This document shows positions 1 to 59,330 of a stretch of 59,330 bases of DNA, one piece after another. Numbering within the stretch: the stretch's first letter is position 1; each line of letters opens with the position of its first letter. The translations under genes were made by a program, and so were the position numbers. The stretch spans positions 1-59,330 of IMG/VR virus record IMGVR_UViG_3300010400_000023; one strand, given 5' to 3'. Under the pieces are notes generated by a model. That model had not been told where the DNA came from and ran no database searches. It worked only from the letters and a program-made list of their open reading frames with translations. Origin of the DNA: a virus (taxonomy: Duplodnaviria > Caudoviricetes).

Positions 1-18
1 CACCCACCCCCGTCGCCG
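1..18. repeat. Terminal direct repeat, copy 1 (CACCCACCCCCGTCGCCG)
   Basis: Identical to 59313-59330; indicates a circular assembly overlap. Confidence 0.9.
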
Positions 19-164
19 GCGTGCGGCGGCGTCAGTGAGTTTTTGTCATGTTTTCCTACGACTTAGCTAGTAAACAGACCGAGTTGTCTGGTTTTTCCAG
101 GTTTTCCTACGACCGTGGCGCTGAATACGTTAGCTTGCGGTTCTGCAACCCGGCCTACAGTGAG

Positions 165-527
165 ATGAGCCCCGTGAAAGAGTACGGACCGCCGCCGAAC
201 GACCTCGAAGGGTCGTCCATGACCCAGTTCGACCGCGCCGAATGGCTGCTGGGAATGATGCTCGATCGCTTCGAGCGAGCCATTGCGAAGCACGGTGTTA
301 CGGACGGACTGACGGTTGCCCACGCCAAGGAGGCGGCCAACCTGGCTCGCGCCGCGGCCACCATGGCGAGCGAGCGGAGACAGTTGGATAAGCAGGCTCG
401 CCGCGATGCCGCCGAGCTGCAGCTACCCCAGGTGATGGCGTACCTGCGGACCCTGCCGCCGGACAAGCGCCGACACGTCATCCGCGAGCTCCAGGACTTG
501 GACTCCGGTGGGAGCGTGCTGCGATGA
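165..527 (+). CDS. Hypothetical helical protein, possible terminase small subunit
   Basis: First gene of the rightward late operon; size and helical composition fit, but no diagnostic motif. Confidence 0.35.
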   Translation: MSPVKEYGPPPNDLEGSSMTQFDRAEWLLGMMLDRFERAIAKHGVTDGLTVAHAKEAANLARAAATMASERRQLDKQARRDAAELQLPQVMAYLRTLPPDKRRHVIRELQDLDSGGSVLR

Positions 528-832
528 TCATCAACGAGGCCACGATTGCCTACGTATTGAATCAGTTCGGCGTGGAGTCGCGCCCGGTTAAGTCGATCGG
601 CAACGTCGTGTTGATGCTTCCGATGCGGACTCAGGCGGTTGACCTCGGTAACGTTATTACTGCGGAGCAGGTCGTCGACCGGATCCAGGACGGCCGAGAC
701 CGGCTGTTCTCCGCGACGCTGCGGTACATGGCCGAGCACGACGACGACATCAGGGCTGTGCTCGATCGGATCGCGAAGGCGGCCGAGCGACGCGCCGAGA
801 TCGTCGACGTCGTCAAGGGGTTGCTGCGGTGA
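524..832 (+). CDS. Hypothetical protein (weak resemblance to MCP N-terminal part)
   Basis: ATGA-coupled ORF; TIAYVL..G resembles MCP TVAFIF..YG. Confidence 0.6.
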   Translation: MIINEATIAYVLNQFGVESRPVKSIGNVVLMLPMRTQAVDLGNVITAEQVVDRIQDGRDRLFSATLRYMAEHDDDIRAVLDRIAKAAERRAEIVDVVKGLLR

Positions 833-1086
833 CCGACGGTGAGTCAGACGACAATGGCGGTCGATGGTGTGCTGGGCATGGCCGCAGCCACGGCAACCTA
901 TACATCTGTCCGCTGTACAGCGAAGAGATCAAGACGAAGCTCGAGGGCTACAACGCCCAGTTTCGTAACGACCTTCGCGATCCGGCATGGTGTGCTGAGC
1001 AGCGTGCTAAGGGCGTCCCGGAGTGGGGCATCAGGGCCATGGGCGCATTCGCCGGTGTCACTCTGCGATCGGGCAAGCCGTCATGA
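829..1086 (+). CDS. Hypothetical protein with Cys/His motif
   Basis: GTGA/ATGA coupling on both sides; C..H...H....C. Confidence 0.6.
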   Translation: MTDGESDDNGGRWCAGHGRSHGNLYICPLYSEEIKTKLEGYNAQFRNDLRDPAWCAEQRAKGVPEWGIRAMGAFAGVTLRSGKPS

Positions 1087-1634
1087 CCTGGCGCGTAACC
1101 ACGATCATGAGCGGAGGCCAGACCGGCGCTGACCGCGGCGGCATGGACGCGGCGATCCTGCTCGACCTTGACTGGGGCGGCTGGATGCCGAAGGGGCGAC
1201 TCGCGGAGGACGGCATCATCCCGGAGATCTACGCTGCGCGGATGCACGAGGCGGCGCAGCCGAGCATGGCGCTGCGCACCCGGCTCAATATCCAGGACAG
1301 CGACGGGACGCTGCTGCTGTCGTTTCGCAGCGAGTTGGATGGCGGATCGGCGTTCACGGCCGAGGTCGCCGAGCGTACGAAGCGCCCGTACCTGCACCTC
1401 GTGCTGGCCGATGGCGCGCTGGTTCCGCCTGCCGTGCGCGACTCCGTGCTCGAGTGGATCGAGACGGCTCACATCAGCGTGCTCAACGTTGCCGGTCCGC
1501 GCGAGTCGAAGGAGCCGGGCATCCAGGCGGCGGTGCGCGATGCGCTGATTGCGATACTCGAGCCGGTGGTGGTCGAGGCGGAGCGAGCGGTGGTGGTGAC
1601 AGAACCGGAACCCGACGAACACGAGGCCACATGA
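1083..1634 (+). CDS. SLOG-superfamily protein (putative molybdenum carrier / YpsA-like)
   Basis: ISGGQTGADRG-like motif, GGWMPKG, RTRLNIQDSDGTL, LNVAGPRES. Confidence 0.85.
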   Translation: MTWRVTTIMSGGQTGADRGGMDAAILLDLDWGGWMPKGRLAEDGIIPEIYAARMHEAAQPSMALRTRLNIQDSDGTLLLSFRSELDGGSAFTAEVAERTKRPYLHLVLADGALVPPAVRDSVLEWIETAHISVLNVAGPRESKEPGIQAAVRDALIAILEPVVVEAERAVVVTEPEPDEHEAT

Positions 1635-2581
1635 ACGCGATCCCGATTCCGAGGTGTCCGGCGTGTCAGCAGCAGATGCGCGAGAGCCGCGCGACTGACG
1701 TCGTCGAGTGTCGCTGCGGCTTCGAAGTCGACCACGAAACGCTGTACGCCGTAGCTCCGTGTCGTGCACTTGCCGTTGCAGACGGTCGCATGTCAGCGCC
1801 GCGTCCGCGTGGCGCGCGAGGCATCCGCATCTCGGAGAACTTCGGCGAATTGGTCGAACACGCGTGGGATCAGCGATCGGTGAAGCCATCGGAGATGGGG
1901 TTGCCGGCGCGGCAAACGCTGCACGAGGCTGCGCGTAATATCGGTGCACGACTGGGACTCGAGTATCAGGGCGAGGGGAAGGGTCAGTATCTCGTGGTTC
2001 CGGTCACCGGCACGGCGCGTGGTCGGCGCCAACTCCAACGCCAGAAGATCTACGCGTGCGCGCCGCTGAGCTTGGCTCTCGCTGCCGTCGAGCAGATGGT
2101 GCAGGTGATCGCCATGACGCGCGGCCCCGGTAGCTGGTGGAGTACGGGTGGATGCGCCGGCTACTGCGGCGATGGCGATGCGCGAATCGGCTACCTCGAC
2201 GGTGTGCCGCATGTGTTCCTAGCGGCGTACTACTTCCATGACCCGGTTGCGCAGACGCCAGCCGGCCGCATGGAGGCCGTTCTCGAGATGGCGCAGCGTG
2301 GGATGATCAGCACAGAGGAAGCGAAGGCGCTACTCGAGGTGCCGGAGGTGCCCGCCGCCGACCCGCTCGATGCGGTTATCGACGGGGTAACGCTGCGTGC
2401 GTTGCTGGCGTACGACGAATGCGATCGACGTGAGACCATGAGCACCATCGTCCAGCGCAACCACACTCCCGCTCAGCGCGCTGCAGTCAGCGCCCACTGG
2501 TCCGCCGAACTGCGGCTCCGCGTGAAGGCTGATGCGGCGAAGGAGCGGAACCAGGTGACCTACTGCGAGGAGGACGATTGA
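1631..2581 (+). CDS. Zn-ribbon mosaic protein carrying a portal-derived segment and a shared C-terminal domain
   Basis: CPAC..CRC N-terminus; TPAGRMEAVLEMAQRGMISTEEA matches the portal; C-terminus paralogous to 32451-33689. Confidence 0.8.
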   Translation: MNAIPIPRCPACQQQMRESRATDVVECRCGFEVDHETLYAVAPCRALAVADGRMSAPRPRGARGIRISENFGELVEHAWDQRSVKPSEMGLPARQTLHEAARNIGARLGLEYQGEGKGQYLVVPVTGTARGRRQLQRQKIYACAPLSLALAAVEQMVQVIAMTRGPGSWWSTGGCAGYCGDGDARIGYLDGVPHVFLAAYYFHDPVAQTPAGRMEAVLEMAQRGMISTEEAKALLEVPEVPAADPLDAVIDGVTLRALLAYDECDRRETMSTIVQRNHTPAQRAAVSAHWSAELRLRVKADAAKERNQVTYCEEDD

Positions 2582-3126
2582 TGTCCGATCCGTACAGGGA
2601 GCTGTTCGTCGAGACGCCGGCGTCCGAACCGCGGACAGTCGATGACTTGTTCGAGGAAATCGCAAAGCACCCCAGGCCGAAGCCGATCCGCGTCTACATG
2701 CACCCGGCTACGTTCCGGCGGATCGTGATGTACACCAATGCTCGAGTCGATGGTGACGCTGGGTCGGAATCGATATGCTTGCACACCCCATACGGCGTGG
2801 CGCGGCTACATCCCGATCCGGACATCGGAGACCGCGACTACCTGCACTTTGAAGAGGCACCCATGAGCGAACTTGCTGCACTCAGCGCAGAATCTGGACT
2901 CACCGATCTGGAACGGATCCAGCTCCATTGCATCGCACGCCGTAGGCTGAACCAGCCGCAGCCGATGTACCGAATCAGCGACACGGAGTTTGACCTTCAT
3001 GTGTTTCGCTACCCCGCGGTCATTGAGCACGATGCTCGCGGAGCGCACGTTTATTACAGTTTCGGCGCGCTCATGGCAGCGATCTACTCCGGTGGCATCG
3101 GGGGTCTCGAGGTCATCGAGCCGTGA
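2581..3126 (+). CDS. Protein carrying a major-capsid-derived segment
   Basis: VYMHPATF...LHTPYG..LHPDPD aligns with MCP YYLNPVNF...LHTSVG..VYSDPD. Confidence 0.75.
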   Translation: MSDPYRELFVETPASEPRTVDDLFEEIAKHPRPKPIRVYMHPATFRRIVMYTNARVDGDAGSESICLHTPYGVARLHPDPDIGDRDYLHFEEAPMSELAALSAESGLTDLERIQLHCIARRRLNQPQPMYRISDTEFDLHVFRYPAVIEHDARGAHVYYSFGALMAAIYSGGIGGLEVIEP

Positions 3127-3578
3127 CCTCACCGGCCGACAACATCTCCGACGCTGAGCGCCGCTGCGCCGAGCTCGACGAGTGTCGCGCCGAGCGCTCG
3201 TGGGTCGTCAGGGTCCGCGGCGCCACTGGCGGCATGGTGCTCCATGACTATCGGTGCCCGGCTCATGGCGTCTTCGAGGCCGAGGTGTCGCGTGACGACG
3301 TGCCCGACGAAACGCCGTGCCCGGTAGAGCTCGACGCCGCCCCCGACGACCGCGAGCCGATGTATTGCGGTCTGCCCTCGCCATGGTCGCCGTCCGTCGT
3401 CTCCTGCCGCGTCCGCGCCGTCGAGACGACCCGCGGCAAGTCCGACAAGCCGCCGACCTCGATGGCGCTCACGACGCGTGACCTCGCCGAGGGCATGCCG
3501 ATGGCCGAGTGGAAGGCGAAGCGGGCGAAGCTGCATCGGGAACGGCGACGCGAGCAGATCAAGGCGGTGATGCGATGA
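3123..3578 (+). CDS. FmdB-like zinc-ribbon protein
   Basis: HDYRCPAHGVFE...CP...CG motif. Confidence 0.6.
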   Translation: MTSPADNISDAERRCAELDECRAERSWVVRVRGATGGMVLHDYRCPAHGVFEAEVSRDDVPDETPCPVELDAAPDDREPMYCGLPSPWSPSVVSCRVRAVETTRGKSDKPPTSMALTTRDLAEGMPMAEWKAKRAKLHRERRREQIKAVMR

Positions 3579-3931
3579 GCGTATACGACGCGGTATCAAC
3601 CGAGCTCCTCAAGCTGCGCATAGATACGCGCACCGACCAGATGACGCCCTCCGAGGTCAAGGCTTTCAACGCCGGCCGCAGCATCTCGTTCGCGCTGCCG
3701 TCGCGCGTTACAGTGTTGATCTACAAGTCGTCGCAACACGACGGGTGGAACACGCACGCCATGCTGGATGCGGTCGATGTCGTGACTGGTGAGCCGGGAT
3801 CGTTCGGTGCGATATATCAGCATCCGAGCGAGCCGACCCCGCGGGAGATCGCCGAGCACGTGATCGAGCAGCTCCGGCACGAGGTCGAGGAGCAGCTGGG
3901 CCTTGATCCGCATGGGAGGACGGAGCGATGA
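3575..3931 (+). CDS. Hypothetical protein
   Basis: ATGA-coupled ORF in operon. Confidence 0.6.
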   Translation: MSVYDAVSTELLKLRIDTRTDQMTPSEVKAFNAGRSISFALPSRVTVLIYKSSQHDGWNTHAMLDAVDVVTGEPGSFGAIYQHPSEPTPREIAEHVIEQLRHEVEEQLGLDPHGRTER

Positions 3932-4395
3932 GCGACCTCGGCAAGCTATTCGACCTCGAGTGCAACGCGGCGAATGAGTTGTTCGACCGCCGCGAGCGTG
4001 AGATGCTTGAGCACGGATACCGAAAGCCGGGCGTGGAGTCGGAGCGGATGACCGGCTTGGACGTCTGCGTCCACTCACCGCGCTGTCGCGTCATCGAGCG
4101 CTACCTCCGCGCGACCATCACCATCCCCGGCGGCTCCATCGAGGCCGGCATGCAGCGCACGCGCGGTGAGCCGCTGACACTGCTGCGCGCCGAACTGGCC
4201 AGGATTATCGCCGACGAGGTGCTGACGTTGAATGGCGATGACGTCGACGACGAATCAGCCGGTCGGCTCATCGACGCCATCGAGGAGCGCATCAGCGAGA
4301 CGTGGCCGGCGCGCGCGTGGTTCGTTGAGGTCTGGCAGGCAGACGAAGCCGTGTGCCAGGTCTACGCGCCGTACGGGATGCCGAGGCGCAGGTGA
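3928..4395 (+). CDS. Hypothetical protein
   Basis: ATGA-coupled ORF, GGAG RBS. Confidence 0.6.
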   Translation: MSDLGKLFDLECNAANELFDRREREMLEHGYRKPGVESERMTGLDVCVHSPRCRVIERYLRATITIPGGSIEAGMQRTRGEPLTLLRAELARIIADEVLTLNGDDVDDESAGRLIDAIEERISETWPARAWFVEVWQADEAVCQVYAPYGMPRRR

Positions 4396-4580
4396 AGCTC
4401 GACGATGTATTCTGTTTTGACTGCGCGCTGTATCAGACGACGTACGGTGTCGGATGTTTGCGCTGTACGCCCGCCGCGGCGCGAGTAGCGCGTGATGAGC
4501 AGATCCAGAAGGTCATTCGCGATGCCCAGCGCAATGCAGTCATGTGCGAGGCACAGCAACGGAAGCGTGGCCAGTCATGA
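4392..4580 (+). CDS. Small Zn-finger protein
   Basis: CFDC...CLRC; GTGA coupling. Confidence 0.55.
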   Translation: MKLDDVFCFDCALYQTTYGVGCLRCTPAAARVARDEQIQKVIRDAQRNAVMCEAQQRKRGQS

Positions 4581-4966
4581 CCTCCGACACCGTTACCGTC
4601 AACGCGCTCTACAAGGACCTCTACCCCGCGGCTGGCACGCGCATCAAGCAATGGGTCGTCGAGATGGGGCGCGAATCTGCCTGGGAGCGTGAGACGTGCC
4701 CGCGCGTCGATGTACCCTCGCACAACGACAACTGCGGCGGCGGATGCCGCAACGTCGGCTCCACGCAGTGGATGCACCTCAACCATGATAGCTGCTACGA
4801 CTGCAACGATCTTCAGGATGCTACGCGTGAGCGCCCGGACGTCGTCGCATGGCTTGCTGAACGCGCGAAGCGACCGCCGATCACCACTGACCGCGAAGCG
4901 CTGAGCGAAGAGATTGCGCCGGACTGGTCGCTGACCGAGCATCCGATGTTCCGGAGGCTGCGATGA
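4577..4966 (+). CDS. Cys-rich hypothetical protein with MCP N-arm-like start
   Basis: MTSDTVTVNALYKDLYP start; several Cys/His. Confidence 0.6.
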   Translation: MTSDTVTVNALYKDLYPAAGTRIKQWVVEMGRESAWERETCPRVDVPSHNDNCGGGCRNVGSTQWMHLNHDSCYDCNDLQDATRERPDVVAWLAERAKRPPITTDREALSEEIAPDWSLTEHPMFRRLR

Positions 4967-5343
4967 ACCCGTTCCGCGAGCTGTTCGTCGAGGTGCCGCG
5001 TCAGTTGCTTGAGGCTGCCGTCGCGGAAGCGAAGTCGCGCCGCAGGCCGACTGGCGCGTCGTATACGTACGGTCCCAGTTCAGTCATCGAGCGGCTTCGC
5101 AAGCTGCCGTGGGCCATCATCGCGGCTGATTTGTTCGGATGGACCAGTTGTTCGGTCACTCGATCTGCCTACACCGACGACATCATCATCGAAGGCATGT
5201 CGGCATGTCGGCATCGTCAGCGCGTCGAGGTATCGGAGATTGCGGTCATGGCGGCACGAGAGATCCGCGAGATCGTCGACGCGATCGTGCGCGAGGTCGA
5301 TGCGCAGCGCGCGTGCTACTGCGTCCAGGCGGCGCGCCCATGA
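4963..5343 (+). CDS. Hypothetical protein sharing N-terminal P(F/Y)RELFVE.P motif with 2581-3126
   Basis: MNPFRELFVEVP vs MSDPYRELFVETP. Confidence 0.65.
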   Translation: MNPFRELFVEVPRQLLEAAVAEAKSRRRPTGASYTYGPSSVIERLRKLPWAIIAADLFGWTSCSVTRSAYTDDIIIEGMSACRHRQRVEVSEIAVMAAREIREIVDAIVREVDAQRACYCVQAARP

Positions 5344-5888
5344 CTCTCGCCATCCGGCCCGCGAACCTCACCGATCCGACTGAGCGGCCGTTCATCGTCG
5401 ACGGCTGGATCAACTCGTTCCGCACCGCGCATGCCGCGGGCATCGTGTCTATGCGCCGGTGGCGCAGCGTCATGTGGGAGACGGTCGAAGACATCCTCGG
5501 TCAGCCTTACGTGTCGACCCTTGTCGCAGCCGACGACGCAGACCCGACGGCGCTCTATGGCTTCCTGGCGTACGAAGGCCCGAACCCGAACAACCGACCG
5601 AGCTGGCGACCGAACTCGAGCGCCTCACCCGACAGCTTGCCGTACGTGCACTACGCGTACACGAAGGAGTACCGGCGGCGTGGGCGCAAGACGTTTGGCG
5701 GCGCCGGCGTGATGACGTCGCTCCTTGCCGCGGCAGGCATCGATCCGGATCTGCCGTTCGGCTTCGCCTGCAAGACACCGCCGGTGGTCCACATGATGGA
5801 CGCCGGCAAGCTCCGCGGCGCCCGATGGGACCCGCTGCGCATCCGCTACGAACGCGACTACCGAGAATACGAGAGGAAACAGGTATGA
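5340..5888 (+). CDS. GNAT-like acetyltransferase-fold protein
   Basis: IRPA..D..FI..W, LYGFLA, VHYAYTK.YRRRG.G pattern. Confidence 0.6.
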   Translation: MTLAIRPANLTDPTERPFIVDGWINSFRTAHAAGIVSMRRWRSVMWETVEDILGQPYVSTLVAADDADPTALYGFLAYEGPNPNNRPSWRPNSSASPDSLPYVHYAYTKEYRRRGRKTFGGAGVMTSLLAAAGIDPDLPFGFACKTPPVVHMMDAGKLRGARWDPLRIRYERDYREYERKQV

Positions 5889-6211
5889 GCGAAGAGAAGA
5901 AAGTCCCGGCATGGATGATCGGACCCGGCGGCGCGAAGCCGATCCGCGTCCAGAAGCTCCGGTTCCGCACCGGCATCACGGTCGACCTTCCGAAGAGCGC
6001 CGCGGCGAAGTACGTCGCTGACGACTCGCTGCCGCAGGATGGTCAGCCCGCGCCCGAGGTGGAGCGGACCAACATCCCGCGCTACAAGATCTACTACCTG
6101 CCGTGGCTCGGACAGTATGCCGTGGCGTACTACCCGGCCGCGTCGAAGGAGCAGTTCGGACGGTCGGCTTGGATTCCGCGCGAATGGGCGCAGGCGGATC
6201 CAGCGGAATGA
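5885..6211 (+). CDS. Hypothetical protein
   Basis: Coupled ORF with AGGA RBS. Confidence 0.6.
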   Translation: MSEEKKVPAWMIGPGGAKPIRVQKLRFRTGITVDLPKSAAAKYVADDSLPQDGQPAPEVERTNIPRYKIYYLPWLGQYAVAYYPAASKEQFGRSAWIPREWAQADPAE

Positions 6212-6480
6212 ACCTGCCGCGGCACATCAGCTTGACGATCCAGCACAACCCGCACCGGGGCGTCTACGTGCCGATCGATAAGTGGATCGAGGACTACCTG
6301 CTCTCGGCGACCAGTGGTACCGGATTCACCGCCGACGAGGTCATTGCGCCCGCCGACCATGCGGCCATCCTCGCGACGGGCGAGGTCTGGATTATCAGCT
6401 GGTGTCCCGATACGCCAGTCGGCTCGTGCTGCGTCGTCGCCGCAACGCTCGATCGCGCGCTGGAGTTCGCGAACCAATGA
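6208..6480 (+). CDS. Hypothetical protein
   Basis: ATGA-coupled ORF. Confidence 0.6.
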   Translation: MNLPRHISLTIQHNPHRGVYVPIDKWIEDYLLSATSGTGFTADEVIAPADHAAILATGEVWIISWCPDTPVGSCCVVAATLDRALEFANQ

Positions 6481-6595
6481 CCCTGCATGCCTCAGGCACC
6501 CCTATGCCGCCCTGACCGCTCCATGGGACAGGGAGAAATCCGAGCGCCGCGTCCTCTCACCGGATGCGGCGTGGGCGGCTGAGATCCGCGAGGCG

Positions 6596-8194
6596 GTGCT
6601 TGCCGACTGTCATCCGTTTCAGCGGGACGCCGTCTCGGCGCCACACCGCTATTTCACGTGGCTCGTGGGGCGCGGCGGCGGCAAGACCACCTCCTACAAG
6701 GCGAAGTACCTCATCGGTCTGTCGTCGATCCCCAAGGGCAAGTTCCTGTTTGCCGCGCCGACGCGCGAGATGGCCGCTGACCTGCTCTGGGACCCGCTCA
6801 AGGACAGCTGCGAGCGCCTCGGCATCGAGGCCAGCTGGAACGAGACGCGCAAGGTCTGCACGTTCAAGCGCACCGGAGCGAAGCTCAAGCTCGTCGGCGC
6901 CGACGACAAGAAGGAGATGGGCAAGCAACGCGGTCAGCCGTTTGACGGCGTTGGCGTTGACGAGGTCGCCGAGTTCTTGCCGCACCTGATCGAGTGGTTC
7001 GTGGACCGCATCATCGCACCGCGTCTCGGCGAGCGCGGCGGATGGCTCGGCCTCGCCAGTACCCCGGGTCACGTGCTCCGCGGGTTGTTCTACGAGGCCA
7101 CGCGCCCCGGCTCGGGGCTGCATGTCCCGTTCTCCGAGGCCAGCAAGCACCCGGGATGGGGCGGCTGGGTGTCGCATTCGTGGGGGCTACGGCAAGTCGT
7201 CGAGCTCCCCGACGCGACTCGGAAGTACCCCGCCATCGTGGCGAACTGGCTCGAAGCGCTGCGCATCAAGGCGCTGCGCCAGTGGGGCGACGATAACCCC
7301 ATTTGGCTCCGCGAGTACGAGGGCCGGTGGGCGGCGGATAACGCGCTCATGGTGTTCCGGTACCTGCCGCACCGGGACGGCGCGCCGTGGAACCAGTGGG
7401 ACCCGCCGCGACGCGGGACGATGCAGATCGCTGTGCTGCCGGCCGGTCGCTCGGACTGGCTGTACGTCATCGCGATCGACGAGGGCTTTGCCGATCCATT
7501 TGCTTGCAATGCGTTTGCATTTAGCCCGACGGATCCGACGAGGACGATCTATCACATCTACGGCATGGAGCAGGGCAAGCGTCGCGGCGATGACGTCGAC
7601 AAGCGCCCCGAGGCGGAGCGCGAGAAGATGTACGCGCGCCCGGTGGCGCAGTTGCTCATCGGTGACGCGCTTGACCCGTCGAAGCCCAGTGGGCTCATCG
7701 GCGCGATCGGCACGTGGCCGATCGGCATGGAGGGCGACTGCGGTGAGGCGTTGCTCCTTGAGCTCGCCAACGTCTACGGCATCCGCGTCGAGCGGTTCGA
7801 CCGAACGACGAAGTACAAACTCACGGCGATCGAGGTGGTAAACGGAGACCTCGCCGACGGCAGGATCAAGATCCTGAAAGGCTCCGCTCTCGAGGTGCAG
7901 CTCGGCGAACTGCAGTATGCCGAGGACGACTTCGGCAACCTGAAAGAGAATAAGGCGCAGGCGAACCACTCGAGTGATACTCTTGTAATTGCTCGTAAAA
8001 TCATTGGTAAGCTGCTATCCGCCGGGACTGTCGACGAGCCGTCCGATCCAGCAGCGGCGAAGCGTGTGGCGACGGAACTGGCGCGGCTCAAGGCGATCGA
8101 AGATCCGCCCGATCCCGAGGACAGCTCGCACTCACCCGGATTCGCAGGTATGCTCGTCGGAGGAGACTACTCGGACCCATGGAGTCAGATATGA
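6596..8194 (+). CDS. terL: Terminase large subunit (start uncertain; frame open from 6314)
   Basis: HPFQ motif, Walker A GRGGGKTT, Walker B GVGVDE, ASTPG coupling motif, nuclease AIDEGFADP and NHSSD. Confidence 0.92.
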   Translation: MLADCHPFQRDAVSAPHRYFTWLVGRGGGKTTSYKAKYLIGLSSIPKGKFLFAAPTREMAADLLWDPLKDSCERLGIEASWNETRKVCTFKRTGAKLKLVGADDKKEMGKQRGQPFDGVGVDEVAEFLPHLIEWFVDRIIAPRLGERGGWLGLASTPGHVLRGLFYEATRPGSGLHVPFSEASKHPGWGGWVSHSWGLRQVVELPDATRKYPAIVANWLEALRIKALRQWGDDNPIWLREYEGRWAADNALMVFRYLPHRDGAPWNQWDPPRRGTMQIAVLPAGRSDWLYVIAIDEGFADPFACNAFAFSPTDPTRTIYHIYGMEQGKRRGDDVDKRPEAEREKMYARPVAQLLIGDALDPSKPSGLIGAIGTWPIGMEGDCGEALLLELANVYGIRVERFDRTTKYKLTAIEVVNGDLADGRIKILKGSALEVQLGELQYAEDDFGNLKENKAQANHSSDTLVIARKIIGKLLSAGTVDEPSDPAAAKRVATELARLKAIEDPPDPEDSSHSPGFAGMLVGGDYSDPWSQI

Positions 8195-8538
8195 TGAAGC
8201 CGGCGCTGGACGCCAACGAGCTACTTGTTCCGGCTCCGGCGGACATCACGCCAGCTGCCGTCGCGCAGTTGATGCTCTGGCGGATCGCCGACTGCATCAA
8301 GATGCATCAGTTCGACATCGCCGTGATGCTGACGAATTCATATTGCGCGTTGCTGGGAACCGGAGCGATCGGTGCTACCGCAAGAGAGATCTCGATAGCC
8401 GAACTCTGGCATTGGTGCAGGCTTGCGTTGGAAGGTGGCCGGGCCGGGGTTCGAGACATCGAGAGTTGGTGGGAAGAGCAAGGCTTCAACAACGACGCAG
8501 CGGCTGTCATTCGCGCTTACCGTACGAAGACCCGATGA
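8191..8538 (+). CDS. Hypothetical protein
   Basis: ATGA-coupled to terL; lower GC. Confidence 0.55.
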   Translation: MMKPALDANELLVPAPADITPAAVAQLMLWRIADCIKMHQFDIAVMLTNSYCALLGTGAIGATAREISIAELWHWCRLALEGGRAGVRDIESWWEEQGFNNDAAAVIRAYRTKTR

Positions 8539-8846
8539 CCCTCAAGCCCTCCGATCTCTTGACCATGATCGCTACGCACGCGCCCAAGCTGCGTGCGTCC
8601 GGCGTCAAGTCGCTGACCATCGAGGGCATCTCAATGGAACTCCTGCCGGCCGAGCCGCCTCCGGCTCCGCGGCCGACAGCCAAGGAGATCGCCGCAGCGC
8701 AGGCGGCGTCCACAATCCCGCTTGATCCGCTCGACGACCCGATGAGCTACCCCGGCGGCGTGGTACCGCGCTTCGCCGCAGAGACGCCCGAGCCGCGCAC
8801 TCGTGGCCGGCGCAAGCCTCCAACCGATGAACACGAAGATGACTAA
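8535..8846 (+). CDS. Hypothetical protein between terminase and portal
   Basis: ATGA-coupled; LRASGVKSLTIEGISMEL followed by a Pro-rich tail. Confidence 0.65.
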   Translation: MTLKPSDLLTMIATHAPKLRASGVKSLTIEGISMELLPAEPPPAPRPTAKEIAAAQAASTIPLDPLDDPMSYPGGVVPRFAAETPEPRTRGRRKPPTDEHEDD

Positions 8847-8894
8847 CCAACCCTGCACAGCCGGAGAGATCAATCGGCACCCAAGTGGTGTCCG

Positions 8895-10739
8895 ATGGCG
8901 ACCGACCGCGAGAAACGTCTCTGGTACAACCTACCCAAGAACGAAGCGCACGCTGCGATTCTGGCGTACGTGCAGGGCGTCTCGTCGCGCCAGTCGAGGC
9001 TGTACGAGAAGTTCCTGCGCCTCGACGGGATGTATGACCCAAACTCGGTCCGCACCGAGCTGTACGGTCGGCCGGGCACCGACACCCTCGGGCTCGTCAC
9101 TGAAAACGTAGTCGCGTCCAACGTCGATACGGTGACCGCGGCGATCGCCGCGACCGACGTGCGCGCGCGCTTCATGACCGACGACGGCGACTGGTCAACG
9201 CAACGGACCGCGCGTCACCTCGAGTGGTATGCGGAGGCGCTGTCGAAACAGCTCGACATGGACACGCTATGCCAGCGGGCGTTCAAGTCAGCGGCGATCA
9301 AGGGCACCGGGCTGATTCACGTCTACGCCGACGGCGGAAACAACGTGCGTGCCGAGCAGGTTCCGGTTGACGAGTGCATCGTCGACGAGTCCGAGTCGCA
9401 CAGCGCCCGGCCGCGCCAGATGCACCGCGTGCACCTCGTCGACCGTGATGAATTGAAGATGATGTACCCCGGGCACGACGAGGACATCGACGGCGCGCAG
9501 TACGGCGGTCGTGGTCTGATGAGGCTCTGGAACATCAACAGCCGCAGCGACAACAACGAAGTCGTCGTGATCCACAGCTGGCGGTTGCCGGTTGGTAAGC
9601 GCCCGGGCCGCGAAGTCGTTTCGCTCGACGGCACGACGCTCCTCGATCGGAAGTACGAGAAGACGTTCTTCCCGTTCGCCCGCTTCGTGTGGAGCGAGCC
9701 AGATCAGGGCTGGTACGGCATCGGCGGCGCCGAACGCATCGCCGGTCATCAGCGCGCGCTCAACCGGCGCAACTGGCAGATCGATCGGCTGCTACAGCAA
9801 AACGCCGTGCCGACGACGTACGTCCGGCGCGCGGACGCGAACCTCCGTGCGCAGGTCACCAACGAACTCGGGACAATCGCCGTGGTCAACGGGGAGATCC
9901 CGGTGACCGTGCATCAGCCGGTCGTGAACAAGGAGACGTACTCGTCTCGTGATCAGCTCAAGGCGTCGGCGTTTCAGGAGTTTGGCGTCTCAATGCTGGC
10001 CGCGCAGTCGACGAAGCCTGCAGGCCTCGACTCCGGCGTGGCGCTCCGCGAGTACCGCGACAGCACGACGCAACGGTTTGCGATGCAAGAGAAGGGCTAC
10101 GAAAAGCTCAAGCTTGACGCGATTTGGTTGGCGATCGACGTCTGCAAGGACCTCGGCGCCAAGGCGCCGCAGATGATGCGGCGCACGAAGTTCGGAGCGC
10201 GTAAGCTGCCGTGGTCCAAGGTGGATATGGGCGATGTCCGCGTGCAGATCGCCGCGGCGTCGACGATGTCACGCACACCGGCCGGTCGCATGCAGACCGT
10301 GCTCGAGTGGGCACAGGCCGGAGTGATTTCGCAGGACGAGGCTCGACGCCTGATGCGGCATCCAGACCTTGAGCGGTCGATGTCCATCTACACCGCGGCG
10401 CTCGAAGCGGTGGAGCACGCCATCGAAGAGATCGAGGACGGCGCAGTCCTGATGCCGGAGCCGTTTGACAACCTGCAGATGATCGTCTGGCGCGGCCAGA
10501 TGGAGTACCTGAAGATCTCCACCGAGGACGCCCCCGAAGAGGTTCTTGAGGCGTTGCGCCAGTATGTCGTGCAGGCAGCCTGGATGATCGCGCAGCAGGA
10601 CGCACCCGCCGCGAACGAGAACGCCGGCGCAGCGGCCCCAGCGCAGCCTGAGATGCCGCCGCTGCCCGGCGCTCCACCCGTCAACATGCCCGCCGTTGCC
10701 GCGCTGTCACCGCAGTCGATGCAGCTCCGGGCTGTCTAG
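8895..10739 (+). CDS. Portal protein
   Basis: 614 aa, position between terL and scaffold/MCP; GTG, FFPF..F.W, GWYG.G, FGVS motifs. Confidence 0.88.
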   Translation: MATDREKRLWYNLPKNEAHAAILAYVQGVSSRQSRLYEKFLRLDGMYDPNSVRTELYGRPGTDTLGLVTENVVASNVDTVTAAIAATDVRARFMTDDGDWSTQRTARHLEWYAEALSKQLDMDTLCQRAFKSAAIKGTGLIHVYADGGNNVRAEQVPVDECIVDESESHSARPRQMHRVHLVDRDELKMMYPGHDEDIDGAQYGGRGLMRLWNINSRSDNNEVVVIHSWRLPVGKRPGREVVSLDGTTLLDRKYEKTFFPFARFVWSEPDQGWYGIGGAERIAGHQRALNRRNWQIDRLLQQNAVPTTYVRRADANLRAQVTNELGTIAVVNGEIPVTVHQPVVNKETYSSRDQLKASAFQEFGVSMLAAQSTKPAGLDSGVALREYRDSTTQRFAMQEKGYEKLKLDAIWLAIDVCKDLGAKAPQMMRRTKFGARKLPWSKVDMGDVRVQIAAASTMSRTPAGRMQTVLEWAQAGVISQDEARRLMRHPDLERSMSIYTAALEAVEHAIEEIEDGAVLMPEPFDNLQMIVWRGQMEYLKISTEDAPEEVLEALRQYVVQAAWMIAQQDAPAANENAGAAAPAQPEMPPLPGAPPVNMPAVAALSPQSMQLRAV

Positions 10740-10788
10740 CTACAAACAGTTTGCACCAGTAACCCCGATACTGTAAGGATCACAACAC

Positions 10789-11985
10789 ATGGCTGACGAC
10801 GTCGCAGGCGACCATGGGACCGAGACGGAGGGTCGACCGACCCCCGGCCGGTCGCGCCCGGACAAGGAAAGCGTGCTCGCGGCATTGGCGCGGCACAAGT
10901 CGGGCGCTGCGGAGTCGGTGCCCGACGCTCACGAGGACGAGCCGGATCTACCCAGCGGAGACGTTCACGAGGACGATGAAGTCGAGGACGCTCCGAAGCC
11001 GAAGACCAAAAAGCCGAAGGAGCCGGAGCCCGACGAGGATGAGCCCGCCGACCCGGATCCGGACGCTGAAGAGCCGGACGAGGATGTCGACGTCGACGCC
11101 GACGCCGATGAGCCCGAGCCCGAACCTGAGCCGGAGGCGAAGCCCGATCCAGAACTCGAGCGGCGTGCCGCGCAGCTGCGCCGGCAGGAGACCCGGCTCC
11201 GCGCCAAGATCGAATCGGAGCGCACCAAGCTTGAGCGCGAGCGCGCCGAGCTGGCCGCCGACCGCGCCAAGGTCGACGAGTTCGCCAAGCTCCGCTCGCG
11301 AGCGAGGTTCGACCCTACCGGCGTCCTCCGTGCGCTCGGCCTGTCCGACGACGACCTGGAACCAGCCGCGAGGCACATTTACGCGCAGACCAAGGAAGCG
11401 GCCAAGGATCCCAAGAACCGTGATGCCGCCGATCGGCTCATGAGGGAGCGCGAGCTGCAGCATCGCATCGACGAGCAGCAGAAGCGCCTCGACGAGCGCG
11501 ACGCGCGCGACAAGCAGGCGGCCGAGCGCGAAGCCGAGCAGCGTGCGGCGGTGAAGTACATCACTACTGTCAGCAAGGCAGCGAAGCCGGGCACGCTCGC
11601 GGCGCACTACCTCGCCAAGGGCGGCAAGGTGGCCGACAAGACGATGATGCGATTCGCGTCGATCGCGCAGGACCTTGCCGAAGACGGCGAACTGCCCGAT
11701 CACTCCGACGTACTCGAGGAGTACGAACGCCAGCGGCGCGAGGAGCTCGAAGACGACGGCATCGACATCGCCGCGCTGCTCAAGAGGCCCGCAGCGAAGC
11801 CCGCAGCTGCGAAGCCTGTCGCCGGCAAGCCCGTAACGGCGCCGGCAAAGCCCGCGGTCCCGAAGCCCAAGGCACCTGCCGCAGCCGCACCGGTGGCCCC
11901 CAAGCCCAAGTTCAAGGACGCCGACGAGCGCAACTCGTCGATCGTCGACATGCTCGCTGCCCAACGCGCGAAGGGCAAGCTGTAA
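10789..11985 (+). CDS. Capsid scaffolding protein
   Basis: Acidic/Pro N-terminus, coiled coil, basic C-terminal helix; directly before MCP. Confidence 0.75.
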   Translation: MADDVAGDHGTETEGRPTPGRSRPDKESVLAALARHKSGAAESVPDAHEDEPDLPSGDVHEDDEVEDAPKPKTKKPKEPEPDEDEPADPDPDAEEPDEDVDVDADADEPEPEPEPEAKPDPELERRAAQLRRQETRLRAKIESERTKLERERAELAADRAKVDEFAKLRSRARFDPTGVLRALGLSDDDLEPAARHIYAQTKEAAKDPKNRDAADRLMRERELQHRIDEQQKRLDERDARDKQAAEREAEQRAAVKYITTVSKAAKPGTLAAHYLAKGGKVADKTMMRFASIAQDLAEDGELPDHSDVLEEYERQRREELEDDGIDIAALLKRPAAKPAAAKPVAGKPVTAPAKPAVPKPKAPAAAAPVAPKPKFKDADERNSSIVDMLAAQRAKGKL

Positions 11986-12128
11986 CCGATACACGACCGA
12001 AGGTACACCCCGCTACTACGACTGCTACCTGCGACGACCGAAGACAGACCCCAGTCCGCCGATAAGACGAGTCGGCACACAACGAGACGTTTCGTGCGCG
12101 CCGACAGCGGCGCGAGGACTGGTGTTCC

Positions 12129-13325
12129 GTGGCTTCAGCTTCAACTCTCACTACAGTCGCATTCATTTTCAAGAAGACGTACGGCGACGGCATCGGCGAT
12201 GCCGCGTCGCGCGACCATCCGTTCTTCTACAACATCCGCAAGGTCAACAAGTTCCGCGGCGAGAGCTTCAAGTACAGCGTCAAGTACGGCAATCCGCAGG
12301 GCATCGGCGCGACGATCGCGCTCGCTCAGGCCGGCGCCGCATCGAGCAAGGGTCTGCAGTTCGAGGCGGTCCGCTTCAAGAAGTTCGGCCTCATCACGCT
12401 CGACGGTGAGTCGCTCATGGCCAGCGATGGCGATGACGGCGCGCTCGTCGAGCTGGTCACGACCGAGTCCGACGGCATCCTCGCGGAGCTCGTCGACTCG
12501 CTGGCGTACGACCTGTACCGCGACGGCACGGGCAAGCGTGGCAAGCGCCTCAGCGCATCGACGAACGTCATCACCCTGACGGTCGCCGACGACGCCCGTA
12601 ACTTCAAGGTCGGCATGACCGTGATGGCGTCTCCGAACGCCAACGGCTCATCGCCCCGCGCCGGTACCACCACGGTGGCCGGCGTCGACGAAGACGCGGG
12701 TACGGTCACGCTGACCTCGGCAGCGGCGATCACGTCGTTCGCCGATGCCGACTTCTTGTTCCGCAGCGGCGACCCGACGACCTGCGTTGAGGGTCTCGAG
12801 GTCTGCACGCCGCTCACCGCCCCGACGCCCGGCGACTCGTTCCGCACCAAAGATCGCAGCGTCGATGCGCCTCGCCTCGCCGGGTCGCGCGTCAACAACC
12901 TCAACAACGTCATCGAGGAGAACGCCGGTGATGTCGCGGTCAAGCTGAACCAGCGCGGCCGGAAGGCGCGTGAATACTACCTGAACCCCGTCAACTTCTT
13001 CCAGGTCGTCAAGCGCCAGGGCGCCAAGGTCGAGTACCAGGGCGGCGGCGGTACGGCGGATATCTTCTTCGAGACGTTCAGCCTCCACACGTCAGTCGGG
13101 ACCCTCAAGGTCTACTCCGATCCGGACTGCCCCATCGACCGCGGTCGCGTGGTCAACCCCGATGACCAGTACCTCCGCATCCTCGGAGAGTACCCGCACG
13201 TGATCATGGACGATGGTCAGCGCTCGCTGCGCCAGACCGCCGACGACGGCATCGAAGTTCGATGCCGTGCCATGGGCAATCTCATCCAGAAAAACACGGC
13301 GTCGCAGGGCGTCCACTCGATCTGA
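12129..13325 (+). CDS. Major capsid protein
   Basis: 398 aa, strong codon bias, GAGGA RBS, LAYDLYRDGTG and DPDCP motifs, position. Confidence 0.85.
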   Translation: MASASTLTTVAFIFKKTYGDGIGDAASRDHPFFYNIRKVNKFRGESFKYSVKYGNPQGIGATIALAQAGAASSKGLQFEAVRFKKFGLITLDGESLMASDGDDGALVELVTTESDGILAELVDSLAYDLYRDGTGKRGKRLSASTNVITLTVADDARNFKVGMTVMASPNANGSSPRAGTTTVAGVDEDAGTVTLTSAAAITSFADADFLFRSGDPTTCVEGLEVCTPLTAPTPGDSFRTKDRSVDAPRLAGSRVNNLNNVIEENAGDVAVKLNQRGRKAREYYLNPVNFFQVVKRQGAKVEYQGGGGTADIFFETFSLHTSVGTLKVYSDPDCPIDRGRVVNPDDQYLRILGEYPHVIMDDGQRSLRQTADDGIEVRCRAMGNLIQKNTASQGVHSI

Positions 13326-13334
13326 GGTGATGCC

Positions 13335-13709
13335 ATGGCGGAGTCAAATTTCTCACAGCTACTGGCATCAGAGCCGACGACCCGGGCGGTCATCGTCCGG
13401 GCACAGGGCAACACCACGAGCACGCCGGTCAAGGTGCTCGGAAACGGCATCACGATCACGCGGACCGGCGTGGGAGTGTGGCGTCTGACGTTCGGCTACT
13501 TCAACGGCCGCCCGGTCGGCGTCGTCGGTTGGAACTTCGAGGACGCGACGATGAGCGTGCCCAAGGGGTTCACGCTTACGTCGCAGGCATGGGCGTCGGC
13601 GACGAACTCGATCGACTTGTCGATCTGGAACTCGTCGTTCGCGGCGGCAGACCTCGCGGTGACGACGTTTCTGAACCTCGTGATCTTGTTCAAGGCAACT
13701 GGAGTCTGA
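13335..13709 (+). CDS. Virion-associated beta-rich protein (decoration-like)
   Basis: Follows MCP; ITRTGVGVWRLTF motif; GAGGT RBS. Confidence 0.55.
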   Translation: MAESNFSQLLASEPTTRAVIVRAQGNTTSTPVKVLGNGITITRTGVGVWRLTFGYFNGRPVGVVGWNFEDATMSVPKGFTLTSQAWASATNSIDLSIWNSSFAAADLAVTTFLNLVILFKATGV

Positions 13710-14426
13710 GTGCCTCGAATCTACCGACTCGACGACCTCCGACTGCGCTGTCAGCGCCGGTCCAACAAGGAGGGAGATCCGTCGATCTCCATCCCGGAGT
13801 GGAACGCGTTGATCAGCGAGCAGTACGGAGATCTGTATTCCGAGGTCGAGAAGACCGGGCTGCGGTACTTCGAGTCGGCTTTTGCTTTTTCTGCGAACGG
13901 CGCCGCGAGCTACGCGGTTCCGGTCGACCATCTCGCGACGCTCGGCATCGATCGGATCACTGATTCGGTCGGCAGCCGAGTGACACTGGACGAGATGATG
14001 AGCCCGGAGCGTACGCGCTGGGCGGGACAGGTCGGCGACGCGCAGAGCTACGCGATCGTCGGTCAGCTCATCTATCTGTTCCCCAAGCCGTCGTCGGGCA
14101 ACTACGAGATGCTGTACATGCCGCAAGCGCCGGATCTGTCAACGGCCGCTGACAGCACGAGCGTCGATGTCGTGCAGGCCGACGGCGAAGCGTTCCTGAT
14201 CTGGGGCGTCGTTGTCAAGGCACTGTCGAAGTCGGAGTCTGATGTCCGCACGGCGATGGCCGAGCGCGAAGCAGCGCGCGTGCGCTTCGTCGACTGGGCA
14301 ATCCTGCGCGCGTTCGTGCAGCCGCGCCGGCCGATCTATCGGTTGTCCCGGAACGAAGATGACGGCAGTGGCGGGTGCGGCGGCGTCGACGACCCCGGCG
14401 GCTGGTGGAGCGGCAACCGCTCATGA
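13710..14426 (+). CDS. Head-tail adaptor-like protein
   Basis: Position; IYLFPKP..YEMLY.P pattern. Confidence 0.65.
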   Translation: MPRIYRLDDLRLRCQRRSNKEGDPSISIPEWNALISEQYGDLYSEVEKTGLRYFESAFAFSANGAASYAVPVDHLATLGIDRITDSVGSRVTLDEMMSPERTRWAGQVGDAQSYAIVGQLIYLFPKPSSGNYEMLYMPQAPDLSTAADSTSVDVVQADGEAFLIWGVVVKALSKSESDVRTAMAEREAARVRFVDWAILRAFVQPRRPIYRLSRNEDDGSGGCGGVDDPGGWWSGNRS

Positions 14427-14791
14427 CGCTGCTCGCTCGCATTCGGCTCGAGGGCGACGCGGAGCGCGTGCGGCAGTCGCATGCGCAGGCGATCACGGAA
14501 CTGCAAAGCGGAGTCGCCGTAGACGCCAAGGTCATCAGAGAGGTGACGGTTCCCGGAACGGCTGTCGCTGGCGGTCCCATCATCTCTCACGGTCTGGGCC
14601 GTCCGCCCGTGTTCGTCGGCATTTCGGCAATTCGGGTCAAGCCTGCCGACCTCGCGAGCATGACGTCCGGGACGGTGATGGAGTCCGGCGCCACCACATT
14701 CACCGGGGGTGCGCTCAACCGGTCTGAGTCAATTCAGATCGGCGCCTTCGGATTCACCGTTCCGATCATCGTCGACTTGCTGGTGATGTGA
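14423..14791 (+). CDS. Small virion protein
   Basis: ISHGLGRPP motif typical of small tail-associated domains. Confidence 0.55.
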   Translation: MTLLARIRLEGDAERVRQSHAQAITELQSGVAVDAKVIREVTVPGTAVAGGPIISHGLGRPPVFVGISAIRVKPADLASMTSGTVMESGATTFTGGALNRSESIQIGAFGFTVPIIVDLLVM

Positions 14792-17700
14792 TGCCGCTCA
14801 ACTGGCAAACCGTCACGTTGCCGCTCGCCGCTGGTCTCGATACCAAGGGCGACGCCCGTGCGTCCGATCCGCCCAAGCTCGATATCTGCCGCGATGTCCA
14901 GTTCGACGAGCTCGGCGGCGTGCAGACGCGTTACCCGTTCGCCGCGATGAGCAATAGCATCTTCGGCGGCGGCACGCTATCGGGCTGCCGACGACTCGCG
15001 GTGGTCAACGATGAGCTGTGCGTGTTCACCGCCGACTCGATGTACAGCTGGAACGCGCAGATCTCTGCGTGGGTGCTGCGCGGCACGCACCTCGCGGTGA
15101 ACGTTACCGAGACGCCGCGATTCGCTACCACGGGCGATCAGCTCGACGGTGACCGCGCCGAGCTCAACGGCACGATCGTTTACGCATGGAGCGAGGGGGG
15201 CATCCTGTTTGTCGCCGCCTCCGACAAGGCGACTGGCGCGGTGCTGATGTCGCCGTTCTCGATGATCGCGATCAGCGGCCGTCCGCGGCTCGTGGCGCTC
15301 AACACGAAGATCATGCTGTTCTTCGAGAACATCGGCGCGCTGACCGCGATTGCTCTCGATCCGGCCAATCCAGCTACGGCACTTTCTGGTGGACCCACCG
15401 TTACTGTAGCCGCGGCGGCTGTCTTCAATTCCTTCTATGACGTCGTCAAGGTCGACGGCCAGGACCTCGCCATCGGTGTCTATCGACGCGATGTGACCAC
15501 GAGTTACTCGGTGTTCACCTGCACTCCGGCGCTCGCGGTAACGACGTCGACGAAGGCTCGCACCGCCGATGGACCGGTCGCGATCGCGACGACTCCAGGC
15601 GGCGGGCTGCAGACGCAGGTTATCCGGCATGACACCGGGGTCGCGGTGCGCGGCGACTTCTTGACGACGTCATCGCTCGCCGATCTGACGATCAACCAGA
15701 CGATCGTCAACGGAGCATTTACGGCAGCGAACCAGATCGCCGCTGCATATCGGTCAGTCACGACGGGCGGCGCCTTCCGCTGCTACGTCTACGTGTCCAG
15801 CGAGGCGCCGACGAGCGGGCTCGGTACGATCGTCCAGAACTTCGTCGACACCGCCGGGACGATCGGCACGGCCACGACGCTCATGCGCATTCTCGGCGTG
15901 GCGTCGAGGGCGTTCGACTACAACGGATCGGTCTACGTATGGTTCGCGTTCGCCGGTCAGTCGACCGTCGCCACGCTGGGGCCGTTCAAGACGCCGCCCT
16001 TTGCGCTGCAGAACACGTACTTCCTGTACCGCGATGACGGTCTGCTCGTCGCCAAGTGCGTCGCCACGCGCGGCGGCGGCTTCTTGCCGGCACAGGGTCG
16101 GCTGCCTGGCGTCACGCTGACGTCTGGCACGACGGAGTTCTCGTGGTGCGCCACGCTGCGCCGCAAGATTCAGCTCGGCACCGGTGATGTCGACTTCGCC
16201 GCTCGTGAGCCCGTTGACGTCGTGTTCGCATTCGATTCGAACGCAGCTCGGCGTGTCGACCGCATCGGCCGAACGCTCTACATCGCCGCTGGCGAAGTGC
16301 TGCAATACGATGGCGTCCGCCTCGTCGAAACAGGCTTCCACATCTACCCGTGGATCCTCGGCATCATCGACGCCGGCGGCGGCTCGGTCGCGACAGGCAC
16401 GTACAGTTACAAGCAGACCTACCGCTATCTCAACGCGCAAGGCGAGACAGAGCGGTCGACGACAGCGACGATCGCATCGATCACCAATACCGGTAGCTCG
16501 CTGTCGATCCTGACCTCGACGCCTCTCACCGCCACGCACAAGACCTCCGTGGTCCCTGCCGCCGAGTTCTGGCGTACCGCGGTTGCCCCGACGAGTGAGT
16601 CGCCGTTCTTCCTTGTGAGCTCGCAGGACCCGGCAGTCCTGACGAACCCGAATCGGTACGTCCCGAACTCGACGACGGCAACAACGCTGCCGACGTTCAA
16701 CGATTTTCTCGCCGACGCATCGATCACGATCAGGGAGGCGAATCCCGAGAACGGTGCGATCCTCGAGAGCCTTGCCCCGCCCGGGGCAAGCATCATCATC
16801 GCCAGCGATACGCGGTTGTTTCTCGGCGGTGTCGCCGGAGACCCGGACCGCGTTTGGTATTCGCGGCTCCGAGGCGACGGTGAAATCGCGTCGTTTCACG
16901 ACGGCAACGTGGTGCCGATTCCGCGCACCGGTGGCGACATCACCGCGCTCGTCTTCAACGCGGAGACGCTCACGGTGTTCCGTTCGACGGCGATCTACGC
17001 GCTACTCGGCCAGGGCGTCGACAACGCCGGCGGCGGCCAGAACTTCGAGTCTCGGACCATCTCGGTCGATGTCGGCGCGGTGAGTCAGGAGTCGGTTGCG
17101 TTCACGCCGAAGGGGGTGATTTTCAAGAGCCGCAAGGGCTGGTATCTGCTCTCGCCAAGCTGGCAGGTGCAGTACATCGGCGGTCAGGTCAACGCGTTCG
17201 ACGCGGATACCGTGTACTCGATCGACGTCGTCGAGACGCAGCACCACGTGCGCATCCTGACGAACGGCCGGACTCTGATCTGGGACTACCTCGTGAACCA
17301 GTGGGGCGAATGGACGATCGCCGATGGACTGCACTCGGTGATCTGGAACGGCTCGCACGTCTACCTGACCGCAACCGGTCCCAAGCTGCAGTCGACAACG
17401 TACTCCTCCCTGACGTACGGCGTCGATGGCGAGACGGCATGGTGGAAGCCGGCCGGCGATCAGCAAGGCGAGGCTACGGTTCGGTGGTTCTCGGTGCTCG
17501 GCGAGTACCGCAGTTCATGTCTGATCCGCGTACGTGTGGCTCGCGACTACCAGTACGACGGAGCCGGCAACGCCGTCTATTACGATGACACTGCGTGGCT
17601 TCCGTCACCCACGGTGGTCGGCTCCGCGTTGCAGGTCAAGCACACGCCGTCGCTGCAGATCGTGCAGTCGATCAAGGTTCGGATCACCGCAGTGGCGCTC

Positions 17701-18231
17701 GGTGCTCGGGCGACGCTATCGACAGGCGCGCTGTCAGGTGCGGTCAACACGAGCGGTACGAATTGGACTGCGGCATTCAATGTGTTCGACTTCGTCAGCG
17801 CCGGCAAGCTGTTCAAGCCGGGGCTGATGGGCAACTCGGTGACGATGTCGCTCGGTTTCCAGACGGGGACTGCCGTGCTCGTCGATGTTCGTGACCACTA
17901 TCGCTATGTCCCGTCGGAGTCGCGCTGGGTCGAAGACCCCGACAACATCGGTGTCCGCATCGTGACGCCGGCAGCGACGTTGACCGTTGGTGCGCTGGAA
18001 ACCGCGATTCAGTCGGGGACCACGCTCGCCCAGCTGCAGACTGCCGACGCGACACCTTCGAAGACGATCAACATCGGTGCGCTTAACGGCTCGCTGATCA
18101 CAGGCTCGTTCTCGGGCGGCACGTACACGACCCCGACGGGCGAGGCGGTCAAGCTGACCGGGATCGCATTCGATTTCGGGATTCATCAAGGCATCAACAA
18201 GCGACTACCCGTCGCGCAGAAAGCTGGATGA
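14791..18231 (+). CDS. Tail nozzle / stabilisation protein (podovirus-like)
   Basis: 1146 aa beta-rich; RLFLGG, RVWYS, DVGAVSQES, WDYLVNQW motifs; position after adaptor. Confidence 0.7.
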   Translation: MPLNWQTVTLPLAAGLDTKGDARASDPPKLDICRDVQFDELGGVQTRYPFAAMSNSIFGGGTLSGCRRLAVVNDELCVFTADSMYSWNAQISAWVLRGTHLAVNVTETPRFATTGDQLDGDRAELNGTIVYAWSEGGILFVAASDKATGAVLMSPFSMIAISGRPRLVALNTKIMLFFENIGALTAIALDPANPATALSGGPTVTVAAAAVFNSFYDVVKVDGQDLAIGVYRRDVTTSYSVFTCTPALAVTTSTKARTADGPVAIATTPGGGLQTQVIRHDTGVAVRGDFLTTSSLADLTINQTIVNGAFTAANQIAAAYRSVTTGGAFRCYVYVSSEAPTSGLGTIVQNFVDTAGTIGTATTLMRILGVASRAFDYNGSVYVWFAFAGQSTVATLGPFKTPPFALQNTYFLYRDDGLLVAKCVATRGGGFLPAQGRLPGVTLTSGTTEFSWCATLRRKIQLGTGDVDFAAREPVDVVFAFDSNAARRVDRIGRTLYIAAGEVLQYDGVRLVETGFHIYPWILGIIDAGGGSVATGTYSYKQTYRYLNAQGETERSTTATIASITNTGSSLSILTSTPLTATHKTSVVPAAEFWRTAVAPTSESPFFLVSSQDPAVLTNPNRYVPNSTTATTLPTFNDFLADASITIREANPENGAILESLAPPGASIIIASDTRLFLGGVAGDPDRVWYSRLRGDGEIASFHDGNVVPIPRTGGDITALVFNAETLTVFRSTAIYALLGQGVDNAGGGQNFESRTISVDVGAVSQESVAFTPKGVIFKSRKGWYLLSPSWQVQYIGGQVNAFDADTVYSIDVVETQHHVRILTNGRTLIWDYLVNQWGEWTIADGLHSVIWNGSHVYLTATGPKLQSTTYSSLTYGVDGETAWWKPAGDQQGEATVRWFSVLGEYRSSCLIRVRVARDYQYDGAGNAVYYDDTAWLPSPTVVGSALQVKHTPSLQIVQSIKVRITAVALGARATLSTGALSGAVNTSGTNWTAAFNVFDFVSAGKLFKPGLMGNSVTMSLGFQTGTAVLVDVRDHYRYVPSESRWVEDPDNIGVRIVTPAATLTVGALETAIQSGTTLAQLQTADATPSKTINIGALNGSLITGSFSGGTYTTPTGEAVKLTGIAFDFGIHQGINKRLPVAQKAG

Positions 18232-18232
18232 C

Positions 18233-19378
18233 ATGGGGATTTTCTCCGACTTTTTCAATGGCGGGCAGGATACGTCCAGGGACGACTACGATCCGAGCCG
18301 CGGACGACGGGCCGGCAACATGTCGCCTGATGACCGGTACGGCAATGCCCGCTACGGCGGCGCTGTCACTGCTCCACAGGCATTCGGCGGTAATACCGAC
18401 GGCAGCGCGTTCAGCGGCGGCGTGCCACCGAGTAGTGGCGTTCGGTACGCCACTGGCAGTGCGGTCCCGGCGCCGCCGAGCGGTCCGTACAGTGGCGCAT
18501 CCGGGGCGTTCGGTCCACGGTTGGATGCGTCTGGGAAGCCTGTCGCGAGCTTCACCGATCAGACCGGAGAAGCGGCTCCATGGGAACTGAGCGACAACAC
18601 GCGGAAGAACCTGCTCAACCAACAGGCCGGGCTGGCGAGCAAATCCGCTGGTCAATCGCAGGCCAACTACAACCAACTCGGCCAGCAGGGCCAAGGTGCG
18701 TTGAATGGCCTCGCACGGATCGCCAGCGGCCAGGACTCGGTATCCGCCGAGCAACTGCGGCAGGGCGTGCAGCAACAGCAGGCCGGTCAGATGTCGATGG
18801 CCGCATCGAACCCGCAGAGCCCGATGGCTGCGCGCACAGCGGCGATTCAATACGGACGCGCCGGCTCCGGCCTCTCCGGCCAGCAGGCGGTTGCGGGGCT
18901 GCAGGAGCGGAATCAGGCACAGGGACAGTACGCAGGTCTACTGCAGGGACTGCGCGGTCAGGATGCGCAGGCGATCGGGACTGCACGCGGTCAGGCCATG
19001 TCGGGGTATGGCGGCAACATTCCGCCTCCGCCGCCGGGAAAGTCTGCATTCGAGACGTATGGCCCGGCGGTGATCGGCGGGATCGCAGCTGCGTCCGATC
19101 GTCGTCTCAAGAAGGACATCGAGGACGGCGATGCGGATAGCGCCAAGGTCCTCAAGGGTCTCAAGTCGTACTCGTTCAAGTACAAGGACGGCAAGCTCGG
19201 CGAGGGCAAGCGGGTCGGCATCATGGCGCAGGACCTCGAACGCGCCGGCCTCAAGCACGCAGTGATCGACACACCGCGCGGCAAGATGGTTCACGGCGCC
19301 CATCTCGCGACGAGTCTCGCCGCGATGATGCCGGGGATCGCCAAGCGGCTCGACAAGCTCGAGGGCGCTAGGAAGTAA
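18233..19378 (+). CDS. Ejection-type protein with C-terminal peptidase S74 (intramolecular chaperone)-like domain
   Basis: Gln/Gly/Ala-rich body; SDRRLKKDI...FKYK...GIMAQDLE. Confidence 0.75.
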   Translation: MGIFSDFFNGGQDTSRDDYDPSRGRRAGNMSPDDRYGNARYGGAVTAPQAFGGNTDGSAFSGGVPPSSGVRYATGSAVPAPPSGPYSGASGAFGPRLDASGKPVASFTDQTGEAAPWELSDNTRKNLLNQQAGLASKSAGQSQANYNQLGQQGQGALNGLARIASGQDSVSAEQLRQGVQQQQAGQMSMAASNPQSPMAARTAAIQYGRAGSGLSGQQAVAGLQERNQAQGQYAGLLQGLRGQDAQAIGTARGQAMSGYGGNIPPPPPGKSAFETYGPAVIGGIAAASDRRLKKDIEDGDADSAKVLKGLKSYSFKYKDGKLGEGKRVGIMAQDLERAGLKHAVIDTPRGKMVHGAHLATSLAAMMPGIAKRLDKLEGARK

Positions 19379-21852
19379 TGGCGCTCGACGATCCATATAG
19401 CGATCCGTCGCTTGGAGCGCCGCAGCCCTACAACGCGTGGGACTGGGTACCGCCGAGCTGGAACTCCGACGGCGGAGCGGACGACGAGGAGATGCGTCGG
19501 CAGCTGGCCATCGAGCCATCGCCGGACGCGCCGGTCACGGCGCCCGAGCAGGCACCGGCGCCGGAGTTCGTGCCGCCGCCGCCCGAGCCGACACCCGCAC
19601 CCGAGCCCGAGCCCGCGCAACCGGCCACGCCCCCCGAGCCGCTGCCCCAGGACGCGGCGGTAACGACGTCGACGCCCGAGCCGACTCCGGCGCCCGAGGC
19701 CGCTCCGCCGCCGCCTCCGGTTGATGTGCTCGCAACACCCGCTCCGGCGGACGTCGCTCCGATGGCGCCGCCACTGGCGGACGTCGCCCCGGCGCCGGCG
19801 CCGGCACTGGCCGCGCCGGTCGAACCCGCGCAGCCGATCGCCCCAGTGACGCCGCAGACGGCCGAGCCGCAGATCGACGCACTTAGCGGCGCCGGCAACA
19901 CGCAGCAGCCGACCCCGCCGACGCTCCTGCCAGAGCAGCACTACGCGCAGACGGCGCAGGAATATGCGGCGCATCCGCTCGACATCCCGGATCCGGCCGA
20001 GCGGCAGAAGTTCCTCAATGACCTGCGACAGCGCGATCCGGCCGCCTTCGCCGAGCTGGACTACCAAAACAAGCTCGCCAACGAGCGGGCGCTCGGGGCT
20101 CGCAGGGCCGAGATCGCGACCAAGGACCACGACCAGCAGATCAAGAACCTCGACGCGTACGTCGAAGCCGACAAGCTGACGCGCGCGAAGTCTGAGCAGG
20201 TCTGGTCAGACGCGCAGAAGATCTCCGACACCAAGATCGACCCATCGGGCGGGATCACGACGGGCGAGCGCATCGCCGGCATCTTGATGGCCGTCATCGG
20301 CGGCTACCTTCAAGGCAAGACCGGCTCTGCGCGCAACATCGGCCTCGACGCGCTCAACGACAAAATCAACCGCGGCATCGAAGCGCAGAAAGCCGAGCTC
20401 GCCAACAAGCGTGAGTCGGTCGGCATTCGCAAGGGTGCACTCGCCGAAGAGTACGCGCGACACGGCGACATGTACCGCGCGCAGGAGACTGTGCGTCTCG
20501 CGGCGCTCAAGTACGCCGACAACGAGCTGGCGACACAGCAGCAAAACTACGCTGTTGGCGGCACGACCGAATTGCGGATTGCCGGTCTGCGCGGCGATGT
20601 GCAGGGGCAGATGGCGACGACCCGTCGGGCGATGGAGCGCCAGGACTTCGACGACAACCTCAAGCGGATCAAGGTCAACCAAGAGCAGCAGCAGATCAAC
20701 GAGACAATGCGCCAACACCGCGACGAGAGTGCGCGCGGTTGGGCCGGACTCGCGAGCGCGAAGGCCGATCGCCAGGCGGCTGCAGACGCGCGGCTCGCCG
20801 ACAAGGCCACCGAGCGCGCTGACAAGGAGCAGGAGCGGCAGCGGCAATTCGCGCTGGGTGCGCCCGGTCGAATCGAGATTACGCCCGACGGCAAGCCTGT
20901 CGTTGGTCCCGACGGCAAGCCGGTCGTCAAGTACGGCGACTTCATCAACGCCGACGGCAAGCCGTGGCTGGTATCGGATCCGCAAGAGCGCGCGAAGATC
21001 GGGAATCAGATCGAGGTCACTACCGAACTGAACCAGATCTACGGACGGATCAGGGATATCCGAGACCGGTCCGGCGGCGCATCGGCAACGCTCAATTCCG
21101 ACGACTTCCAGGAGTTGGAGCAGCTCGGCAAGCGCGCGCAGGTGCTCACCAAGAAGGGCACCCAGGGAATGTCCTCGGACGAGGACATGAAAGCCCTCGA
21201 GACGGTCGCAGGCGTCAAGGACATCACCTCATTCCGCGACCAGACCAAGCGCCTCGAAGTGGCGCAGAGCCGCACGAACGCCGCGATGGACGCCGCGATG
21301 CGGACGGCTCGTTACACCGGTCCGACGGTGCTGTTTGCCGGCTCCGGTCCGACAACGAAGAACACGCCCGAGGAAGACAAACAGCAGTCTCTGTTGCAGC
21401 GCTCCGGCGTCTCGCGCGATCAGGCCATCGCGCAGGAGTTCCAGCGCCGGACTGCCGGATGGGGCAGCGCCGTCGAGGCTCCGCGTGCGCCCGACGGTTC
21501 CTACGTCGGCGGCAGTCCGCTGTCCGAATCCGCCAAGCAGGCGTACCGCGATGCCGTGGCGGCAGTGGATGCAGGGTGGAGCCCCGGCGCCGACCTCGAT
21601 CAGCGCGCGGAGATCATGCGCCTCGGTAGCGTCGCTCGGGGTACCGGACCGGAGGCGACTGCCGCGAAGGAAACGCTCGCCAAGATCGCCAGTGACGCAC
21701 ACGTCCACAAGCTGGCCGAGCTCGCGAAGCAGCAGCTCGCCCCACCGGCGGCGGAGCCGGGAACATACGGACAGTCGAGGCCGGACCAGGGGCAACCGGC
21801 GATCGATCCATTGCTGCAGTCAGAGCCCGGCGTGTCGCGGAGAGGTCCGTAG
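19378..21852 (+). CDS. Internal virion / ejection protein
   Basis: Pro-rich N-terminus, long helical body, hydrophobic GILMAVIGG segment, position. Confidence 0.65.
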   Translation: MALDDPYSDPSLGAPQPYNAWDWVPPSWNSDGGADDEEMRRQLAIEPSPDAPVTAPEQAPAPEFVPPPPEPTPAPEPEPAQPATPPEPLPQDAAVTTSTPEPTPAPEAAPPPPPVDVLATPAPADVAPMAPPLADVAPAPAPALAAPVEPAQPIAPVTPQTAEPQIDALSGAGNTQQPTPPTLLPEQHYAQTAQEYAAHPLDIPDPAERQKFLNDLRQRDPAAFAELDYQNKLANERALGARRAEIATKDHDQQIKNLDAYVEADKLTRAKSEQVWSDAQKISDTKIDPSGGITTGERIAGILMAVIGGYLQGKTGSARNIGLDALNDKINRGIEAQKAELANKRESVGIRKGALAEEYARHGDMYRAQETVRLAALKYADNELATQQQNYAVGGTTELRIAGLRGDVQGQMATTRRAMERQDFDDNLKRIKVNQEQQQINETMRQHRDESARGWAGLASAKADRQAAADARLADKATERADKEQERQRQFALGAPGRIEITPDGKPVVGPDGKPVVKYGDFINADGKPWLVSDPQERAKIGNQIEVTTELNQIYGRIRDIRDRSGGASATLNSDDFQELEQLGKRAQVLTKKGTQGMSSDEDMKALETVAGVKDITSFRDQTKRLEVAQSRTNAAMDAAMRTARYTGPTVLFAGSGPTTKNTPEEDKQQSLLQRSGVSRDQAIAQEFQRRTAGWGSAVEAPRAPDGSYVGGSPLSESAKQAYRDAVAAVDAGWSPGADLDQRAEIMRLGSVARGTGPEATAAKETLAKIASDAHVHKLAELAKQQLAPPAAEPGTYGQSRPDQGQPAIDPLLQSEPGVSRRGP

Positions 21853-24800
21853 ATGCCGGGTACCGTCCGCCTCCTCGATCCCGATGGAGCGATTCGCGAT
21901 GTCCCATCGGAGAGCGCCGCGGGGTTACTCGGTCCGGGATCGGGCTGGAGACTGCCCACGCACGTCGACGAGCTCAGCCGTCTGTCCGAGCAGGCCACCG
22001 AGGCTGACTACGGTGGCGTGGCGAGTACCGTCGGCGCCGCAGCCGAAGGCTTCGCTCGCGGCGCCACGCTGGGCGGCTACGACCTCGGGGCGCGGCTCCT
22101 TGGCGACGAGGATACGGTCTACGACATCGATCAGCGCGCGAAGGCGCACCCCGTCGCGGCGATCGGCGGCGAGATCGCTGGCACGCTCGCACCGGCGCTG
22201 CTCACGGCGGGTGCATCGCTGCCGGCTTCGCTCGCCACACGAGCCGGCGCAAGGATCGGCGAACGTGTCGCGGAGCGTGTCGGCGAAGGGCTGATCTCCA
22301 AGGGCGTTGGCGCCGCAGCCGAAGGTGCGCTGTACGGCGCCGGCTCTGCGGTCAGCGAACTGTCGCTGTCGCCCGACCCGCTGACCTGGGAGCACGCGAC
22401 GTCGGCGCTGTCAAGCAACATGCTCTACGGCGGGGCGATCGGCGGCGCCACGGGCGCGGCGTTCCATGCGGCCGAGCGCGGACTCCTGAAGGCCAAGGGG
22501 GCGATCGACACACGGCTCGCTCGACCGTCGTTCGAGGCACCGGTCGTGTCTCCGGAGATAGCGGCACTCGACGATGCCGGCGCCCGTGCAGCGTATGACG
22601 CCGAGCACGCGTCGCTGTCCGAGGCCCGGCATGCTGAGCGGCAACAGTTCGTTGACGACCTGGCAACGCAACGAGCGGAGGTCGGAACGCCTGAGCCAGT
22701 CACACCAGTACCTCCACCGGCCGCAGAAACGCAACCGTTCTCTGTCTCGCGAGTCGGCCGTCCCAGCGAGGGACGCTACGAAGCGACGTTTGCGGACGGA
22801 ACAAAAGCGCCGATCGGCAAGGGTAAGCTTGACGACTTCCTAGATCGGAACCTCCCCGACGGCTGGCGTGCTGGCGAGGCGTTCGATGCGCGTGGCGCAA
22901 ACGTCGTGCACGGTCTGCCGGCGAGCGCCAGTGACATCGCGGACAACACCGTGTATGTCGTTCGGCCGAGCGAGCTCGCTGAGCGTGACGTCTGGGGAGC
23001 GGAGCTGAAGACGGCGAATCGAGATGCCGTGCTCAAGCGTTGGTCTGAGGGCGAGCGACTACAGCCGGTGTCCTCATATCTGAGATCTGACGGTCGACTG
23101 TATATCGAGGACGGCAACCACCGTATTCAGGCAGCGGCGCAGTCGGATCGGCCTGTCGTGTTGCGCATCCGCAAGGGCGACGGATACGGAGCTCGTGCCG
23201 ATGATTTCAATATTTCGGGTCGCATTCGGAGCGAACTTCCGACCGTAGGCGCCCCAACGCTGCCCGATTCGGCATCCGTCTCGATCGCCCGCAAGCAGAT
23301 CGACGAGACTAATGCGCTCATCGACAAGGCGCTCGCCGATCCGGAGGGGCTAGCCAGGAACCCCGCGGCGATAATGCGGCACCTGGAACACCAGGAATCG
23401 ACCTACGACAGAATGGTCACGTCGCTGCAGGACGAAGGGCGTGACGCCACGCAGGCCGAAGCGGCGCTTGCGCAGATCCGCGCGCAGCAAGCGCGCATCC
23501 GCCAGCTGCACGAACCAGTAACATCACAGCGGCTACAGGAACTCCGTACAGCTCGGCAGATTGACCCGTCGACGCTCGATCGCACAGGCATCAAGCAAGC
23601 CGAGGAGTTCGAGCTCGCGGCGATTCATGCCGAGCAGAAGCCAGAACGCGAAGCGTTCGTTCAGCAACTCAGGGATTCGTATCAGCAGACGCAGCAAGAG
23701 AAGGTCTGGAACTTCACGAAGGGTCACAGCGACAGCACCATGCGCGGCCTGGGGGCCGAAGCGCTGGACGCTGATAAGACGATCCGTCGAGCGCTCCGCA
23801 ATGAGACCGGTCTCGCTCGTGAGCCGCAGCGCGTGCTCGACGCGCTGGAGCGTCAGGCCCAAGCGCTCGAGAAAATCAATTCGCTCGGTAACGCCGAGTA
23901 CGCGCAGTTTATGCGCGACTTCAATCGCGCCCCCGCGACGATTCGCGCGGAGATGAAGGCCGGGAAGATCGACGGCTACAAGATCGATCCCGAGCTCGCC
24001 GATGCCGCGCTTGTCAGCAAGGGCATCAACGAGGAGATGATCAAACGCTTCGGTGGCGTGAATCGTCCAGTGCTGCCGCCACGCCTGAAAGCATGGGAGA
24101 AGGCGCCGGCAGCACTTGAGCGAAACCGTGCACTGCAGGCGAAGATCCAGCAACTCAAGGCCGAGCCGACCTCGCCGTATCTCGAGGCGCTCCGAGCGGC
24201 GAAAGAGGAGCTGGGCACGCCCAAGGAAAAGTCACTCGGCGAGGCGATGCTTCACGCGATCCCGTTCGCGGGTCGCTTCGCTGAGGTTGCGTCGATCGGC
24301 AGCAAGGCGGTCAACGGCCTCAAGGCTGTGAGCGCCAAGGCGGCCCGCCGCGCTGGCGAAGCCGTCTCGTCGTTCCTTGACGTCTCGGGCAAGGCGACCA
24401 AGGGCGTCGCCCCGTACGCCCCGGTCGTCGCGACGAAGGTGCTATCCGCGCTGCGGTACGCTCCCGAGGCGGCCGTTGCGCGCGCCGCGCCGGAGGCTCC
24501 CAAGACGCTCGCCGGGCTGTTTGCGGCACGCACCGAAGAGATCAAGAGCCAGACCGAATACGACCAGACGGGTGCGCCGCGCATGCGGCAGTCCGCACGG
24601 CAAGCCCTCGCCGACCGGCTCCGAGCTATTGCGGCGATTGATCCGATCCTCGCCGACCGGATGGAGACGATCGCCGTGCGGCGTATCGAGTTCCTGTCGT
24701 CGATCATCCCGCGTCGCCCTGACTTCGGGACGTTGGCGCTCGGCGGCCACGACCTCTGGCATCCGAGCGACATGGAGATGCGTTCGTGGGCGCGCTCTGC

Positions 24801-25179
24801 CGCAGCGGTCGAGAATCCGCACGCGGTATTCGAGCGGGCGTCGCACGGCGCAGTGACGCCCGAGGACGCGGTCGCGATGCGCGCGGTCTACCCGGAAGAC
24901 CTCGACAACTTCGTGAACAGCGTCTCGGTCAAGATGTCGGCGCTCGATCGCCCGTTGCCGTTCAAGCGACGCCTGGCGCTGTCGATCTTGTCGGGCAAGC
25001 CGATCGATCCGGCGATGCACCCGCAGGTGCTTTCGATTCTTCAGGGGCAGTTCACCGCCGACGGCGGTGCGCCCATGACGTCGGCGCCCGTTGCCGCTCC
25101 GCAATTCGGCAGCGTCAAGAAATCAGTTCCGCAACCGACGCCGGCGGACGCACGCGCTCAAGGAGGACAGCAGATATGA
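21853..25179 (+). CDS. Large ejection (polyvalent) protein with inserted ParB/Srx-like domain
   Basis: Gly/Ala-rich N-terminal helices (ARGATLG), LYIEDGNHRIQAA, internal duplication. Confidence 0.7.
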   Translation: MPGTVRLLDPDGAIRDVPSESAAGLLGPGSGWRLPTHVDELSRLSEQATEADYGGVASTVGAAAEGFARGATLGGYDLGARLLGDEDTVYDIDQRAKAHPVAAIGGEIAGTLAPALLTAGASLPASLATRAGARIGERVAERVGEGLISKGVGAAAEGALYGAGSAVSELSLSPDPLTWEHATSALSSNMLYGGAIGGATGAAFHAAERGLLKAKGAIDTRLARPSFEAPVVSPEIAALDDAGARAAYDAEHASLSEARHAERQQFVDDLATQRAEVGTPEPVTPVPPPAAETQPFSVSRVGRPSEGRYEATFADGTKAPIGKGKLDDFLDRNLPDGWRAGEAFDARGANVVHGLPASASDIADNTVYVVRPSELAERDVWGAELKTANRDAVLKRWSEGERLQPVSSYLRSDGRLYIEDGNHRIQAAAQSDRPVVLRIRKGDGYGARADDFNISGRIRSELPTVGAPTLPDSASVSIARKQIDETNALIDKALADPEGLARNPAAIMRHLEHQESTYDRMVTSLQDEGRDATQAEAALAQIRAQQARIRQLHEPVTSQRLQELRTARQIDPSTLDRTGIKQAEEFELAAIHAEQKPEREAFVQQLRDSYQQTQQEKVWNFTKGHSDSTMRGLGAEALDADKTIRRALRNETGLAREPQRVLDALERQAQALEKINSLGNAEYAQFMRDFNRAPATIRAEMKAGKIDGYKIDPELADAALVSKGINEEMIKRFGGVNRPVLPPRLKAWEKAPAALERNRALQAKIQQLKAEPTSPYLEALRAAKEELGTPKEKSLGEAMLHAIPFAGRFAEVASIGSKAVNGLKAVSAKAARRAGEAVSSFLDVSGKATKGVAPYAPVVATKVLSALRYAPEAAVARAAPEAPKTLAGLFAARTEEIKSQTEYDQTGAPRMRQSARQALADRLRAIAAIDPILADRMETIAVRRIEFLSSIIPRRPDFGTLALGGHDLWHPSDMEMRSWARSAAAVENPHAVFERASHGAVTPEDAVAMRAVYPEDLDNFVNSVSVKMSALDRPLPFKRRLALSILSGKPIDPAMHPQVLSILQGQFTADGGAPMTSAPVAAPQFGSVKKSVPQPTPADARAQGGQQI

Positions 25180-25700
25180 AATACGCACCACCAGGAGGCG
25201 GCGATCTCGCCGCGATCAAGGCAGACGGAACCCTCGCGCCGGTCACGGTCAGCGCCGCTGCCGGTGTTGGCTGCACGCTGACCTCTGGCACTTGGTACTT
25301 TCCTGTCGGAGGCAACGACTCGCCCACTCCGGGTGAGACGCCGTACATCGGGATTCAGCTGCAATGGACAGCTGCGACCGCTGGAACGATCACCTTCGAG
25401 ACTTGCAACTATCCGCGGTATCTCGGCGGCGCCCGTAGCGGCCCTGACGACATCACCGACAACGACGGCAACGCGACGAAGACGAACTGGGTCCAACAGA
25501 ACCCGACGACGCTGTACGTGCCGACCCCGACCGGTGCCGGCAACTCGGTCGCGAACCTGACGATCACCGCAGGCGGAACCAACGCCGGAGGGACATTCGT
25601 CGACGTCGGCAACACCGGAGCCAAGCGCTGGCGGGTGAAGATGGTGCTCAGCGTCGGCGGGTTCGTCCGCGTGAACGCAAACGGTAAAGGCGGCGGGTGA
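25176..25700 (+). CDS. Virion beta-sandwich protein
   Basis: AGGAGG RBS; Gly/Thr-rich beta pattern. Confidence 0.6.
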   Translation: MKYAPPGGGDLAAIKADGTLAPVTVSAAAGVGCTLTSGTWYFPVGGNDSPTPGETPYIGIQLQWTAATAGTITFETCNYPRYLGGARSGPDDITDNDGNATKTNWVQQNPTTLYVPTPTGAGNSVANLTITAGGTNAGGTFVDVGNTGAKRWRVKMVLSVGGFVRVNANGKGGG

Positions 25701-27601
25701 TCGGCATCCGGGTCGGCATCTCGGTTGGCGTCCGCGTGGGCGTGGCCGTTGGCGTGTCCAGCGATCCGATCGGCGCCGGTGCGGCACTCGATCTCACCGG
25801 TCGGTTCATCGTCGGACACTTCGGTCAATCGAATAACCAGGGCTTCAATTCGCCGTTGACGCCGACGGGCATCAGGATGGACAGCGCCATCACGCTCGCG
25901 ACTGGCTTCGCGACTCCGTTCACCGGCTGCTACGAATTCCGCAAGTTCGGCAGCACGCCGCCTGACCCGCCCACATGGCTCACGACCGGCGGCGTCACAC
26001 AGGGACCGGTCCCACTTGCGCCGCGGGCAATCAATGCTGATGAGCAGGCCGGCAACTTCGGCATTGGGCTCAGCCTCGGGCGTTATCTCGACCACTCGTT
26101 GCCGAACAAGTGGATCGTGGCCGGGTTCGCGCTCGGTGGTTCGATGCTGGCGACCAACTGGAAGGCCCCGGGCGGCTCGTATCCGACGACGCCACCGCGA
26201 CTCGCCGACCAGTTCATCGCGTACCTGCAGGGCATCGCGACGCAGACCGGCGCCACGGTCAAGGCCATCATCATGTCGCTCGGCACCAGCGACGCAGGCA
26301 TCACCGCCAACGCCAACGCGTACCTGACGAACCTGACCAACTTCTACGGCGCGGTCGCTCCGTCGTTTCCGGGCATTCCATGGATCATCGAGCAAATCAG
26401 CTCGGCATCAGCGGGTGGCGCTGACCTGACGACCGTCCGGAACGCTCAGGCGTCATTCGTGGCCACGCAGAACGGACTCGTGCCCGGGTCGGCGTTCCTG
26501 GTCAACGCCGAGTCGCTGCCGATTCCCGGTGTCGCCGCGAACCTCACGCACTACACCGCCGACGGCTATATCGTGATGGGTCGGCGTTTCGCTGTGTCGG
26601 TACTCAGCGCGACGAGTACCGACGAGGTGCCGACGGCCGAGTTTCGCTACTTCGGCTCGGGCACATCGGTGCAGCTCACCGACATGTCGATCAACGCGAA
26701 CTCCGCGGTGAACGCGTGGTCTTGGAGCGTCGTCGGTATCGGCGTCATCTCGACGAGTCAGAACCCGGTGTGGGCGGCGCCGGGAACCGGGACGTTCAGC
26801 GTCTCGCTCACGGCGACATCGGCGAACGGCAAGAGCGACACCGTCACCCACTCAGTCATCGTCGCGACCAACGCGTGGACCGTCGACGCGACGGCCGGGA
26901 TTGCGTGTCCAGCGACGCTGGCCGAGGAGAATGCGTTCCTCGCCGCCGCCGGCTCGACGAGCGGACCGTGCTCGCACCTCTGGCTCATGCAAGCGAACTG
27001 TCAGGGGTCGCCGTTTACCGATCCGGACGTCATCGGCGGTGTGCCACTCGGCGCCAACGGGGCGTTCACGTCGCAATCTGCGAGCGCGGCGTGGACTCGT
27101 GTCGGCAATCTCTGGGCGGACGGAGTAGCAAATCGCCACCTGTCGAGTACGGCAGCCGGTCTGCCCGACTGCTCAGTAACAGCCACGTTGCTGATCGGGT
27201 ACTGGGACATGCCTGCAGCGGCGCCCGCTGCGACGCGTGGCTTCATGTCGATCGGATTGACCGGCAACGGCGATGTCCGTATCGGCGTGACGACCGGCAA
27301 ATTGCAACTCAACGCCGTGGCGAACACGCCAATGGTCTACAGCGTCTGCAACAGCGGTCGGCAGTTCTGCGCGATTCAGGACACGTTGAGCGAGGTCATC
27401 ATCTACACGGAGCAAGAGCGCTTCGTGATGCCTCGTCGTACGCCGGCGAGCGGTAAGAGCGTCGGCGTCGGCGGGTTCACCGCTAGTAGCCCGGCTGCGC
27501 GATGCGTGTACCTGAAGCTCTACCGCGACGCGGCTGCGCTCAAGACCGTCGACGAGATGCGCGCGATCTTCCGCTGCGCAGGATGGAATCCAGCATGGTG
27601 A
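25697..27601 (+). CDS. Tail fibre/spike with SGNH (sialate O-acetylesterase-like) and PKD-like domains
   Basis: GQSN block, GTSD, HYTADGY..G.RFA; VPTAEF...VQLTD.S...WSW...NP...GTFSVSLT. Confidence 0.75.
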   Translation: MIGIRVGISVGVRVGVAVGVSSDPIGAGAALDLTGRFIVGHFGQSNNQGFNSPLTPTGIRMDSAITLATGFATPFTGCYEFRKFGSTPPDPPTWLTTGGVTQGPVPLAPRAINADEQAGNFGIGLSLGRYLDHSLPNKWIVAGFALGGSMLATNWKAPGGSYPTTPPRLADQFIAYLQGIATQTGATVKAIIMSLGTSDAGITANANAYLTNLTNFYGAVAPSFPGIPWIIEQISSASAGGADLTTVRNAQASFVATQNGLVPGSAFLVNAESLPIPGVAANLTHYTADGYIVMGRRFAVSVLSATSTDEVPTAEFRYFGSGTSVQLTDMSINANSAVNAWSWSVVGIGVISTSQNPVWAAPGTGTFSVSLTATSANGKSDTVTHSVIVATNAWTVDATAGIACPATLAEENAFLAAAGSTSGPCSHLWLMQANCQGSPFTDPDVIGGVPLGANGAFTSQSASAAWTRVGNLWADGVANRHLSSTAAGLPDCSVTATLLIGYWDMPAAAPAATRGFMSIGLTGNGDVRIGVTTGKLQLNAVANTPMVYSVCNSGRQFCAIQDTLSEVIIYTEQERFVMPRRTPASGKSVGVGGFTASSPAARCVYLKLYRDAAALKTVDEMRAIFRCAGWNPAW

Positions 27602-28851
27602 GAGACGAGTTTCAGGCGGCGCTCAATACCGGCGTGCTCGATCTGCGCGGCCGGCTCGGGCCGCACTACATCGACATCCCACCGTATCCGCGACCGATCG
27701 CGACGCTCACTATGCCCGACGGCGCATCGATCATCGGCGATGGCGCGACCATCGTCTTTCGCGGCGACCCGATGGGTCACGACTGGGCGGGTATCCGCGT
27801 CGGTAACGACTGGCGCATCACCGGCGTCAACTTCGTCGTCGACGAGGCGGCCGGTACGTGGGACGAGCAATCACACGTGCTGGAGATCGTCGGTCCGGTG
27901 TCCGGCGGCGAGCTGAGTCACTGCAGCTTCGATCACCCGGTCGTGCCGGGGTCAAGCCGCGGCGACTGCGTCCGCTTCCGCGGCTACCCGGATAAGCAGA
28001 TCTGGGGCCAGCACATCCATCACGTCGCGTTCGCTCGCTCGGCGCGGTCGGGCGTTGCGGTGTATGGCGGGCTGCACGCGTCGCAGTTCCATCACCTGAC
28101 GTTTCTCGACGTTGCGGATCAAGATCTCGACTGCGAGACTGCGGTGGCTGGTGGCGTCGACTTCGAGTGGTCGCGCTGCACGCATCGACTCGGGCCGTCG
28201 GCGCAGTCGGCGATCGCCGTCTCGCTGTACCCCGGTAGCGTGCACTTCCACCACAACACGCTCATCGGTCGCGGCCTCGACCTCATGGGCGGTTCGCATG
28301 ACGTCCACGACAACAGCATCACGCAGACCATGCGCAGCGACGATCCGGTGGTCTATCTGCGCAAAGCCGGCTCGTCGAGTTTTTCCAACGAGACATGGAC
28401 GCGCGCGGTATCGGCCGGTCCCGGTGCCGTCTTCGCGGCGTCGCAGAAGCTCACCGCGCCCAGCGACGTCGTGCTCGAGGACGTCCGGCTCATCCAGCTG
28501 ACTCCGGCCACGACCATCGCTGTCTCCGGCGTCCAGGGAATCGCGATGCGTGGGCTCACCATCTCCGACTTCGGCTCTCCAGCGAAGCGAGACGCTATCC
28601 GCATCGAGGGCACGGCGCTCACGCGGACGACCCCGGTGGTCGTCTCGGACTGCGTGTTCACCGGCCTGTTTCGAGCCGCTGTCTCGGTAAGCGGCTCGTA
28701 CCTGGGCGGTGTCGGCTCCGTCGAGGTGCGCGACTGCTTGGCGCCAGGAGCGGCGGCGATGGTGCGCCAGGAGAACGTTGAGGCGACCGCGCGGAACGGC
28801 GGGATCTCGGGGCCAGTGACGACGACAGACAACACGATCGGAGACGCATGA
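27595..28851 (+). CDS. Right-handed beta-helix (pectate-lyase-like) protein, putative depolymerase
   Basis: Repeating short beta strands, GDCVRF, RSGVAV, DLDCE, HHNT/HDNS. Confidence 0.65.
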   Translation: MVRDEFQAALNTGVLDLRGRLGPHYIDIPPYPRPIATLTMPDGASIIGDGATIVFRGDPMGHDWAGIRVGNDWRITGVNFVVDEAAGTWDEQSHVLEIVGPVSGGELSHCSFDHPVVPGSSRGDCVRFRGYPDKQIWGQHIHHVAFARSARSGVAVYGGLHASQFHHLTFLDVADQDLDCETAVAGGVDFEWSRCTHRLGPSAQSAIAVSLYPGSVHFHHNTLIGRGLDLMGGSHDVHDNSITQTMRSDDPVVYLRKAGSSSFSNETWTRAVSAGPGAVFAASQKLTAPSDVVLEDVRLIQLTPATTIAVSGVQGIAMRGLTISDFGSPAKRDAIRIEGTALTRTTPVVVSDCVFTGLFRAAVSVSGSYLGGVGSVEVRDCLAPGAAAMVRQENVEATARNGGISGPVTTTDNTIGDA

Positions 28852-29411
28852 GCGACGAGGACGACACCGAGCGGGGGCGGCGGCGAATCAGCACGCAGGA
28901 TCGGCTCATGCTCGAGTCGGCGCGGCGGAAGTCGTACGTGCATCCGGTGCTTGAGGCTGTGCCGGAATTCGAGGAGCGGAACAACACCGCACCGTGGGAC
29001 TTGATCGACCGCGAAGAGCTGACGCCGCGCGAGCAGGAAGTGATCCATCGCAGCCGACGCAAGTCCAGCGACCCGGCCACGGTGGCAGATATCGTCAAGG
29101 TCGCGGTGCGAGCGGTCAAAGCCGACGACCGAGAGCGGTCAGCTGAAGCGCAGAACAACGCCGGGATGACCGAGTTGCGCACGACTGTCCACGATCTCAA
29201 GCGCGACGCCTCGAATGCCAAATGGATTGCTCGCGGCCTACTCGCCGCGGCGCTCACCGTCTTTCTGTACGTCGCTGATCGGATCCTCGTGCGCGTCGAG
29301 CACGAGGGCGAGACCACCATCGAAATGCAGCACCTCAAGACGACCGTCGAGGAGTTGCGACAGGACCTACGTCAATTGCGGTCGTCACTGATCAAAGGAT
29401 ACCAACCATGA
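28848..29411 (+). CDS. Membrane protein with coiled coil (lysis module)
   Basis: One TM segment WIARGLLAAALTVFLYV flanked by heptads. Confidence 0.6.
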   Translation: MSDEDDTERGRRRISTQDRLMLESARRKSYVHPVLEAVPEFEERNNTAPWDLIDREELTPREQEVIHRSRRKSSDPATVADIVKVAVRAVKADDRERSAEAQNNAGMTELRTTVHDLKRDASNAKWIARGLLAAALTVFLYVADRILVRVEHEGETTIEMQHLKTTVEELRQDLRQLRSSLIKGYQP

Positions 29412-30220
29412 CTTTCTCTCGCGTTCCTCGGGCTGTGTTGTTTCTTGCCGCGGCTGCCGCGGTCTATCTGTTGTTCGCACTCGTGCATATCACCGTCGCG
29501 CATGCCGCGGATGCTCCGCCGCTGCCGCCGGTTCCGGGCGTCGACTGGACGATCGTCCTGCTTGGCGTGATCGCCGGCCTGTCCGCGGTCCGCACGTTCC
29601 TGGCGTTCCTCGCGCCGCGGACCTCGACCACGGTCGACGACAAGGCGCTTGCGGTCATCAACGCCGCGCTGAGCGTGCTCAGCACGCGCACCCCAGGCCC
29701 CATCGATCCGGGTACCACTATTGCGACTACGACCGTCACGACCCGCGACCCTCAAGCCGGCAAGGTCAACGTCGGGGCGCTCGCCACGTTGGCCCTCGGC
29801 TCGATTCTGGTCGGCACGCTCGTCGGCTTCGCCGCGGTCGGCATCTCCAGCGGATGCGCCACGGTTCGCCCGGTTGCCGGGCAGGTGGTGACGGCCGAAC
29901 TCGACTGCAGCTCGGCGGCGATCGTCGATGTAGCCAAGTCGCTGGGCAACGCGGCGCAGGCGTACCTCGCCGGCAAGGTCGCCGGTGACGGCCGCACGGT
30001 CGACACCGCGGCCATCAAGACCGACCTCCGCGCGCTGGGCTCCAAGGCTTGGAGCTGCGCGGTCGCCGTGGCGTTGAACGTGGTACTCGGCCAGCCGACG
30101 GCGCGCACGTCGATCGCCCACGCCGCCGGACCGGCGCCCGACTGGCGCTCGGTGCTGATCGAGGTCAAGAGCGAGTTGGGCGTCAGCGCGGTGAGGCTGC
30201 CGACCGGCGAGGTCCTGTAG
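29408..30220 (+). CDS. Multi-TM holin-like protein with internal lipobox-like segment
   Basis: Three hydrophobic segments, PRTSTTVDD loop, ISSGC. Confidence 0.5.
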   Translation: MTFSRVPRAVLFLAAAAAVYLLFALVHITVAHAADAPPLPPVPGVDWTIVLLGVIAGLSAVRTFLAFLAPRTSTTVDDKALAVINAALSVLSTRTPGPIDPGTTIATTTVTTRDPQAGKVNVGALATLALGSILVGTLVGFAAVGISSGCATVRPVAGQVVTAELDCSSAAIVDVAKSLGNAAQAYLAGKVAGDGRTVDTAAIKTDLRALGSKAWSCAVAVALNVVLGQPTARTSIAHAAGPAPDWRSVLIEVKSELGVSAVRLPTGEVL

Positions 30221-30226
30221 GCGGCC

Positions 30227-30529
30227 ATGGTTCGCGTCGGCTCCCTGGCCCTTGAGCTCGAGTGTGCGGTCGACGACTTGTCGATTGCGCATCAGAAGGT
30301 CGACGCGTTCCTCGAGTCGTTGTTCGTAGGATGGCGACCCCGATTCCCGGTAAGCCTCGGGTGGCGTCGAACCGGGCCATGGGAGATCGAGGTCTGGGAT
30401 GCGATCGACTCACCAGCCGCGCGTGATGCGCTGGCTCGTGCCGGGTGGTCGACGGTGACGCTGCACCCGCATCAGGCAGCGAAGTTCCTGACCTGTGACT
30501 GCCTGCCGCAGCGAACGGAGATTACGTGA
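30227..30529 (+). CDS. Hypothetical protein
   Basis: ORF coupled to endolysin. Confidence 0.55.
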   Translation: MVRVGSLALELECAVDDLSIAHQKVDAFLESLFVGWRPRFPVSLGWRRTGPWEIEVWDAIDSPAARDALARAGWSTVTLHPHQAAKFLTCDCLPQRTEIT

Positions 30530-31257
30530 TCTCACCGGTGATCGTAGATGTGTACCCCCGCGACAAGCCCGTCGACTGGACTGCGTATATCGCCGCTGGC
30601 CATCCCTTCGTCGGCGCGGTGTTCAAGCTCTCGCAGGGGCTACACTACGAGTACGCGGGCTGGGCGTATCAACAGCGGCAGCCGTTCGTGCGCTCACCGC
30701 GCTACGGAGTCGACTTGCTTGACGGCTTCTACCACTACCTGGATTTCGGCTCCGACGGCACCCGCCAAGCCGATTGGTTCTGGGGGCTCATGGAGAGGAT
30801 CGGCGGCGAGCAGATCGGCACCCTATGGGCCATGGTCGACGCCGAGCGCGGCGGGCAGACGGTCGCGCTCACCAAATCCCGCGTGGAGGGCTGCATCGGC
30901 GCGTTCGCCGAGCGCTACCAGCAGCTCAGCGGGCGGACCGCCACGCTGTACGGTGGCGAGTTGCTGCGCGCGATCGGTGCGCACGGCAGGTACGGATGCG
31001 GCCGGTCGTCGGTCGCGCTGTACGCCAGCGAGCTCCACGGACTGCGAGAGACCACGGCGCAGTTCCTGGCGCGCACGGGGACCGACCTCGCACACCTGCT
31101 CAGCTGGCAGTACCAGGGCACCGAGGCGCCGAGCGGGCCGGCCGGGTATCCGCGGCTGATCCCGGGCGGCGGTGCAGTGACGTACGACATCAGCGCGCTG
31201 ACGCTGCCCGGCGGACTCGAGGCGCTGAGGTCACAGCTGTGGGCGGAGCGACCGTAG
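30526..31257 (+). CDS. Endolysin, GH25 muramidase-like
   Basis: IVDV, FKLSQG, GFYHY, QADWF, VDAE, WQY motifs. Confidence 0.82.
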   Translation: MISPVIVDVYPRDKPVDWTAYIAAGHPFVGAVFKLSQGLHYEYAGWAYQQRQPFVRSPRYGVDLLDGFYHYLDFGSDGTRQADWFWGLMERIGGEQIGTLWAMVDAERGGQTVALTKSRVEGCIGAFAERYQQLSGRTATLYGGELLRAIGAHGRYGCGRSSVALYASELHGLRETTAQFLARTGTDLAHLLSWQYQGTEAPSGPAGYPRLIPGGGAVTYDISALTLPGGLEALRSQLWAERP

Positions 31258-31466
31258 TTACTCGTGGCGTTCCAGGACCTCGCCGCACCCGTCGCGCTCC
31301 GGATACGCCGTCGCGCACTCTCCGCATAGGCGCCGGCTCGGGGTGCCGTCGCTGTAGCGCCGCATGATGTCGCCGCACTCTACGCGGCCGTTGTCGTGAA
31401 TTTCTCGCTCGCTCTCGTTCTTCATGGGTTCCCTTTGGACGCTCGGCGGCGTCCGGATCGAACAGG

Positions 31467-31664
31467 TTATCGCGTCGACCCTCTCGCAACGGCTAGCCCG
31501 AGCGCCTCACGCGCGAGGTCGCTCCAGGTCTGCCCCTGCTTGTCGGCGAGAGCGAGCTGGTCGGCGAGCTCTTCGGCGGTGATACGCACCCGCTTCGTCA
31601 CCGTCCGCGGCTTGGCCGCGCGGGGCTGGGCGAGACCGGCGATGGGGTTGCGGCGGCGGGTCAT
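31467..31664 (-). CDS. Ribbon-helix-helix (CopG-like) regulator
   Basis: KRVRIT strand then helices, G.TWSDLAREAL. Confidence 0.7.
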   Translation of the reverse strand: MTRRRNPIAGLAQPRAAKPRTVTKRVRITAEELADQLALADKQGQTWSDLAREALGLAVARGSTR

Positions 31665-31680
31665 GGACTTCCGCCGGTCA

Positions 31681-31896
31681 TCACGACCGCACCGCCTCGA
31701 CGTCGTCGGTCACGTCGACAATCGACCCGTCGGGGTCGATGCGACCGATGCCGAGGCATACGAGCTTGCCGTCGCGGAGCGCGATCCGGTTGCGCTCGCG
31801 CTCGGTCTTGTCGCGGCTCGTTGAGCTGGTGGTCGAGTACCGCTCGCCGGTGTCGCGGTCGATCACGGTGTAGTGGGTCTCGATGTTCGTATTCAC
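31681..31896 (-). CDS. Small hypothetical protein
   Basis: GTGA-coupled ORF in a three-gene operon. Confidence 0.55.
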   Translation of the reverse strand: MNTNIETHYTVIDRDTGERYSTTSSTSRDKTERERNRIALRDGKLVCLGIGRIDPDGSIVDVTDDVEAVRS

Positions 31897-32081
31897 GACC
31901 GCACCGCCGTTCCGCGGCGAACCAGACGGGCCTGCGGGATGGCCGGCGTGGTGCGGCGGAGAACCTTCGCGATTGCCTGGAAGGGATGGCCGTCGGTCAT
32001 GATCATGATGAGCGTGAACGCGGCGATCAGGATCACGACTGACCAGGCGATGATGTGCTGCCAGACGGGCGGGCTATTCAT
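31893..32081 (-). CDS. Small single-pass membrane protein
   Basis: IIAWSVVILIAAFTLIMIM hydrophobic segment, basic tail. Confidence 0.65.
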   Translation of the reverse strand: MNSPPVWQHIIAWSVVILIAAFTLIMIMTDGHPFQAIAKVLRRTTPAIPQARLVRRGTAVRS

Positions 32082-32087
32082 GTCCAG

Positions 32088-32116
32088 ACTGTAGCCACAA
32101 CTGTAGCCACAGTCAA
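32088..32116 (-). promoter_or_regulatory. Sigma70-type promoter TTGACT-N17-TACAGT overlapped by a tandem 12-bp repeat
   Basis: -35 at 32111-32116, -10 at 32088-32093; ACTGTAGCCACA x2 at 32088-32111. Confidence 0.75.
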
Positions 32117-32144
32117 GGGTCGTCGCTCGCGCTACGCTCCGCCC

Positions 32145-32450
32145 GTGGCCTGCCTCGACGCCTCACCCGCCTGTCGGCCTGCCGCGCTCTGCGACGGGTG
32201 CCTCGGCCGGGCCATCGCCAGCGGTCGAGGCCAGGCTCGCGTGCTCGGCGAATGCTGGGCTGAGCGGGTTGCGCGCCGGCCGGAGTTCCGGGTCCGAGAC
32301 AGCTGGCCGACGGACGAGCGGACCGCGGGGATGGCGCGCCGGAAGGTGGCCGGGCTGTCGGCCGATCCGCGGGTCGCCGACGAGCTCGCCGGGGCGTGCC
32401 TGCGGGGCGCAGCGGCGTGGTGGGCGAGGCGGCCGGAGCGTTATCGGTGA
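32145..32450 (+). CDS. Hypothetical Cys-containing protein
   Basis: GTG-started ORF divergent from the promoter above. Confidence 0.45.
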   Translation: MACLDASPACRPAALCDGCLGRAIASGRGQARVLGECWAERVARRPEFRVRDSWPTDERTAGMARRKVAGLSADPRVADELAGACLRGAAAWWARRPERYR

Positions 32451-33689
32451 TCAGTCATCGTCCACCTGTACCATCACGGTCAGCTTTGGCTTGGCCGTCT
32501 CGGCTACGCGAGCGCGGAGTTGCGCCGACCAGTGAGCCGACACCGCGGCACGCTGGGCCGGAGTGAATTCTGAAGACATGCGCGGAAACCACGAATCGCA
32601 TCCCTCTCGACGACAGACCTCATCGCGAAAAATCAGCGCCTTTAACACCTCGCCGTCGATGACTACGTCGAGCGGGTCAGCCGGCACCGCGCACGCCGCG
32701 CATCTCCACGGATGCCGGATCACGCCATCGACCGGCGTGGTCGCCGAGCACTGCGCTCCGTCGCGGATGCCCTGGCAGCGGAGTCTGGACAGGGGCGGCC
32801 CCATCTCGTCCATCAGCTTGCGCAGCCGTTGCCCGTATTCTGTCGCCTGGCTCTCGGTGATGCGGTCGTCGGTGAAGGGGATCATCTGGGCCGGAGGCGG
32901 CATCGGTGCCTTGAGCATCGCTTCGGCGCGGGAAACGCCGAACACTTCGTAAGCCTCGCGTTTGAGTAGGTCACACTCCGCCAGTAACGACGATGGAATC
33001 GGCTCCATGGTGCGAAACAGTTCGCGAGCCTGATCGTCGCATCGCTTCAGCATCGTGTCGACCGCGGCCTCGGTCTTCTCGCGCAGCTGCGCCACGAACG
33101 CGTCGCTTTGCCGCAGCGCCTCGCGGTCGACCTGCACCGGCTGGTAGCGCTTGGGATTCCGGGCTGTAGGCTCCACAAACGGCACCCACGTCCCGAGGTG
33201 CTCGCGCTGGAAGTCGGGCCGATTACGTACCTGCCAAGTCGATGCGTCGCTGTCGTTCGCCACATGGTCCGTGTAGACCACGCAGACCTTCCCACGCTCG
33301 ATGCCGTTCCGATATAGAACGATCTTCTGCTTGAGACCGAGATGATCGCGGACGTCGGAAGCCATGTCACGGCAGTAACTACTCAAAACCGACGGCCCGC
33401 CGTCGATGTAGAGCGTAACGCCTCCCATCAACTGGCATTGCGCGAGCGCTTCGAGTAGCCCGCGCATTGTCCGGCCGGTACGGCGCGGCGGCGCAGGCGA
33501 CAGCGCGGCGTACTCTGCCCACGGCCGCAGCCCCATGCGCTGGCGGTAGGACTCGGCGATGGCGATCACGTCGGTCGGCGGCGAGTCCTCGGGGAAGTAG
33601 TTCCCGATCGTTACGCCGCACCCGTGGCAGTTGTAGAGGTCGTTCGCGCTCGGTCGGATGTCAGCGCTCTGGCAGTGGGGGCAGTTCAT
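32451..33689 (-). CDS. Zn-ribbon mosaic protein with terminase-, capsid- and portal-like segments
   Basis: AGGAG RBS; CPHC/CHGC; RRTGRT, FQREHLGTW, DREAL..S, LKREAYEVFGVS; shared C-terminal domain. Confidence 0.8.
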   Translation of the reverse strand: MNCPHCQSADIRPSANDLYNCHGCGVTIGNYFPEDSPPTDVIAIAESYRQRMGLRPWAEYAALSPAPPRRTGRTMRGLLEALAQCQLMGGVTLYIDGGPSVLSSYCRDMASDVRDHLGLKQKIVLYRNGIERGKVCVVYTDHVANDSDASTWQVRNRPDFQREHLGTWVPFVEPTARNPKRYQPVQVDREALRQSDAFVAQLREKTEAAVDTMLKRCDDQARELFRTMEPIPSSLLAECDLLKREAYEVFGVSRAEAMLKAPMPPPAQMIPFTDDRITESQATEYGQRLRKLMDEMGPPLSRLRCQGIRDGAQCSATTPVDGVIRHPWRCAACAVPADPLDVVIDGEVLKALIFRDEVCRREGCDSWFPRMSSEFTPAQRAAVSAHWSAQLRARVAETAKPKLTVMVQVDDD

Positions 33690-33807
33690 CGGGTCTCCTG
33701 TAGTTGTAGCTTCTGTGCCGACGGGGCGGCAGAAATACTGAGGTCAGCGGGCGCGGCACACCGGTTGCACGAGATCGACCCATCTGTGCGCAGTTCCACG
33801 GTTCCAC

Positions 33808-33854
33808 GCGGACTGAAAATCCGCGTGTCGTTGGTTCAATTCCGACCCTGGGCA
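33808..33854 (+). mobile_element. attP: attP core: 3' half of tRNA-Phe(GAA)
   Basis: Anticodon arm GCGGA-CTGAAAA-TCCGC, T arm GTTGG-TTCAATT-CCGAC, acceptor 3' strand CCTGGGC-A; no 5' half; abuts integrase stop. Confidence 0.9.
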
Positions 33855-34952
33855 CTATCGTTTCGATATCTTGCGACGAGTTTCGGTCGCTGTCGGAGCG
33901 TCATTCGTCTCATTGGTATCTCGTGATCCACGGTCGTCTTGCACACGGGCTGCACACGGCTTCCCGCCGGGCAATCGGCTCACGGCTTCGGCGAGCGTGT
34001 CCTCGGACAGGCGACCGTAGACGAGATCGACCATCTTGGTGCTCGTGTGGCCGAGCAGGCGTGCCACCACGGCGCTGTCCGTCTTCTGGTTCTTGAGCCA
34101 ACTGGCGAACGTCCGGCGCAAGTCGTTGGGCGTCACCCTGGGGACCTTGGCGAGATCGGCTGCACGCGCCAGATCGCGGCGGACGTTGCGCCATCGAGTG
34201 ACGATCGGCCCGAGCAAGCGCTTCGGCGCCCCCGCGGCCAGGGCTTCGAGTAGGCGGGGCGCGATCGGTACGATACGCCACCGCGATGTGCGCTTGGTAC
34301 CTGGGACGCGCATCTTGGCCCGTCCAAAGTCGATATGCTCCCACCTGATGCGCTCGACCTCGCCGAGCGACAGACCGCCGAACATCGCAAGCATCACCCA
34401 CAGGCGGCGGCGAACGGCGATCTTCGCGAGGAAGCGCTCGGCCTGATGCTCGTCGAGCCAGACCTCCTTAGGCCGGTAGACCACGCGAACCTTGGGCACC
34501 ATGTCCTCGATCGACCCAGACCACAGACCACGCTTGCGGGCTTCGGCAAGCGCCCGACGCAGCACCACCAGCTCCTTGTGGATGGTGCCGTTGGCGGCGG
34601 TTTCGCTCTGGCGTGTCGCGATGTAGCGCATCACGGCATCGCGGGTGAGCGTGCCGACCTCGGTGTCGCCGCCGATCAGCCGGGTGAGGTGATGCCCCTT
34701 TTGGGCGTACGCTGTTGCGGTGGCTGCGGCGCGCTCGATGGCCACTACCGCGAGCATGTTGCCGATCGCATCCCTCAGCGTGTGGTGCGAATGCGTGGCC
34801 GGATCGGCCGATCCCAGTTCGAGCTTGCGGAGCTTGGCGCGAGCGACTTGCTGATCGCGCGTGCGGAGCGACTGCCGCCGAGCACGGCCTCGGATGTCAG
34901 TCCAGTAGCCGTGCCACGTGCCGCCTGGCTTGCGTTGATAGATTCTTCCCAC
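33855..34952 (-). CDS. int: Tyrosine recombinase (integrase)
   Basis: Arm-binding N-terminus, SAM-like core, GTK, NDLRRTFASW, LLGH, catalytic Y (DLVY); next to attP. Confidence 0.9.
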   Translation of the reverse strand: MGRIYQRKPGGTWHGYWTDIRGRARRQSLRTRDQQVARAKLRKLELGSADPATHSHHTLRDAIGNMLAVVAIERAAATATAYAQKGHHLTRLIGGDTEVGTLTRDAVMRYIATRQSETAANGTIHKELVVLRRALAEARKRGLWSGSIEDMVPKVRVVYRPKEVWLDEHQAERFLAKIAVRRRLWVMLAMFGGLSLGEVERIRWEHIDFGRAKMRVPGTKRTSRWRIVPIAPRLLEALAAGAPKRLLGPIVTRWRNVRRDLARAADLAKVPRVTPNDLRRTFASWLKNQKTDSAVVARLLGHTSTKMVDLVYGRLSEDTLAEAVSRLPGGKPCAARVQDDRGSRDTNETNDAPTATETRRKISKR

Positions 34953-35128
34953 GGTGCCTCTGTTCTGGATGCGAGATATCGAGCAAGCGCCTCCTCGGGG
35001 ACCCGCAACAGGCTGCCGACGCGCACGTGAACACACGAGCGGGCCACGCGGTACGCGGTCGCACGCGAACATCCGAGACGCGCGGCGATGTCTGCGGCGG
35101 TGAGGTAGACGATGTGCGGACGGGTCAC
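34775..35128 (-). CDS. xis: Excisionase-like HTH protein
   Basis: YLTAADIAARLGCSRATAYR...RVG..LRV. Confidence 0.8.
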   Translation of the reverse strand: MTRPHIVYLTAADIAARLGCSRATAYRVARSCVHVRVGSLLRVPEEALARYLASRTEAPWEESINASQAARGTATGLTSEAVLGGSRSARAISKSLAPSSASSNWDRPIRPRIRTTR

Positions 35129-37746
35129 GTCGCCTTCGCCCTCTCCAGCAACACCGCCAGCAGCTTCGCCTCCTCGTCGCTGCCCTTGCGCGCGCAGCCA
35201 TAGGCCCAAGCGATCCGCTTGAGGCTAGCGTTGGATGGGTCGGCGAGGATGCCGGCAATGCCGGTGGCTGTGGAGGTCATGGCTTGTTCTTCTCCTTCGC
35301 CCAGTCCCGGGCGTCGCTCCGCCTGGCGAACACGGCGATCGGCCACTCGTCGTCGCGCTCGGTGTCGTAGACGGCGTGGTCCGGCTTGCCGTTGAGGGCG
35401 AGGCCGATGTGATGGTCGGGGCGGACGACGTAGCGGCGGGTCATGACGCCGCCACCGGCGATCGCAGGATGACGTAGAACTCCGTGTTGCCGCACTCGTT
35501 TTCGCCGCACGCAGGCTCGGGCTCGTTCGGCTCAACGGCGCGAGCAAAGAACATCCGCCGGTTGCAGTCGCATCCGGCGTTGCCATCGGTCCACCAGAAC
35601 TCGTCTTTCCACGTGTTGCAGGGCTTCCAGCCGGGGCGGTCGATGCGTTGCACACCGTCGGAGACACGCACGATGACGACCTGCATCTCGTCGGTGTCGG
35701 CGGTTCCGGGCGGGCGCTGGATGATGTCGCGGGTTCGGGTCATAGGGGCCGATCGCTTTCCGGCGGCATGGGCTCGACCTCGTACTGTGTTGCCGCCGCA
35801 GCTCGGAGCAGCAGCCACATGCACACAGCGCGTGGCAGGTGCAGACGCTCGGCGACATCATGCGTGGTGAGCCAGAGGCGGAGGCGGATGGTCATGGTTT
35901 CATCCTTCGGTACTCATCGATCAGCCGGCGGCGCTCGTCGAGCGTGGCCGACAGTTTGATCTCGGCTTCCTGGCCGATCTGATCGTTGAGTCCGGTGTGC
36001 TGCAGGCACATCGTGTCGAGGTCCTCGATGACGATCGTGAGGTCGGCGATGCGTACGGCGACTATGGCGCGGTCGGTCATGGCAACGTCTCCAGATCCAC
36101 GAGCGTCTGATGCATGACGTCGAAATCACGCTCGCTGTCGCCCGCACGACTGTCCACGTACGCCCGCACTGCCCGCTGCAGCTTGAGCATCGCGCGAATC
36201 GTCTCGAGGTCGACGAACGCTCGCGGTACGGTGCTCTCAGGGCCGAGGCGGTAGCGGAGGCGGTCGAGGGCGGTCACGTGAACCACTCCGCGCGCAGCGC
36301 CGGGTGTGACTCGATCAGGCGGTACGCGGCTTCGACGCAAGACTCCCCGTAGCCGTACGGGTCGACAGAATCGCAGAGCACGGCATGGCGCAGTTCGAGG
36401 GCAACACGCAGCGGCTCACCGGTTCTCTGTCCGATCAGGTCATCGACGTACGTCAAATTCCGCGCATCGCTCACGCACATGAGCACCTCGATCACCTGGC
36501 GTTTCTCGGCGAGCGTCATGATTCACCTCCAAGGTCCGCATGCCGCGCCACGCTAGCTGCGACGTCGTGGCGGGTGTTGTCGTCGGAGGCGTGCTCGGTG
36601 GCGGCGATGGCGGCGCGCAGATGATCCTCCACGCGATCCGCCTCCGCCTGCCGCTCGCGTACCTGCCGCGGTGTCAGACCGATGACCTCGGGTGCGCCGG
36701 CGCGGATGATGCGGTCGTCGGGGTTCGCGTGCACGAGCTTGAGCTCGTCGGCCAGATCATCGTGCTCCACGATCGCCCGAGCCAGCCAACCGGAGTACCA
36801 ATGTGACGACATGAGAGCGGAGTCATCTTCATCGACCCGCTCGAAGTCCTCCCACCCCCAGCGCTCCGCTGTCATGGCCGAACCCGGACAACCGCCCAGC
36901 CATGCCTCGATCGAGTGGACGGCCAGTTCAGCGGCGCGCAGCTCGTCGTACGAGTTGTATGTGTCTGCGGCTGGCCCCATCCCCACGGTCTCCTTGCACC
37001 GGCGACATCGCCAGCGCTCGACGACGCAGCCGCGGAACCGATCGTCGTAGGAATCAGGCTCGATCATCTTGTGGCGGCAGGTCCCCATCAGCTCTCTCCT
37101 TGCTTCGCGCCAGTAGCGGCGTACGTGGTTAGCTGCCCGATGTATCCAGCGGCCCAGTCAGCGCGGCCGACGGCCGTGTACCAACTGGCCATCCAGGCCA
37201 CGACGACATGGTGCGGGAGCATCTGGCGCTCGGCGGGTTCGACGGTCACGACGGCACCCCATCAATCGCAGCTTCGACCGCATCGGCCAGCTTCGCAGCC
37301 TCATCAGCCGCAACGTCGATCTCCCTGCAGGTCAGCAGGTCTGCAGCCGCGGCTGTCAGCGCCCGCAGCCGGATCATCGTCGTGTCGTGGCGGCGCTCTG
37401 TCGCGGTCAGCTGGCGTGCGAGGTCGGCGGCTCGGTCGGACATGGACTGGAAGTCGCGGCGGTACTGGGCGAGCTGCCGACGTGCGGTGGCGAGCGTGTC
37501 GGTGGCCTCGCGGAGGTCGGCTTTGAGGCGGTCGTTGGTGGCCTCGAAGCGCTGGCGGTCGCTGATGTTCAGGCCGGTGGCGACGTCGAGACGGTCCATG
37601 TACAGCCGCATGTCCTCGCACATTGCGGAGATGTGGCCGAGGAGATCGTCCGCCACCGCCCAGTTACATGTGGCCGAGCGCTGGTCGACTCGGCGGCGAA
37701 TGCCAGACAGTTCCTCGGGGCTGAGAAGCTTGGGTTCGGGCTTCAT
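35125..37746 (-). other. Cluster of small early hypothetical genes (35125-35280, 35277-35444, 35441-35743, 35892-36080, 36274-36519, 36516-37088, 37246-37746)
   Basis: Overlapping stop/start-coupled ORFs; 35441-35743 has WW.DGN.GCDCNR; 37246-37746 is coiled-coil. Confidence 0.6.
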
Positions 37747-38048
37747 GGGATACCTTTCTCGAGGATCGCCTCAAGATCGTTGGCCAACTCTGGACTCCGG
37801 TCGCGCAGCGAGCCTTCGGCCACGCCGAGCGCGTTCTCTAGCTCGCGGATTCGGGCGACGAGCTTGATGGTGACGTTGGGGTTGTTCGCGTACCGGTGCT
37901 CGGTGAGCGCGTCAATCCATCGCTCGACGCTCCTAGCAGGCGGCAATCCGTTGCTGTTCGAGACGAACTCGGCGTGCGTCGAGATGAACTCGGCGTGCGC
38001 CGTGACTGCCGCTGTCGCCTTGCGCTCTAGCTCGTCGAGGTCGATCAC
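37743..38048 (-). CDS. Ead/Ea22-like protein
   Basis: IDLDELERKA.AA...ANNP.V..KLVARIRELE. Confidence 0.6.
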   Translation of the reverse strand: MIDLDELERKATAAVTAHAEFISTHAEFVSNSNGLPPARSVERWIDALTEHRYANNPNVTIKLVARIRELENALGVAEGSLRDRSPELANDLEAILEKGIP

Positions 38049-38052
38049 GGCT

Positions 38053-38562
38053 TCACCTTCCCACTGGCGATACGCAGTTCGCTTTCTCTGTGGTTGACGT
38101 AGGCGACGGCACGACTAGTCGAGTCGATGCTTTGGTCAACCAAGCGCGCTTGCGTTCAAACATCCCATCGGGGTCGCGGTTGGCGTGGTACGCGACCTGC
38201 GCGGCGTGCTCATTCCGCAACGCGACTTCGTGAGCGGCAGTCGCCCACGCCCACGCCAGCGCCGCTTTTGCGATCTCGAGGAGCACCGGCATGGCGTTGC
38301 GGGCGGCGCAGATGCCGGTAGCGTCGGCGTCGCTCGCGTCGGGCGATCCGCAGCAACCACATCCAGTGATTACGCTAGCGTCCTGCTGGACCGATGACAC
38401 GATGTGTCCTGTCATCCCGGTGGCTTCGCGAATCGCTTTGGGCTGATCAGTTGCGAGCGATCCATCCGGACGTGTGGCGAAGTACCACTCTCCGCGTAAC
38501 CACTTGCCAGGCGTCATCGCCTGCTCAAGCGCTGAGAGTTCGCTGATACTGATGTCACTCAT
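38053..38562 (-). CDS. Ead/Ea22-like hypothetical protein
   Basis: EL.ALE.AMTPGKW...DA..I.AARNAMP.LLE. Confidence 0.55.
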   Translation of the reverse strand: MSDISISELSALEQAMTPGKWLRGEWYFATRPDGSLATDQPKAIREATGMTGHIVSSVQQDASVITGCGCCGSPDASDADATGICAARNAMPVLLEIAKAALAWAWATAAHEVALRNEHAAQVAYHANRDPDGMFERKRAWLTKASTRLVVPSPTSTTEKANCVSPVGR

Positions 38563-39110
38563 ACCCGCACCGGCATCACGACGAAGCGAATCCCGTCGGT
38601 GTTCGTGAACATCATCGAGTCCAACGAACCGCCCCAAGCGGCAATCCGCACACCGTTTGTGCTGCCGGGTCGCGATGCTTGGTCGACCTCGTGGATGGCG
38701 TCCAGGTATCGCGGATTGAAACCATACCGCTCAGGCAGCTTGTCGGGCTTGCCCTGGGGCATCACCTGCTCGTAAGGTGGATAGGCCGATGCGTCGCGCT
38801 TGGGCACGGTCAGGATGACGCTAGGCGGGGCGACTGTCAGCACGACCTTAGCGTCGTCAGCGGCGATCTGGATCTCCTTGATAGCGACGCTCATCTCACG
38901 CTGCGCCGCCACTGCCGCAAGCAGATGCGAACGGTCGACGCCGAACGACGGGCCGCTGTAGTCGAGCGGAACACGCACGAGGCGATGGCCATCGCAGGCG
39001 ACGTATTCGCCAAGGGTGAACAGCACCATCGACAGGTGCGGCTTGTCCGTGTCTGGATACGCCCACTTGGCGACCGCGGCGAGAAGGTTGGTCTGGATGG
39101 AGATGGTCAT
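38559..39110 (-). CDS. DNA polymerase III beta-clamp-like protein (short)
   Basis: VACDGHRL, YPPYEQVMP, GFNPRYL, terminal VVMPVRV. Confidence 0.75.
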   Translation of the reverse strand: MTISIQTNLLAAVAKWAYPDTDKPHLSMVLFTLGEYVACDGHRLVRVPLDYSGPSFGVDRSHLLAAVAAQREMSVAIKEIQIAADDAKVVLTVAPPSVILTVPKRDASAYPPYEQVMPQGKPDKLPERYGFNPRYLDAIHEVDQASRPGSTNGVRIAAWGGSLDSMMFTNTDGIRFVVMPVRV

Positions 39111-39187
39111 AGAAAGTCCTGCTCGCACGGCTGCGAGCGCTGAAGGGAGGGAAGGCGCCCTGCGACGCCGTGTGAGCAGGGGAACGG

Positions 39188-39736
39188 TCAAAAAGGTATG
39201 TCTTTGTCCACGCCCGGCGCGTTCGGATGCGGCGGAGTCGTCGGCCGGCTCGGCGTGGTCGTCTGCCTCGGAGCCGCGGCGCGTGCCGCTCCGCCCATGC
39301 TGCGGATCGTGCCGCGCATCTGAGCCGCGAAGGCCTTGAGGTCGGCGCCGCCGAGAGCGTGCTTCGTCATGCGCTGTCCGCCGGGCTTGTTGACCCACTT
39401 CACCTTGAGTCGAGTCTCGTCGTTGTAGGTGTCCATGTCGCAGGACAGCTCGACGATCGATGGCAGTAGGCGCTCGGCGGCGGCCTGGTCCAATTCATCC
39501 AGCTCGGACAGGTCATCGCCGTACCAGCCGCAGTTCTTGAGGGCGTCTAGCGTGAATCCGGTGCTCTTGCCTTCGCCGAACGTTCCGGCGTAGGTGATGC
39601 GTTCACCATGAAATTCACCGTCAATGATCTCGAATGGGATGAAGACCTGGACGTTGCCGTCGCCGTCGGATCCGGCGCGACCGAAGTAGCAGCCAACGGC
39701 CTTGGCGTAGTAGCGGGCTTTGATTTCAGGTAGCAT
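39188..39736 (-). CDS. Putative single-stranded DNA-binding protein
   Basis: OB-like body (KVKWVN), acidic-aromatic tail DKDIPF, follows Sak4-like gene. Confidence 0.7.
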   Translation of the reverse strand: MLPEIKARYYAKAVGCYFGRAGSDGDGNVQVFIPFEIIDGEFHGERITYAGTFGEGKSTGFTLDALKNCGWYGDDLSELDELDQAAAERLLPSIVELSCDMDTYNDETRLKVKWVNKPGGQRMTKHALGGADLKAFAAQMRGTIRSMGGAARAAAPRQTTTPSRPTTPPHPNAPGVDKDIPF

Positions 39737-40814
39737 TTGCGGTCTCCTGTGTGGCAGTGACGGGTGAGGTTGCCTTGAGGCCAGCGAGCACTCGAGTCAG
39801 CGACCCGACGTCTCCCTTGGCGATGATGGCGTTGACTTCAGAGAACGAAGTGGCGCGACCGGCGGCCGTGACGAACCCGACCGAGCGATCTCCAGCGGTG
39901 ATCCGGTCGACCTCCGCGAGCACAGCCGAGATGAGCGACTCGACCGTCGCGTCGCGGGCCACGTCGCGAGCCTCCGCGAACGGTGCCCACGGGGACGCCA
40001 CGGCCAGCTCGACTTCGGCCGGCAGGGACAGCCGGGACTTGGCGTCCCACGCAGCCTCGCGGGCCAGGTGGATCAGGCGACGTCCGCTCGACCAGCCACG
40101 AGCGCGCGGAGCTTGCGCTGCGTCCCCTTGGAGCTTTGATGCCCCGCCGTCGAACCGCATGAATCCGACGACGTCACACCAGTCCTTGACCTGCGCTGCG
40201 GCGAGGTCGTGCATGCACAGCTGATAGCGGTCGAAGTCCTCGCCCTCGGGGTTTTTGAACGTCTTCACCCAGCTGTGTCCAATCAGGACGATCGACATGC
40301 CGCGCGACCTGAGGGCGTCGAGTCGGTTGAGCAGCTCGCGTACCGCGGTCAGCGCGACCTTGTAGCCCTTGCCGTAGCCGAACGCTTCGATGTTGGCCTT
40401 CGATGCGGCCTTGCAGACGTGTATATGGATGAGTGCTTCGAGAGAGTCGATGGTGTCGACCACGAGCGTCTGATACTCGTGCTGTGCGCTCATCAGGTCG
40501 TCGATGCCGGCGAGAACCTCGTCATAGTTGGCCGGTACGTGACCGCCATCTCCGTCGCGGAACGGGTAGCGCGCCACGTCCAGTTCCGGAGAGCCGCCCT
40601 CGATGTCGAAGAAGATCGGAGCGGGCGCATCCGCCGCGAGGCTGGATTTGCCGATGCCCTCCGGTCCGTAGAACAGATGCCGTAGTGGCACACGGAGCCG
40701 GCCGCGTTGCACGGCGCCAAGCCGTGATGCCTTCGGCTTGGCCGGCGTAGCAGCTGGCCGGATCGGAGTGGGTGTCGGCGCTGAGCCGACGGGTCTGGGT
40801 GTGGGAGTTGCCAT
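39726..40814 (-). CDS. AAA_24 / Sak4-like ATPase (recombination)
   Basis: FYGPEGIGKSS, DIEGG, LVVDTIDSLE, GYGKGY, LIGH, DWCD. Confidence 0.85.
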   Translation of the reverse strand: MATPTPRPVGSAPTPTPIRPAATPAKPKASRLGAVQRGRLRVPLRHLFYGPEGIGKSSLAADAPAPIFFDIEGGSPELDVARYPFRDGDGGHVPANYDEVLAGIDDLMSAQHEYQTLVVDTIDSLEALIHIHVCKAASKANIEAFGYGKGYKVALTAVRELLNRLDALRSRGMSIVLIGHSWVKTFKNPEGEDFDRYQLCMHDLAAAQVKDWCDVVGFMRFDGGASKLQGDAAQAPRARGWSSGRRLIHLAREAAWDAKSRLSLPAEVELAVASPWAPFAEARDVARDATVESLISAVLAEVDRITAGDRSVGFVTAAGRATSFSEVNAIIAKGDVGSLTRVLAGLKATSPVTATQETANAT

Positions 40815-40840
40815 TGTCGTTGAGCCTCTCTCGCTCTAGG

Positions 40841-41908
40841 TCAGGTCGCGGCGTCGAGCTCGGGATGAGCTGGGCCGCTGGTGAAGGTGTCAGCGGAGAC
40901 CGTGCCGTTGCAGAGCCCCCAGTAGCCGCACATCTCGCCACCGCGGACGCATGCGTCGGGGTTTCTCGGAATCAGCCCGGTCTCAACGCGGTCGATGTCG
41001 TCGCAGACGTCCTGACGCATCGCTGGTAGCTCGTGCTCGAGGCGCACGACCGTGCCGCGTTGCAGGAACGAGTCGGGGTTCTCGGCGATCGCCTCGATCA
41101 GCCGTGTCTCGAACTCGCCTGGCGTCTCGTCTTCAGGGCGCTGGTTCGCGTAGAGCTTCGGCTCCTCTTTCCAGCCGGTGCCTCCGCACTCGTGGCAGTT
41201 CGGACAGTGCTGCGTGCCATCGGGCATCTGCGTGATCGCGTGCCCACGGCCGCGGAGGATGCCGACCTTGCCACCGGCGCTTCCGCCGCAAGCCTTGCAT
41301 CCCTTGCCCTGGGTGTACTTGCGACTCTCGGCGGGCGTCGCCTGCAACACCTCATGCGCCGGCCGCTTGAGCACGTCGTAGATGCAGCCGCTGACCTGGT
41401 AGCCGAGGATTGCCGCGCCATCGATGTAGATGCTCACCTGCGAGTCGAGTGTCAAGCGCTCCCAATACACGCCGCCAATCGAGGTGTCGGAGCCGGTCGT
41501 CTTGTGCTCGATTACCCAGACGCGTCCGTCCTTGCGGTCACGGATGATTGCGTCGATCTTGCCGCCGATGAGGCGGTCGCCGAGCATGAACCGGAACTCG
41601 ACCTCGACGGCCAGCACTTCCCAGTCCTCAGCGCCCCACCGGTGATGGTACGCCGTGGCGAGAACGCGTAGCTTGATGGTGTCGACGTGGGATAGTCCGG
41701 TGATAGCGTCGAGCGCGGCGTCGAGACGGGCAGTAGTGTAACCATCCATCCACGCTCGATACCAAGCCTCAAGGGCCTTGTGTCCGACCGTGCCAAAGCG
41801 CATGCGGTCGTTCGCGTCGAGCTGCAGCCCGAGGTTATACCGGTAGTGATGTTGCCGCAGACAGCTGCGGATCACGCGGAGTCTCGAGGGTGTGTACAAA
41901 TTACTCAC
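40841..41908 (-). CDS. PD-(D/E)XK exonuclease with Zn-finger insertion
   Basis: FGTVGH.ALE, E.EF, GKID, IEHKT, Q..IY; CKACGG and CHECGGTG insert. Confidence 0.85.
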   Translation of the reverse strand: MSNLYTPSRLRVIRSCLRQHHYRYNLGLQLDANDRMRFGTVGHKALEAWYRAWMDGYTTARLDAALDAITGLSHVDTIKLRVLATAYHHRWGAEDWEVLAVEVEFRFMLGDRLIGGKIDAIIRDRKDGRVWVIEHKTTGSDTSIGGVYWERLTLDSQVSIYIDGAAILGYQVSGCIYDVLKRPAHEVLQATPAESRKYTQGKGCKACGGSAGGKVGILRGRGHAITQMPDGTQHCPNCHECGGTGWKEEPKLYANQRPEDETPGEFETRLIEAIAENPDSFLQRGTVVRLEHELPAMRQDVCDDIDRVETGLIPRNPDACVRGGEMCGYWGLCNGTVSADTFTSGPAHPELDAAT

Positions 41909-42383
41909 CCGACAACTCCAAGATAAGTGTGTCAATCGCGTTCGCACCGCTGCGCTTGGATGCGACAGCTCTGCATGTATCAATTCTAACTCCGAACGCA
42001 TTCGCGATTCCGGACTTCTGTCCACTGCGATCCGCAGCACGGATCCACATCTGACGCATGAGGATCACGTCCAATGACGAAAGCTTAGTGCTTCTTGTTT
42101 TCCTTGCTTGCTGTCCATGTGTCGCCCATCGGCAATTGCCCGGCTCGTAGTTTCCGTTGTTGTCAATGCGGTCAAGCGTCTTGCCGGCCGGTCTAGCCCC
42201 CATGTCGGCGAGGAAGTTCTCGAAAATGAGCCAATCCCTGCATAGCAGGATTCCTCGTCCTCCGTAGTCCTTGTATCGCAAGGCGTTTGGATTAACGCAT
42301 CTAGTCTTCATCGCATACCATGACCGGTATGTCGGAGACGGCTTCCTGTACGGACAATGTCCATGCTTGATTGTGGTGAACAT
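41901..42383 (-). CDS. HNH endonuclease
   Basis: W.AMK.RC.NP...Y..YGGRGI...F.NFLADMG.RP...TLDRIDNNGNYEPGNCRWAT. Confidence 0.88.
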   Translation of the reverse strand: MFTTIKHGHCPYRKPSPTYRSWYAMKTRCVNPNALRYKDYGGRGILLCRDWLIFENFLADMGARPAGKTLDRIDNNGNYEPGNCRWATHGQQARKTRSTKLSSLDVILMRQMWIRAADRSGQKSGIANAFGVRIDTCRAVASKRSGANAIDTLILELSGE

Positions 42384-42409
42384 TTTCGTTTCCTTCGTCT
42401 GTCTCGTCT

Positions 42410-42485
42410 CGGTGCCCCTGCCTGAATCGCACAGGCCTCTCCGTCATGTCGTGCCCAACCCGACGGAGATGAGCTATCAGGGGCA
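42410..42485 (-). ncRNA. Degenerate tRNA-like element
   Basis: 7-bp acceptor-like stem, TAGCTCA, 8-bp central stem, 5-bp/7-nt T-arm-like hairpin. Confidence 0.5.
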
Positions 42486-42520
42486 GGTGCTGGTCAGCGG
42501 CTGACCAGCGGAATAGCCGT

Positions 42521-43051
42521 CTACCACTTGGGCTCACTGAGGTCACGCATGTACTTGGGCTCGGTGCGCACGCGCCGAGCGATCTGCGGCGCGCCCGGGG
42601 TCGGCGGGACACCACTGTCGGCGCGCACCAGACCAGCATGCTCGATGAGCGGCGTGCTGCGCTTCGCGGCGGTCTTCGACTTCGAGCGACGCTTCTTACG
42701 GTCGTACTGGCGCAACGATTCGAGCTTCTGTGACTTCGGAATCGGAGCGAGCCGGTACTCGCCAGGCGCCATCACCCCAGCGCGATCGAACGAGACGATC
42801 TCCGTGCGCGCGTCTGCGGGGAGCGCGTACCGGACCATGCGATCCGGATACTCGAGGAAGGCCATCGAGCGGAAGAAGTACGCGGCAACTACGCCGGGCT
42901 CATGTTGGGCCGCTCGCGCGAACGCGCAGCACTTGCTGTTCTTGGCCTTGGCCTTCTTGATGTCGTCAACCGCGACGCCGATGATGATCGGAGCGGTTGC
43001 GTCTACAACGGGGATCCTCTTCTGTCTGGCGATGTCGTGTACGTAGCTCAT
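42521..43051 (-). CDS. Hypothetical protein
   Basis: GAGG RBS; CAFARA, EIVSFDR; basic tail. Confidence 0.65.
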   Translation of the reverse strand: MSYVHDIARQKRIPVVDATAPIIIGVAVDDIKKAKAKNSKCCAFARAAQHEPGVVAAYFFRSMAFLEYPDRMVRYALPADARTEIVSFDRAGVMAPGEYRLAPIPKSQKLESLRQYDRKKRRSKSKTAAKRSTPLIEHAGLVRADSGVPPTPGAPQIARRVRTEPKYMRDLSEPKW

Positions 43052-46000
43052 TTGTTGTTCCTCATCTTGTGCTTGTGCTTGAGCCATTCCGTGTTGAGTC
43101 TCTGGCGCTCTCGCGCCTCGGCGTCGATACGCCGGAACATCTGGCGGCGGGCGTAGCGGTGTCGCAGCGAGCGGATCGCGAGGCCGATGATCAGGCCGAT
43201 GACGAATCCGATGAACGTCATGGCGTCCTCCGGTGAGCGGCGATCAGTCGCTCGATGATCTCGCAGCTGTACGCGGACGTCGCGCGGTAGTCGAGGATGT
43301 GGTGCTGGAGCTGGCGGACTTCGTCGTCGTTGAGCGTGAGTGCGGGCGTGCCAGCGAGGAGGCGGTCGATGAGCGCTAGCGCTACGAGTCGCATCGGCTC
43401 GACGCGGTAGGCGATCGACCCCATCAGCCCGCGGAGCCATGTGAGCGCAGCGCGGTCTGACTCAGATGGAGGTACTGACGTGGCCAACTGCTCCGCGGCG
43501 CGGGTAGCGATTTCCGCTGCGACATCGAAAGAGCGCAGTTCCTTGAATTCCGGGTGGTCGAGCACGGCCCATGCGGCATCTGTTACGACGTGACGCACCC
43601 GCTCCTTGTCAGCGGCGATGGCGGAGCGGTGAGCGAGTAGCTCCTCCGCCATCTCGCCGCAGAACCCCTGCAAGTCCTCGTGAGCGCCGAAGCGCAGCTG
43701 TTCGTCGGTGAGTTCGCATCGAGCCATCACACGACTCCCTTCATGCGCTTGCGCAGTTCTCGGATCACAGATTCCGAGTTGATCAAGCATCCGCCTATGT
43801 CCCACTCCGACATCTCCACCGCCCACTCCTCGAGTCGTTTCATCGTGTCGCGGTGGACGCGGATCTCGGCTACCATCGCCCTGGTGGAGTGCACCGTGGC
43901 GCCGAGCCCGCCGCGCGTGACATGCTCAATTGTGTCGAGCATTTCCTCGCTGAGCCTCTCCATCACGCCACCCTCCGTCCGCACCCGCACATGACTTCCG
44001 ACGGCCCCAGCACACAGACGTAGTCACCGGTTTCCCAGTCTCCACCCTCCGACACATGCCACTGACGCTCACCGTTGTTCACGAGCGTCGGCGCCCCGAG
44101 CCCCAGCATGACCGCGACGTCGGTCGCCGCGCTGACCGACGAGCACACCAGCCTCGCGTTGTAGTGGCCGCCCGGTCGGACCGCGACGCTGACATCCGAC
44201 ACGCCGATGGCGCGGACCATCTCAACCCAAGCGGGCACCGGATCGCCGCGCAACGCCTGTGCGGCGTTGGCGGCGGCAGCGCGCGATACGAGGTCGACGT
44301 TGCACGACGGTGCGACTTGCTCGAGGGCAGCGCGGACGGAGGCGGCGATGATGGCGGTGATGGTGGTCATGCCGCCCTCCGTCGGTGCTTTGCCGTTGGC
44401 TCGTCGTTCACCCGACGCGGCGCTGCGGCGGCTTCCGTTTGCATCATCCGCATCAGCACGTCTTCGAGGTCGGCGATCTGTCGATCGCGGTGGGCGATTA
44501 CAGCCTGCAGTTCAGAGATGTAGACGTCACGCTCCCTGTTTGACGCTGTCGCCTTGTCGAGGGCGCGACGCAGCTCGACGACCTGATCGGTCGTGAGCTT
44601 TCGTGCCTCGTGGCGCTCGCGGTCGAGGTCAGTCACGAGTACACCTCGACGACGTACTCGCCGTCGTCCGCCCATCTGTCGAGTAGGGCGAGCTGGTCGG
44701 CGACGGTCTGGCGGATCGCCTCGTTGGCGTCCGACAGTAGCGCGCGCATGCGCGTGAACTCCGCGCGGTCGAGAGCGTGCTGCTGGGTGAGATCGGAGGC
44801 CAGCTGATGTGCCGCCTGCAGTTCGTGCTGCAGGTCGGCGAGGTCTTGCCGGGCTTGCTCGAGTAGCCGAGCCGTGACCTCATGGGCCTGGCGCTCGACC
44901 TCGAGATCGGCTTCGGCGCCGATGTCGGGGAGCGCCGGGCGACGGGGGTCGAGCCGGAGGCCGATCAGTGTGTTGTTGTCGGTCAGGATCATGGGTGTTC
45001 CGGGATGTCGGCCGTGAGGGCCTCGATCAGCTGGGGCATGGAGATCTGGTGTTTGCGGCAGTACGCCGCGAGGCGGGCGTAGGTTGCGCCGCTGATGGAG
45101 ATGGAGCGTGGTGGATTGCGCGGCATCAGACGTCTCCGGCATGCGGCCGTTTGTGGGCTCGGCGGTAACGGCCGACGAGATAGGCCGCGATGGTGATTGC
45201 GAGCCAGAGGAGGGTGAGGCGGTACATCAGCGGGCTTTCTTAACGCGAGCGGCGCGCCACAGGTCACAGGCCTCGTCCAGGTCGCCGGGTGTTACTCGTT
45301 CTGCGAGGAAGCGTGCGGCCGTCAGTCGCAGATGCTTCGCGGCCTCGCGTGCGTCGGATTCGGGATAGTACGGGACCGCTGGCCCACCGGTGGTCGACCG
45401 GCCTCGGTTGTTGGGCGCTGACCTGGCGAGCGCTCGGAGGAACGCCTTGGATGCTGGACGTGGCATCGCCCTACTCCTCTCCCCGCTCACGGCGGAGGCG
45501 GAGCAACTCGAGCCCGTACTCGGTCGGCACGATGTACATGTCGGTCCACTCGCATGGACGCGAGTCGTGCACGCTCCGGGTGCCGCTGCTCTGGCGGACC
45601 TCTCGATATGTCGCCGCTCCACCCTCGACGAGTTCGCCGGGCTCCGAATCAGCGACCAGGCCAACGTACGCTCCACCTTCGGTGTCACGTGCGTCACTGA
45701 GCCACCGGGCCTGTCGCTGCGTCAGAGAGTACAGCCTGCCGGGCTTCGGTTGTTCTACGCGTACCTTGCGCTTGCCCACGACTACCTCCCTTCCTTGGCA
45801 CGGTCATGGGTTGGGCAACTTCCCTGCGTTCCGTTGCATGGCCATCCATTCTGCAGCGGTCCAGCGCAGCTCTTTACTCCCTTGGCACGGCAAGCGTCGT
45901 CTTCCAGTTTCTCGGCCATCGCTTCAAGCCGGTCAGCGTCGGCCACCAATACAGCGATGCTCTCAGCGTCGTTGGCCTTGTCGGCGCGATATACGTCAGC

Positions 46001-47130
46001 CGACCGGTATAGCGCGCCGATCACGGTGTCGACGAGATCGAACGGTATCTCGAGAGTCACGGTACCCATGGCTACCTCCCTCCGCCACGGCGGGCGTTGA
46101 TGGCGGCGGCGACCTTCTCGCGCGCCACCGCCACCGCGGCGTCAGATGCGCGGTAACCGATCGCCCCGCGAGCGATGCGGCACTGGTACGTGAGCGGCAT
46201 GTCGGTGCCGTTGATCTCGAGTTCGAGGGCTTCGATCTGCTCGTTCGTCACCATCACGCGCCCCTCGCCGCGCGGTACTCAGCGACCCATGCGGTCGCTT
46301 CGTCCTCGAGGTTCACGTACGGCAGCTTGATCGTCGTCGTCCGGCTCCTCGACGTCCACGGACGGTAGTCGACGTACGTCGGTAGGTCGTCGAAGTCGGT
46401 GACGTCTTCCTGGCGAGCCGCAGCGAGCACGCCCAGGACGAGCCCCTCGTCCGAGTCGCCTGCCAGGACGCTGTCGCACATGTCTTCGAGCTCCGTGTGG
46501 CCGAACTCGGCGGCGAAGCAGGCGATGTGCTCGATGAGCTGGGCGTTGATCATGACAGCCCTCCGTACGCGTGGACCTTGGCGGCCGATTCGGCAGCGCG
46601 CATCCTGTCGCTCATCTCGACAAGGAGGACGTCGCGCTCGATGCCGGAGCTGAACTGCCGGCAGCGAGCCGCGTCTCCGTAGCAGTAGACGGTTCGGTGG
46701 CGGCGCCCGATGACGGCGTGGGTAGACGAGTCAATCTCGCGCAGAGCCTGAGCCAGTAGGCGGCGCTTGATCTCGCGCGCCACGACGCGATGGATCGCTG
46801 CGTGGCTCACGAGCACACCGCCCTGCGGCCCTCGGTGGCCTGGATGCCGGTGTAGCGGGCGATGGCCGCGTCGAGCCGGCGCGCGCACGCCACGGCTTCG
46901 TGGCCGGCGTCTTTCGCGCGGTCCGCGACGAATGCGACCGCGTCAGCCGACGCGCTGGTCAGCTCGAGTTCGGTGGCGAGTTCGGCCGCGATGTCCGCGA
47001 GCTCTCTCGCGCACGCCGCCCATGCCGTAGGCGTGACACCGTCGCAGGTGTGGAGGTCGTTGTAGACGAGGAGCGCCGCAGCGCGGCGGGCGAGAAGAGC
47101 CGTCGAGACGCGAGGAGTTGGGCTGGGCAT
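43048..47130 (-). other. Cluster of small leftward early genes, including an RHH-like gene at 44989-45126
   Basis: Chain of stop/start-coupled ORFs starting at 47130; RSISIS..TY.RL..YC....ISM.QLIE. Confidence 0.6.
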
Positions 47131-47133
47131 GAA

Positions 47134-47189
47134 TCCACTCTAAGTGGACTAGCCCGATCGCGCAAGGCCGAAAATCTACTTTTCGTGAA
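47134..47189 (-). promoter_or_regulatory. PL/OL: promoter TTGCGC-N17-TAGAGT with operators at 47134-47148 and 47175-47189
   Basis: TCCAC-tctaa-GTGGA perfect; TCTAC-ttttc-GTGAA imperfect; -35 47160-47165, -10 47137-47142. Confidence 0.75.
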
Positions 47190-47328
47190 CTACGCGCAAC
47201 AACAGGGTGATCAGTGCCTCGTACGCGGCCGGATCAACCTTTGCCAGCGTCTCCAGCAGCTCCACGAACTTCTCATCACGTTCGCAGGCCGGTACTACTA
47301 GCCCGCCGCATTTCGCAGCGATCGCCAT
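47176..47328 (-). CDS. 50-aa protein downstream of repressor (not in ORF track)
   Basis: MAIAAKCGGLVVPACERDEKFVELLETLAKVDPAAYEALITLLLRVVHEK; AAGGG upstream. Confidence 0.45.
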   Translation of the reverse strand: MAIAAKCGGLVVPACERDEKFVELLETLAKVDPAAYEALITLLLRVVHEK

Positions 47329-47351
47329 CTGACCCTTGTATCAGGTTTGTG

Positions 47352-47723
47352 TCAGCGCTTCAAAGCCGCTGACAGAAAAGCTATTACGCCATCCTTGAGG
47401 TCGTCCCCGGCATGGCGCACAAGCTCCATGATTCGGCCATCTTTCGTATCGGTTACGGCTGGGTTAGCGACGAGCGGCGGAGGCAAGTCGAGGAGTTCGC
47501 AGATGGTCGGAACGTCCGCCGATCCCGTCTGGACCATATTCCCCTCGCTGTCCACCGCGAACATCTTGTAGCCGGCGCTCCTCGATATCCCGATCTGTTC
47601 GGCGAGCCACGGGATGTCCTTGCCGCGCTTCTCTAATTCGGCCAGCACCAGGGCCTTCCACTCCGGAGTCATCTCCCGCACCGGCCCCTTTGGGTTGTCT
47701 CCGTCATGTCTTGGATCAGCCAC
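47352..47723 (-). CDS. CI-like HTH repressor (start 47723 GTG or 47672 ATG)
   Basis: WLAEQIGISRSAGYKM HTH; divergent from Cro-like gene. Confidence 0.75.
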   Translation of the reverse strand: MADPRHDGDNPKGPVREMTPEWKALVLAELEKRGKDIPWLAEQIGISRSAGYKMFAVDSEGNMVQTGSADVPTICELLDLPPPLVANPAVTDTKDGRIMELVRHAGDDLKDGVIAFLSAALKR

Positions 47724-47750
47724 GGAAAGTCTCGTTATCACAAAGCTTGA

Positions 47751-47800
47751 TCCACTTCCTGTGGAATGGAGTTGACGATATCGTCCACAATAAGTAGAAC
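47751..47800 (+). promoter_or_regulatory. PR/OR: promoter TTGACG-N17-TAGAAC with operators at 47751-47765 and 47784-47798
   Basis: TCCAC-ttcct-GTGGA and TCCAC-aataa-GTAGA; -35 47772-47777, -10 47795-47800. Confidence 0.8.
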
Positions 47801-47806
47801 AGGTGT

Positions 47807-48034
47807 ATGGCTGCACACAGGAAGCGAGGCCCCGAGCCAGGAACGTTCGGATGGCGCCTACGCGAAGCTCGCCAGCGAGCAGGACTGAGCGCCCCGAAGG
47901 TCGCTCGACGGGCCGGGGCCAAGATCAGCACGTATTACTCTTGGGAGTCGGGCGATCGGATGCCGCGCGACATCGTCAAGCTGGCCAAGGCGGCGAAAAC
48001 GACAGTAGGCGCGCTGTTCGGGGAGGCATCATGA
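47807..48034 (+). CDS. Cro-like XRE HTH regulator
   Basis: FG.RLREARQRAGLS...VA..AG...STY..WESG.R.P. Confidence 0.88.
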   Translation: MAAHRKRGPEPGTFGWRLREARQRAGLSAPKVARRAGAKISTYYSWESGDRMPRDIVKLAKAAKTTVGALFGEAS

Positions 48035-48039
48035 CCGCC

Positions 48040-48519
48040 TCACTCGTACTCCTTGTAGTCCTTTATCTTCCGCATCGTGCATTCGATTTGCTGGCTCGAT
48101 CTGCACCATGCGGTTCGCGCCTTGATGCATCGGGATGCCGGAAGAGTGGACCCGTCGGTTGTCATGATCATCTCGAGGAGCTCGACACACTCCTTCCGCG
48201 TCCGACCGCAGAGTGTTTCCGGGTCGCACCACCATCCGCGCGCTCCGTCGGAGAACGCAGAAAGCAACCCTTCGATTCTAAGCAACCGGAAGGTCTGTTG
48301 CTGATCGGCGTCCCACAGGTTTTTGATAACCGGAGACGCTACCAGCTCATCGAACGCCTCTTGCTTGGTCCGGGTCCGGGTCACAGGCGGTTCGTTCTTT
48401 GTTGCGTACCTCTCGAGCGCGCCGACCTTGATCTCGAGCGCCTCGATTCTCTGACGGTCGTCGGCGCTCGTGCACGCCACGACCGCAGCCACCACGCACA
48501 TCATCCTCAGGTTGGGCAT
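48040..48519 (-). CDS. Putative lipoprotein with Cys-rich C-terminus
   Basis: MPNLRMMCVVAAVVAC lipobox-like signal; counter-oriented, lower GC. Confidence 0.6.
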   Translation of the reverse strand: MPNLRMMCVVAAVVACTSADDRQRIEALEIKVGALERYATKNEPPVTRTRTKQEAFDELVASPVIKNLWDADQQQTFRLLRIEGLLSAFSDGARGWWCDPETLCGRTRKECVELLEMIMTTDGSTLPASRCIKARTAWCRSSQQIECTMRKIKDYKEYE

Positions 48520-48641
48520 GCCCTCGAGCGTAACGCAGCCCGAGCACAGAAAACTTCTCACGCGCGCCGATGTAGCGACCGGCCGGTAGGGGCGCAAGTC
48601 CTGGAAATTCGGTCAGCACGCCATCCGGAACGGTGTGGGCC

Positions 48642-51600
48642 ATGACGACCGCCGTCATGATGTTGGTGCTCGGAGCCGTCTGGCTCGTCGCGCTCCGCTG
48701 GGTCGTCTACGAGCTGCCGCTGGGCGAGCGGGCCGCGCGAGTTGGCTGCGCGGTCATCGTCGGCGCGAGCGCGGGGCCACTGCTGCCGCTCGAGTGGATC
48801 GTCGTCGGTAGCGTCTGGGCGGTGGTCGTCGCGAGTCAGGCTGACCGGCGCGGAGATGCACCGATGGCGCGGCAGGTGCGGAGGTGAGCCGCGCTCTCTC
48901 CGTCTCTCAGCGGCGCACTAACGCGGCCTGGCTCCGCGCCGCGCTGAAAGACCTCGCGTTCGAGCACGCACTGCACGATTTCGATACCTCGCGCGTCGTC
49001 CACGCCCTGACTGCGATTGCAGACGGGCGCGAGTGGCGCAGCGCATAACCCCGGCGCTCGGGGGAGCGCCACACAAGGACCCCATGATCATCGGCATCGC
49101 TACATTCGTCCCGCGTCTACTCCTCGCTCTCATCGTCGTCGCTGTGGCCTTCGTGGTGCGCGCTGCACTGGTTACGAGGCGGATGTGAGCCGTCAGCGTC
49201 TTTGGCTGTATGCAGTAATCGCGGCGTTCGTCACAACGCTCATCAACCTCGGGGCCGCCTCGTACCACGTCGCCAAATCACGCGGCGAAAACGAGCGCCT
49301 GCGCGTTGAGCTGCGGCGCTGCGTCGGCGCGCAGGCGGAGCAGACGCCATGACCGCCGACTACGACCCCACCGAGGCCCCACTTGTACCGCAAATCACCA
49401 TCGACGATCGGCCAGGTCTCACGGTGTGCAATACCTGCGGAACCGATAACGGCACCGTCCGCTGTCTGTCACTTCGGTGGTCTGATCCGAGCTTGAGGCC
49501 ACGCCACGGCGGGGGTACAGCAGTCGCGCTTTGCAGGACGTGCCGCTCCGCGGTGCGCGACCTACTGGCCAAGGAGGCACCATGACCGCCGACTACGACC
49601 CCACCGAGGCGCATCGGTTGATTGCAGAGGCGCGCGAGGACGATGCGAGGATGACACCGGCCCCTTGGTCCTGCGACGAGGAAATCGCCGTGGTGTACGG
49701 AAACGCCGATGACCACGACGGCGTAGAGGTCGCCTGCCTCGGCGAGGAAGCGAACAACTACGACGGCGACGGGCTTGGCATCGCCCGTTTCCGCAACAAC
49801 CTGCCAGCCTTCGCCGACCAACTCGAGGCGGCGGGGAGGGAGGTGGAGCGTATTCCAGACCTGCAAGCGGCGATCGGGTACGAGATCGAGAAGCGCGACG
49901 CGTTCGAGCGCCAACGCGACTCCCTGCGCTCGCAAATCCAGAGCGAGATCCATGCTCATGCAGCTAGTTGCGCTAGGGAGCTTGCTGCGATTCGAGAGCG
50001 CGACGCTCTACGCAAGGAGGTGGAGCGGCTGAACGCCGACTATGCGACCAGAGGCGAGCACGTGCTCGAGGTCGAAGATGCGGCGACATCAGCGGAACGC
50101 GAGCGCGACTCCCTGCGTGCTGCCCTCGTCAAGGCCAAGGACGAGCATACCGGCGACGGCTTGGCGTGGTTCGAGCGGGAACACGCGTTGACCATGGAGC
50201 GCGACTCCCTGCGCGCCGAGGTGGAGCGGCTTGAAGCGCTCCGAGACACATGGAGCGAGGGGGCGGTTGCCGTTGCTGCCGAGCGTGACTCCCTGTGTCG
50301 GCAACTCGAGGCGGAGGGGAGTATTCGCGAGTCGCATATCGAGACTGCGACTCGAACCATCTCAGGACTGACCGCCGACCTGACAGCAGCCCAGCAAGCC
50401 GTGGTGCAGGGAGCGGAGTCACTAGCTGCAGCGCAGCGAGAGATCGCTGGCCTCCACGCCCTTCTGAAATCCAACGCTGAGGTCTACGAGGCCACCAAGC
50501 GCGATCACGCCTCCGGTCGAATGCTGCTCAAGGCAACGACGCAGGAGTTGGTTGCCATGCAGCGGAGGATTGCGGAGTTGGAGTTGGATGTCGCAGCGCA
50601 GCGTGACAGCAAGCAATTCTGGACGCAGGATTCCGCTCTGGCGCACGCCGCCCTCCGCGCCATCTTGCCGGTGTACCGGGCGGGGCATGATTGGGTGTAC
50701 AGAGGGCAGGGATTCAGGTCGGCATTGGTCGCTTCGATTCACACTGCCCGCGCCGCCATCACCCCGGAGATCGCCGCCGTGCTGGCGGGACTGGAGCGTG
50801 GCGAGTGACCCCCATTAGCCGAACCGTCTCCTGGACCGTCACCGCCACCGTGATGTGCGGCGACGCCGAATGCTCGTGGTGTGGCACACGCACGCCGCCA
50901 CCGCCGAATGACGTCGTCATCGCATGGGTGCGCAAGCATCCGACCGTGCACTGGCTCTGGCCGAATGCCGACGCTCGCGACGGCTGGCAACCGGAAGGAT
51001 GGGACCACAACCGCGGCGAGTGGCTGTGTCCACCGTGCGCCGACGCTGAGAACGAAGCAACGAAGGCCGCGCATGCGAAGCGACGCGCGGAGGTGAAGCC
51101 ATGACCCGCCGCCTCCAACCCGCCTTCCTCTCTGTAGCGATGGTCCTCTTCGCCGTCGAGGACATCACGCTCGGTCATCCCATCCGAGCCGCCATCTGCG
51201 GCGTGTTCGCGTTGCTCAACATCGCCGCGGCGCTGTGGCCCGTGGACGAGGATTACTGACATGACCGCCACCATCCTCACCCGCAACCGCGGCGCTTGCC
51301 TGCGCTGCAACTACGACAACTGCCCGCACGGCGTCACCACCGCGCAGATCCAGGCCAAGCTGATCCGCGGCTACGCCGCCTCGGTCGGCTGGATCCGCGG
51401 CCTCGACCCGGGCAGCGGCTCGCCTGACACGGGGGGGCGACCGGCGAATCGCCGCTGGGACATCTGCCCGGAGCACGCCATCATCGAGCGCGAACGAGCG
51501 AAGGCCCGGAAGCTCGCGGCCGACGAGCGCCGCAAGGAGCGGGCGAAGCCGCCGACGCCGGAGGTCATGGCCGAGCGCGCGCTGCGGCGCCGAACGAAGG

Positions 51601-53359
51601 CCAACGCAGCGGCGAAGGCGCGACGGGCGAGGCGGGCGGCTGCGGCTGAGCAGGTGTCCACATGACCCGCTCGCTGCCTGCCTGGGCGCGAGAGGTTGCG
51701 AAGCGGCTGGCCGCCGAGCCGCCGCCGCTGACACCGCACGAACTCCGAGCCGAAGCCGCCGCGCTCCGGGCCGACATGCTCAAGCACGTAACCCGGCGAC
51801 CCCGCAGCGCGGCACGGCTGTTCGACCTCGTTCGCCAGGAGTGGGGCGAGCTCGGCGAGCGCCGGCTCTGGCGCACCCTGCAGTGGCTGATGGCTCGCGG
51901 AGACATCACGCGCGTCAGCAAGACCGACGGCTACATCCGCGGCCAGGTGTCCGCGTGAGTCGGCGGCGGCGAGGGCGGGTACAACGGGCGGTTAACTGGG
52001 CAGCCGCAGCGCCGCCGGTGAGCGAGGACGCGCAGCGGATGGTCGACGACATCATGGCCGAGAGCGTGCCGCTGTCCGATGAGCAACGCGAACGCATCCG
52101 CCAGTTTCGCGAAGCCTACCAACGAGTCAGGGCCGAACGCGAACGATGGGCCGCGGTCTGGGCCGAGCCAGAGGCGGGCGGTGAGGGGTGAGCGGCTGCG
52201 ACAAGACCACGTACTACAGTCCAGATGATGCCGCTCGGGCCGCTCGGAGTGCATTCGCCGCGCTCGGACAAGCGATGCACACCTACCGATGCCCAATGTG
52301 CAGACGCTGGCACATTGCCCAGGGAACCTCGTCGCGCAAATGGACGCAGCGACGCAGTCGCACAATGCGGAGGGACTCATGAGGGCCACAGCCATCCGCG
52401 TGCATCCCGAGTTCGCCGAAGTGACTCTCGAGCCGTGCTGGCTGGCACGCTGGTTCGGCGCGCTGACGCTCGTGGTCGAGCTCCAGTGGCGCAAGGACAG
52501 CCTTGGCAACTGGCACTGGTACGCCACTGGGTCTCGCCGCAAGCTGGACGATCTGCCGCATGCGGCTCTCATCCGTAATGCGCTGGACTTCCAGCCGCGA
52601 GCGGTGCTACCCGATGCACGGCTGCGAGGTGTGTCATGACCGACCGCCGCCGCCGCTACTACCGCGCCATACGGGCCGGCGCACATGCGCTCAACATGGA
52701 GCGATGGACGAAGCTCGTCGACGATGCGGAGACCGCTGTCTCGGCCGCTCACCGGGACCACGTCTTCGATCCGGCGGTGGACTACGCCAAGCGAGAGTGG
52801 CGACACGCCACGTTCCAGCCGACCGACTTCGTCATCTCCGCGCAGACCATCCTCGACATCGAGGCCGCCCTCGCGATCGGCGCTGAGCTGGTCGCGGAGG
52901 CCGAGTCGCTCGCCAAGGATGACCTCGACTCTGCTCGGCGGGCGCGGTTGGTGCTGGCCATCGAGCGAGCGATTGAGAACGTGGGTCGGCGGTTGCGGGG
53001 TGCCAGTACATGACCACCCCCTGCGCCTCATGCGGCGTGCCCACGCCGGTCCTCGTTGTCATCGTCGGCCGCGGCGGCGAGTCGGCGCTGTGCGTCCGCT
53101 GCTACCGGACCCCACCGGCCGCAATCCTGCCAACAAGGCAGGTCAAGAAACCAGCCGCGCCCACGAGCAAGCAGCTCACGACCGCCGGGGTGAAGCGGTG
53201 AGCCTCACGTGTCTCCATTGCGGCGCTCGACTCTCGCGCCCCGATCTCGACGACGAGTACGTCACGTGTCGTCGCTGTGCGGCTGTCAACTATCTGTCCG
53301 TGTCGCCGATCGACGGCCCGTTCATCTGGAACGTCATCGGCTGGGGTGCGCCAAAATGA
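48642..53359 (+). other. Cluster of rightward early hypothetical genes, many Cys/Zn-finger-like
   Basis: Coupled ORFs, e.g. 49349-49585, 51261-51665, 51662-51958, 52636-53013, 53010-53201. Confidence 0.6.
49582..50808 (+). CDS. Ead/Ea22-like long coiled-coil protein
   Basis: AAGGAGG RBS; MTPAPW, IARFRNNLP, repeated ERDSLR units. Confidence 0.7.
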   Translation: MTADYDPTEAHRLIAEAREDDARMTPAPWSCDEEIAVVYGNADDHDGVEVACLGEEANNYDGDGLGIARFRNNLPAFADQLEAAGREVERIPDLQAAIGYEIEKRDAFERQRDSLRSQIQSEIHAHAASCARELAAIRERDALRKEVERLNADYATRGEHVLEVEDAATSAERERDSLRAALVKAKDEHTGDGLAWFEREHALTMERDSLRAEVERLEALRDTWSEGAVAVAAERDSLCRQLEAEGSIRESHIETATRTISGLTADLTAAQQAVVQGAESLAAAQREIAGLHALLKSNAEVYEATKRDHASGRMLLKATTQELVAMQRRIAELELDVAAQRDSKQFWTQDSALAHAALRAILPVYRAGHDWVYRGQGFRSALVASIHTARAAITPEIAAVLAGLERGE

Positions 53360-54693
53360 TCCTCCGCCCCTATCAGCTCCAGGCGATCGACGCCCTACGC
53401 GCCGCTTATCAGCGCGGCAAACGCGCTCCGCTGCTCGTCGCTCCGACGGGCTCAGGCAAGACCATCATCGCCTCGTCGATCATCCAGTCGGCACACGCGC
53501 GCGGTAACCGCTCGCTGTTCGTCGCTCCGCGCCGCGAGCTCATCGGGCAGACCGTGCGCAAGCTGGCCGACGCTGGGATCTGGGACGTCCGCGTCATCCA
53601 GGCCGCGAACGACACCGGCCGGCCGGATGCGCCGGTGATCGTCGGCAGCATCCAGACGCTCACGCTGCCGCGATGGCTCGGTCACCTGCCGCAAGCCGAC
53701 CTTGTGATTGCCGATGAGGCACACCACATGGCCGCGGACCAATGGGGCCAGCTGGCCACGGCGTACCCGACGGCGCGATGGCTCGGCTTGACAGCCACGC
53801 CAGAGCGAGCCGACGGCAGGCCGCTCGGCGACATCTTCGACGACCTGATCGTGGCCGCATCCGTCGCCGAGCTCACCGCTCTCGGCAACCTGGTTCCGAG
53901 TCGCGTATACGCCCCACCGTCCGAACTCAAGGCCGCGCAGACCGCGCTCGATCCGGTCGACGCCTACCAGCAACACGGCTCGGGCCAGCTGGCCGTCGTG
54001 TTCTGCGTCACCGTCGAGCACGCCGAGCTAACCGTAGCGGAGTTCACCGCCGCTGGCATCCCTGCCGCGGTGATCACCGGCAAGACGCCACCAGCGCAGC
54101 GCGAGGCCACGCTCGCGGCATGGGCGGCCGGCGACATCCGTGTGGTCGCCAACTGCGGCGTCCTTACCGAGGGGTTCGACCTGCCAGCGCTCAGCGTCTG
54201 TATCCTCGCGCGCCGATTCGGTCACGCCGGGCTGTTTCTGCAGTGCGTCGGCCGCGTGCTACGCCCCGCCGAGGGCAAGACCCAGGCGACCGTGGTCGAC
54301 CTGTGCGGCTCGGTACACAAGCACGGGCCACCGGAGATGCCGCGCGAGTACAGCCTCGACGGCAAGGCGATCTCCGGCGTCAAGCGCGATGCGATCCGCC
54401 AGTGCATGAGCTGCGGCTCGGTGTTCATGGCCGGACCCGCAGCCTGTCCGCAGTGCGGCGCCATGCTGCCCCGGCGCGCCGCCGAGTTGCCGTACAGCAC
54501 CGGTGTCGGTGTCGTCGACATCGCCACGCTGCCCAAGGTGCCGACGCGCAGCTACACGCTCTCGATTACTGCCAAGTACGCCGGCAGATGCCGAGCGTGT
54601 GGTGAGCGATTCCCCGTTGGCACGCAGCTCTACTGGACCGAGGGGCAGCGACCACGACACGTCGAATGTCCATCAGCGGAGGCAGTCGCATGA
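53356..54693 (+). CDS. Superfamily II (DEAH) helicase with C-terminal Zn ribbons
   Basis: LRPYQ, APTGSGKT, DEAHH, GLTATP, LTEGFD, Q.VGR.LR. Confidence 0.93.
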   Translation: MILRPYQLQAIDALRAAYQRGKRAPLLVAPTGSGKTIIASSIIQSAHARGNRSLFVAPRRELIGQTVRKLADAGIWDVRVIQAANDTGRPDAPVIVGSIQTLTLPRWLGHLPQADLVIADEAHHMAADQWGQLATAYPTARWLGLTATPERADGRPLGDIFDDLIVAASVAELTALGNLVPSRVYAPPSELKAAQTALDPVDAYQQHGSGQLAVVFCVTVEHAELTVAEFTAAGIPAAVITGKTPPAQREATLAAWAAGDIRVVANCGVLTEGFDLPALSVCILARRFGHAGLFLQCVGRVLRPAEGKTQATVVDLCGSVHKHGPPEMPREYSLDGKAISGVKRDAIRQCMSCGSVFMAGPAACPQCGAMLPRRAAELPYSTGVGVVDIATLPKVPTRSYTLSITAKYAGRCRACGERFPVGTQLYWTEGQRPRHVECPSAEAVA

Positions 54694-55046
54694 GCAGTCG
54701 CGTGAGCATGACCGAGTCTCAACTACAGGATGCAATCCGTCTGGCGCTCGGCGCCGATCCGGGTGTCCTGACCTTCCGGAACAATATCGGCCACGCCGTC
54801 ATGCAGGGCGGACGGCGCGTGACGTTCGGGGTCGGCGGACCCGGCGGCGCTGACCTGATCGGGATCCTCGATCGACACCCCTTGGCCATCGAGATCAAGA
54901 CGCCCACTGGTCGGCAATCCAAAGAGCAGAAACAGTTTCAGCAGCTATGGGAGGCACGAGGGGGAATCTACATCATGCCGCGATCGGTCGACGAGGCGCT
55001 CGCACTCATCGCTCGAATCCGCGCTGCTACCGGAGCGTGTCAGTGA
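54690..55046 (+). CDS. VRR-NUC domain nuclease
   Basis: TESQLQ, G.ADL, IEIKTPTGRQS.EQ..F. Confidence 0.85.
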   Translation: MSSRVSMTESQLQDAIRLALGADPGVLTFRNNIGHAVMQGGRRVTFGVGGPGGADLIGILDRHPLAIEIKTPTGRQSKEQKQFQQLWEARGGIYIMPRSVDEALALIARIRAATGACQ

Positions 55047-57118
55047 TGGTTACCATATCTCACTTCAACGGACTGACTCGTACCACCGCCGAGCCGTTGG
55101 AGATCGATATCGAACGCTGGCTTGACCTGCTCGCCACCGAGCCCGCTGACCAGTACACCGGCCAGATGGAACACCCCGGATGGTCTCCGGTGCTCTACGA
55201 CCCGCCGCGGCGCGAGCTGGCCAATGTCCGGCGCGTGTTCGCCCTCGTCCTTGATCACGACAAGGGCGCCGAGTTCGACCGCCTGACGGAGCTGTGGGCC
55301 GGCTCGTCCGGCGTGGTCTACACGACCAAGTCCCACGCCGACGGCGCGCCGCGATACCGGGTCGTGCTCGCGCTCGCTCGGCCGGTCACGGCCGAGGAGT
55401 ACGCCAAGATCTGGGACTGGGGTGCGGTGCGCTCTCACGCCGCGCAGTGCCCCGCCGACAAGCAGTGCAAGGACGCCTCGCGGTTCTGGTACAGCCCGAC
55501 GCTGCCGCCCGGCGGGTGGCGCGCGCAGCGGCTGACCGGCGCGGCCGTCGACCCCGATGCGATCCTGGCGCTGGCCGCAGCGCAGCAGCCACGGCTCCGT
55601 GTCGTCGCGCCGGCGTCGACTCCGCTCACGCCGGATCGCGTGCGGCGTGCCCGCGCGTACCTGCGCAAGATACCCGGCGCGGTGGCCGGCGCCTCGGGCC
55701 ACACGGCTACGTTCAACGCGGTTGCGCACGTCATGATCGGCTTCGACCTCGGCGAGGACGACACGCTCGCGCTCATCGCCGACGACTACAATCCGCGCTG
55801 CGACCCACCGTGGTCTGAGCGCGAGCTCAGGCACAAGATCGCCAGCGTCTCGGCGCAGTGCAAGCGCGAGCGCGGCTACCTGCTGGCCGATCGTCCACGC
55901 ATCGAGTCGTCGCGTGCAGCGGCCACGTACGCCCCCGAGGCGCCGACCGAGCTCGATGTCGACTGGACGACGCTCCTGCTCACCAAGGCGGACCGCTCAC
56001 CGCGTCGCGCGTATCACAACACCGCGGTGTTCGTGCGGCACCACCCGGAGTTCAGAGGGCGCTGGAGCCTCGACCTGATGACGAACCAGCCGTGGTTCGA
56101 CGGCCGCTCGATGGATCCGTCGCATGTCCACTACATCCGCGCGCAGGCGGACTGCCGTCTCGGCTATACGCCGCCGGCGGCCGATGTCGAGGCGGCGATC
56201 ATCACAGCCGCGGCGGATCGCCCGTTTCACCCGATCCGCCAGTACCTCCGCTCCCTGGACTGGGACGGATCGCCCCGGCTGCAGGCGATGGCGCACGACT
56301 ACCTGGGCTCCGACGGCGAGCTGCACGCGGAGATGGTGCGCAAGTTCATGGTCGGCGCCGCCGCACGCGCCCTCTGGCCCGGCTGTAAACTCGACACGGC
56401 GCTGATGCTGGTCGGCGATCAGGGGCTCGGCAAGTCGACGTTCTTCTCGGTACTCGGCGGAGCCTGGCACGCTGACACGTTCATCGACATCACGAACAAG
56501 GACGCGGCGATCCAACTGCACAGCGCGTGGATCTACGAGCTGTCCGAGCTCGAGAACGTGGTCACCGGCAGCCGCGAGTCCAGGCTCAAAGCCTGGCTCA
56601 CCAGTACCCACGACCTGTACCGCCCGCCATACGGGCGCACTGCCGAGCGCCGAGCGCGAGCGGTCAGCATCTGCGGTACGACGAACCGACGGCAGTTTCT
56701 CACGGACGATACGGGCTCGAGGCGGTTCCACATCGTTCCGGTGGAGCGCCGGGTGCCTCGTGACCTGCTGGCCGAGATGCGAGATCAGCTCTGGGCGGAG
56801 GCCGTGTGTGCCGCGGAATCTGGTGAGCCATGGTGGTTTGACGAGGAGCCGGAACGGCTGAGGGAACTGGCAAACGAGGAGTTTCACGAGGATGACGCTT
56901 GGCTTGATCCAATCGCTGAGCACCTCGCCTCTCCGGGCATCAGGCAGGTCACGATGAGCGACGTGCTCACGGCTGCGCTCAAGCTGGACGTGAGCAAGCA
57001 CGATCGCGCGTCGCAGACCCGCGTCGGACGAATCCTCAAGTTCATTGGGTGGCGAAAGGAACGCGAGAGCACCGGGTCTCGGCGGTGGTTCTACCGTCGT
57101 CAAGGCAGGGAATCCTGA
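55046..57118 (+). CDS. Primase-polymerase (AEP-like) + PriCT + VapE-type helicase
   Basis: LVLDHD, YTTKSH..PRYRVVL, CDPPWSEREL, G.QG.GKST, ELSEL, GTTN..FL.D.TG.RRF. Confidence 0.9.
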   Translation: MVTISHFNGLTRTTAEPLEIDIERWLDLLATEPADQYTGQMEHPGWSPVLYDPPRRELANVRRVFALVLDHDKGAEFDRLTELWAGSSGVVYTTKSHADGAPRYRVVLALARPVTAEEYAKIWDWGAVRSHAAQCPADKQCKDASRFWYSPTLPPGGWRAQRLTGAAVDPDAILALAAAQQPRLRVVAPASTPLTPDRVRRARAYLRKIPGAVAGASGHTATFNAVAHVMIGFDLGEDDTLALIADDYNPRCDPPWSERELRHKIASVSAQCKRERGYLLADRPRIESSRAAATYAPEAPTELDVDWTTLLLTKADRSPRRAYHNTAVFVRHHPEFRGRWSLDLMTNQPWFDGRSMDPSHVHYIRAQADCRLGYTPPAADVEAAIITAAADRPFHPIRQYLRSLDWDGSPRLQAMAHDYLGSDGELHAEMVRKFMVGAAARALWPGCKLDTALMLVGDQGLGKSTFFSVLGGAWHADTFIDITNKDAAIQLHSAWIYELSELENVVTGSRESRLKAWLTSTHDLYRPPYGRTAERRARAVSICGTTNRRQFLTDDTGSRRFHIVPVERRVPRDLLAEMRDQLWAEAVCAAESGEPWWFDEEPERLRELANEEFHEDDAWLDPIAEHLASPGIRQVTMSDVLTAALKLDVSKHDRASQTRVGRILKFIGWRKERESTGSRRWFYRRQGRES

Positions 57119-57164
57119 TGCAATCAGCATGCGAGAAATCTGGTTCATCAAAGTGTCTCACTGC

Positions 57165-57420
57165 GAGGTCGGACACTTGGCCTACTGTCCTACCTAGGTT
57201 GGACGCACCTAAGTACCCGATTATCACTCGGCAATACTCTGTCTGTCCTACTGTCTTACTACTGAGAGTCTATTCTATTAGATATTATAAATATCTAAGG
57301 GAGAGTGGCGGCCCCCCAAAATCAGACAGACAGTCGGACAATCTCCAAATTGGTCAGTAATACGCTGGTTTTAGGTCGTGTCCGACACCACAAAGACAGG
57401 TTGGACTGAGTAGGCCGAGT
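57165..57420. promoter_or_regulatory. Putative replication origin
   Basis: AT-rich island with 9-bp inverted repeat 57278-57298 and short GTCC.AC / CCTACTGTC repeats right after primase. Confidence 0.55.
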
Positions 57421-57468
57421 ATGACGGTGACCGGGCAGAACTGCATTCAATCTGCACCTACATAGGAG

Positions 57469-57807
57469 TTGCACATGCGACAAGATTACACTGACCCTGT
57501 GCCCGCTTCTGGCGAGCGCCAGGACTCAGCCGCGCAGTCATCGGACCCGCTCGCGCCACGCTCACCAGCAGCAAGCCAGACACGAAATCGCCGCGGCCAG
57601 CAGCTATCACCAGGAGCCGTTCGGCGGGCCTCGCCAGCCGACTGGGTCGTGGTGTCGGTGAGTGTCGCACCCGCTGACTTGGCTCAGTGGGATGCCAAGG
57701 TCGCCGCGTGCCGCGCGGCTGGCGTGTCGATGTCCCGCAGCCGCCTGATCGCTATCGCCCTGGCCGCTCTCGACCTCGAGGCGGTCATCCTCGGCGGTGG
57801 GCGATGA
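57469..57807 (+). CDS. RHH-like regulator
   Basis: VSVSV...DL..WD..V.......MSRSRLI..AL. Confidence 0.55.
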   Translation: MHMRQDYTDPVPASGERQDSAAQSSDPLAPRSPAASQTRNRRGQQLSPGAVRRASPADWVVVSVSVAPADLAQWDAKVAACRAAGVSMSRSRLIAIALAALDLEAVILGGGR

Positions 57808-58310
57808 GGCGACCGCACGTTACGCGCGCTGACCTCAAGCCGCGATCGCTGGTGAGCACGCGCGCAGACGAGACGACTCGAGCCGATCTCTACGCGCTGC
57901 GGGCTGAGACGGCCGCGCTCGTCACGCCTCGGGTCGCCAAGCAGATGGCGAACCGCCCTCGCTTGCGCGCTGACTGCGTCCCGTGCGTGGTCTGTCAGTG
58001 GTACGTCGACCAGGGCGAGCCGCTGGTGGCCGCGCTGCCGCTGTCGTGCGGTCATGCACGGCCAGCGCATCACGCAAGACCGTGTCCGGTCGCGCGGTGT
58101 CGACACAGCCTGCTCGTCGAGATCAACCCCGAGACCGGCTCGGTGAAGATCCTGCCCGAGGCGTCCGAGTCGTGCTCGCTCGACGTGGCCGACCGAGGTG
58201 AGCAGACGCTCGAGGATATCGGGTTGCTCACCAACCTGACCCGAGAGCGCATCCGGCAGATCGAGCAGTACGGGCTGCGTCTGCTCAAGCAGCGGATGCC
58301 GAGGTGGTGA
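57804..58310 (+). CDS. Sigma-70 region 4 domain protein (late regulator candidate)
   Basis: RPCP...CRH.L, CSLDVA, TLEDIG...NLTRERIRQIE..GL..L. Confidence 0.85.
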   Translation: MRRPHVTRADLKPRSLVSTRADETTRADLYALRAETAALVTPRVAKQMANRPRLRADCVPCVVCQWYVDQGEPLVAALPLSCGHARPAHHARPCPVARCRHSLLVEINPETGSVKILPEASESCSLDVADRGEQTLEDIGLLTNLTRERIRQIEQYGLRLLKQRMPRW

Positions 58311-58567
58311 GCTATGCTCGTGGCGTGCAAATTGTTCTATACCGCCTGACCGATCGCCATGTCCTCGCCGAGCTCCTCGCCATCAACGGTGAGCGCGCCG
58401 ATCTCCGCACGTATGTCATCTACCCGGACGGACATCTCGACACGCTCGAGATCAGCGGTGCGACGCAGGGACCCGGGATTAATCAGTGGCAGAATCCGCT
58501 CGACGTCACCAATCCGGTGCTTCTGGTCGAGGAGCCGCATCTGCCGATCCCGATGCCGGCGCAGTGA
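58307..58567 (+). CDS. Hypothetical protein
   Basis: GTGA-coupled ORF. Confidence 0.5.
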   Translation: MSYARGVQIVLYRLTDRHVLAELLAINGERADLRTYVIYPDGHLDTLEISGATQGPGINQWQNPLDVTNPVLLVEEPHLPIPMPAQ

Positions 58568-58917
58568 GCGTCCGCGACCCAGTCTTCGGCTGCGACCTCT
58601 CGACCTCGCGGCTCGACGCCCACGGCTACGCGTACCATGGCCACACGCGAGCGCACATCGCTGCGTGGACCGCGGAGAATGGCGCCGTGTCCGACGGCAA
58701 GGTGTTGGATCACATCTGCCGTCGGCGCAACTGCATGGCGACGATTCACCTCGAGCCGGTGACGCAGTCAGAGAACGAGAAGCGCAAGCGCATGGCGTAC
58801 CGCGCGCGCATCAAGCTCTGTCCTCGCGGTCACAGTCTCGACGGTCAGAATCGAGCGGTAACGCCGGAGGGTGGCGTCACCTGCAGGGTCTGCAATCAGG
58901 CGTTCGGCGAGCAGTAA
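58564..58917 (+). CDS. HNH endonuclease
   Basis: RAH, LDHICRRRNC...HLEPVT..EN; CPRGH...C..C. Confidence 0.85.
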   Translation: MSVRDPVFGCDLSTSRLDAHGYAYHGHTRAHIAAWTAENGAVSDGKVLDHICRRRNCMATIHLEPVTQSENEKRKRMAYRARIKLCPRGHSLDGQNRAVTPEGGVTCRVCNQAFGEQ

Positions 58918-59222
58918 CACAGACCAGACGGAGCGATCTTCGCGTGACCGGCCGCGCACGGCGGATACTGATGCGCGCACGCTGGTCGACAGATGCTGTT
59001 GACACAGACGCCGAGTTCGCCGCGGCAGTGGCTGACCACTTCGGGATTCGGCGACTCGGGCACGCAGACCTCGCCGAAGAAATCAAACGGACCCGATGAG
59101 TCTGGCGGTGGCGGCGGAGATGGCGTTGCCATCGCATCGTCCGGCTCCCGGACATCGCTTGGGATCGTCGTCATTGGATCCGTACAACCGATCATCGCCA
59201 ACACCAGTATCCAAATGCGCAT
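58896..59222 (-). CDS. Cys-rich putative lipoprotein
   Basis: MRIWILVLAMIGC signal/lipobox, Pro linker, 8-Cys domain. Confidence 0.65.
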   Translation of the reverse strand: MRIWILVLAMIGCTDPMTTIPSDVREPDDAMATPSPPPPPDSSGPFDFFGEVCVPESPNPEVVSHCRGELGVCVNSICRPACAHQYPPCAAGHAKIAPSGLCYCSPNA

Positions 59223-59312
59223 TACCGGCACGATAAACACCCTTGAAGATTGTGTCCAGTGCGTCTAAATGCTGCATGATTTCGGCTAGATGGGGAGGGT
59301 ATGACCCGCGAC

Positions 59313-59330
59313 CACCCACCCCCGTCGCCG
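59313..59330. repeat. Terminal direct repeat, copy 2
   Basis: Identical to 1-18. Confidence 0.9.

Follow-up and report, generated by a model that had tools for sequence, protein, structure and literature searches.

Two genes of an uncultured temperate phage, here called ORF A and ORF B, are members of a previously unnamed family of phage accessory proteins that have a constant C-terminal domain in common. We propose, with a probability of about 0.4, that this domain may dock to, or act as an adaptor for, a single partner that evolves slowly, and that it is fused to exchangeable modules that take part in an arms race. The main argument for a slowly evolving partner is that the domain is conserved above the level of the large terminase (TerL), the portal and the capsid protein.

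The phage and its two family genes

The window, by which we mean the whole stretch of DNA analysed, is a complete IMG/VR virus record of the linear class with a length of 59,330 bases and a GC content of about 65%. CheckV estimates the completeness of this record at 66%, which may be an underestimate for 59 kb since the IMG/VR relatives of the phage measure 55-59 kb, with terminal repeats in three of them. Besides the hallmark genes listed in Table 1, Pfam and PHROGs recognize a SU10-type adaptor, tail proteins, recombination genes, a helicase and a VapE-type primase. The putative attP core next to the integrase gene resembles the 3' part of a tRNA with a GAA (Phe) anticodon loop, as read by eye; it scores 21.7 bits against the Rfam tRNA model, under the gathering score of 29, and ARAGORN reports no whole tRNA at this fragment. 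A search of 50,697 GenBank phage records gave no match to the first 8 kb of the window, to ORF B or to the portal, and the TerL of the window matches two uncultured records only, at about 30% identity. The phage lineage is thus one without a cultured relative. As far as seen, the family occurs in this one lineage, whose members are uncultured, temperate soil phages of a podovirus-like kind with a high GC content and genomes of about 58 kb, and a search of prokaryote genomes added one relative among 185,579 species genomes. Among sequencing runs, the DNA of the window is present in one soil metagenome, possibly its source, and with a small share in a second run; the runs listed include none of RNA.

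The most likely start of ORF A is the ATG given in Table 1, which overlaps the stop codon of the upstream cpYpsA gene (by ATGA) and yields a protein of 316 aa rather than the 375 aa that would be read from position 1454, from which the frame is open. The protein collection contains the shorter form (P0027), which is also the one conserved in relatives. In-frame GC at the first, second and third codon positions of ORF A is 0.71, 0.50 and 0.75, and that at the third position of ORF B is 0.79. The cpYpsA gene directly upstream of ORF A is a circularly permuted SLOG gene; its homologues in five related loci (41-60% identity) lie at most three genes from the family gene in L003, L010, L011 and L018 and about 2 kb upstream of it in L006. 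On the other side, the gene at 2578-3126 starts at the ORF A stop codon. This gene and a second one of the pre-terminase block (4963-5343; both on the plus strand) begin with the same motif, (D)P-[YF]-R-E-L-F-V-E-[TV]-P, and their 5' ends form a 30-nt direct repeat of 83% identity (2590-2619 and 4969-4998; family D15).

Elsewhere in the window, a 65-aa gene in the island between lysin and attP (31467-31664, minus strand) has by eye the look of a ribbon-helix-helix regulator, and Pfam returns no match for it at E<=1e-3. A 207-aa protein encoded at 57687-58307 (plus strand) ends in a sigma-70 region-4 helix-turn-helix (Pfam PF04545) and has NCBIfam matches to region 4 of RpoD and MzaA that all fall far under the whole-protein cut-offs. 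Homologues of this protein occur in L015 and L018, and it could be a late regulator or a small terminase. Additionally, a 44-nt direct repeat of 89% identity (49334-49377 and 49567-49610, plus strand; family D7) covers a ribosome-binding-site-like GGAGG, an ATG and the first codons, which suggests two adjacent frames with the same start region.

Table 1. Features of the window that are discussed in the text, with positions in the numbering of the window.
Feature	Position	Strand	Remarks
cpYpsA (SLOG) gene	1023-1634	+	Pfam PF12694, E 2.6e-46
ORF A, 316 aa	1631-2581	+	Family member in accessory slot upstream of terminase; ATG 1631
Zinc-ribbon-like CxxC...CxC motif of ORF A, N-terminal	1655-1717	+	Read from translation
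ORF A module M1, alpha/beta (about aa 60-205)	1808-2245	+	Motifs GPGxWWS, GGVPHVxLxAxYFHDP
ORF A module M2 (aa 206-240)	2246-2350	+	Portal-like, SHOCT-like 35-aa segment
Constant C-terminal domain of ORF A (aa 243-316 + stop)	2357-2581	+	
Large terminase (TerL)	6314-8191		Pfam and PHROGs
Portal	8895-10736		Pfam and PHROGs
Portal segment (aa 458-492) copied in ORF A M2	10266-10370	+	
Major head protein	12129-13322		Pfam and PHROGs
GH25 lysin	30526-31254		Pfam and PHROGs
Constant C-terminal domain of ORF B (aa 337-412 + stop)	32451-32681	-	
ORF B, 412 aa	32451-33689	-	Second family member, in cargo island between lysis genes and attP/integrase
tRNA-like fragment, probable attP core	33788-33854	+	Between ORF B and integrase gene
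Tyrosine integrase	33855-35258	-	Pfam PF00589, E 4.1e-15

Conservation of the shared domain

The first-pass annotation of this DNA had claimed a domain of about 75 aa shared by the C-termini of the two proteins, and BLASTP finds it at exactly those coordinates, with 42 identities in 77 positions (55%, E 8e-17; nucleotides 2357-2578 against 32454-32681). The 14-aa exact match and the acidic tails that had been pointed out are likewise there: the segment TPAQRAAVSAHWSA is identical in both proteins, ORF A ends in EEDD and ORF B in VDDD. A tblastn search found no third copy in the window. An alignment of the DNA shows synonymous changes across the whole identical block, including a switch between AGC and TCG serine codons, and over a 20-codon block the two copies differ at a proportion of 0.79 of synonymous (pS) and 0.13 of nonsynonymous sites (pN). 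Two copies in inverted orientation in one genome could in principle be a DNA-level repeat, the result of a recent duplication or of gene conversion, or a matter of chance. However, the synonymous sites are saturated and a repeat finder reports no DNA repeat at either copy, from which it follows that the similarity is kept by selection on the protein. Hundreds of independent homologues, in a family of 411 proteins, also speak against such an origin, and we reject it as having a negligible probability. For the 20-codon core, the medians over 136 pairs of loci are 0.44 for pS and 0.16 for pN, and these values point to long-standing purifying selection rather than recent transfer.

The rate at which the domain changes can be compared with that of the hallmark proteins of the same phages. 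Among the distant loci, 12 still have one hallmark gene or more, and in these the identity to the window is 44-63% for the domain as against 24-28% for TerL, 24-30% for the portal and 23-29% for the capsid protein; L003 is the one closer phage in the comparison. As measured by amino acid identity, the domain is about twice as conserved as these three proteins in the same phage pairs.

Extent and structure of the family

A profile made from the two copies was searched against 1.84 billion cluster representatives and retrieved 411 proteins at E<=1e-3, 288 of them at E<=1e-10. We examined the best 150 of the 411 together with 28 others. A word-based search with the ORF B domain gave 25 more proteins of 227-488 aa. 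The 163 proteins in which the conserved helix could be placed are 73-488 aa long. The distance from the start of this helix to the C-terminus is 30-64 residues in all of them and 30-44 residues in 158. At least three of the last eight residues are acidic in 150 of the 163.

An alignment of 50 sequences (A3) yields the pattern P-x-DPLD-x-x-x-DG-x-x-L-R-x-L-L, followed by a variable loop and then by T-P-A-Q-R-A-A-V-S-A-H-W-S-A-[EQ]-L-R-A-K-V, a V-x-V-x-like strand and the acidic tail. The layout of the domain is a hairpin and helix (DPLD..DG.xLR.LL), a nearly invariant helix (TPAQRAAVSAHWSA(E/Q)LRAKV), a short hydrophobic strand and the tail. Over three helical turns of A3 nearly every residue is conserved, a pattern that would suit a helix with one face packed and the opposite face bound. 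The AF2 model of ORF B aa 332-412, computed with A3, is confident (mean pLDDT 82.7) and consists of a beta hairpin and three helices (residues 18-30, 37-43 and 46-67 of the 81-aa query), with a tail that is unstructured and of lower confidence.

The domain had also been called novel in the first-pass annotation, and the libraries agree. No family in Pfam, PHROGs, PADLOC or NCBIfam matches it in ORF A or ORF B (there are sub-threshold zinc-ribbon and SHOCT-like matches only), and no PDB chain matches it by sequence or profile. Scans of the relatives covered the longer members, with the short ones left out; Pfam at E<=1e-4 names no family in 115 of 116, the exception being a borderline HAS-barrel match, and PHROGs names none in 118 of 119. 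The predicted fold has no significant match either. With the domain model as query, Foldseek returns a single PDB row at E 9.7 and nothing from BFVD at E<=1e-3, and the exhaustive aligner VIA gives as its best match Rpp, the terminase-redirecting protein of E. coli phage-inducible islands (PDB 6hn7; Z 4.6, 56 residues aligned, rmsd 2.2), and then an anti-sigma domain (Z 4.5), scores that are in the chance range for helical arrangements. For the domain the ESM Atlas holds low-score rows only, a comparison of the domain profile with the portal profile gives a probability below 1%, and a literature search with the peptide SAHWSA found nothing related.

Exchange of N-terminal regions

The N-termini of 155 family members fall into 50 similarity groups (single-linkage BLASTP, E<=1e-4), of which 39 are singletons and one is a group of 84 linked by chains of shared modules; four unparsed proteins and five with N-termini shorter than 30 aa were left out of this grouping. 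For N-termini that occupy one syntenic slot, none of six pairs gives a BLASTP alignment, and in these the C-terminal domains are 45-57% and the flanking genes 30-80% identical. Consequently, the supposition that a constant C-terminal module stands behind variable partners describes the family well, and the opposite outcome, a domain of a known family with constant partners, is not what we find. Zinc-ribbon-like motifs (CxxC...CxxC) are present in 49 of 163 N-termini. We had presumed that the N-terminal module of the P0006/P0115 type is baseplate-J-like, but reject this because neither Pfam, with a threshold as loose as E<=1, nor PHROGs supports it.

ORF A, a zinc ribbon followed by a module of about 150 aa, has the best-populated type of architecture that we aligned (A4, 16 rows), and all relatives of this type also finish in the constant domain. 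Its CxxC...CxC motif is aligned in 9 of the 16 rows, and the N-terminus has sub-threshold zinc-ribbon matches only in Pfam. Module M1 is common to ORF A and P0165, P0095, P0010, P0160, P0151, P0009 and others. When the AF2 model of ORF A (mean pLDDT 85.7) is used in an exhaustive fold search, the best matches are encapsulins and HK97-fold capsid proteins, over residues 80-207; for M1 the VIA scores range from Z 6.9 (119 residues aligned, rmsd 3.9) down to about 4, and HK97-fold chains make up most of the top 50 rows, all of which stay below Z 8, the caution line of the tool. Foldseek finds no match for the ORF A model at E<=1e-3, and the ESM Atlas has no usable feature match for aa 55-210. A comparison of the A4 profile with that of the capsid protein of the lineage (A5) by hhalign gives a probability of 0.6%, and a PDB profile search with the ORF A family and portal profiles returns chance-level rows only (E 0.68 or more). 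An HK97-like fold of the front half of ORF A is a weak lead that comes from the predicted model.

ORF B begins with a zinc ribbon (its first 33-43 aa) that it has in common with P0028 and P0029. It shares only these residues with the two, and P0028 also ends like ORF B, behind a different and shorter middle. A word-based search with ORF B aa 1-330 found no relative except a truncated copy of ORF B itself.

At the other extreme, 5 of 163 members are nearly stand-alone domains with fewer than 30 residues before the domain; such short forms may result from gene calls that were cut short on metagenome contigs. In L005 (9413-10231, plus strand) an in-frame TGA (9947-9949) splits the domain from a 178-aa upstream open frame. 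The gene could be split at this point, or the TGA could be a nonsense mutation or a candidate for read-through. Because of these near-stand-alone members and the TGA of L005, it is possible that the domain may act on its own.

The portal-like segment of ORF A

The M2 segment of ORF A and the corresponding segment of the window portal are 51% identical, with 80% positives, over 35 aa (E 5e-8), and the similarity is limited to this segment and does not make ORF A a portal protein. The portal residues G464, G476, L486, P490 and D491 do not vary among eight portals of the lineage. An HMM built from seven segments of this kind hits the portals of L003 (1.6e-14) and L006 (1.9e-3) and, beyond its seeds, seven further database members and the gene in the L003 slot. 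In all, the motif is found in 13 proteins besides ORF A, namely 12 database members and the L003 slot gene. When the 155 N-termini were compared by tblastn with the window and the 16 related loci described below, two hits fell outside family genes and both were to portals. The portal protein has no significant sequence or profile match in the PDB, so the motif is without a structural mapping. Part of M2 also resembles the SHOCT-like family PF22746 through a segment before the domain, G-x-I-[ST]-x-[ED]-E-A-x-x-L-L, that is present in the portal as well; however, the Pfam score (aa 217-236, E 3.2e-4) is 20.6 bits against a cut-off of 27, and the similarity concerns the M2 linker and not the constant domain.

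The first-pass annotation had proposed that the fragments in front of the domain serve as baits. This stands to the extent that ORF A and the 13 further proteins carry the 35-aa portal-like motif, and it does not extend to ORF B, in which no portal-like fragment was found. Judged from the sequences, the portal motif is the sole support for the view that the fragments come from phage proteins, and the motif belongs to a minority of members.

Location of the family genes

When IMG/VR was scanned with A3, 17 of 49 pattern matches could be confirmed, and these gave 16 loci, whose genes were assigned by GC3-based calls and BLASTP against the window genes. In 12 of the 16 loci the family gene lies 1-6.5 kb upstream of a TerL homologue on the same strand. 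L003 has its family gene near a TerL that was called on the other strand, and L005 ends before any TerL. In the remaining two (L009 and L014) the family gene is downstream of the integrase and converges on the tail and lysis genes, like ORF B. In G004 and G009 the one copy that was found is on the integrase side. There are thus two alternative accessory islands, and the phage of the window fills both. Ten records were searched whole, 7 of the 10 being estimated as at least 94% complete and three of those seven having terminal repeats; a single copy is present in nine of them, and the tenth has a second, weak match. Each related phage keeps one family gene and this phage has two.

The surroundings of the gene differ between subgroups. 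For example, cpYpsA and a zinc-ribbon gene are recurrent neighbours in one subgroup, and a second subgroup (L004, L007, L012, L016/L017) has five conserved flanking gene families.

Discussion

In the adaptor reading that we favour, the constant domain would dock to one conserved partner. Since the hallmark proteins of these phages are half as conserved as the domain, a conserved host machine would be a likelier partner than a virion protein. The N-terminal modules (zinc ribbons, the portal-motif copy and orphan folds) would then give changing specificities in conflicts between phage and host or between phages. The case for an adaptor is drawn from architecture and conservation, however, with a fold model that is small, helical and free of informative matches, and the high conservation could also reflect self-association or nucleic-acid binding. 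Additionally, the members with hardly any residues before the domain and the TGA of L005 are not what an adaptor would lead one to expect.

The family is new, yet its architecture is familiar. At the C-terminus of poxvirus ankyrin/PRANC proteins, a small conserved, helical domain of an F-box-like kind docks to a host machine that is itself conserved; their N-termini are variable and bind targets, and a virus has several copies. These proteins are the closest analogue for the mode of action that we propose, although they have no sequence or fold relation to the phage family, in which we infer the binding of a host machine. The MuF polymorphic toxins of temperate phages, as portrayed in passages of PMC5576092, are likewise a phage family near head-morphogenesis genes in which a constant domain has exchanged partners, and they are read there as a product of conflict. 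In MuF toxins, however, the constant MuF domain is N-terminal and the variable toxin C-terminal, whereas the constant part is C-terminal here and a quarter of the size of MuF; moreover, Pfam finds no MuF domain (Phage_Mu_F) in ORF A, ORF B or 116 relatives, and these show no recognizable toxin/immunity pair. The polyvalent proteins of phages and conjugative elements, as far as the relevant portions of PMC5512222 describe them, are also modular conflict proteins of mobile elements that are subject to domain shuffling, with 2-15 known enzymatic or binding domains strung together. In contrast, 115 of 116 relatives in the present family are without a known domain, and its members are short (73-488 aa) with one fixed terminal domain.

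Other roles for the domain have to be weighed against docking to a host machine, and two of these look toward the virion. The domain could be a targeting tag that docks variable cargo to the portal, the capsid or the packaging machinery for injection with the DNA, for which the capsid-targeting sequence of T4 internal proteins and the MuF domain of polymorphic toxins offer comparisons. Such a role is suggested by a slot in the block that leads, on the same strand, into the terminase-portal-scaffold-capsid genes (12 of 16 loci), by the portal-motif copies in ORF A, 12 database members and the L003 slot gene, by the M1 fold, which is closest to HK97-fold capsids and encapsulins (Z 5.1-6.9), and by the fact that the best, if insignificant, match of the domain is to a terminase-redirecting protein. 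A docking surface should, however, co-diverge with its target, and a domain whose conservation is about double that of portal, TerL and capsid protein does not do so; the genes in the integrase-side island (ORF B, L009 and L014) are on the strand opposite to the structural genes, and the fold scores are all under a meaningful level, with no profile similarity to the capsid protein or the portal. We consider a virion tag unlikely. Far less probable still is that the family resembles small terminases (TerS), with a variable DNA-recognition N-terminus and a conserved C-terminus that binds TerL. The location upstream of TerL, the zinc ribbons in 49 of the 163 N-termini and a top (insignificant) fold match to Rpp, which mimics TerS, would all be in keeping with this. 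But the family gene is not directly upstream of TerL, being separated from it by 3-8 genes in every locus, one of the two copies in this phage is beside the integrase and the one copy found in G004 and G009 is on the integrase side, TerL is far less conserved than the domain, and neither Pfam nor PHROGs finds a TerS family in ORF A, ORF B or the relatives.

The remaining readings place the activity in the domain itself or in what is fused to it. The domain could be the active part and inhibit, as a small protein module, a host factor, with sensors, regulators or decoys in front of it; the integrated-decoy idea, transferred to the phage, comes under this reading. The near-stand-alone forms, the TGA just before the domain in L005 and the extreme conservation of the core helix would then be readily understood, with the portal-motif copy of some members as a bait or decoy. 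However, neither a catalytic motif nor a membrane segment is present, defence and anti-defence models give no match, the short forms are possibly truncated metagenome gene calls, and one class of fragment only, with two hits outside family genes among 155 N-termini, resembles a phage protein in sequence; this reading too is doubtful. Self-association, in which the domain would form dimers or oligomers and so multimerize its fusion partner, appears distinctly improbable to us. An invariant helix that is rich in small residues (AAVSAHWSA), a pattern common in tight helix-helix packing, and conserved on both faces would suit it, but an oligomerization helix alone rarely needs such invariance across phages that are 24-30% identical in their hallmark proteins. 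Plant NLR immune receptors carry integrated decoys, in which a copied fragment of the target is fused to a constant module, and ORF A does carry a copied portal motif. An integrated-decoy sensor of this kind had been offered as an alternative in the first-pass annotation and is not borne out, as no NTPase, STAND or defence-family domain is present in ORF A, ORF B or 116-119 relatives (Pfam and PADLOC yield no P-loop/STAND family), no signalling domain accompanies the motif and the genes are on the phage and not on the host. It is conceivable, if only with a low probability, that the decoys work on the side of the phage, with conserved surfaces of virion proteins, such as the portal motif and perhaps a capsid-like fold, copied and fused to a domain that would dock to a conserved host machine. 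Sensors of bacterial immunity for portal, capsid or terminase would then be captured and neutralized, or alternatively the assembly of competing phages would be poisoned, and the swapping of N-termini would track the sensors met in each host.

The preferred reading, an adaptor for a conserved partner, is a tentative one, and the family that it seeks to explain is well delimited. A large family, with hundreds of clusters at 50% identity, is now defined that no current library names. Its proteins have a fixed, strongly selected end and an exchanged front, and they sit in two islands where temperate phages keep their conflict genes. The portal-motif copies raise the idea of mimicry of virion proteins. 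With the domain as a single handle, one partner could serve hundreds of orphan proteins.

Follow-up and report, generated by a model that had tools for sequence, protein, structure and literature searches.

A putative chimeric accessory protein of a SU10-like phage, with a module probably derived from the A-domain of its own family of major capsid proteins

The window, i.e. the whole IMG/VR virus record IMGVR_UViG_3300010400_000023 (59,330 bp, linear, CheckV completeness 66%, G+C content of 62–69%), encodes on its plus strand a protein of 181 amino acids, P0001 (nucleotides 2581–3126), which can be described as a three-part mosaic accessory protein because it combines a start motif, an extension similar to the major capsid protein (MCP) and a domain belonging to a small protein family. 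The N-terminal motif DPYRELFVETP (residues 3–13; 2587–2619, +) is common to the start of another gene in the window, 4963–5343. It is followed by an HK97 A-domain-like module of about residues 14–95 (2620–2865, +), its limits being set by the longest alignments in BLASTP and by the structural alignments of the ESM Atlas, and by a C-terminal domain (residues 97–181; 2869–3123, +) that phmmer and profile searches place in a small unnamed family. Judging from sequence statistics and, in part, from structure models, the middle module very probably descends from the A-domain of the MCP. As to its role, our preferred reading is that of a chimeric accessory protein acting by mimicry of a capsomer interface, to which we assign a probability of roughly 40%.

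The initial annotation had proposed that the gene is translationally coupled to an upstream gene carrying a portal fragment, and the local sequence bears this out. The upstream stop codon TGA (2579–2581) overlaps the ATG of P0001 (2581–2583) in the sequence TGATG, and a Shine-Dalgarno-like element, GAGGAGGA (2567–2574, +), read directly from the letters, is located within the end of the upstream gene, 6 nt before ATG 2581; the GGAGG lies 7 nt before this ATG. At the other end, the stop codon of P0001 and the GTG of the next gene overlap as GTGA (3123–3126). The G+C contents at the first, second and third codon positions are 0.65, 0.43 and 0.71 in the coding frame, the third-position values (GC3) of the two alternative frames being 0.65 and 0.44. 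Considering the GGAGG with its ATG, the coupling, the coding GC pattern and the conserved C-terminal family, the gene looks real and functional. A promoter and terminator scan of positions 1–9000 gave no signal above that of shuffled sequences. The gene is located 5' of the large terminase (6314–8194, +; phrog_2, E = 7.9e-19) and not in the head module, where the portal protein (8895–10739, +; phrog_156, E = 3.7e-17) and a highly charged scaffold-like protein without a family match (10789–11985, +) precede the true MCP (12129–13325, +), and a SU10-type adaptor is found at 13710–14426 (PF24175, E = 5.3e-12).

The MCP is an HK97-fold, SU10-like protein matching phrog_14242 'major head protein' (E = 2.7e-10). 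Its AlphaFold model has a pLDDT of 85.8 and finds its best PDB matches in the SU10 capsid (7z48, E = 7.4e-12) and HK97 (2ft1, E = 6.6e-8), with 260 PDB chains matching at E ≤ 0.001. The Pfam family SU10_MCP was matched by neither P0001 nor the window MCP at E ≤ 0.1, and no PDB sequence was matched by either P0001 or the MCP profile. The initial annotation had aligned residues 38–81 of P0001 (2692–2823) with residues 283–333 of the MCP (12975–13127), reporting 15 identities in 44 aligned pairs and one 7-residue gap; coordinates and letters were as stated, and a hand count on both translations returned the same figures. As a single pair in BLASTP, P0001 39–81 and MCP 284–333 share 16 identities in 50 positions (32.3 bits, E = 4e-6), a score reached by none of 1000 shuffled versions of P0001, the best of which attained 25.0 bits. 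The plain pairwise similarity is thus real, and it is modest in view of the E-value of 3.9e-4 for the MCP when P0001 was searched against the window with tblastn, and of the all-against-all BLASTP of 878 six-frame ORFs, in which the pair fell short of E = 1e-3. No similarity in register was found between the two genes at the DNA level.

Evidence at the level of the family is stronger than that from the pair. A profile search of the 2581–3126 product had been named in the initial annotation as a check, and this search, carried out with hhalign against the MCP family and controlled by shuffling, yielded a capsid match. Against a profile of 32 relatives that are 29–88% identical to the window MCP, P0001 aligned over 56 columns (P0001 33–88 versus MCP 278–341) with a probability of 85.7% and an E-value of 5.5e-6; this core of the match (2677–2844, +), defined by hhalign and the shuffles, contains the earlier segment 2692–2823. 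In a local repeat of the hhalign comparison the real sequence scored 45.1; among 300 shuffles the highest score was 25.0, and reversal of the sequence gave 14.5. The product of gene 4963–5343, taken as a negative control, had a probability of 0.5% against the MCP family. When an HMM of 121 stored MCP relatives with lengths of 350–420 amino acids (the window MCP being included twice) was run over the 878 six-frame ORFs, the MCP ranked first and the P0001 ORF second (E = 5.8e-4), the third-ranked ORF having an E-value of 0.098. In BLASTP, 119 of the 121 relatives aligned to P0001 at E ≤ 10, and 109 of the 121 did so in the same register. A register suggested by MAFFT, with the start motif of P0001 placed on an MCP motif around residues 214–232, was dropped, as BLASTP and HMMER disagree with it.

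These results bear on the possibility that the resemblance arose by chance or convergence, from a common strand–helix–strand pattern with a proline, a glycine turn and a DPD loop, involving no descent from an MCP. We consider such an origin quite improbable, even though it would agree with a short match (44–56 columns at 32–35% identity), with window-wide E-values of only 4e-4 to 6e-4 and an all-against-all value above 1e-3, and with the outcome of the Pfam and PHROGs searches of P0001, which gave no capsid family. The scores of the shuffled sequences lie far under the real ones, the reversed sequence and gene 4963 fail as negative controls should, and the agreement in register across most of the family is likewise difficult to obtain by coincidence.

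Across the MCP relatives the BLASTP scores of P0001 have a median of 32.3 bits and a best value of 40.0, and the window MCP sits at the median, implying that the module is not a recent copy of the resident MCP gene. Its sequence 'LHTPYG' is closer to the MCP-family consensus than to the MCP of its own phage, and P0001 retains P287, V301, G324 and D331, which are four invariant columns of the MCP family. Over the 55 core columns it is identical to the consensus in 19, namely in 8 of the 15 columns conserved at ≥90% and in 11 of the other 40 (Fisher p = 0.07), so that uniform decay fits P0001 as well as retained constraint. The alignment is confined to MCP residues 278–341, or at most to about 240–356, which puts the module at about 80 residues; P0001 has no counterpart of the MCP spine helix (103–130) and E-loop strands (75–92).

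The MCP stretch matched by P0001 (residues 278–341; 12960–13151, +), delimited with BLASTP, hhalign and the MCP model, lies in a region modelled as helix 262–275, strand 282–285, helix 287–297 and strands 317–321, 324–330, 338–342 and 347–351. It sits between the P-domain strands that come after the spine helix 103–130 and the long P-domain strand 374–387. The HK97 A-domain (axial domain) is described as having a 5-stranded sheet (PMC5701804) and two main helices (PMC8346489). From the MCP model, with its SU10 and HK97 matches, together with this published topology, we infer that the matched stretch belongs to the A-domain, in agreement with the initial annotation, which had considered the MCP segment a likely part of that domain.

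In P0001, the predicted elements (helix 20–28, strand 36–40, helix 42–52 and strands 66–69, 72–78 and 86–92) follow an order that parallels helix 262–275, strand 282–285, helix 287–297 and strands 317–321, 324–330 and 338–351 of the MCP. The ESM Atlas model of the protein has a pLDDT of 0.55, and all six structural neighbours of its residues 14–94 among the matches listed are capsid or encapsulin clusters, SU10_MCP being the first (TM-scores by query of 0.53–0.66); for residues 97–181 of the same model, the 10 matches listed include no capsid and all have TM-scores below 0.5. The AlphaFold model is poor (pLDDT 48.2), giving no matches at E ≤ 0.001 in Foldseek searches of BFVD and the PDB, and a best Z of 4.3 with no capsid among the best 50 listed in a wide VIA structural search. 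Because this model found nothing meaningful, the fold evidence for P0001 rests on one low-confidence model, and the comparison with HK97-fold capsids proposed in the initial annotation had a divided outcome, with capsid neighbours for the ESM Atlas model of residues 14–94 and no capsid for the AlphaFold model, the quality of which was too low for such a test. The AlphaFold result would suit a chance resemblance, whereas the independent structure-based neighbours, all of them capsid-fold clusters among the matches listed, speak against it.

The start motif is the only part that P0001 has in common with the product of gene 4963–5343 (+; 126 amino acids), which is otherwise without MCP similarity. 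It occurs there at the same position (8 of 11 identities, BLASTP E = 5e-4), a regular-expression search recovered it from only 2 of the 878 ORFs, and its DNA pattern is present twice versus 0.03 expected occurrences. Both copies (2587–2619 and 4966–4998) directly follow the start methionine, as part of 30 nt over which the two loci are 83% identical (repeat D20). The motif could mark a joint left by recombination, or it could be an N-terminal tag common to both proteins. Phage T4 provides a precedent for a capsid-targeting tag that is cleaved by a protease; such a role would be speculative for the present motif, as the gene located between those for the portal and the MCP seems to encode an ordinary scaffold and has no protease family match.

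Relatives of P0001 were found for residues 97–173 only, with phmmer E-values of 1.1e-10 to 9.3e-5 among 1.84 billion representatives. This exhaustive search returned five matches at E ≤ 1e-3, three of which are real C-terminal relatives; P0005, a repetitive, eukaryote-like protein of 2613 amino acids matching in six stretches, was set aside as low-complexity noise after reading. By profile search the C-terminal family has ten members (P0001, P0004, P0006, P0007 and P0129–P0134). Eight of them are stand-alone proteins of 93–101 amino acids, one has 144 amino acids including an unrelated extension, and P0001 has 181. A four-sequence family alignment contains 21 invariant columns, with the pattern I-x2-H-x-IAR-x-RL-x-Q ... 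YR ... D-x2-FD ... FG ... G ... EP, which P0001 fits. Since P0001 alone among the ten members has an MCP-like part, that part is an added N-terminal extension.

The upstream coupled gene (1631–2581, +) encodes 316 amino acids from ATG 1631, its most likely start, and this ATG overlaps, as ATGA, the stop codon of a circularly permuted YpsA (cpYpsA) SLOG-domain gene (1023–1634, +; PF12694, E = 2.6e-46), to which it is thereby coupled. PADLOC models gave no match for the cpYpsA SLOG protein. Residues 205–243 of the upstream product (2243–2359, +) match residues 457–495 of the portal protein (10263–10379) with 18 identities in 35 positions (BLASTP E = 1e-7), and hhalign against eight portals gave a probability of 96% (E = 4.1e-9). 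In tblastn, the segment matched the portal genes in all eight portal-holding loci, so that the 'portal fragment' ascribed earlier to this neighbour is a real portal segment by all three methods. Residues 243–316 correspond to the C-terminus of a 412-amino-acid protein adjoining the integrase (32451–33689, −; 42 of 77 identities, E = 7e-17). The gene can thus be read as a patchwork in which a start resembling a Zn-ribbon is combined with a portal segment of 39 residues and a C-terminal domain of 74 residues, the latter being 55% identical to its counterpart; the 412-amino-acid protein has a Zn-ribbon-like start too. Apart from self-matches, the all-against-all BLASTP of the 878 ORFs contains no pairs at E ≤ 1e-3 other than those with the portal and with the 412-amino-acid protein.

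The main rival of capsomer-interface mimicry, and a strong one, although we regard it as somewhat less likely, treats P0001 as a recombination relic. Here, a piece of an MCP gene would have been captured in frame, by illegitimate recombination, before the gene for the C-terminal domain, and would be carried along because translation of that useful domain starts upstream, leaving the MCP-like part as a decaying or neutral spacer without a capsid role. An extension restricted to P0001 among the ten family members agrees with this view, as do the approximately equal retention of consensus residues in conserved versus variable MCP columns (0.53 versus 0.43; p = 0.07), the equal distance of P0001 from all MCPs tested and the GC3 of 0.71, which is lower than the values of 0.81–0.87 in the head genes. 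Other joint-like duplications of gene starts exist in the genome (D20 and D9), and the neighbouring gene is a patchwork as well. A relic would be less expected to keep an open frame, the order of the elements and the four invariant residues at about 32–35% identity, or to give an ESM Atlas model that is still capsid-like over residues 14–94, and two adjacent coupled genes, each with a piece of a head protein, are not what independent accidents would readily produce.

Mosaic phage genes arise by illegitimate recombination. The present genes resemble them in that parts having paralogues elsewhere in the genome have been fused in frame close to or at the ends of genes. They differ from the usual cases in that the fragments stem from head proteins, from the conserved cores of these, and are found in a coupled pair of neighbouring genes. 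If P0001 is a relic, it would offer a clear snapshot of in-frame gene-fragment capture.

Under the preferred reading, mimicry of a capsomer interface, P0001 combines a start motif (residues 3–13) also used by gene 4963, a module of ~80 residues (about 14–95) very probably taken from the A-domain of an MCP of the phage's own family, leaving out N-arm, E-loop, spine helix and P-domain, and a C-terminal domain (97–181) otherwise known as an independent protein of about 95–100 amino acids. Because the two helices and the sheet of the A-domain pack subunits around the capsomer axis, we propose that the module may keep this packing activity. It would then bind A-domains, either of the phage MCP or of further copies of P0001, and thereby tether or deliver the C-terminal domain to the MCP or to capsomers, or cap these during head assembly. 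The neighbouring gene 1631–2581, with its portal helix-hairpin, may act likewise at the portal. A complex prediction for MCP and P0001 scored 0.01 against a mark of 0.32 and thus gave no answer on such binding.

An autonomous A-domain is feasible because the Family 4 'A-domain encapsulins' (PF08967, DUF1884; crystal structure 2PK8) are free-standing proteins of about 100 amino acids (PMC8346489). The same paper describes the two A-domain helices as the main interface between facet subunits, the facets being a proposed assembly. As in these encapsulins, the module of P0001 would correspond approximately to the HK97 A-domain, with the N-arm, E-loop and P-domain missing (PMC8346489). The encapsulins occur in thermophilic archaea and a few Bacteroidetes and are encoded downstream of enzymes, whereas P0001 belongs to a phage and is joined to a second domain. 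Its context comprises integrase, terminase, portal and MCP, with small proteins as neighbours, and is not a two-gene operon downstream of an enzyme; a search of P0001 against PF08967 gave no match at E ≤ 0.1. The sequence relationship of P0001 to the family of SU10-like MCPs present in its phage makes it an independent truncation.

A second comparison is with Ccm of SaPIbov5, a satellite capsid-protein homologue which redirects the capsid shape of the helper (PMC8569155) and so sets a precedent for MCP relatives with an effect on assembly. Like Ccm, P0001 is a second, diverged MCP relative encoded apart from the MCP gene. Ccm, as described there, is a satellite-encoded capsid homologue, whereas P0001 contains only an A-domain-sized piece, and its genome encodes a terminase, portal, scaffold, MCP and adaptor. 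The SU10-type MCPs (7z48 and others) are the best structural match of the window MCP and the first ESM Atlas neighbour of P0001 14–94, yet P0001, covering roughly one fourth of their length, is unable to form a shell subunit. HK97 A-domains in truncated form were known before from archaea and bacteria, where they stand alone, and MCP relatives of full length from satellites, where they redirect assembly; our literature searches found no phage protein that is derived from the A-domain only. If the module of P0001 still binds A-domains, it would be a simple natural handle on capsomer interfaces and a case of a phage re-using pieces of its own shell as tools. The weight of the observation is limited, as it concerns a single metagenomic case without orthologues.

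The same two genes could also be taken as an immune decoy or sensor blocker, with the isolated A-domain and the portal piece imitating MCP and portal surfaces that are read by pattern-recognition sensors of the host, and binding these sensors without triggering them or blunting them, which we think is very unlikely. Portal and terminase are recognized by the earlier Avs families. The SLOG fold is linked to conflict systems, and the gene pair is located directly 3' of the cpYpsA SLOG gene, which encodes a nucleotide-binding fold. The corresponding arrangement, in which genes 1631–2581 and 2581–3126 would form a pair of structural-protein mimics behind the SLOG gene in an anti-defence island and act as receptor decoys or blockers, a counter-measure assembled from parts of the sensed proteins themselves, has in our estimate an equally slim chance of being correct. 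The decoy reading draws on the recent finding that the A-domain face through which capsomers form is read by an immune sensor (bioRxiv 10.64898/2026.01.04.697583). PADLOC gave no match for P0001 and 11 neighbours, a weak test, as its models cover defence and not anti-defence; in addition, our literature searches found no description of a decoy made of an MCP or portal fragment, and a sensor-binding fragment could equally activate the sensor. Were P0001 a decoy, it would provide a direct link to immune sensors that read the A-domain.

Neither blastn of positions 1400–4400 nor tblastn of P0001 and P0004 matched any of 50,697 phage records, a word-indexed search of 5.8 billion clustered proteins returned P0001 itself only, and no orthologue of the N-terminal module was found in these proteins or in the 1.84 billion representatives. 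Scanning viral contigs for the pattern of alignment A1 gave 186 stretches, none of which was confirmed, and A1 was found in none of the 401 genomes of the family of G001. The terminase query retrieved distant loci only among viruses and had no match in genome contigs. MCP queries retrieved four short metagenome contigs and three contigs of metagenome-assembled genomes (MAGs), none of which reached the accessory region, and P0001 was found in none of the three genomes retrieved in this way. Among sequencing runs, no RNA run is listed as containing the sequence; one run is the probable source and another contains only scraps, which left no variant copy for comparison.

The tyrosine integrase (33855–35258, −) suggests that the phage is probably temperate, and we describe the source as a SU10-like, high-GC soil phage of probably temperate nature. 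The combination of a SU10-like MCP and adaptor (12129–14426) with such a high-GC, probably temperate phage is an observation in its own right. The closest MCPs are metagenomic and 84–88% identical, one of them being labelled Microbacterium sp. MCP relatives at 50–86% identity were also seen on the three MAG contigs (L010, L011 and L012), which carry the labels Microbacterium, Deltaproteobacteria and Gemmatimonadota. Two long overlapping ORFs (5139–5888 and 5459–6211, both +) with unusual codon-position GC are located just 5' of the terminase; a family search gave no match for either, and one of them may encode the small terminase. Finally, two gene starts 233 nt apart (49334–49377 and 49567–49610) have 44 nt in common at 89% identity, the ATG included (repeat D9).

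What the first reader, a model, noticed from the sequence alone, without database searches (positions are those of the whole stretch)
32451..33689. One protein concatenating terminase-, capsid- and portal-like pieces next to attP
In order: (1) Zn ribbon. (2) A degenerate TerL Walker-A region RRTGRT...TLYI...D.LGL (33333-33485; TerL has GRGGGKTT...FLF...ERLGI; the catalytic Lys is Arg). (3) A TerL linker motif W...N.PDFQREHLGTW (about 33180-33236; TerL WGDDNPIWLREYEGRW). (4) An MCP-like helix KRYQPVQVDREALRQS...D..L....D.ARELFR (33012-33152; MCP KKFGLITLDGESLMAS...DGIL....DSLAYDLYR at 12378-12521). (5) Portal-like DLLKREAYEVFGVSRAEAMLKAP (32904-32972; portal DQLKASAFQEFGVSMLAAQSTKP at 9951-10019, 10/23 identical). 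(6) A second Zn finger and the shared C-terminal domain. It lies opposite to the late genes at the prophage edge, where lysogeny-expressed morons usually sit. A single polypeptide displaying pieces of all three head-packaging proteins is very unusual.
Basis: partly seen in the sequence, partly recalled or inferred. Interest (0 to 1): 0.9.

Follow-up and report, generated by a model that had tools for sequence, protein, structure and literature searches.

The report
Mosaic phage protein with terminase/portal-like pieces
This is a real 412-residue gene next to the phage attachment site whose protein is a patchwork of small exchangeable modules, two of which look like diverged copies of conserved bits of the phage's own DNA-packaging enzyme and portal, joined to a constant tail domain that defines a large, undescribed family of soil-phage proteins.

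Summary

Tests of the protein against the window's own terminase (TerL), portal and capsid (MCP) proteins gave chance-level scores. Profile tests changed that picture:
- **TerL hinge motif, res 158-172:** supported.
- **Portal-like piece, res 223-266:** supported.
- **"RRTGRT" region, res 39-148:** a genuine about 110-aa domain, also found in 21 other, mostly small (112-380 aa), proteins. Its likeness to the TerL Walker-A region is only borderline.
- **MCP-like piece:** weak.

The C-terminal 75 aa define an orphan family of at least 289 clusters. None of the 120 listed members has a Pfam domain, and the model found no PDB fold match. Other members carry further portal-, TerL- and MCP-like modules. 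The window's second copy (1634-2581) has a 35-aa portal-like module.

attP is the 3' 45 nt of tRNA-Phe. It is identical in 18 MAG contigs, mostly titled Kofleriaceae.

The function is untested. My best guess is a non-catalytic mimic or competitor acting on head assembly or DNA packaging.

The parts
32451..33689 (-). q412: complete ORF of 412 aa, including the stop codon
   Evidence: An independent Logan contig covers 31200-33837 with 0 differences.
33695..33699 (-). AGGAG ribosome-binding-site-like motif, 5 nt before the ATG
   Evidence: read from the sequence
33585..33689 (-). N-terminal zinc-ribbon-like CxxC...CxxC (Cys 3, 6, 21, 24), res 1-35
   Evidence: Shared with P0027 and P0038. Pfam and NCBIfam Zn-ribbon hits fall below their thresholds.
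33246..33575 (-). 'RRTGRT' degenerate P-loop-like alpha/beta domain, res 39-148
   Evidence: 110.5 bits against a family profile built without q412. 21 homologues. AF2 pLDDT 86-97 over the core. TerL likeness is borderline.
33174..33218 (-). TerL hinge-like motif PDFQREHLGTWV, res 158-172
33042..33155 (-).
   Evidence: 24.7 bits against the family module profile. MCP likeness is weak.
32892..33023 (-). Family module M3b, portal-like, res 223-266
   Evidence: 28.9 bits against the module profile. That profile finds portals at ranks 1 and 2. Direct portal profile: 14.5 bits, or 7.2 bits without the window's portal.
32685..32804 (-). Four-Cys cluster (Cys 305, 314, 330, 333), res 296-335
   Evidence: 88% identical to the start of P0025. 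AF2 confidence is low here.
32454..32684 (-). Family-defining C-terminal domain with an acidic tail, res 336-412
33808..33852 (+). attP core: the 3' 45 nt of tRNA-Phe(GAA)
   Evidence: Contig depth jumps from about 22 to 496 here.
33855..34925 (-). Tyrosine integrase gene (start codon uncertain; the ORF is open as far as 35258)
   Evidence: Pfam Phage_integrase E 4.1e-15
1634..2581 (+). Second family member in the window (315 aa): Zn ribbon, portal-like module (res 205-241, nt 2246-2356) and C-terminal domain
7277..7357 (+). TerL hinge segment (TerL res 322-348), the counterpart of q412 res 158-172
9903..10058 (+). Portal segment res 337-388, the counterpart of module M3b
10242..10421 (+). Portal segment res 450-509, the counterpart of the module in the 1634-2581 protein

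Best explanation
q412 is a genuine accessory gene of a temperate phage of about 59 kb. The attP match suggests the host is a Kofleriaceae myxobacterium.

**What the protein is.** It is the most module-rich sampled member of an undescribed family. Each member has a constant C-terminal domain of about 75 aa: a short hairpin, two helices and an acidic C-terminus, with an almost invariant TPAQRAAVSAHWSA stretch. In front of it sits a variable region assembled from a pool of short exchangeable modules.

In q412 the modules, in order, are:
1. a Zn ribbon;
2. a degenerate P-loop-like 'RRTGRT' domain that also occurs in other, mostly small, phage proteins;
3. a 13-aa copy of the TerL hinge motif;
4. 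a helical family module;
5. a module resembling a conserved portal segment;
6. a four-Cys cluster.

Other members carry further portal-, TerL- and MCP-like modules.

**What is shown and what is inferred.** The modular anatomy and the sequence kinship of the hinge and portal modules are shown. The mechanism is inferred. I propose that the protein has no catalytic activity and works by mimicry. Its copied segments would engage whatever normally binds those parts of TerL and portal during procapsid assembly or DNA packaging. The constant domain would supply a common docking or oligomerisation function.

The att-proximal copy could act from the prophage against related superinfecting phages. The copy upstream of the terminase gene could act in the lytic cycle.
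For: **Gene and family**
- The gene is real.
- The C-terminal domain profile finds 289 clusters at E<=1e-3. None of the 120 listed carries a Pfam domain.
- 34 of 35 checked members end in an acidic tail; the exception is cut off by a contig end.
- The window's two copies differ at many synonymous sites (76% DNA identity), so selection acts on the protein.
- N-terminal regions of 101 members fall into 33 single-linkage clusters.

**q412 against module profiles built without it**
- RRTGRT domain: 110.5 bits.
- Hinge: 15.9 bits.
- M3a: 24.7 bits.
- M3b: 28.9 bits.
- 7 of 161 proteins carry two or more of the six profiled modules; q412 has four, the most.

**TerL hinge**
- A profile of five TerLs without the window's ranks q412 first of 4,129 non-TerL ORFs, at 13.0 bits against 6.1 for the next.
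- A profile of 12 family hinge segments without q412 returns TerLs as its top three non-family hits, at 13.4, 12.5 and 6.4 bits against 2.3 for the next. The reversed-database maximum is 5.6.
- 8 of 151 proteins score at least 8 bits, against 0 of 3,020 shuffled.

**Portal**
- The M3b profile returns portals at ranks 1, 2, 5 and 10, with 22.7 and 12.8 bits for the first two. The reversed maximum is 8.0.
- Used as a query against the family set, the window's portal matches the 1634-2581 protein at 21.5 bits (iE 6e-7). Four of the five hits of at least 12 bits by the 60 window proteins come from the portal, and none occur in the shuffled set.

**Tile scan**
- 15 of 215 TerL, portal and MCP tiles reach 11 bits, against 0 of 142 tiles from seven other proteins.

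**RRTGRT domain and TerL**
- hhalign P 0.019 on the Walker-A segment.
- TerLs are the best non-family hits of the domain profile, at ranks 4, 10, 14 and 19.
- P0029 and P0033 keep the GKT motif.

**Position**
- A second complete phage (L010) has a family member in the same slot, downstream of its integrase gene and facing the lysin.
Against: **Weak or negative sequence tests**
- All pairwise tests against the window's own TerL, portal and MCP are at chance.
- The modules are short (13-44 aa), and reversed family sequences give tile hits of up to 15.0 bits. q412's own direct scores of 12-14 bits are therefore not safe on their own.
- Without the window's portal, the portal profile gives q412 only 7.2 bits.
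- A TerL Walker-A profile ranks q412 631st or lower.
- hhalign probability is 2.4%.

**Structure**
- Foldseek found no hit at E<=1e-3 for the RRTGRT model in PDB or BFVD, or for the C-terminal model in PDB.

**Selection bias**
My leave-one-out profiles are not fully independent of that choice, because homologues share conserved positions.

**Function**
- No binding, expression or phenotype data exist.
- Only 13 of 161 members carry the hinge module and 4 of 161 carry M3b, so the family's function cannot depend on them.
- No PADLOC, Pfam, NCBIfam or functional PHROG match.
Confidence: 0.5

Rival explanations
1. The TerL- and portal-like modules are evolutionary scrap. In this reading, fragments of essential genes were duplicated by illegitimate recombination and kept only as helical spacers. 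The protein then works through its Zn ribbon, Cys cluster and constant C-terminal domain, for example as a DNA-binding or regulatory factor, without touching the packaging machinery.
For: - 23 of 101 members carry CxxC...CxxC motifs.
- The q412 Zn ribbon resembles the N-terminal ribbons of IS transposases (Pfam Zn_ribbon_IS1595 E 0.48).
- Most members lack any head-protein-like module.
- A near-standalone 78-aa form of the C-terminal domain exists in L004, so the constant domain is the functional core.
Against: - The modules are conserved in frame across distant members: hinge in 13 of 161, the module resembling portal res 450-509 (weak Pfam SHOCT-like match) in 9 of 161.
- They match the most conserved motifs of TerL and portal rather than random parts.
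- q412's hinge is closer to the TerLs of other phages than to its own. That pattern fits maintained sequence better than decaying scrap.
Confidence: 0.27
2. One reading: a lysogeny-expressed decoy that displays terminase, capsid and portal epitopes to blunt host sensors of those proteins (Avs-type), or to give superinfection immunity.
For: - The position beside attP, opposite the late genes, recurs in L010.
- TerL- and portal-like modules are present.
- Prophage-encoded defence genes are common in temperate mycobacteriophages (abstract of 10.1101/2023.01.03.522681, seen in the listing).
Against: - The capsid piece is not supported in q412.
- The likenesses are short segments, not whole folds. 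Avs sensors are reported to read folds (recalled, not checked here).
- Five of the nine related loci (L003, L005, L006, L009, L011) carry their member within a few kb upstream of TerL, as does the window's second copy. L010 has its member next to the integrase gene.
- No PADLOC match.
Confidence: 0.1
3. All resemblance to head proteins is coincidence, or convergence of short helical motifs. In this reading q412 is simply an orphan multi-domain protein of unknown role.
For: - Chance-level pairwise statistics.
- A reversed-sequence null reaching 15 bits.
- No significant Foldseek match.
- No hit in 50,697 isolated-phage records, or in representative genomes of 185,579 species when scanned with two conserved motifs of the C-terminal domain.
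Against: - Reciprocal profiles built without q412 or the window's proteins pick TerLs or portals as their very top hits among about 4,100 ORFs, at the homologous positions and well above reversed-database maxima.
- The portal match to the 1634-2581 protein has iE 6e-7.
- 0 of 142 control tiles reach the threshold.
Confidence: 0.1

Closest known systems
Large terminase subunit (TerL): ATPase Walker-A region and the ATPase-nuclease hinge
   Same: - The RRTGRT...RLGL...VxYxDH order lines up with TerL Walker A, 'ERLGI' and Walker B in a relaxed hhalign alignment.
- The spacing from the P-loop to the 'LGL' motif is 46 aa in q412 and 48 aa in TerL.
- The hinge motif P-x3-RE-x2-G-x-WV is shared.
   Different: - About 135 aa against TerL's about 340 for the same span, with motif III and the lid missing.
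- Arg stands where the Walker Lys should be, and DH where Walker B has DE.
- No nuclease domain.
- No Pfam or PHROG TerL hit.
- It is not a terminase.
Portal protein of the same phage group (weak Pfam Head-tail_con match)
   Same: - q412 res 223-266 resembles portal res 337-388.
- Res 205-241 of the 1634-2581 protein resembles portal res 450-509.
   Different: - Only 35-45 aa are shared, with no portal fold.
- I could not map the segments onto portal domains, because no solved portal matched by sequence.
Polyvalent proteins of phages and conjugative elements (Iyer, Burroughs and Aravind 2017; recalled, not read here)
   Same: Variable strings of shuffled modules in mobile-element proteins thought to act in conflicts.
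   Different: - Those are large and built from recognisable enzymatic or anti-defence domains.
- Here the modules are short, have no curated family, and partly copy head-assembly proteins.
- A constant C-terminal domain is always present.
Satellite-encoded hijackers of head assembly and packaging (SaPI Ppi, PICI Rpp and Ccm, P4 Sid; recalled, not read here)
   Same: The proposed logic: a non-structural protein that interferes with or redirects packaging or capsid assembly by binding its components, in some cases as a homologue of a head protein.
   Different: - Those are whole-domain proteins of satellites with shown targets.
- q412 is phage-encoded, carries only fragments, and has no shown target.
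Prophage-expressed defence genes ('morons') near attP or the integrase gene in temperate actinophages (Dedrick et al. 2017, recalled; abstract of 10.1101/2023.01.03.522681 seen)
   Same: Position between the lysis genes and attP/integrase, on the strand opposite the late genes.
   Different: - No expression or defence data.
- No PADLOC match.
- Most located relatives lie upstream of TerL instead.

Membership tests
Large terminase (TerL) | Match to curated TerL models | tested here: not met
   No Pfam or PHROG TerL hit for q412. The window's true TerL hits phrog_2 at E 8e-19.
Large terminase (TerL) | Catalytic Walker-A lysine (GK[ST], or the deviant form K-x2-R-x-G-x-[ST]) and Walker-B DE | tested here: not met
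   q412 has PPRRTGRT and YTDH. Arg occupies the Lys position in at least 90% of 22 aligned members.
Large terminase (TerL) | C-terminal RNase-H-like nuclease domain | tested here: not met
   No q412 tile hit of 5 bits or more beyond the hinge (TerL tiles spanning res 316-358).
Large terminase (TerL) | Hinge motif P-x3-RE-x2-G-x-W | tested here: met
   Rank 1 of 4,129 ORFs at 13.0 bits. The reciprocal profile's top three hits are TerLs.
P-loop NTPase fold | Structural match of the domain model to P-loop NTPases | tested here: inconclusive
   The top Foldseek hits are ABC, F1, UvsX and helicase ATPases, but at E>=0.06 and TM 0.2-0.37. In BFVD two small entries labelled terminase score E 0.46 and 0.77. 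No strand is predicted before the P-loop-like motif.
Portal protein | Full-length match to a portal family | tested here: not met
   No Pfam or PHROG hit. The likeness is limited to res 223-266.
HK97-fold major capsid protein | Sequence kinship with the phages' MCPs | tested here: not met
   6.2 bits, E 2.7. The M3a module profile ranks MCPs at 498 or lower.
Zinc ribbon | Two CxxC pairs and a match to a Zn-ribbon model | tested here: inconclusive
   Cys 3, 6, 21 and 24 are present. The models score below their cut-offs: E 0.29-0.82 in Pfam and E 0.008-0.015 in NCBIfam.
Unnamed family defined here by its C-terminal domain | DPLD-x3-DG...L, TPAQRAAVSAHWSA-x-LR and an acidic C-terminus at the very end of the protein | tested here: met
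   AF2 pLDDT 85-95 over the two helices.
Known anti-phage defence systems (PADLOC) | Match to any PADLOC model | tested here: not met
   0 families for q412 at E<=0.1.

The most novel reading that the evidence does not exclude
A whole family of phage proteins (at least 289 clusters) would be collages of short, conserved interface segments copied from the phages' own portal, large terminase and capsid proteins. These are strung in ever-changing order onto one constant docking domain. The family would work at the level of assembly, as weapons or regulators: dominant-negative mimics that cap or jam the head-packaging machinery of rival related phages, or time the phage's own. q412, expressed from the prophage edge, would be the most heavily armed example.
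Probability: 0.25. Interest if true: 0.85.

Novelty: new variant of a known kind. Interest (0 to 1): 0.62.

Why it matters
If the module kinship holds, this is a way of making new phage genes that I have not seen described. Short conserved pieces of essential head-assembly proteins would be recycled into accessory proteins. One literature search (133 papers held at least 3 of the 4 terms, and I saw the top 10 titles and the starts of their abstracts) showed nothing similar.

It would give a concrete, testable set of peptides that may mark functional interfaces of TerL and portal. It would also suggest a new route of phage-phage interference at the packaging step.

Two further points matter:
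- It defines an orphan domain family with no curated model and no structural neighbour in PDB.
- It points to temperate phages of uncultured Kofleriaceae, for which the search found no phage literature (2 papers held both terms; by title, neither is about such phages).

Tried and rejected
**Searches and tests that led nowhere**
- megablast and tblastn of q412 against 50,697 phage records: no match.
- Pfam, PHROGs, PADLOC and NCBIfam: nothing significant.
- ESM Atlas: only weak leads. Scores were at most 0.83 and TM below 0.4 for the whole protein, and nothing useful came up for the C-terminal part.
- PDB sequence profiles of the RRTGRT domain and of the portal: no hits.
- Foldseek: no hit at E<=1e-3 in any of the three searches.
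- Genome-contig scan for the family: 0 relatives.
- Metagenome-contig scan with q412: only Zn-ribbon matches. The one I read (L033) is in a transposase-like ORF.

**Ideas rejected**
- cpYpsA SLOG protein as an obligatory partner of the C-terminal domain. It is present in only 3 of 5 genomes that carry the domain (2 of 4 complete ones), and in none of 4 further fragments.
- C-terminal domain as a part of TerL: hhalign P 0.033 on an N-terminal TerL helix, which I did not consider meaningful.
- Control proteins for deeper tile controls. Three window proteins had no or only one homologue in the five related genomes, so controls stayed at 142 tiles from seven proteins.

**No information obtained**
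- Promoter scan: no sigma-70-like site between attP and the ATG. This scan may not suit the presumed host.
- Rfam on 31000-36000: only the tRNA fragment, below threshold. L010 6000-7600: nothing credible.
- Expression: no RNA holder was listed for the stretch. Only contigs of two DNA runs could be laid, and one of those runs may be the source sample.
- Supplementary files of papers were not consulted.

Full report
**Setting.** The window is one IMG/VR virus record of 59,330 bp, about 65% G+C.
- Late genes run rightwards on the + strand. They include TerL 6314-8194 (PHROG terminase families, E 8e-19), portal 8895-10739, MCP 12129-13325 and a GH25 lysin 30526-31257.
- From 31258 onwards the genes run leftwards.
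- The finding's ORF, 32451-33689(-), encodes 412 aa and is called q412 here. It has coding-type G+C by codon position (0.66/0.48/0.79) and an AGGAG 5 nt before its ATG.
- A Logan contig covers it without a single difference.
- Upstream lie 118 nt, then a 45-nt stretch (33808-33852) that is the 3' end of a tRNA-Phe(GAA), then the stop of a tyrosine integrase gene.
- The 45-mer occurs exactly in 18 MAG contigs. Thirteen are titled Kofleriaceae, and the rest Deltaproteobacteria or Proteobacteria. In all 5 loci I checked it lies inside an intact tRNA-Phe gene.
- So 'next to attP, opposite to the late genes' is correct, and the host is probably a Kofleriaceae myxobacterium.

**First pass: the resemblances looked like chance.**
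- tblastn of q412 against the window gave one significant match: res 337-412 against 2357-2578, E 2e-14. The portal match had E 2.4, and TerL and MCP did not appear in their reading frames.
- Smith-Waterman scores were reached by 100/200 (TerL), 30/200 (portal) and 37/200 (MCP) shuffles, against 0/200 for the second copy.
- '10 of 23 identical' was matched by 12 of 20 shuffled proteins.
- No Pfam, PHROG, PADLOC or NCBIfam family fitted. No isolated phage record matched.

**The family.**
- Homologue searches showed that only the last 75 residues or so are widely shared. Their pattern is DPLD-x3-DG-x2-L...TPAQRAAVSAHWSA-x-LRA-x-V, then a short hydrophobic run and an acidic end.
- 34 of 35 checked members have the acidic end; the exception is truncated by a contig end.
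- A profile of this domain finds 289 clusters of 161-2000 aa. None of the 120 listed has a Pfam domain, and many sit on contigs of 50-66 kb.
- Near-standalone forms of 78 and 141 aa also exist.
- AlphaFold2 gives a confident hairpin plus two helices (pLDDT 85-95). Foldseek finds nothing like it in PDB.
- The window's two copies differ at many synonymous sites, so the conservation is at protein level.
- Related viral genomes carry one or two copies.
- Five of the nine related loci (L003, L005, L006, L009, L011) carry their member within a few kb upstream of TerL, as does the window's second copy.
- In L010 the gene follows the integrase gene and faces the lysin, as q412 does.
- N-terminal parts are extremely varied: 33 single-linkage clusters among 101.

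**Anatomy of q412**.

| Residues | Module | Main evidence |
|---|---|---|
| 1-35 | CxxC...CxxC ribbon | Shared with P0027 and P0038 |
| 39-148 | 'RRTGRT' domain | Occurs in 21 other proteins, mostly of 112-211 aa; no curated family |
| 158-172 | PDFQREHLGTWV motif | TerL hinge-like |
| 179-216 | Helical module M3a | Found in 22 of 161 proteins |
| 223-266 | Module M3b | Found in 4 of 161 proteins; portal-like |
| 296-335 | Four-Cys cluster | 88% identical to the start of P0025 |
| 336-412 | Constant C-terminal domain | Defines the family |

- The RRTGRT domain model is confident in its core: helices, the RRTGRT loop, a helix, then alternating strands and a helix.
- The close relatives P0038 and P0027 have the same two ends but lack the RRTGRT domain and the Cys cluster. 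The locus therefore gains and loses modules.

**Second pass: profiles.** I looked again because the hinge-like motif recurred in relatives.

*TerL hinge*
- A TerL hinge profile ranked q412 as the best non-TerL ORF among 2,091 (12.2 bits).
- It hit 8 of 151 family-related proteins at 8 bits or more, against 0 of 3,020 shuffled.
- With the window's TerL removed and six whole phage genomes as the database (4,135 six-frame ORFs), q412 ranked first of 4,129 at 13.0 bits, against 6.1 for the next.
- In the reverse direction, a profile of 12 family hinge segments without q412 returned three TerLs as its top non-family hits, at the hinge position. Scores were 13.4, 12.5 and 6.4 bits against 2.3 for the next, with a reversed-database maximum of 5.6.

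*Portal*
- A portal-segment profile gave q412 14.5 bits (rank 1). Without the window's portal it gave only 7.2 bits (rank 2).
- The M3b profile built from P0071, P0022 and P0027 found portals at ranks 1, 2, 5 and 10, with 22.7 and 12.8 bits for the first two and a reversed maximum of 8.0. q412 fits that profile at 28.9 bits.
- The window's portal (res 450-494) matches the 1634-2581 protein at 21.5 bits, iE 6e-7.
- Four of the five hits of at least 12 bits made by 60 window proteins on the family came from the portal. None occurred in shuffled sets.

*Tile scan*
- 15 of 215 TerL, portal and MCP tiles reached 11 bits, against 0 of 142 tiles from seven other proteins and 0 in shuffled sets.

**Cautions.**
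- Reversed family sequences produced tile hits of up to 15.0 bits: 4 of 215 tiles reached 11 bits. Single scores of 12-14 bits are therefore not safe. The case rests on the reciprocal tests and on scores above 15 bits.
- In an unbiased single-sequence scan of 160 variable regions against the six genomes, only the portal stood out. It took 6 of 24 non-family hits at 12 bits or more, while making up 0.8% of the database and getting no reversed hits. TerL and MCP did not appear.
- The Walker-A likeness is borderline:
  - hhalign P 0.019, probability 2.4%.
  - 2 of 100 column shuffles reach the score.
  - TerLs are the best non-family hits of the domain profile, but at 5-8.5 bits.
  - A TerL Walker-A profile ranks q412 631st or lower.
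  - In favour, two members keep GKT where the others have GRT, and a relaxed alignment puts VxYxDH on Walker B.
- Foldseek's best matches are P-loop ATPases, but none is significant.
- The MCP-like piece is weak: rank 3 but 6.2 bits, and its family profile does not find MCPs.
- A different MCP-like module does exist in P0015 and L011: 19.9 bits in the tile scan, and 15.3 bits reciprocally against a reversed maximum of 10.9.
- However, q412's hinge is closer to the TerLs of other phages than to its own. That is the opposite of what regression from a chance match predicts.

**Interpretation.**
- Shown: a real gene, a new constant domain family, a modular variable region, and kinship of two q412 modules with conserved TerL and portal segments.
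- Inferred: the protein is not an enzyme, because the Walker Lys and the Walker-B Glu are replaced and there is no nuclease domain. It probably acts by mimicry or competition on partners of those segments in head assembly or packaging, with the constant domain as a common docking or oligomerising part.
- Whether the att-proximal copy is expressed in lysogens is unknown.
- The main rival is that the modules are recycled scrap with no mimic role.
- The Avs-decoy idea remains possible but has no specific support.

**Limits.**
- The segments could not be mapped onto a portal structure.
- Papers named under Closest known systems are recalled unless marked as seen.

Noticed in passing
window 33808-33852; L012-L029: The attP core equals the 3' 45 nt of tRNA-Phe(GAA) in 18 MAG contigs, 13 of them titled Kofleriaceae. 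This is probably a temperate phage of an uncultured myxobacterial family. A search for 'Kofleriaceae' plus 'phage' found 2 papers, and by title neither is about such phages.
   Followed up: partly
window 1023-2581: A cpYpsA (SLOG) gene (Pfam E 2.6e-46) ends in a TGATG overlap with the start of the second family member (1634-2581). SLOG genes lie near family genes in L003, L005 and L011. A PHROG 'GTP-binding domain' gene overlaps the end of the RRTGRT-domain gene in L030. Two complete genomes with the family lack cpYpsA.
   Followed up: partly
L011 10459-13353 (TerL of G005): This TerL is 964 aa. In the alignment it carries an insertion of about 340 aa that begins with Cys and ends ...VLVSNC, which looks like an intein. 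Not tested.
   Followed up: no
L005, L006, L011 and L007-L009 TerLs: These TerLs have a Walker A of the form K-T-R-R-x-G-x-T, with the lysine at the front and no GK[ST]. The window's TerL has GRGGGKT.
   Followed up: no
window 32082-32450: A 370-nt stretch between q412's stop and the next leftward gene has no convincing gene. The + strand ORF 32055-32450 has an atypical second-codon-position G+C of 0.67. A promoter-like site at 32116-32088(-) precedes the 62-aa membrane-protein gene.
   Followed up: partly
window 31258-32081 (-): Four small leftward genes with G+C at third codon positions of 0.84-0.92 follow q412: a 62-aa protein with a hydrophobic segment, a 71-aa protein, a 65-aa protein and a Cys-rich 55-aa protein. 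None matches a family.
   Followed up: partly
L030 4509-5534; L031 6332-7816: In two other viral contigs the RRTGRT domain is the C-terminal part of 341- and 494-aa proteins encoded two or three genes downstream of TerL.
   Followed up: partly
window 33803-33939: In the soil run that holds the phage, contigs break at the tRNA fragment. Summed depth there is 496, against about 22 on either side. This fits a sequence shared with host tRNA genes.
   Followed up: no
L055 (+2 frame, ORF at 5120) and L045 (-0 frame, ORF at 2879): Variable regions of P0021 and P0138 share a motif (TLAFTLAAPT.AGQ.K) with 281- and 469-aa ORFs of G005 and G002 whose function is unknown. The module pool may therefore draw on further phage proteins.
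   Followed up: no
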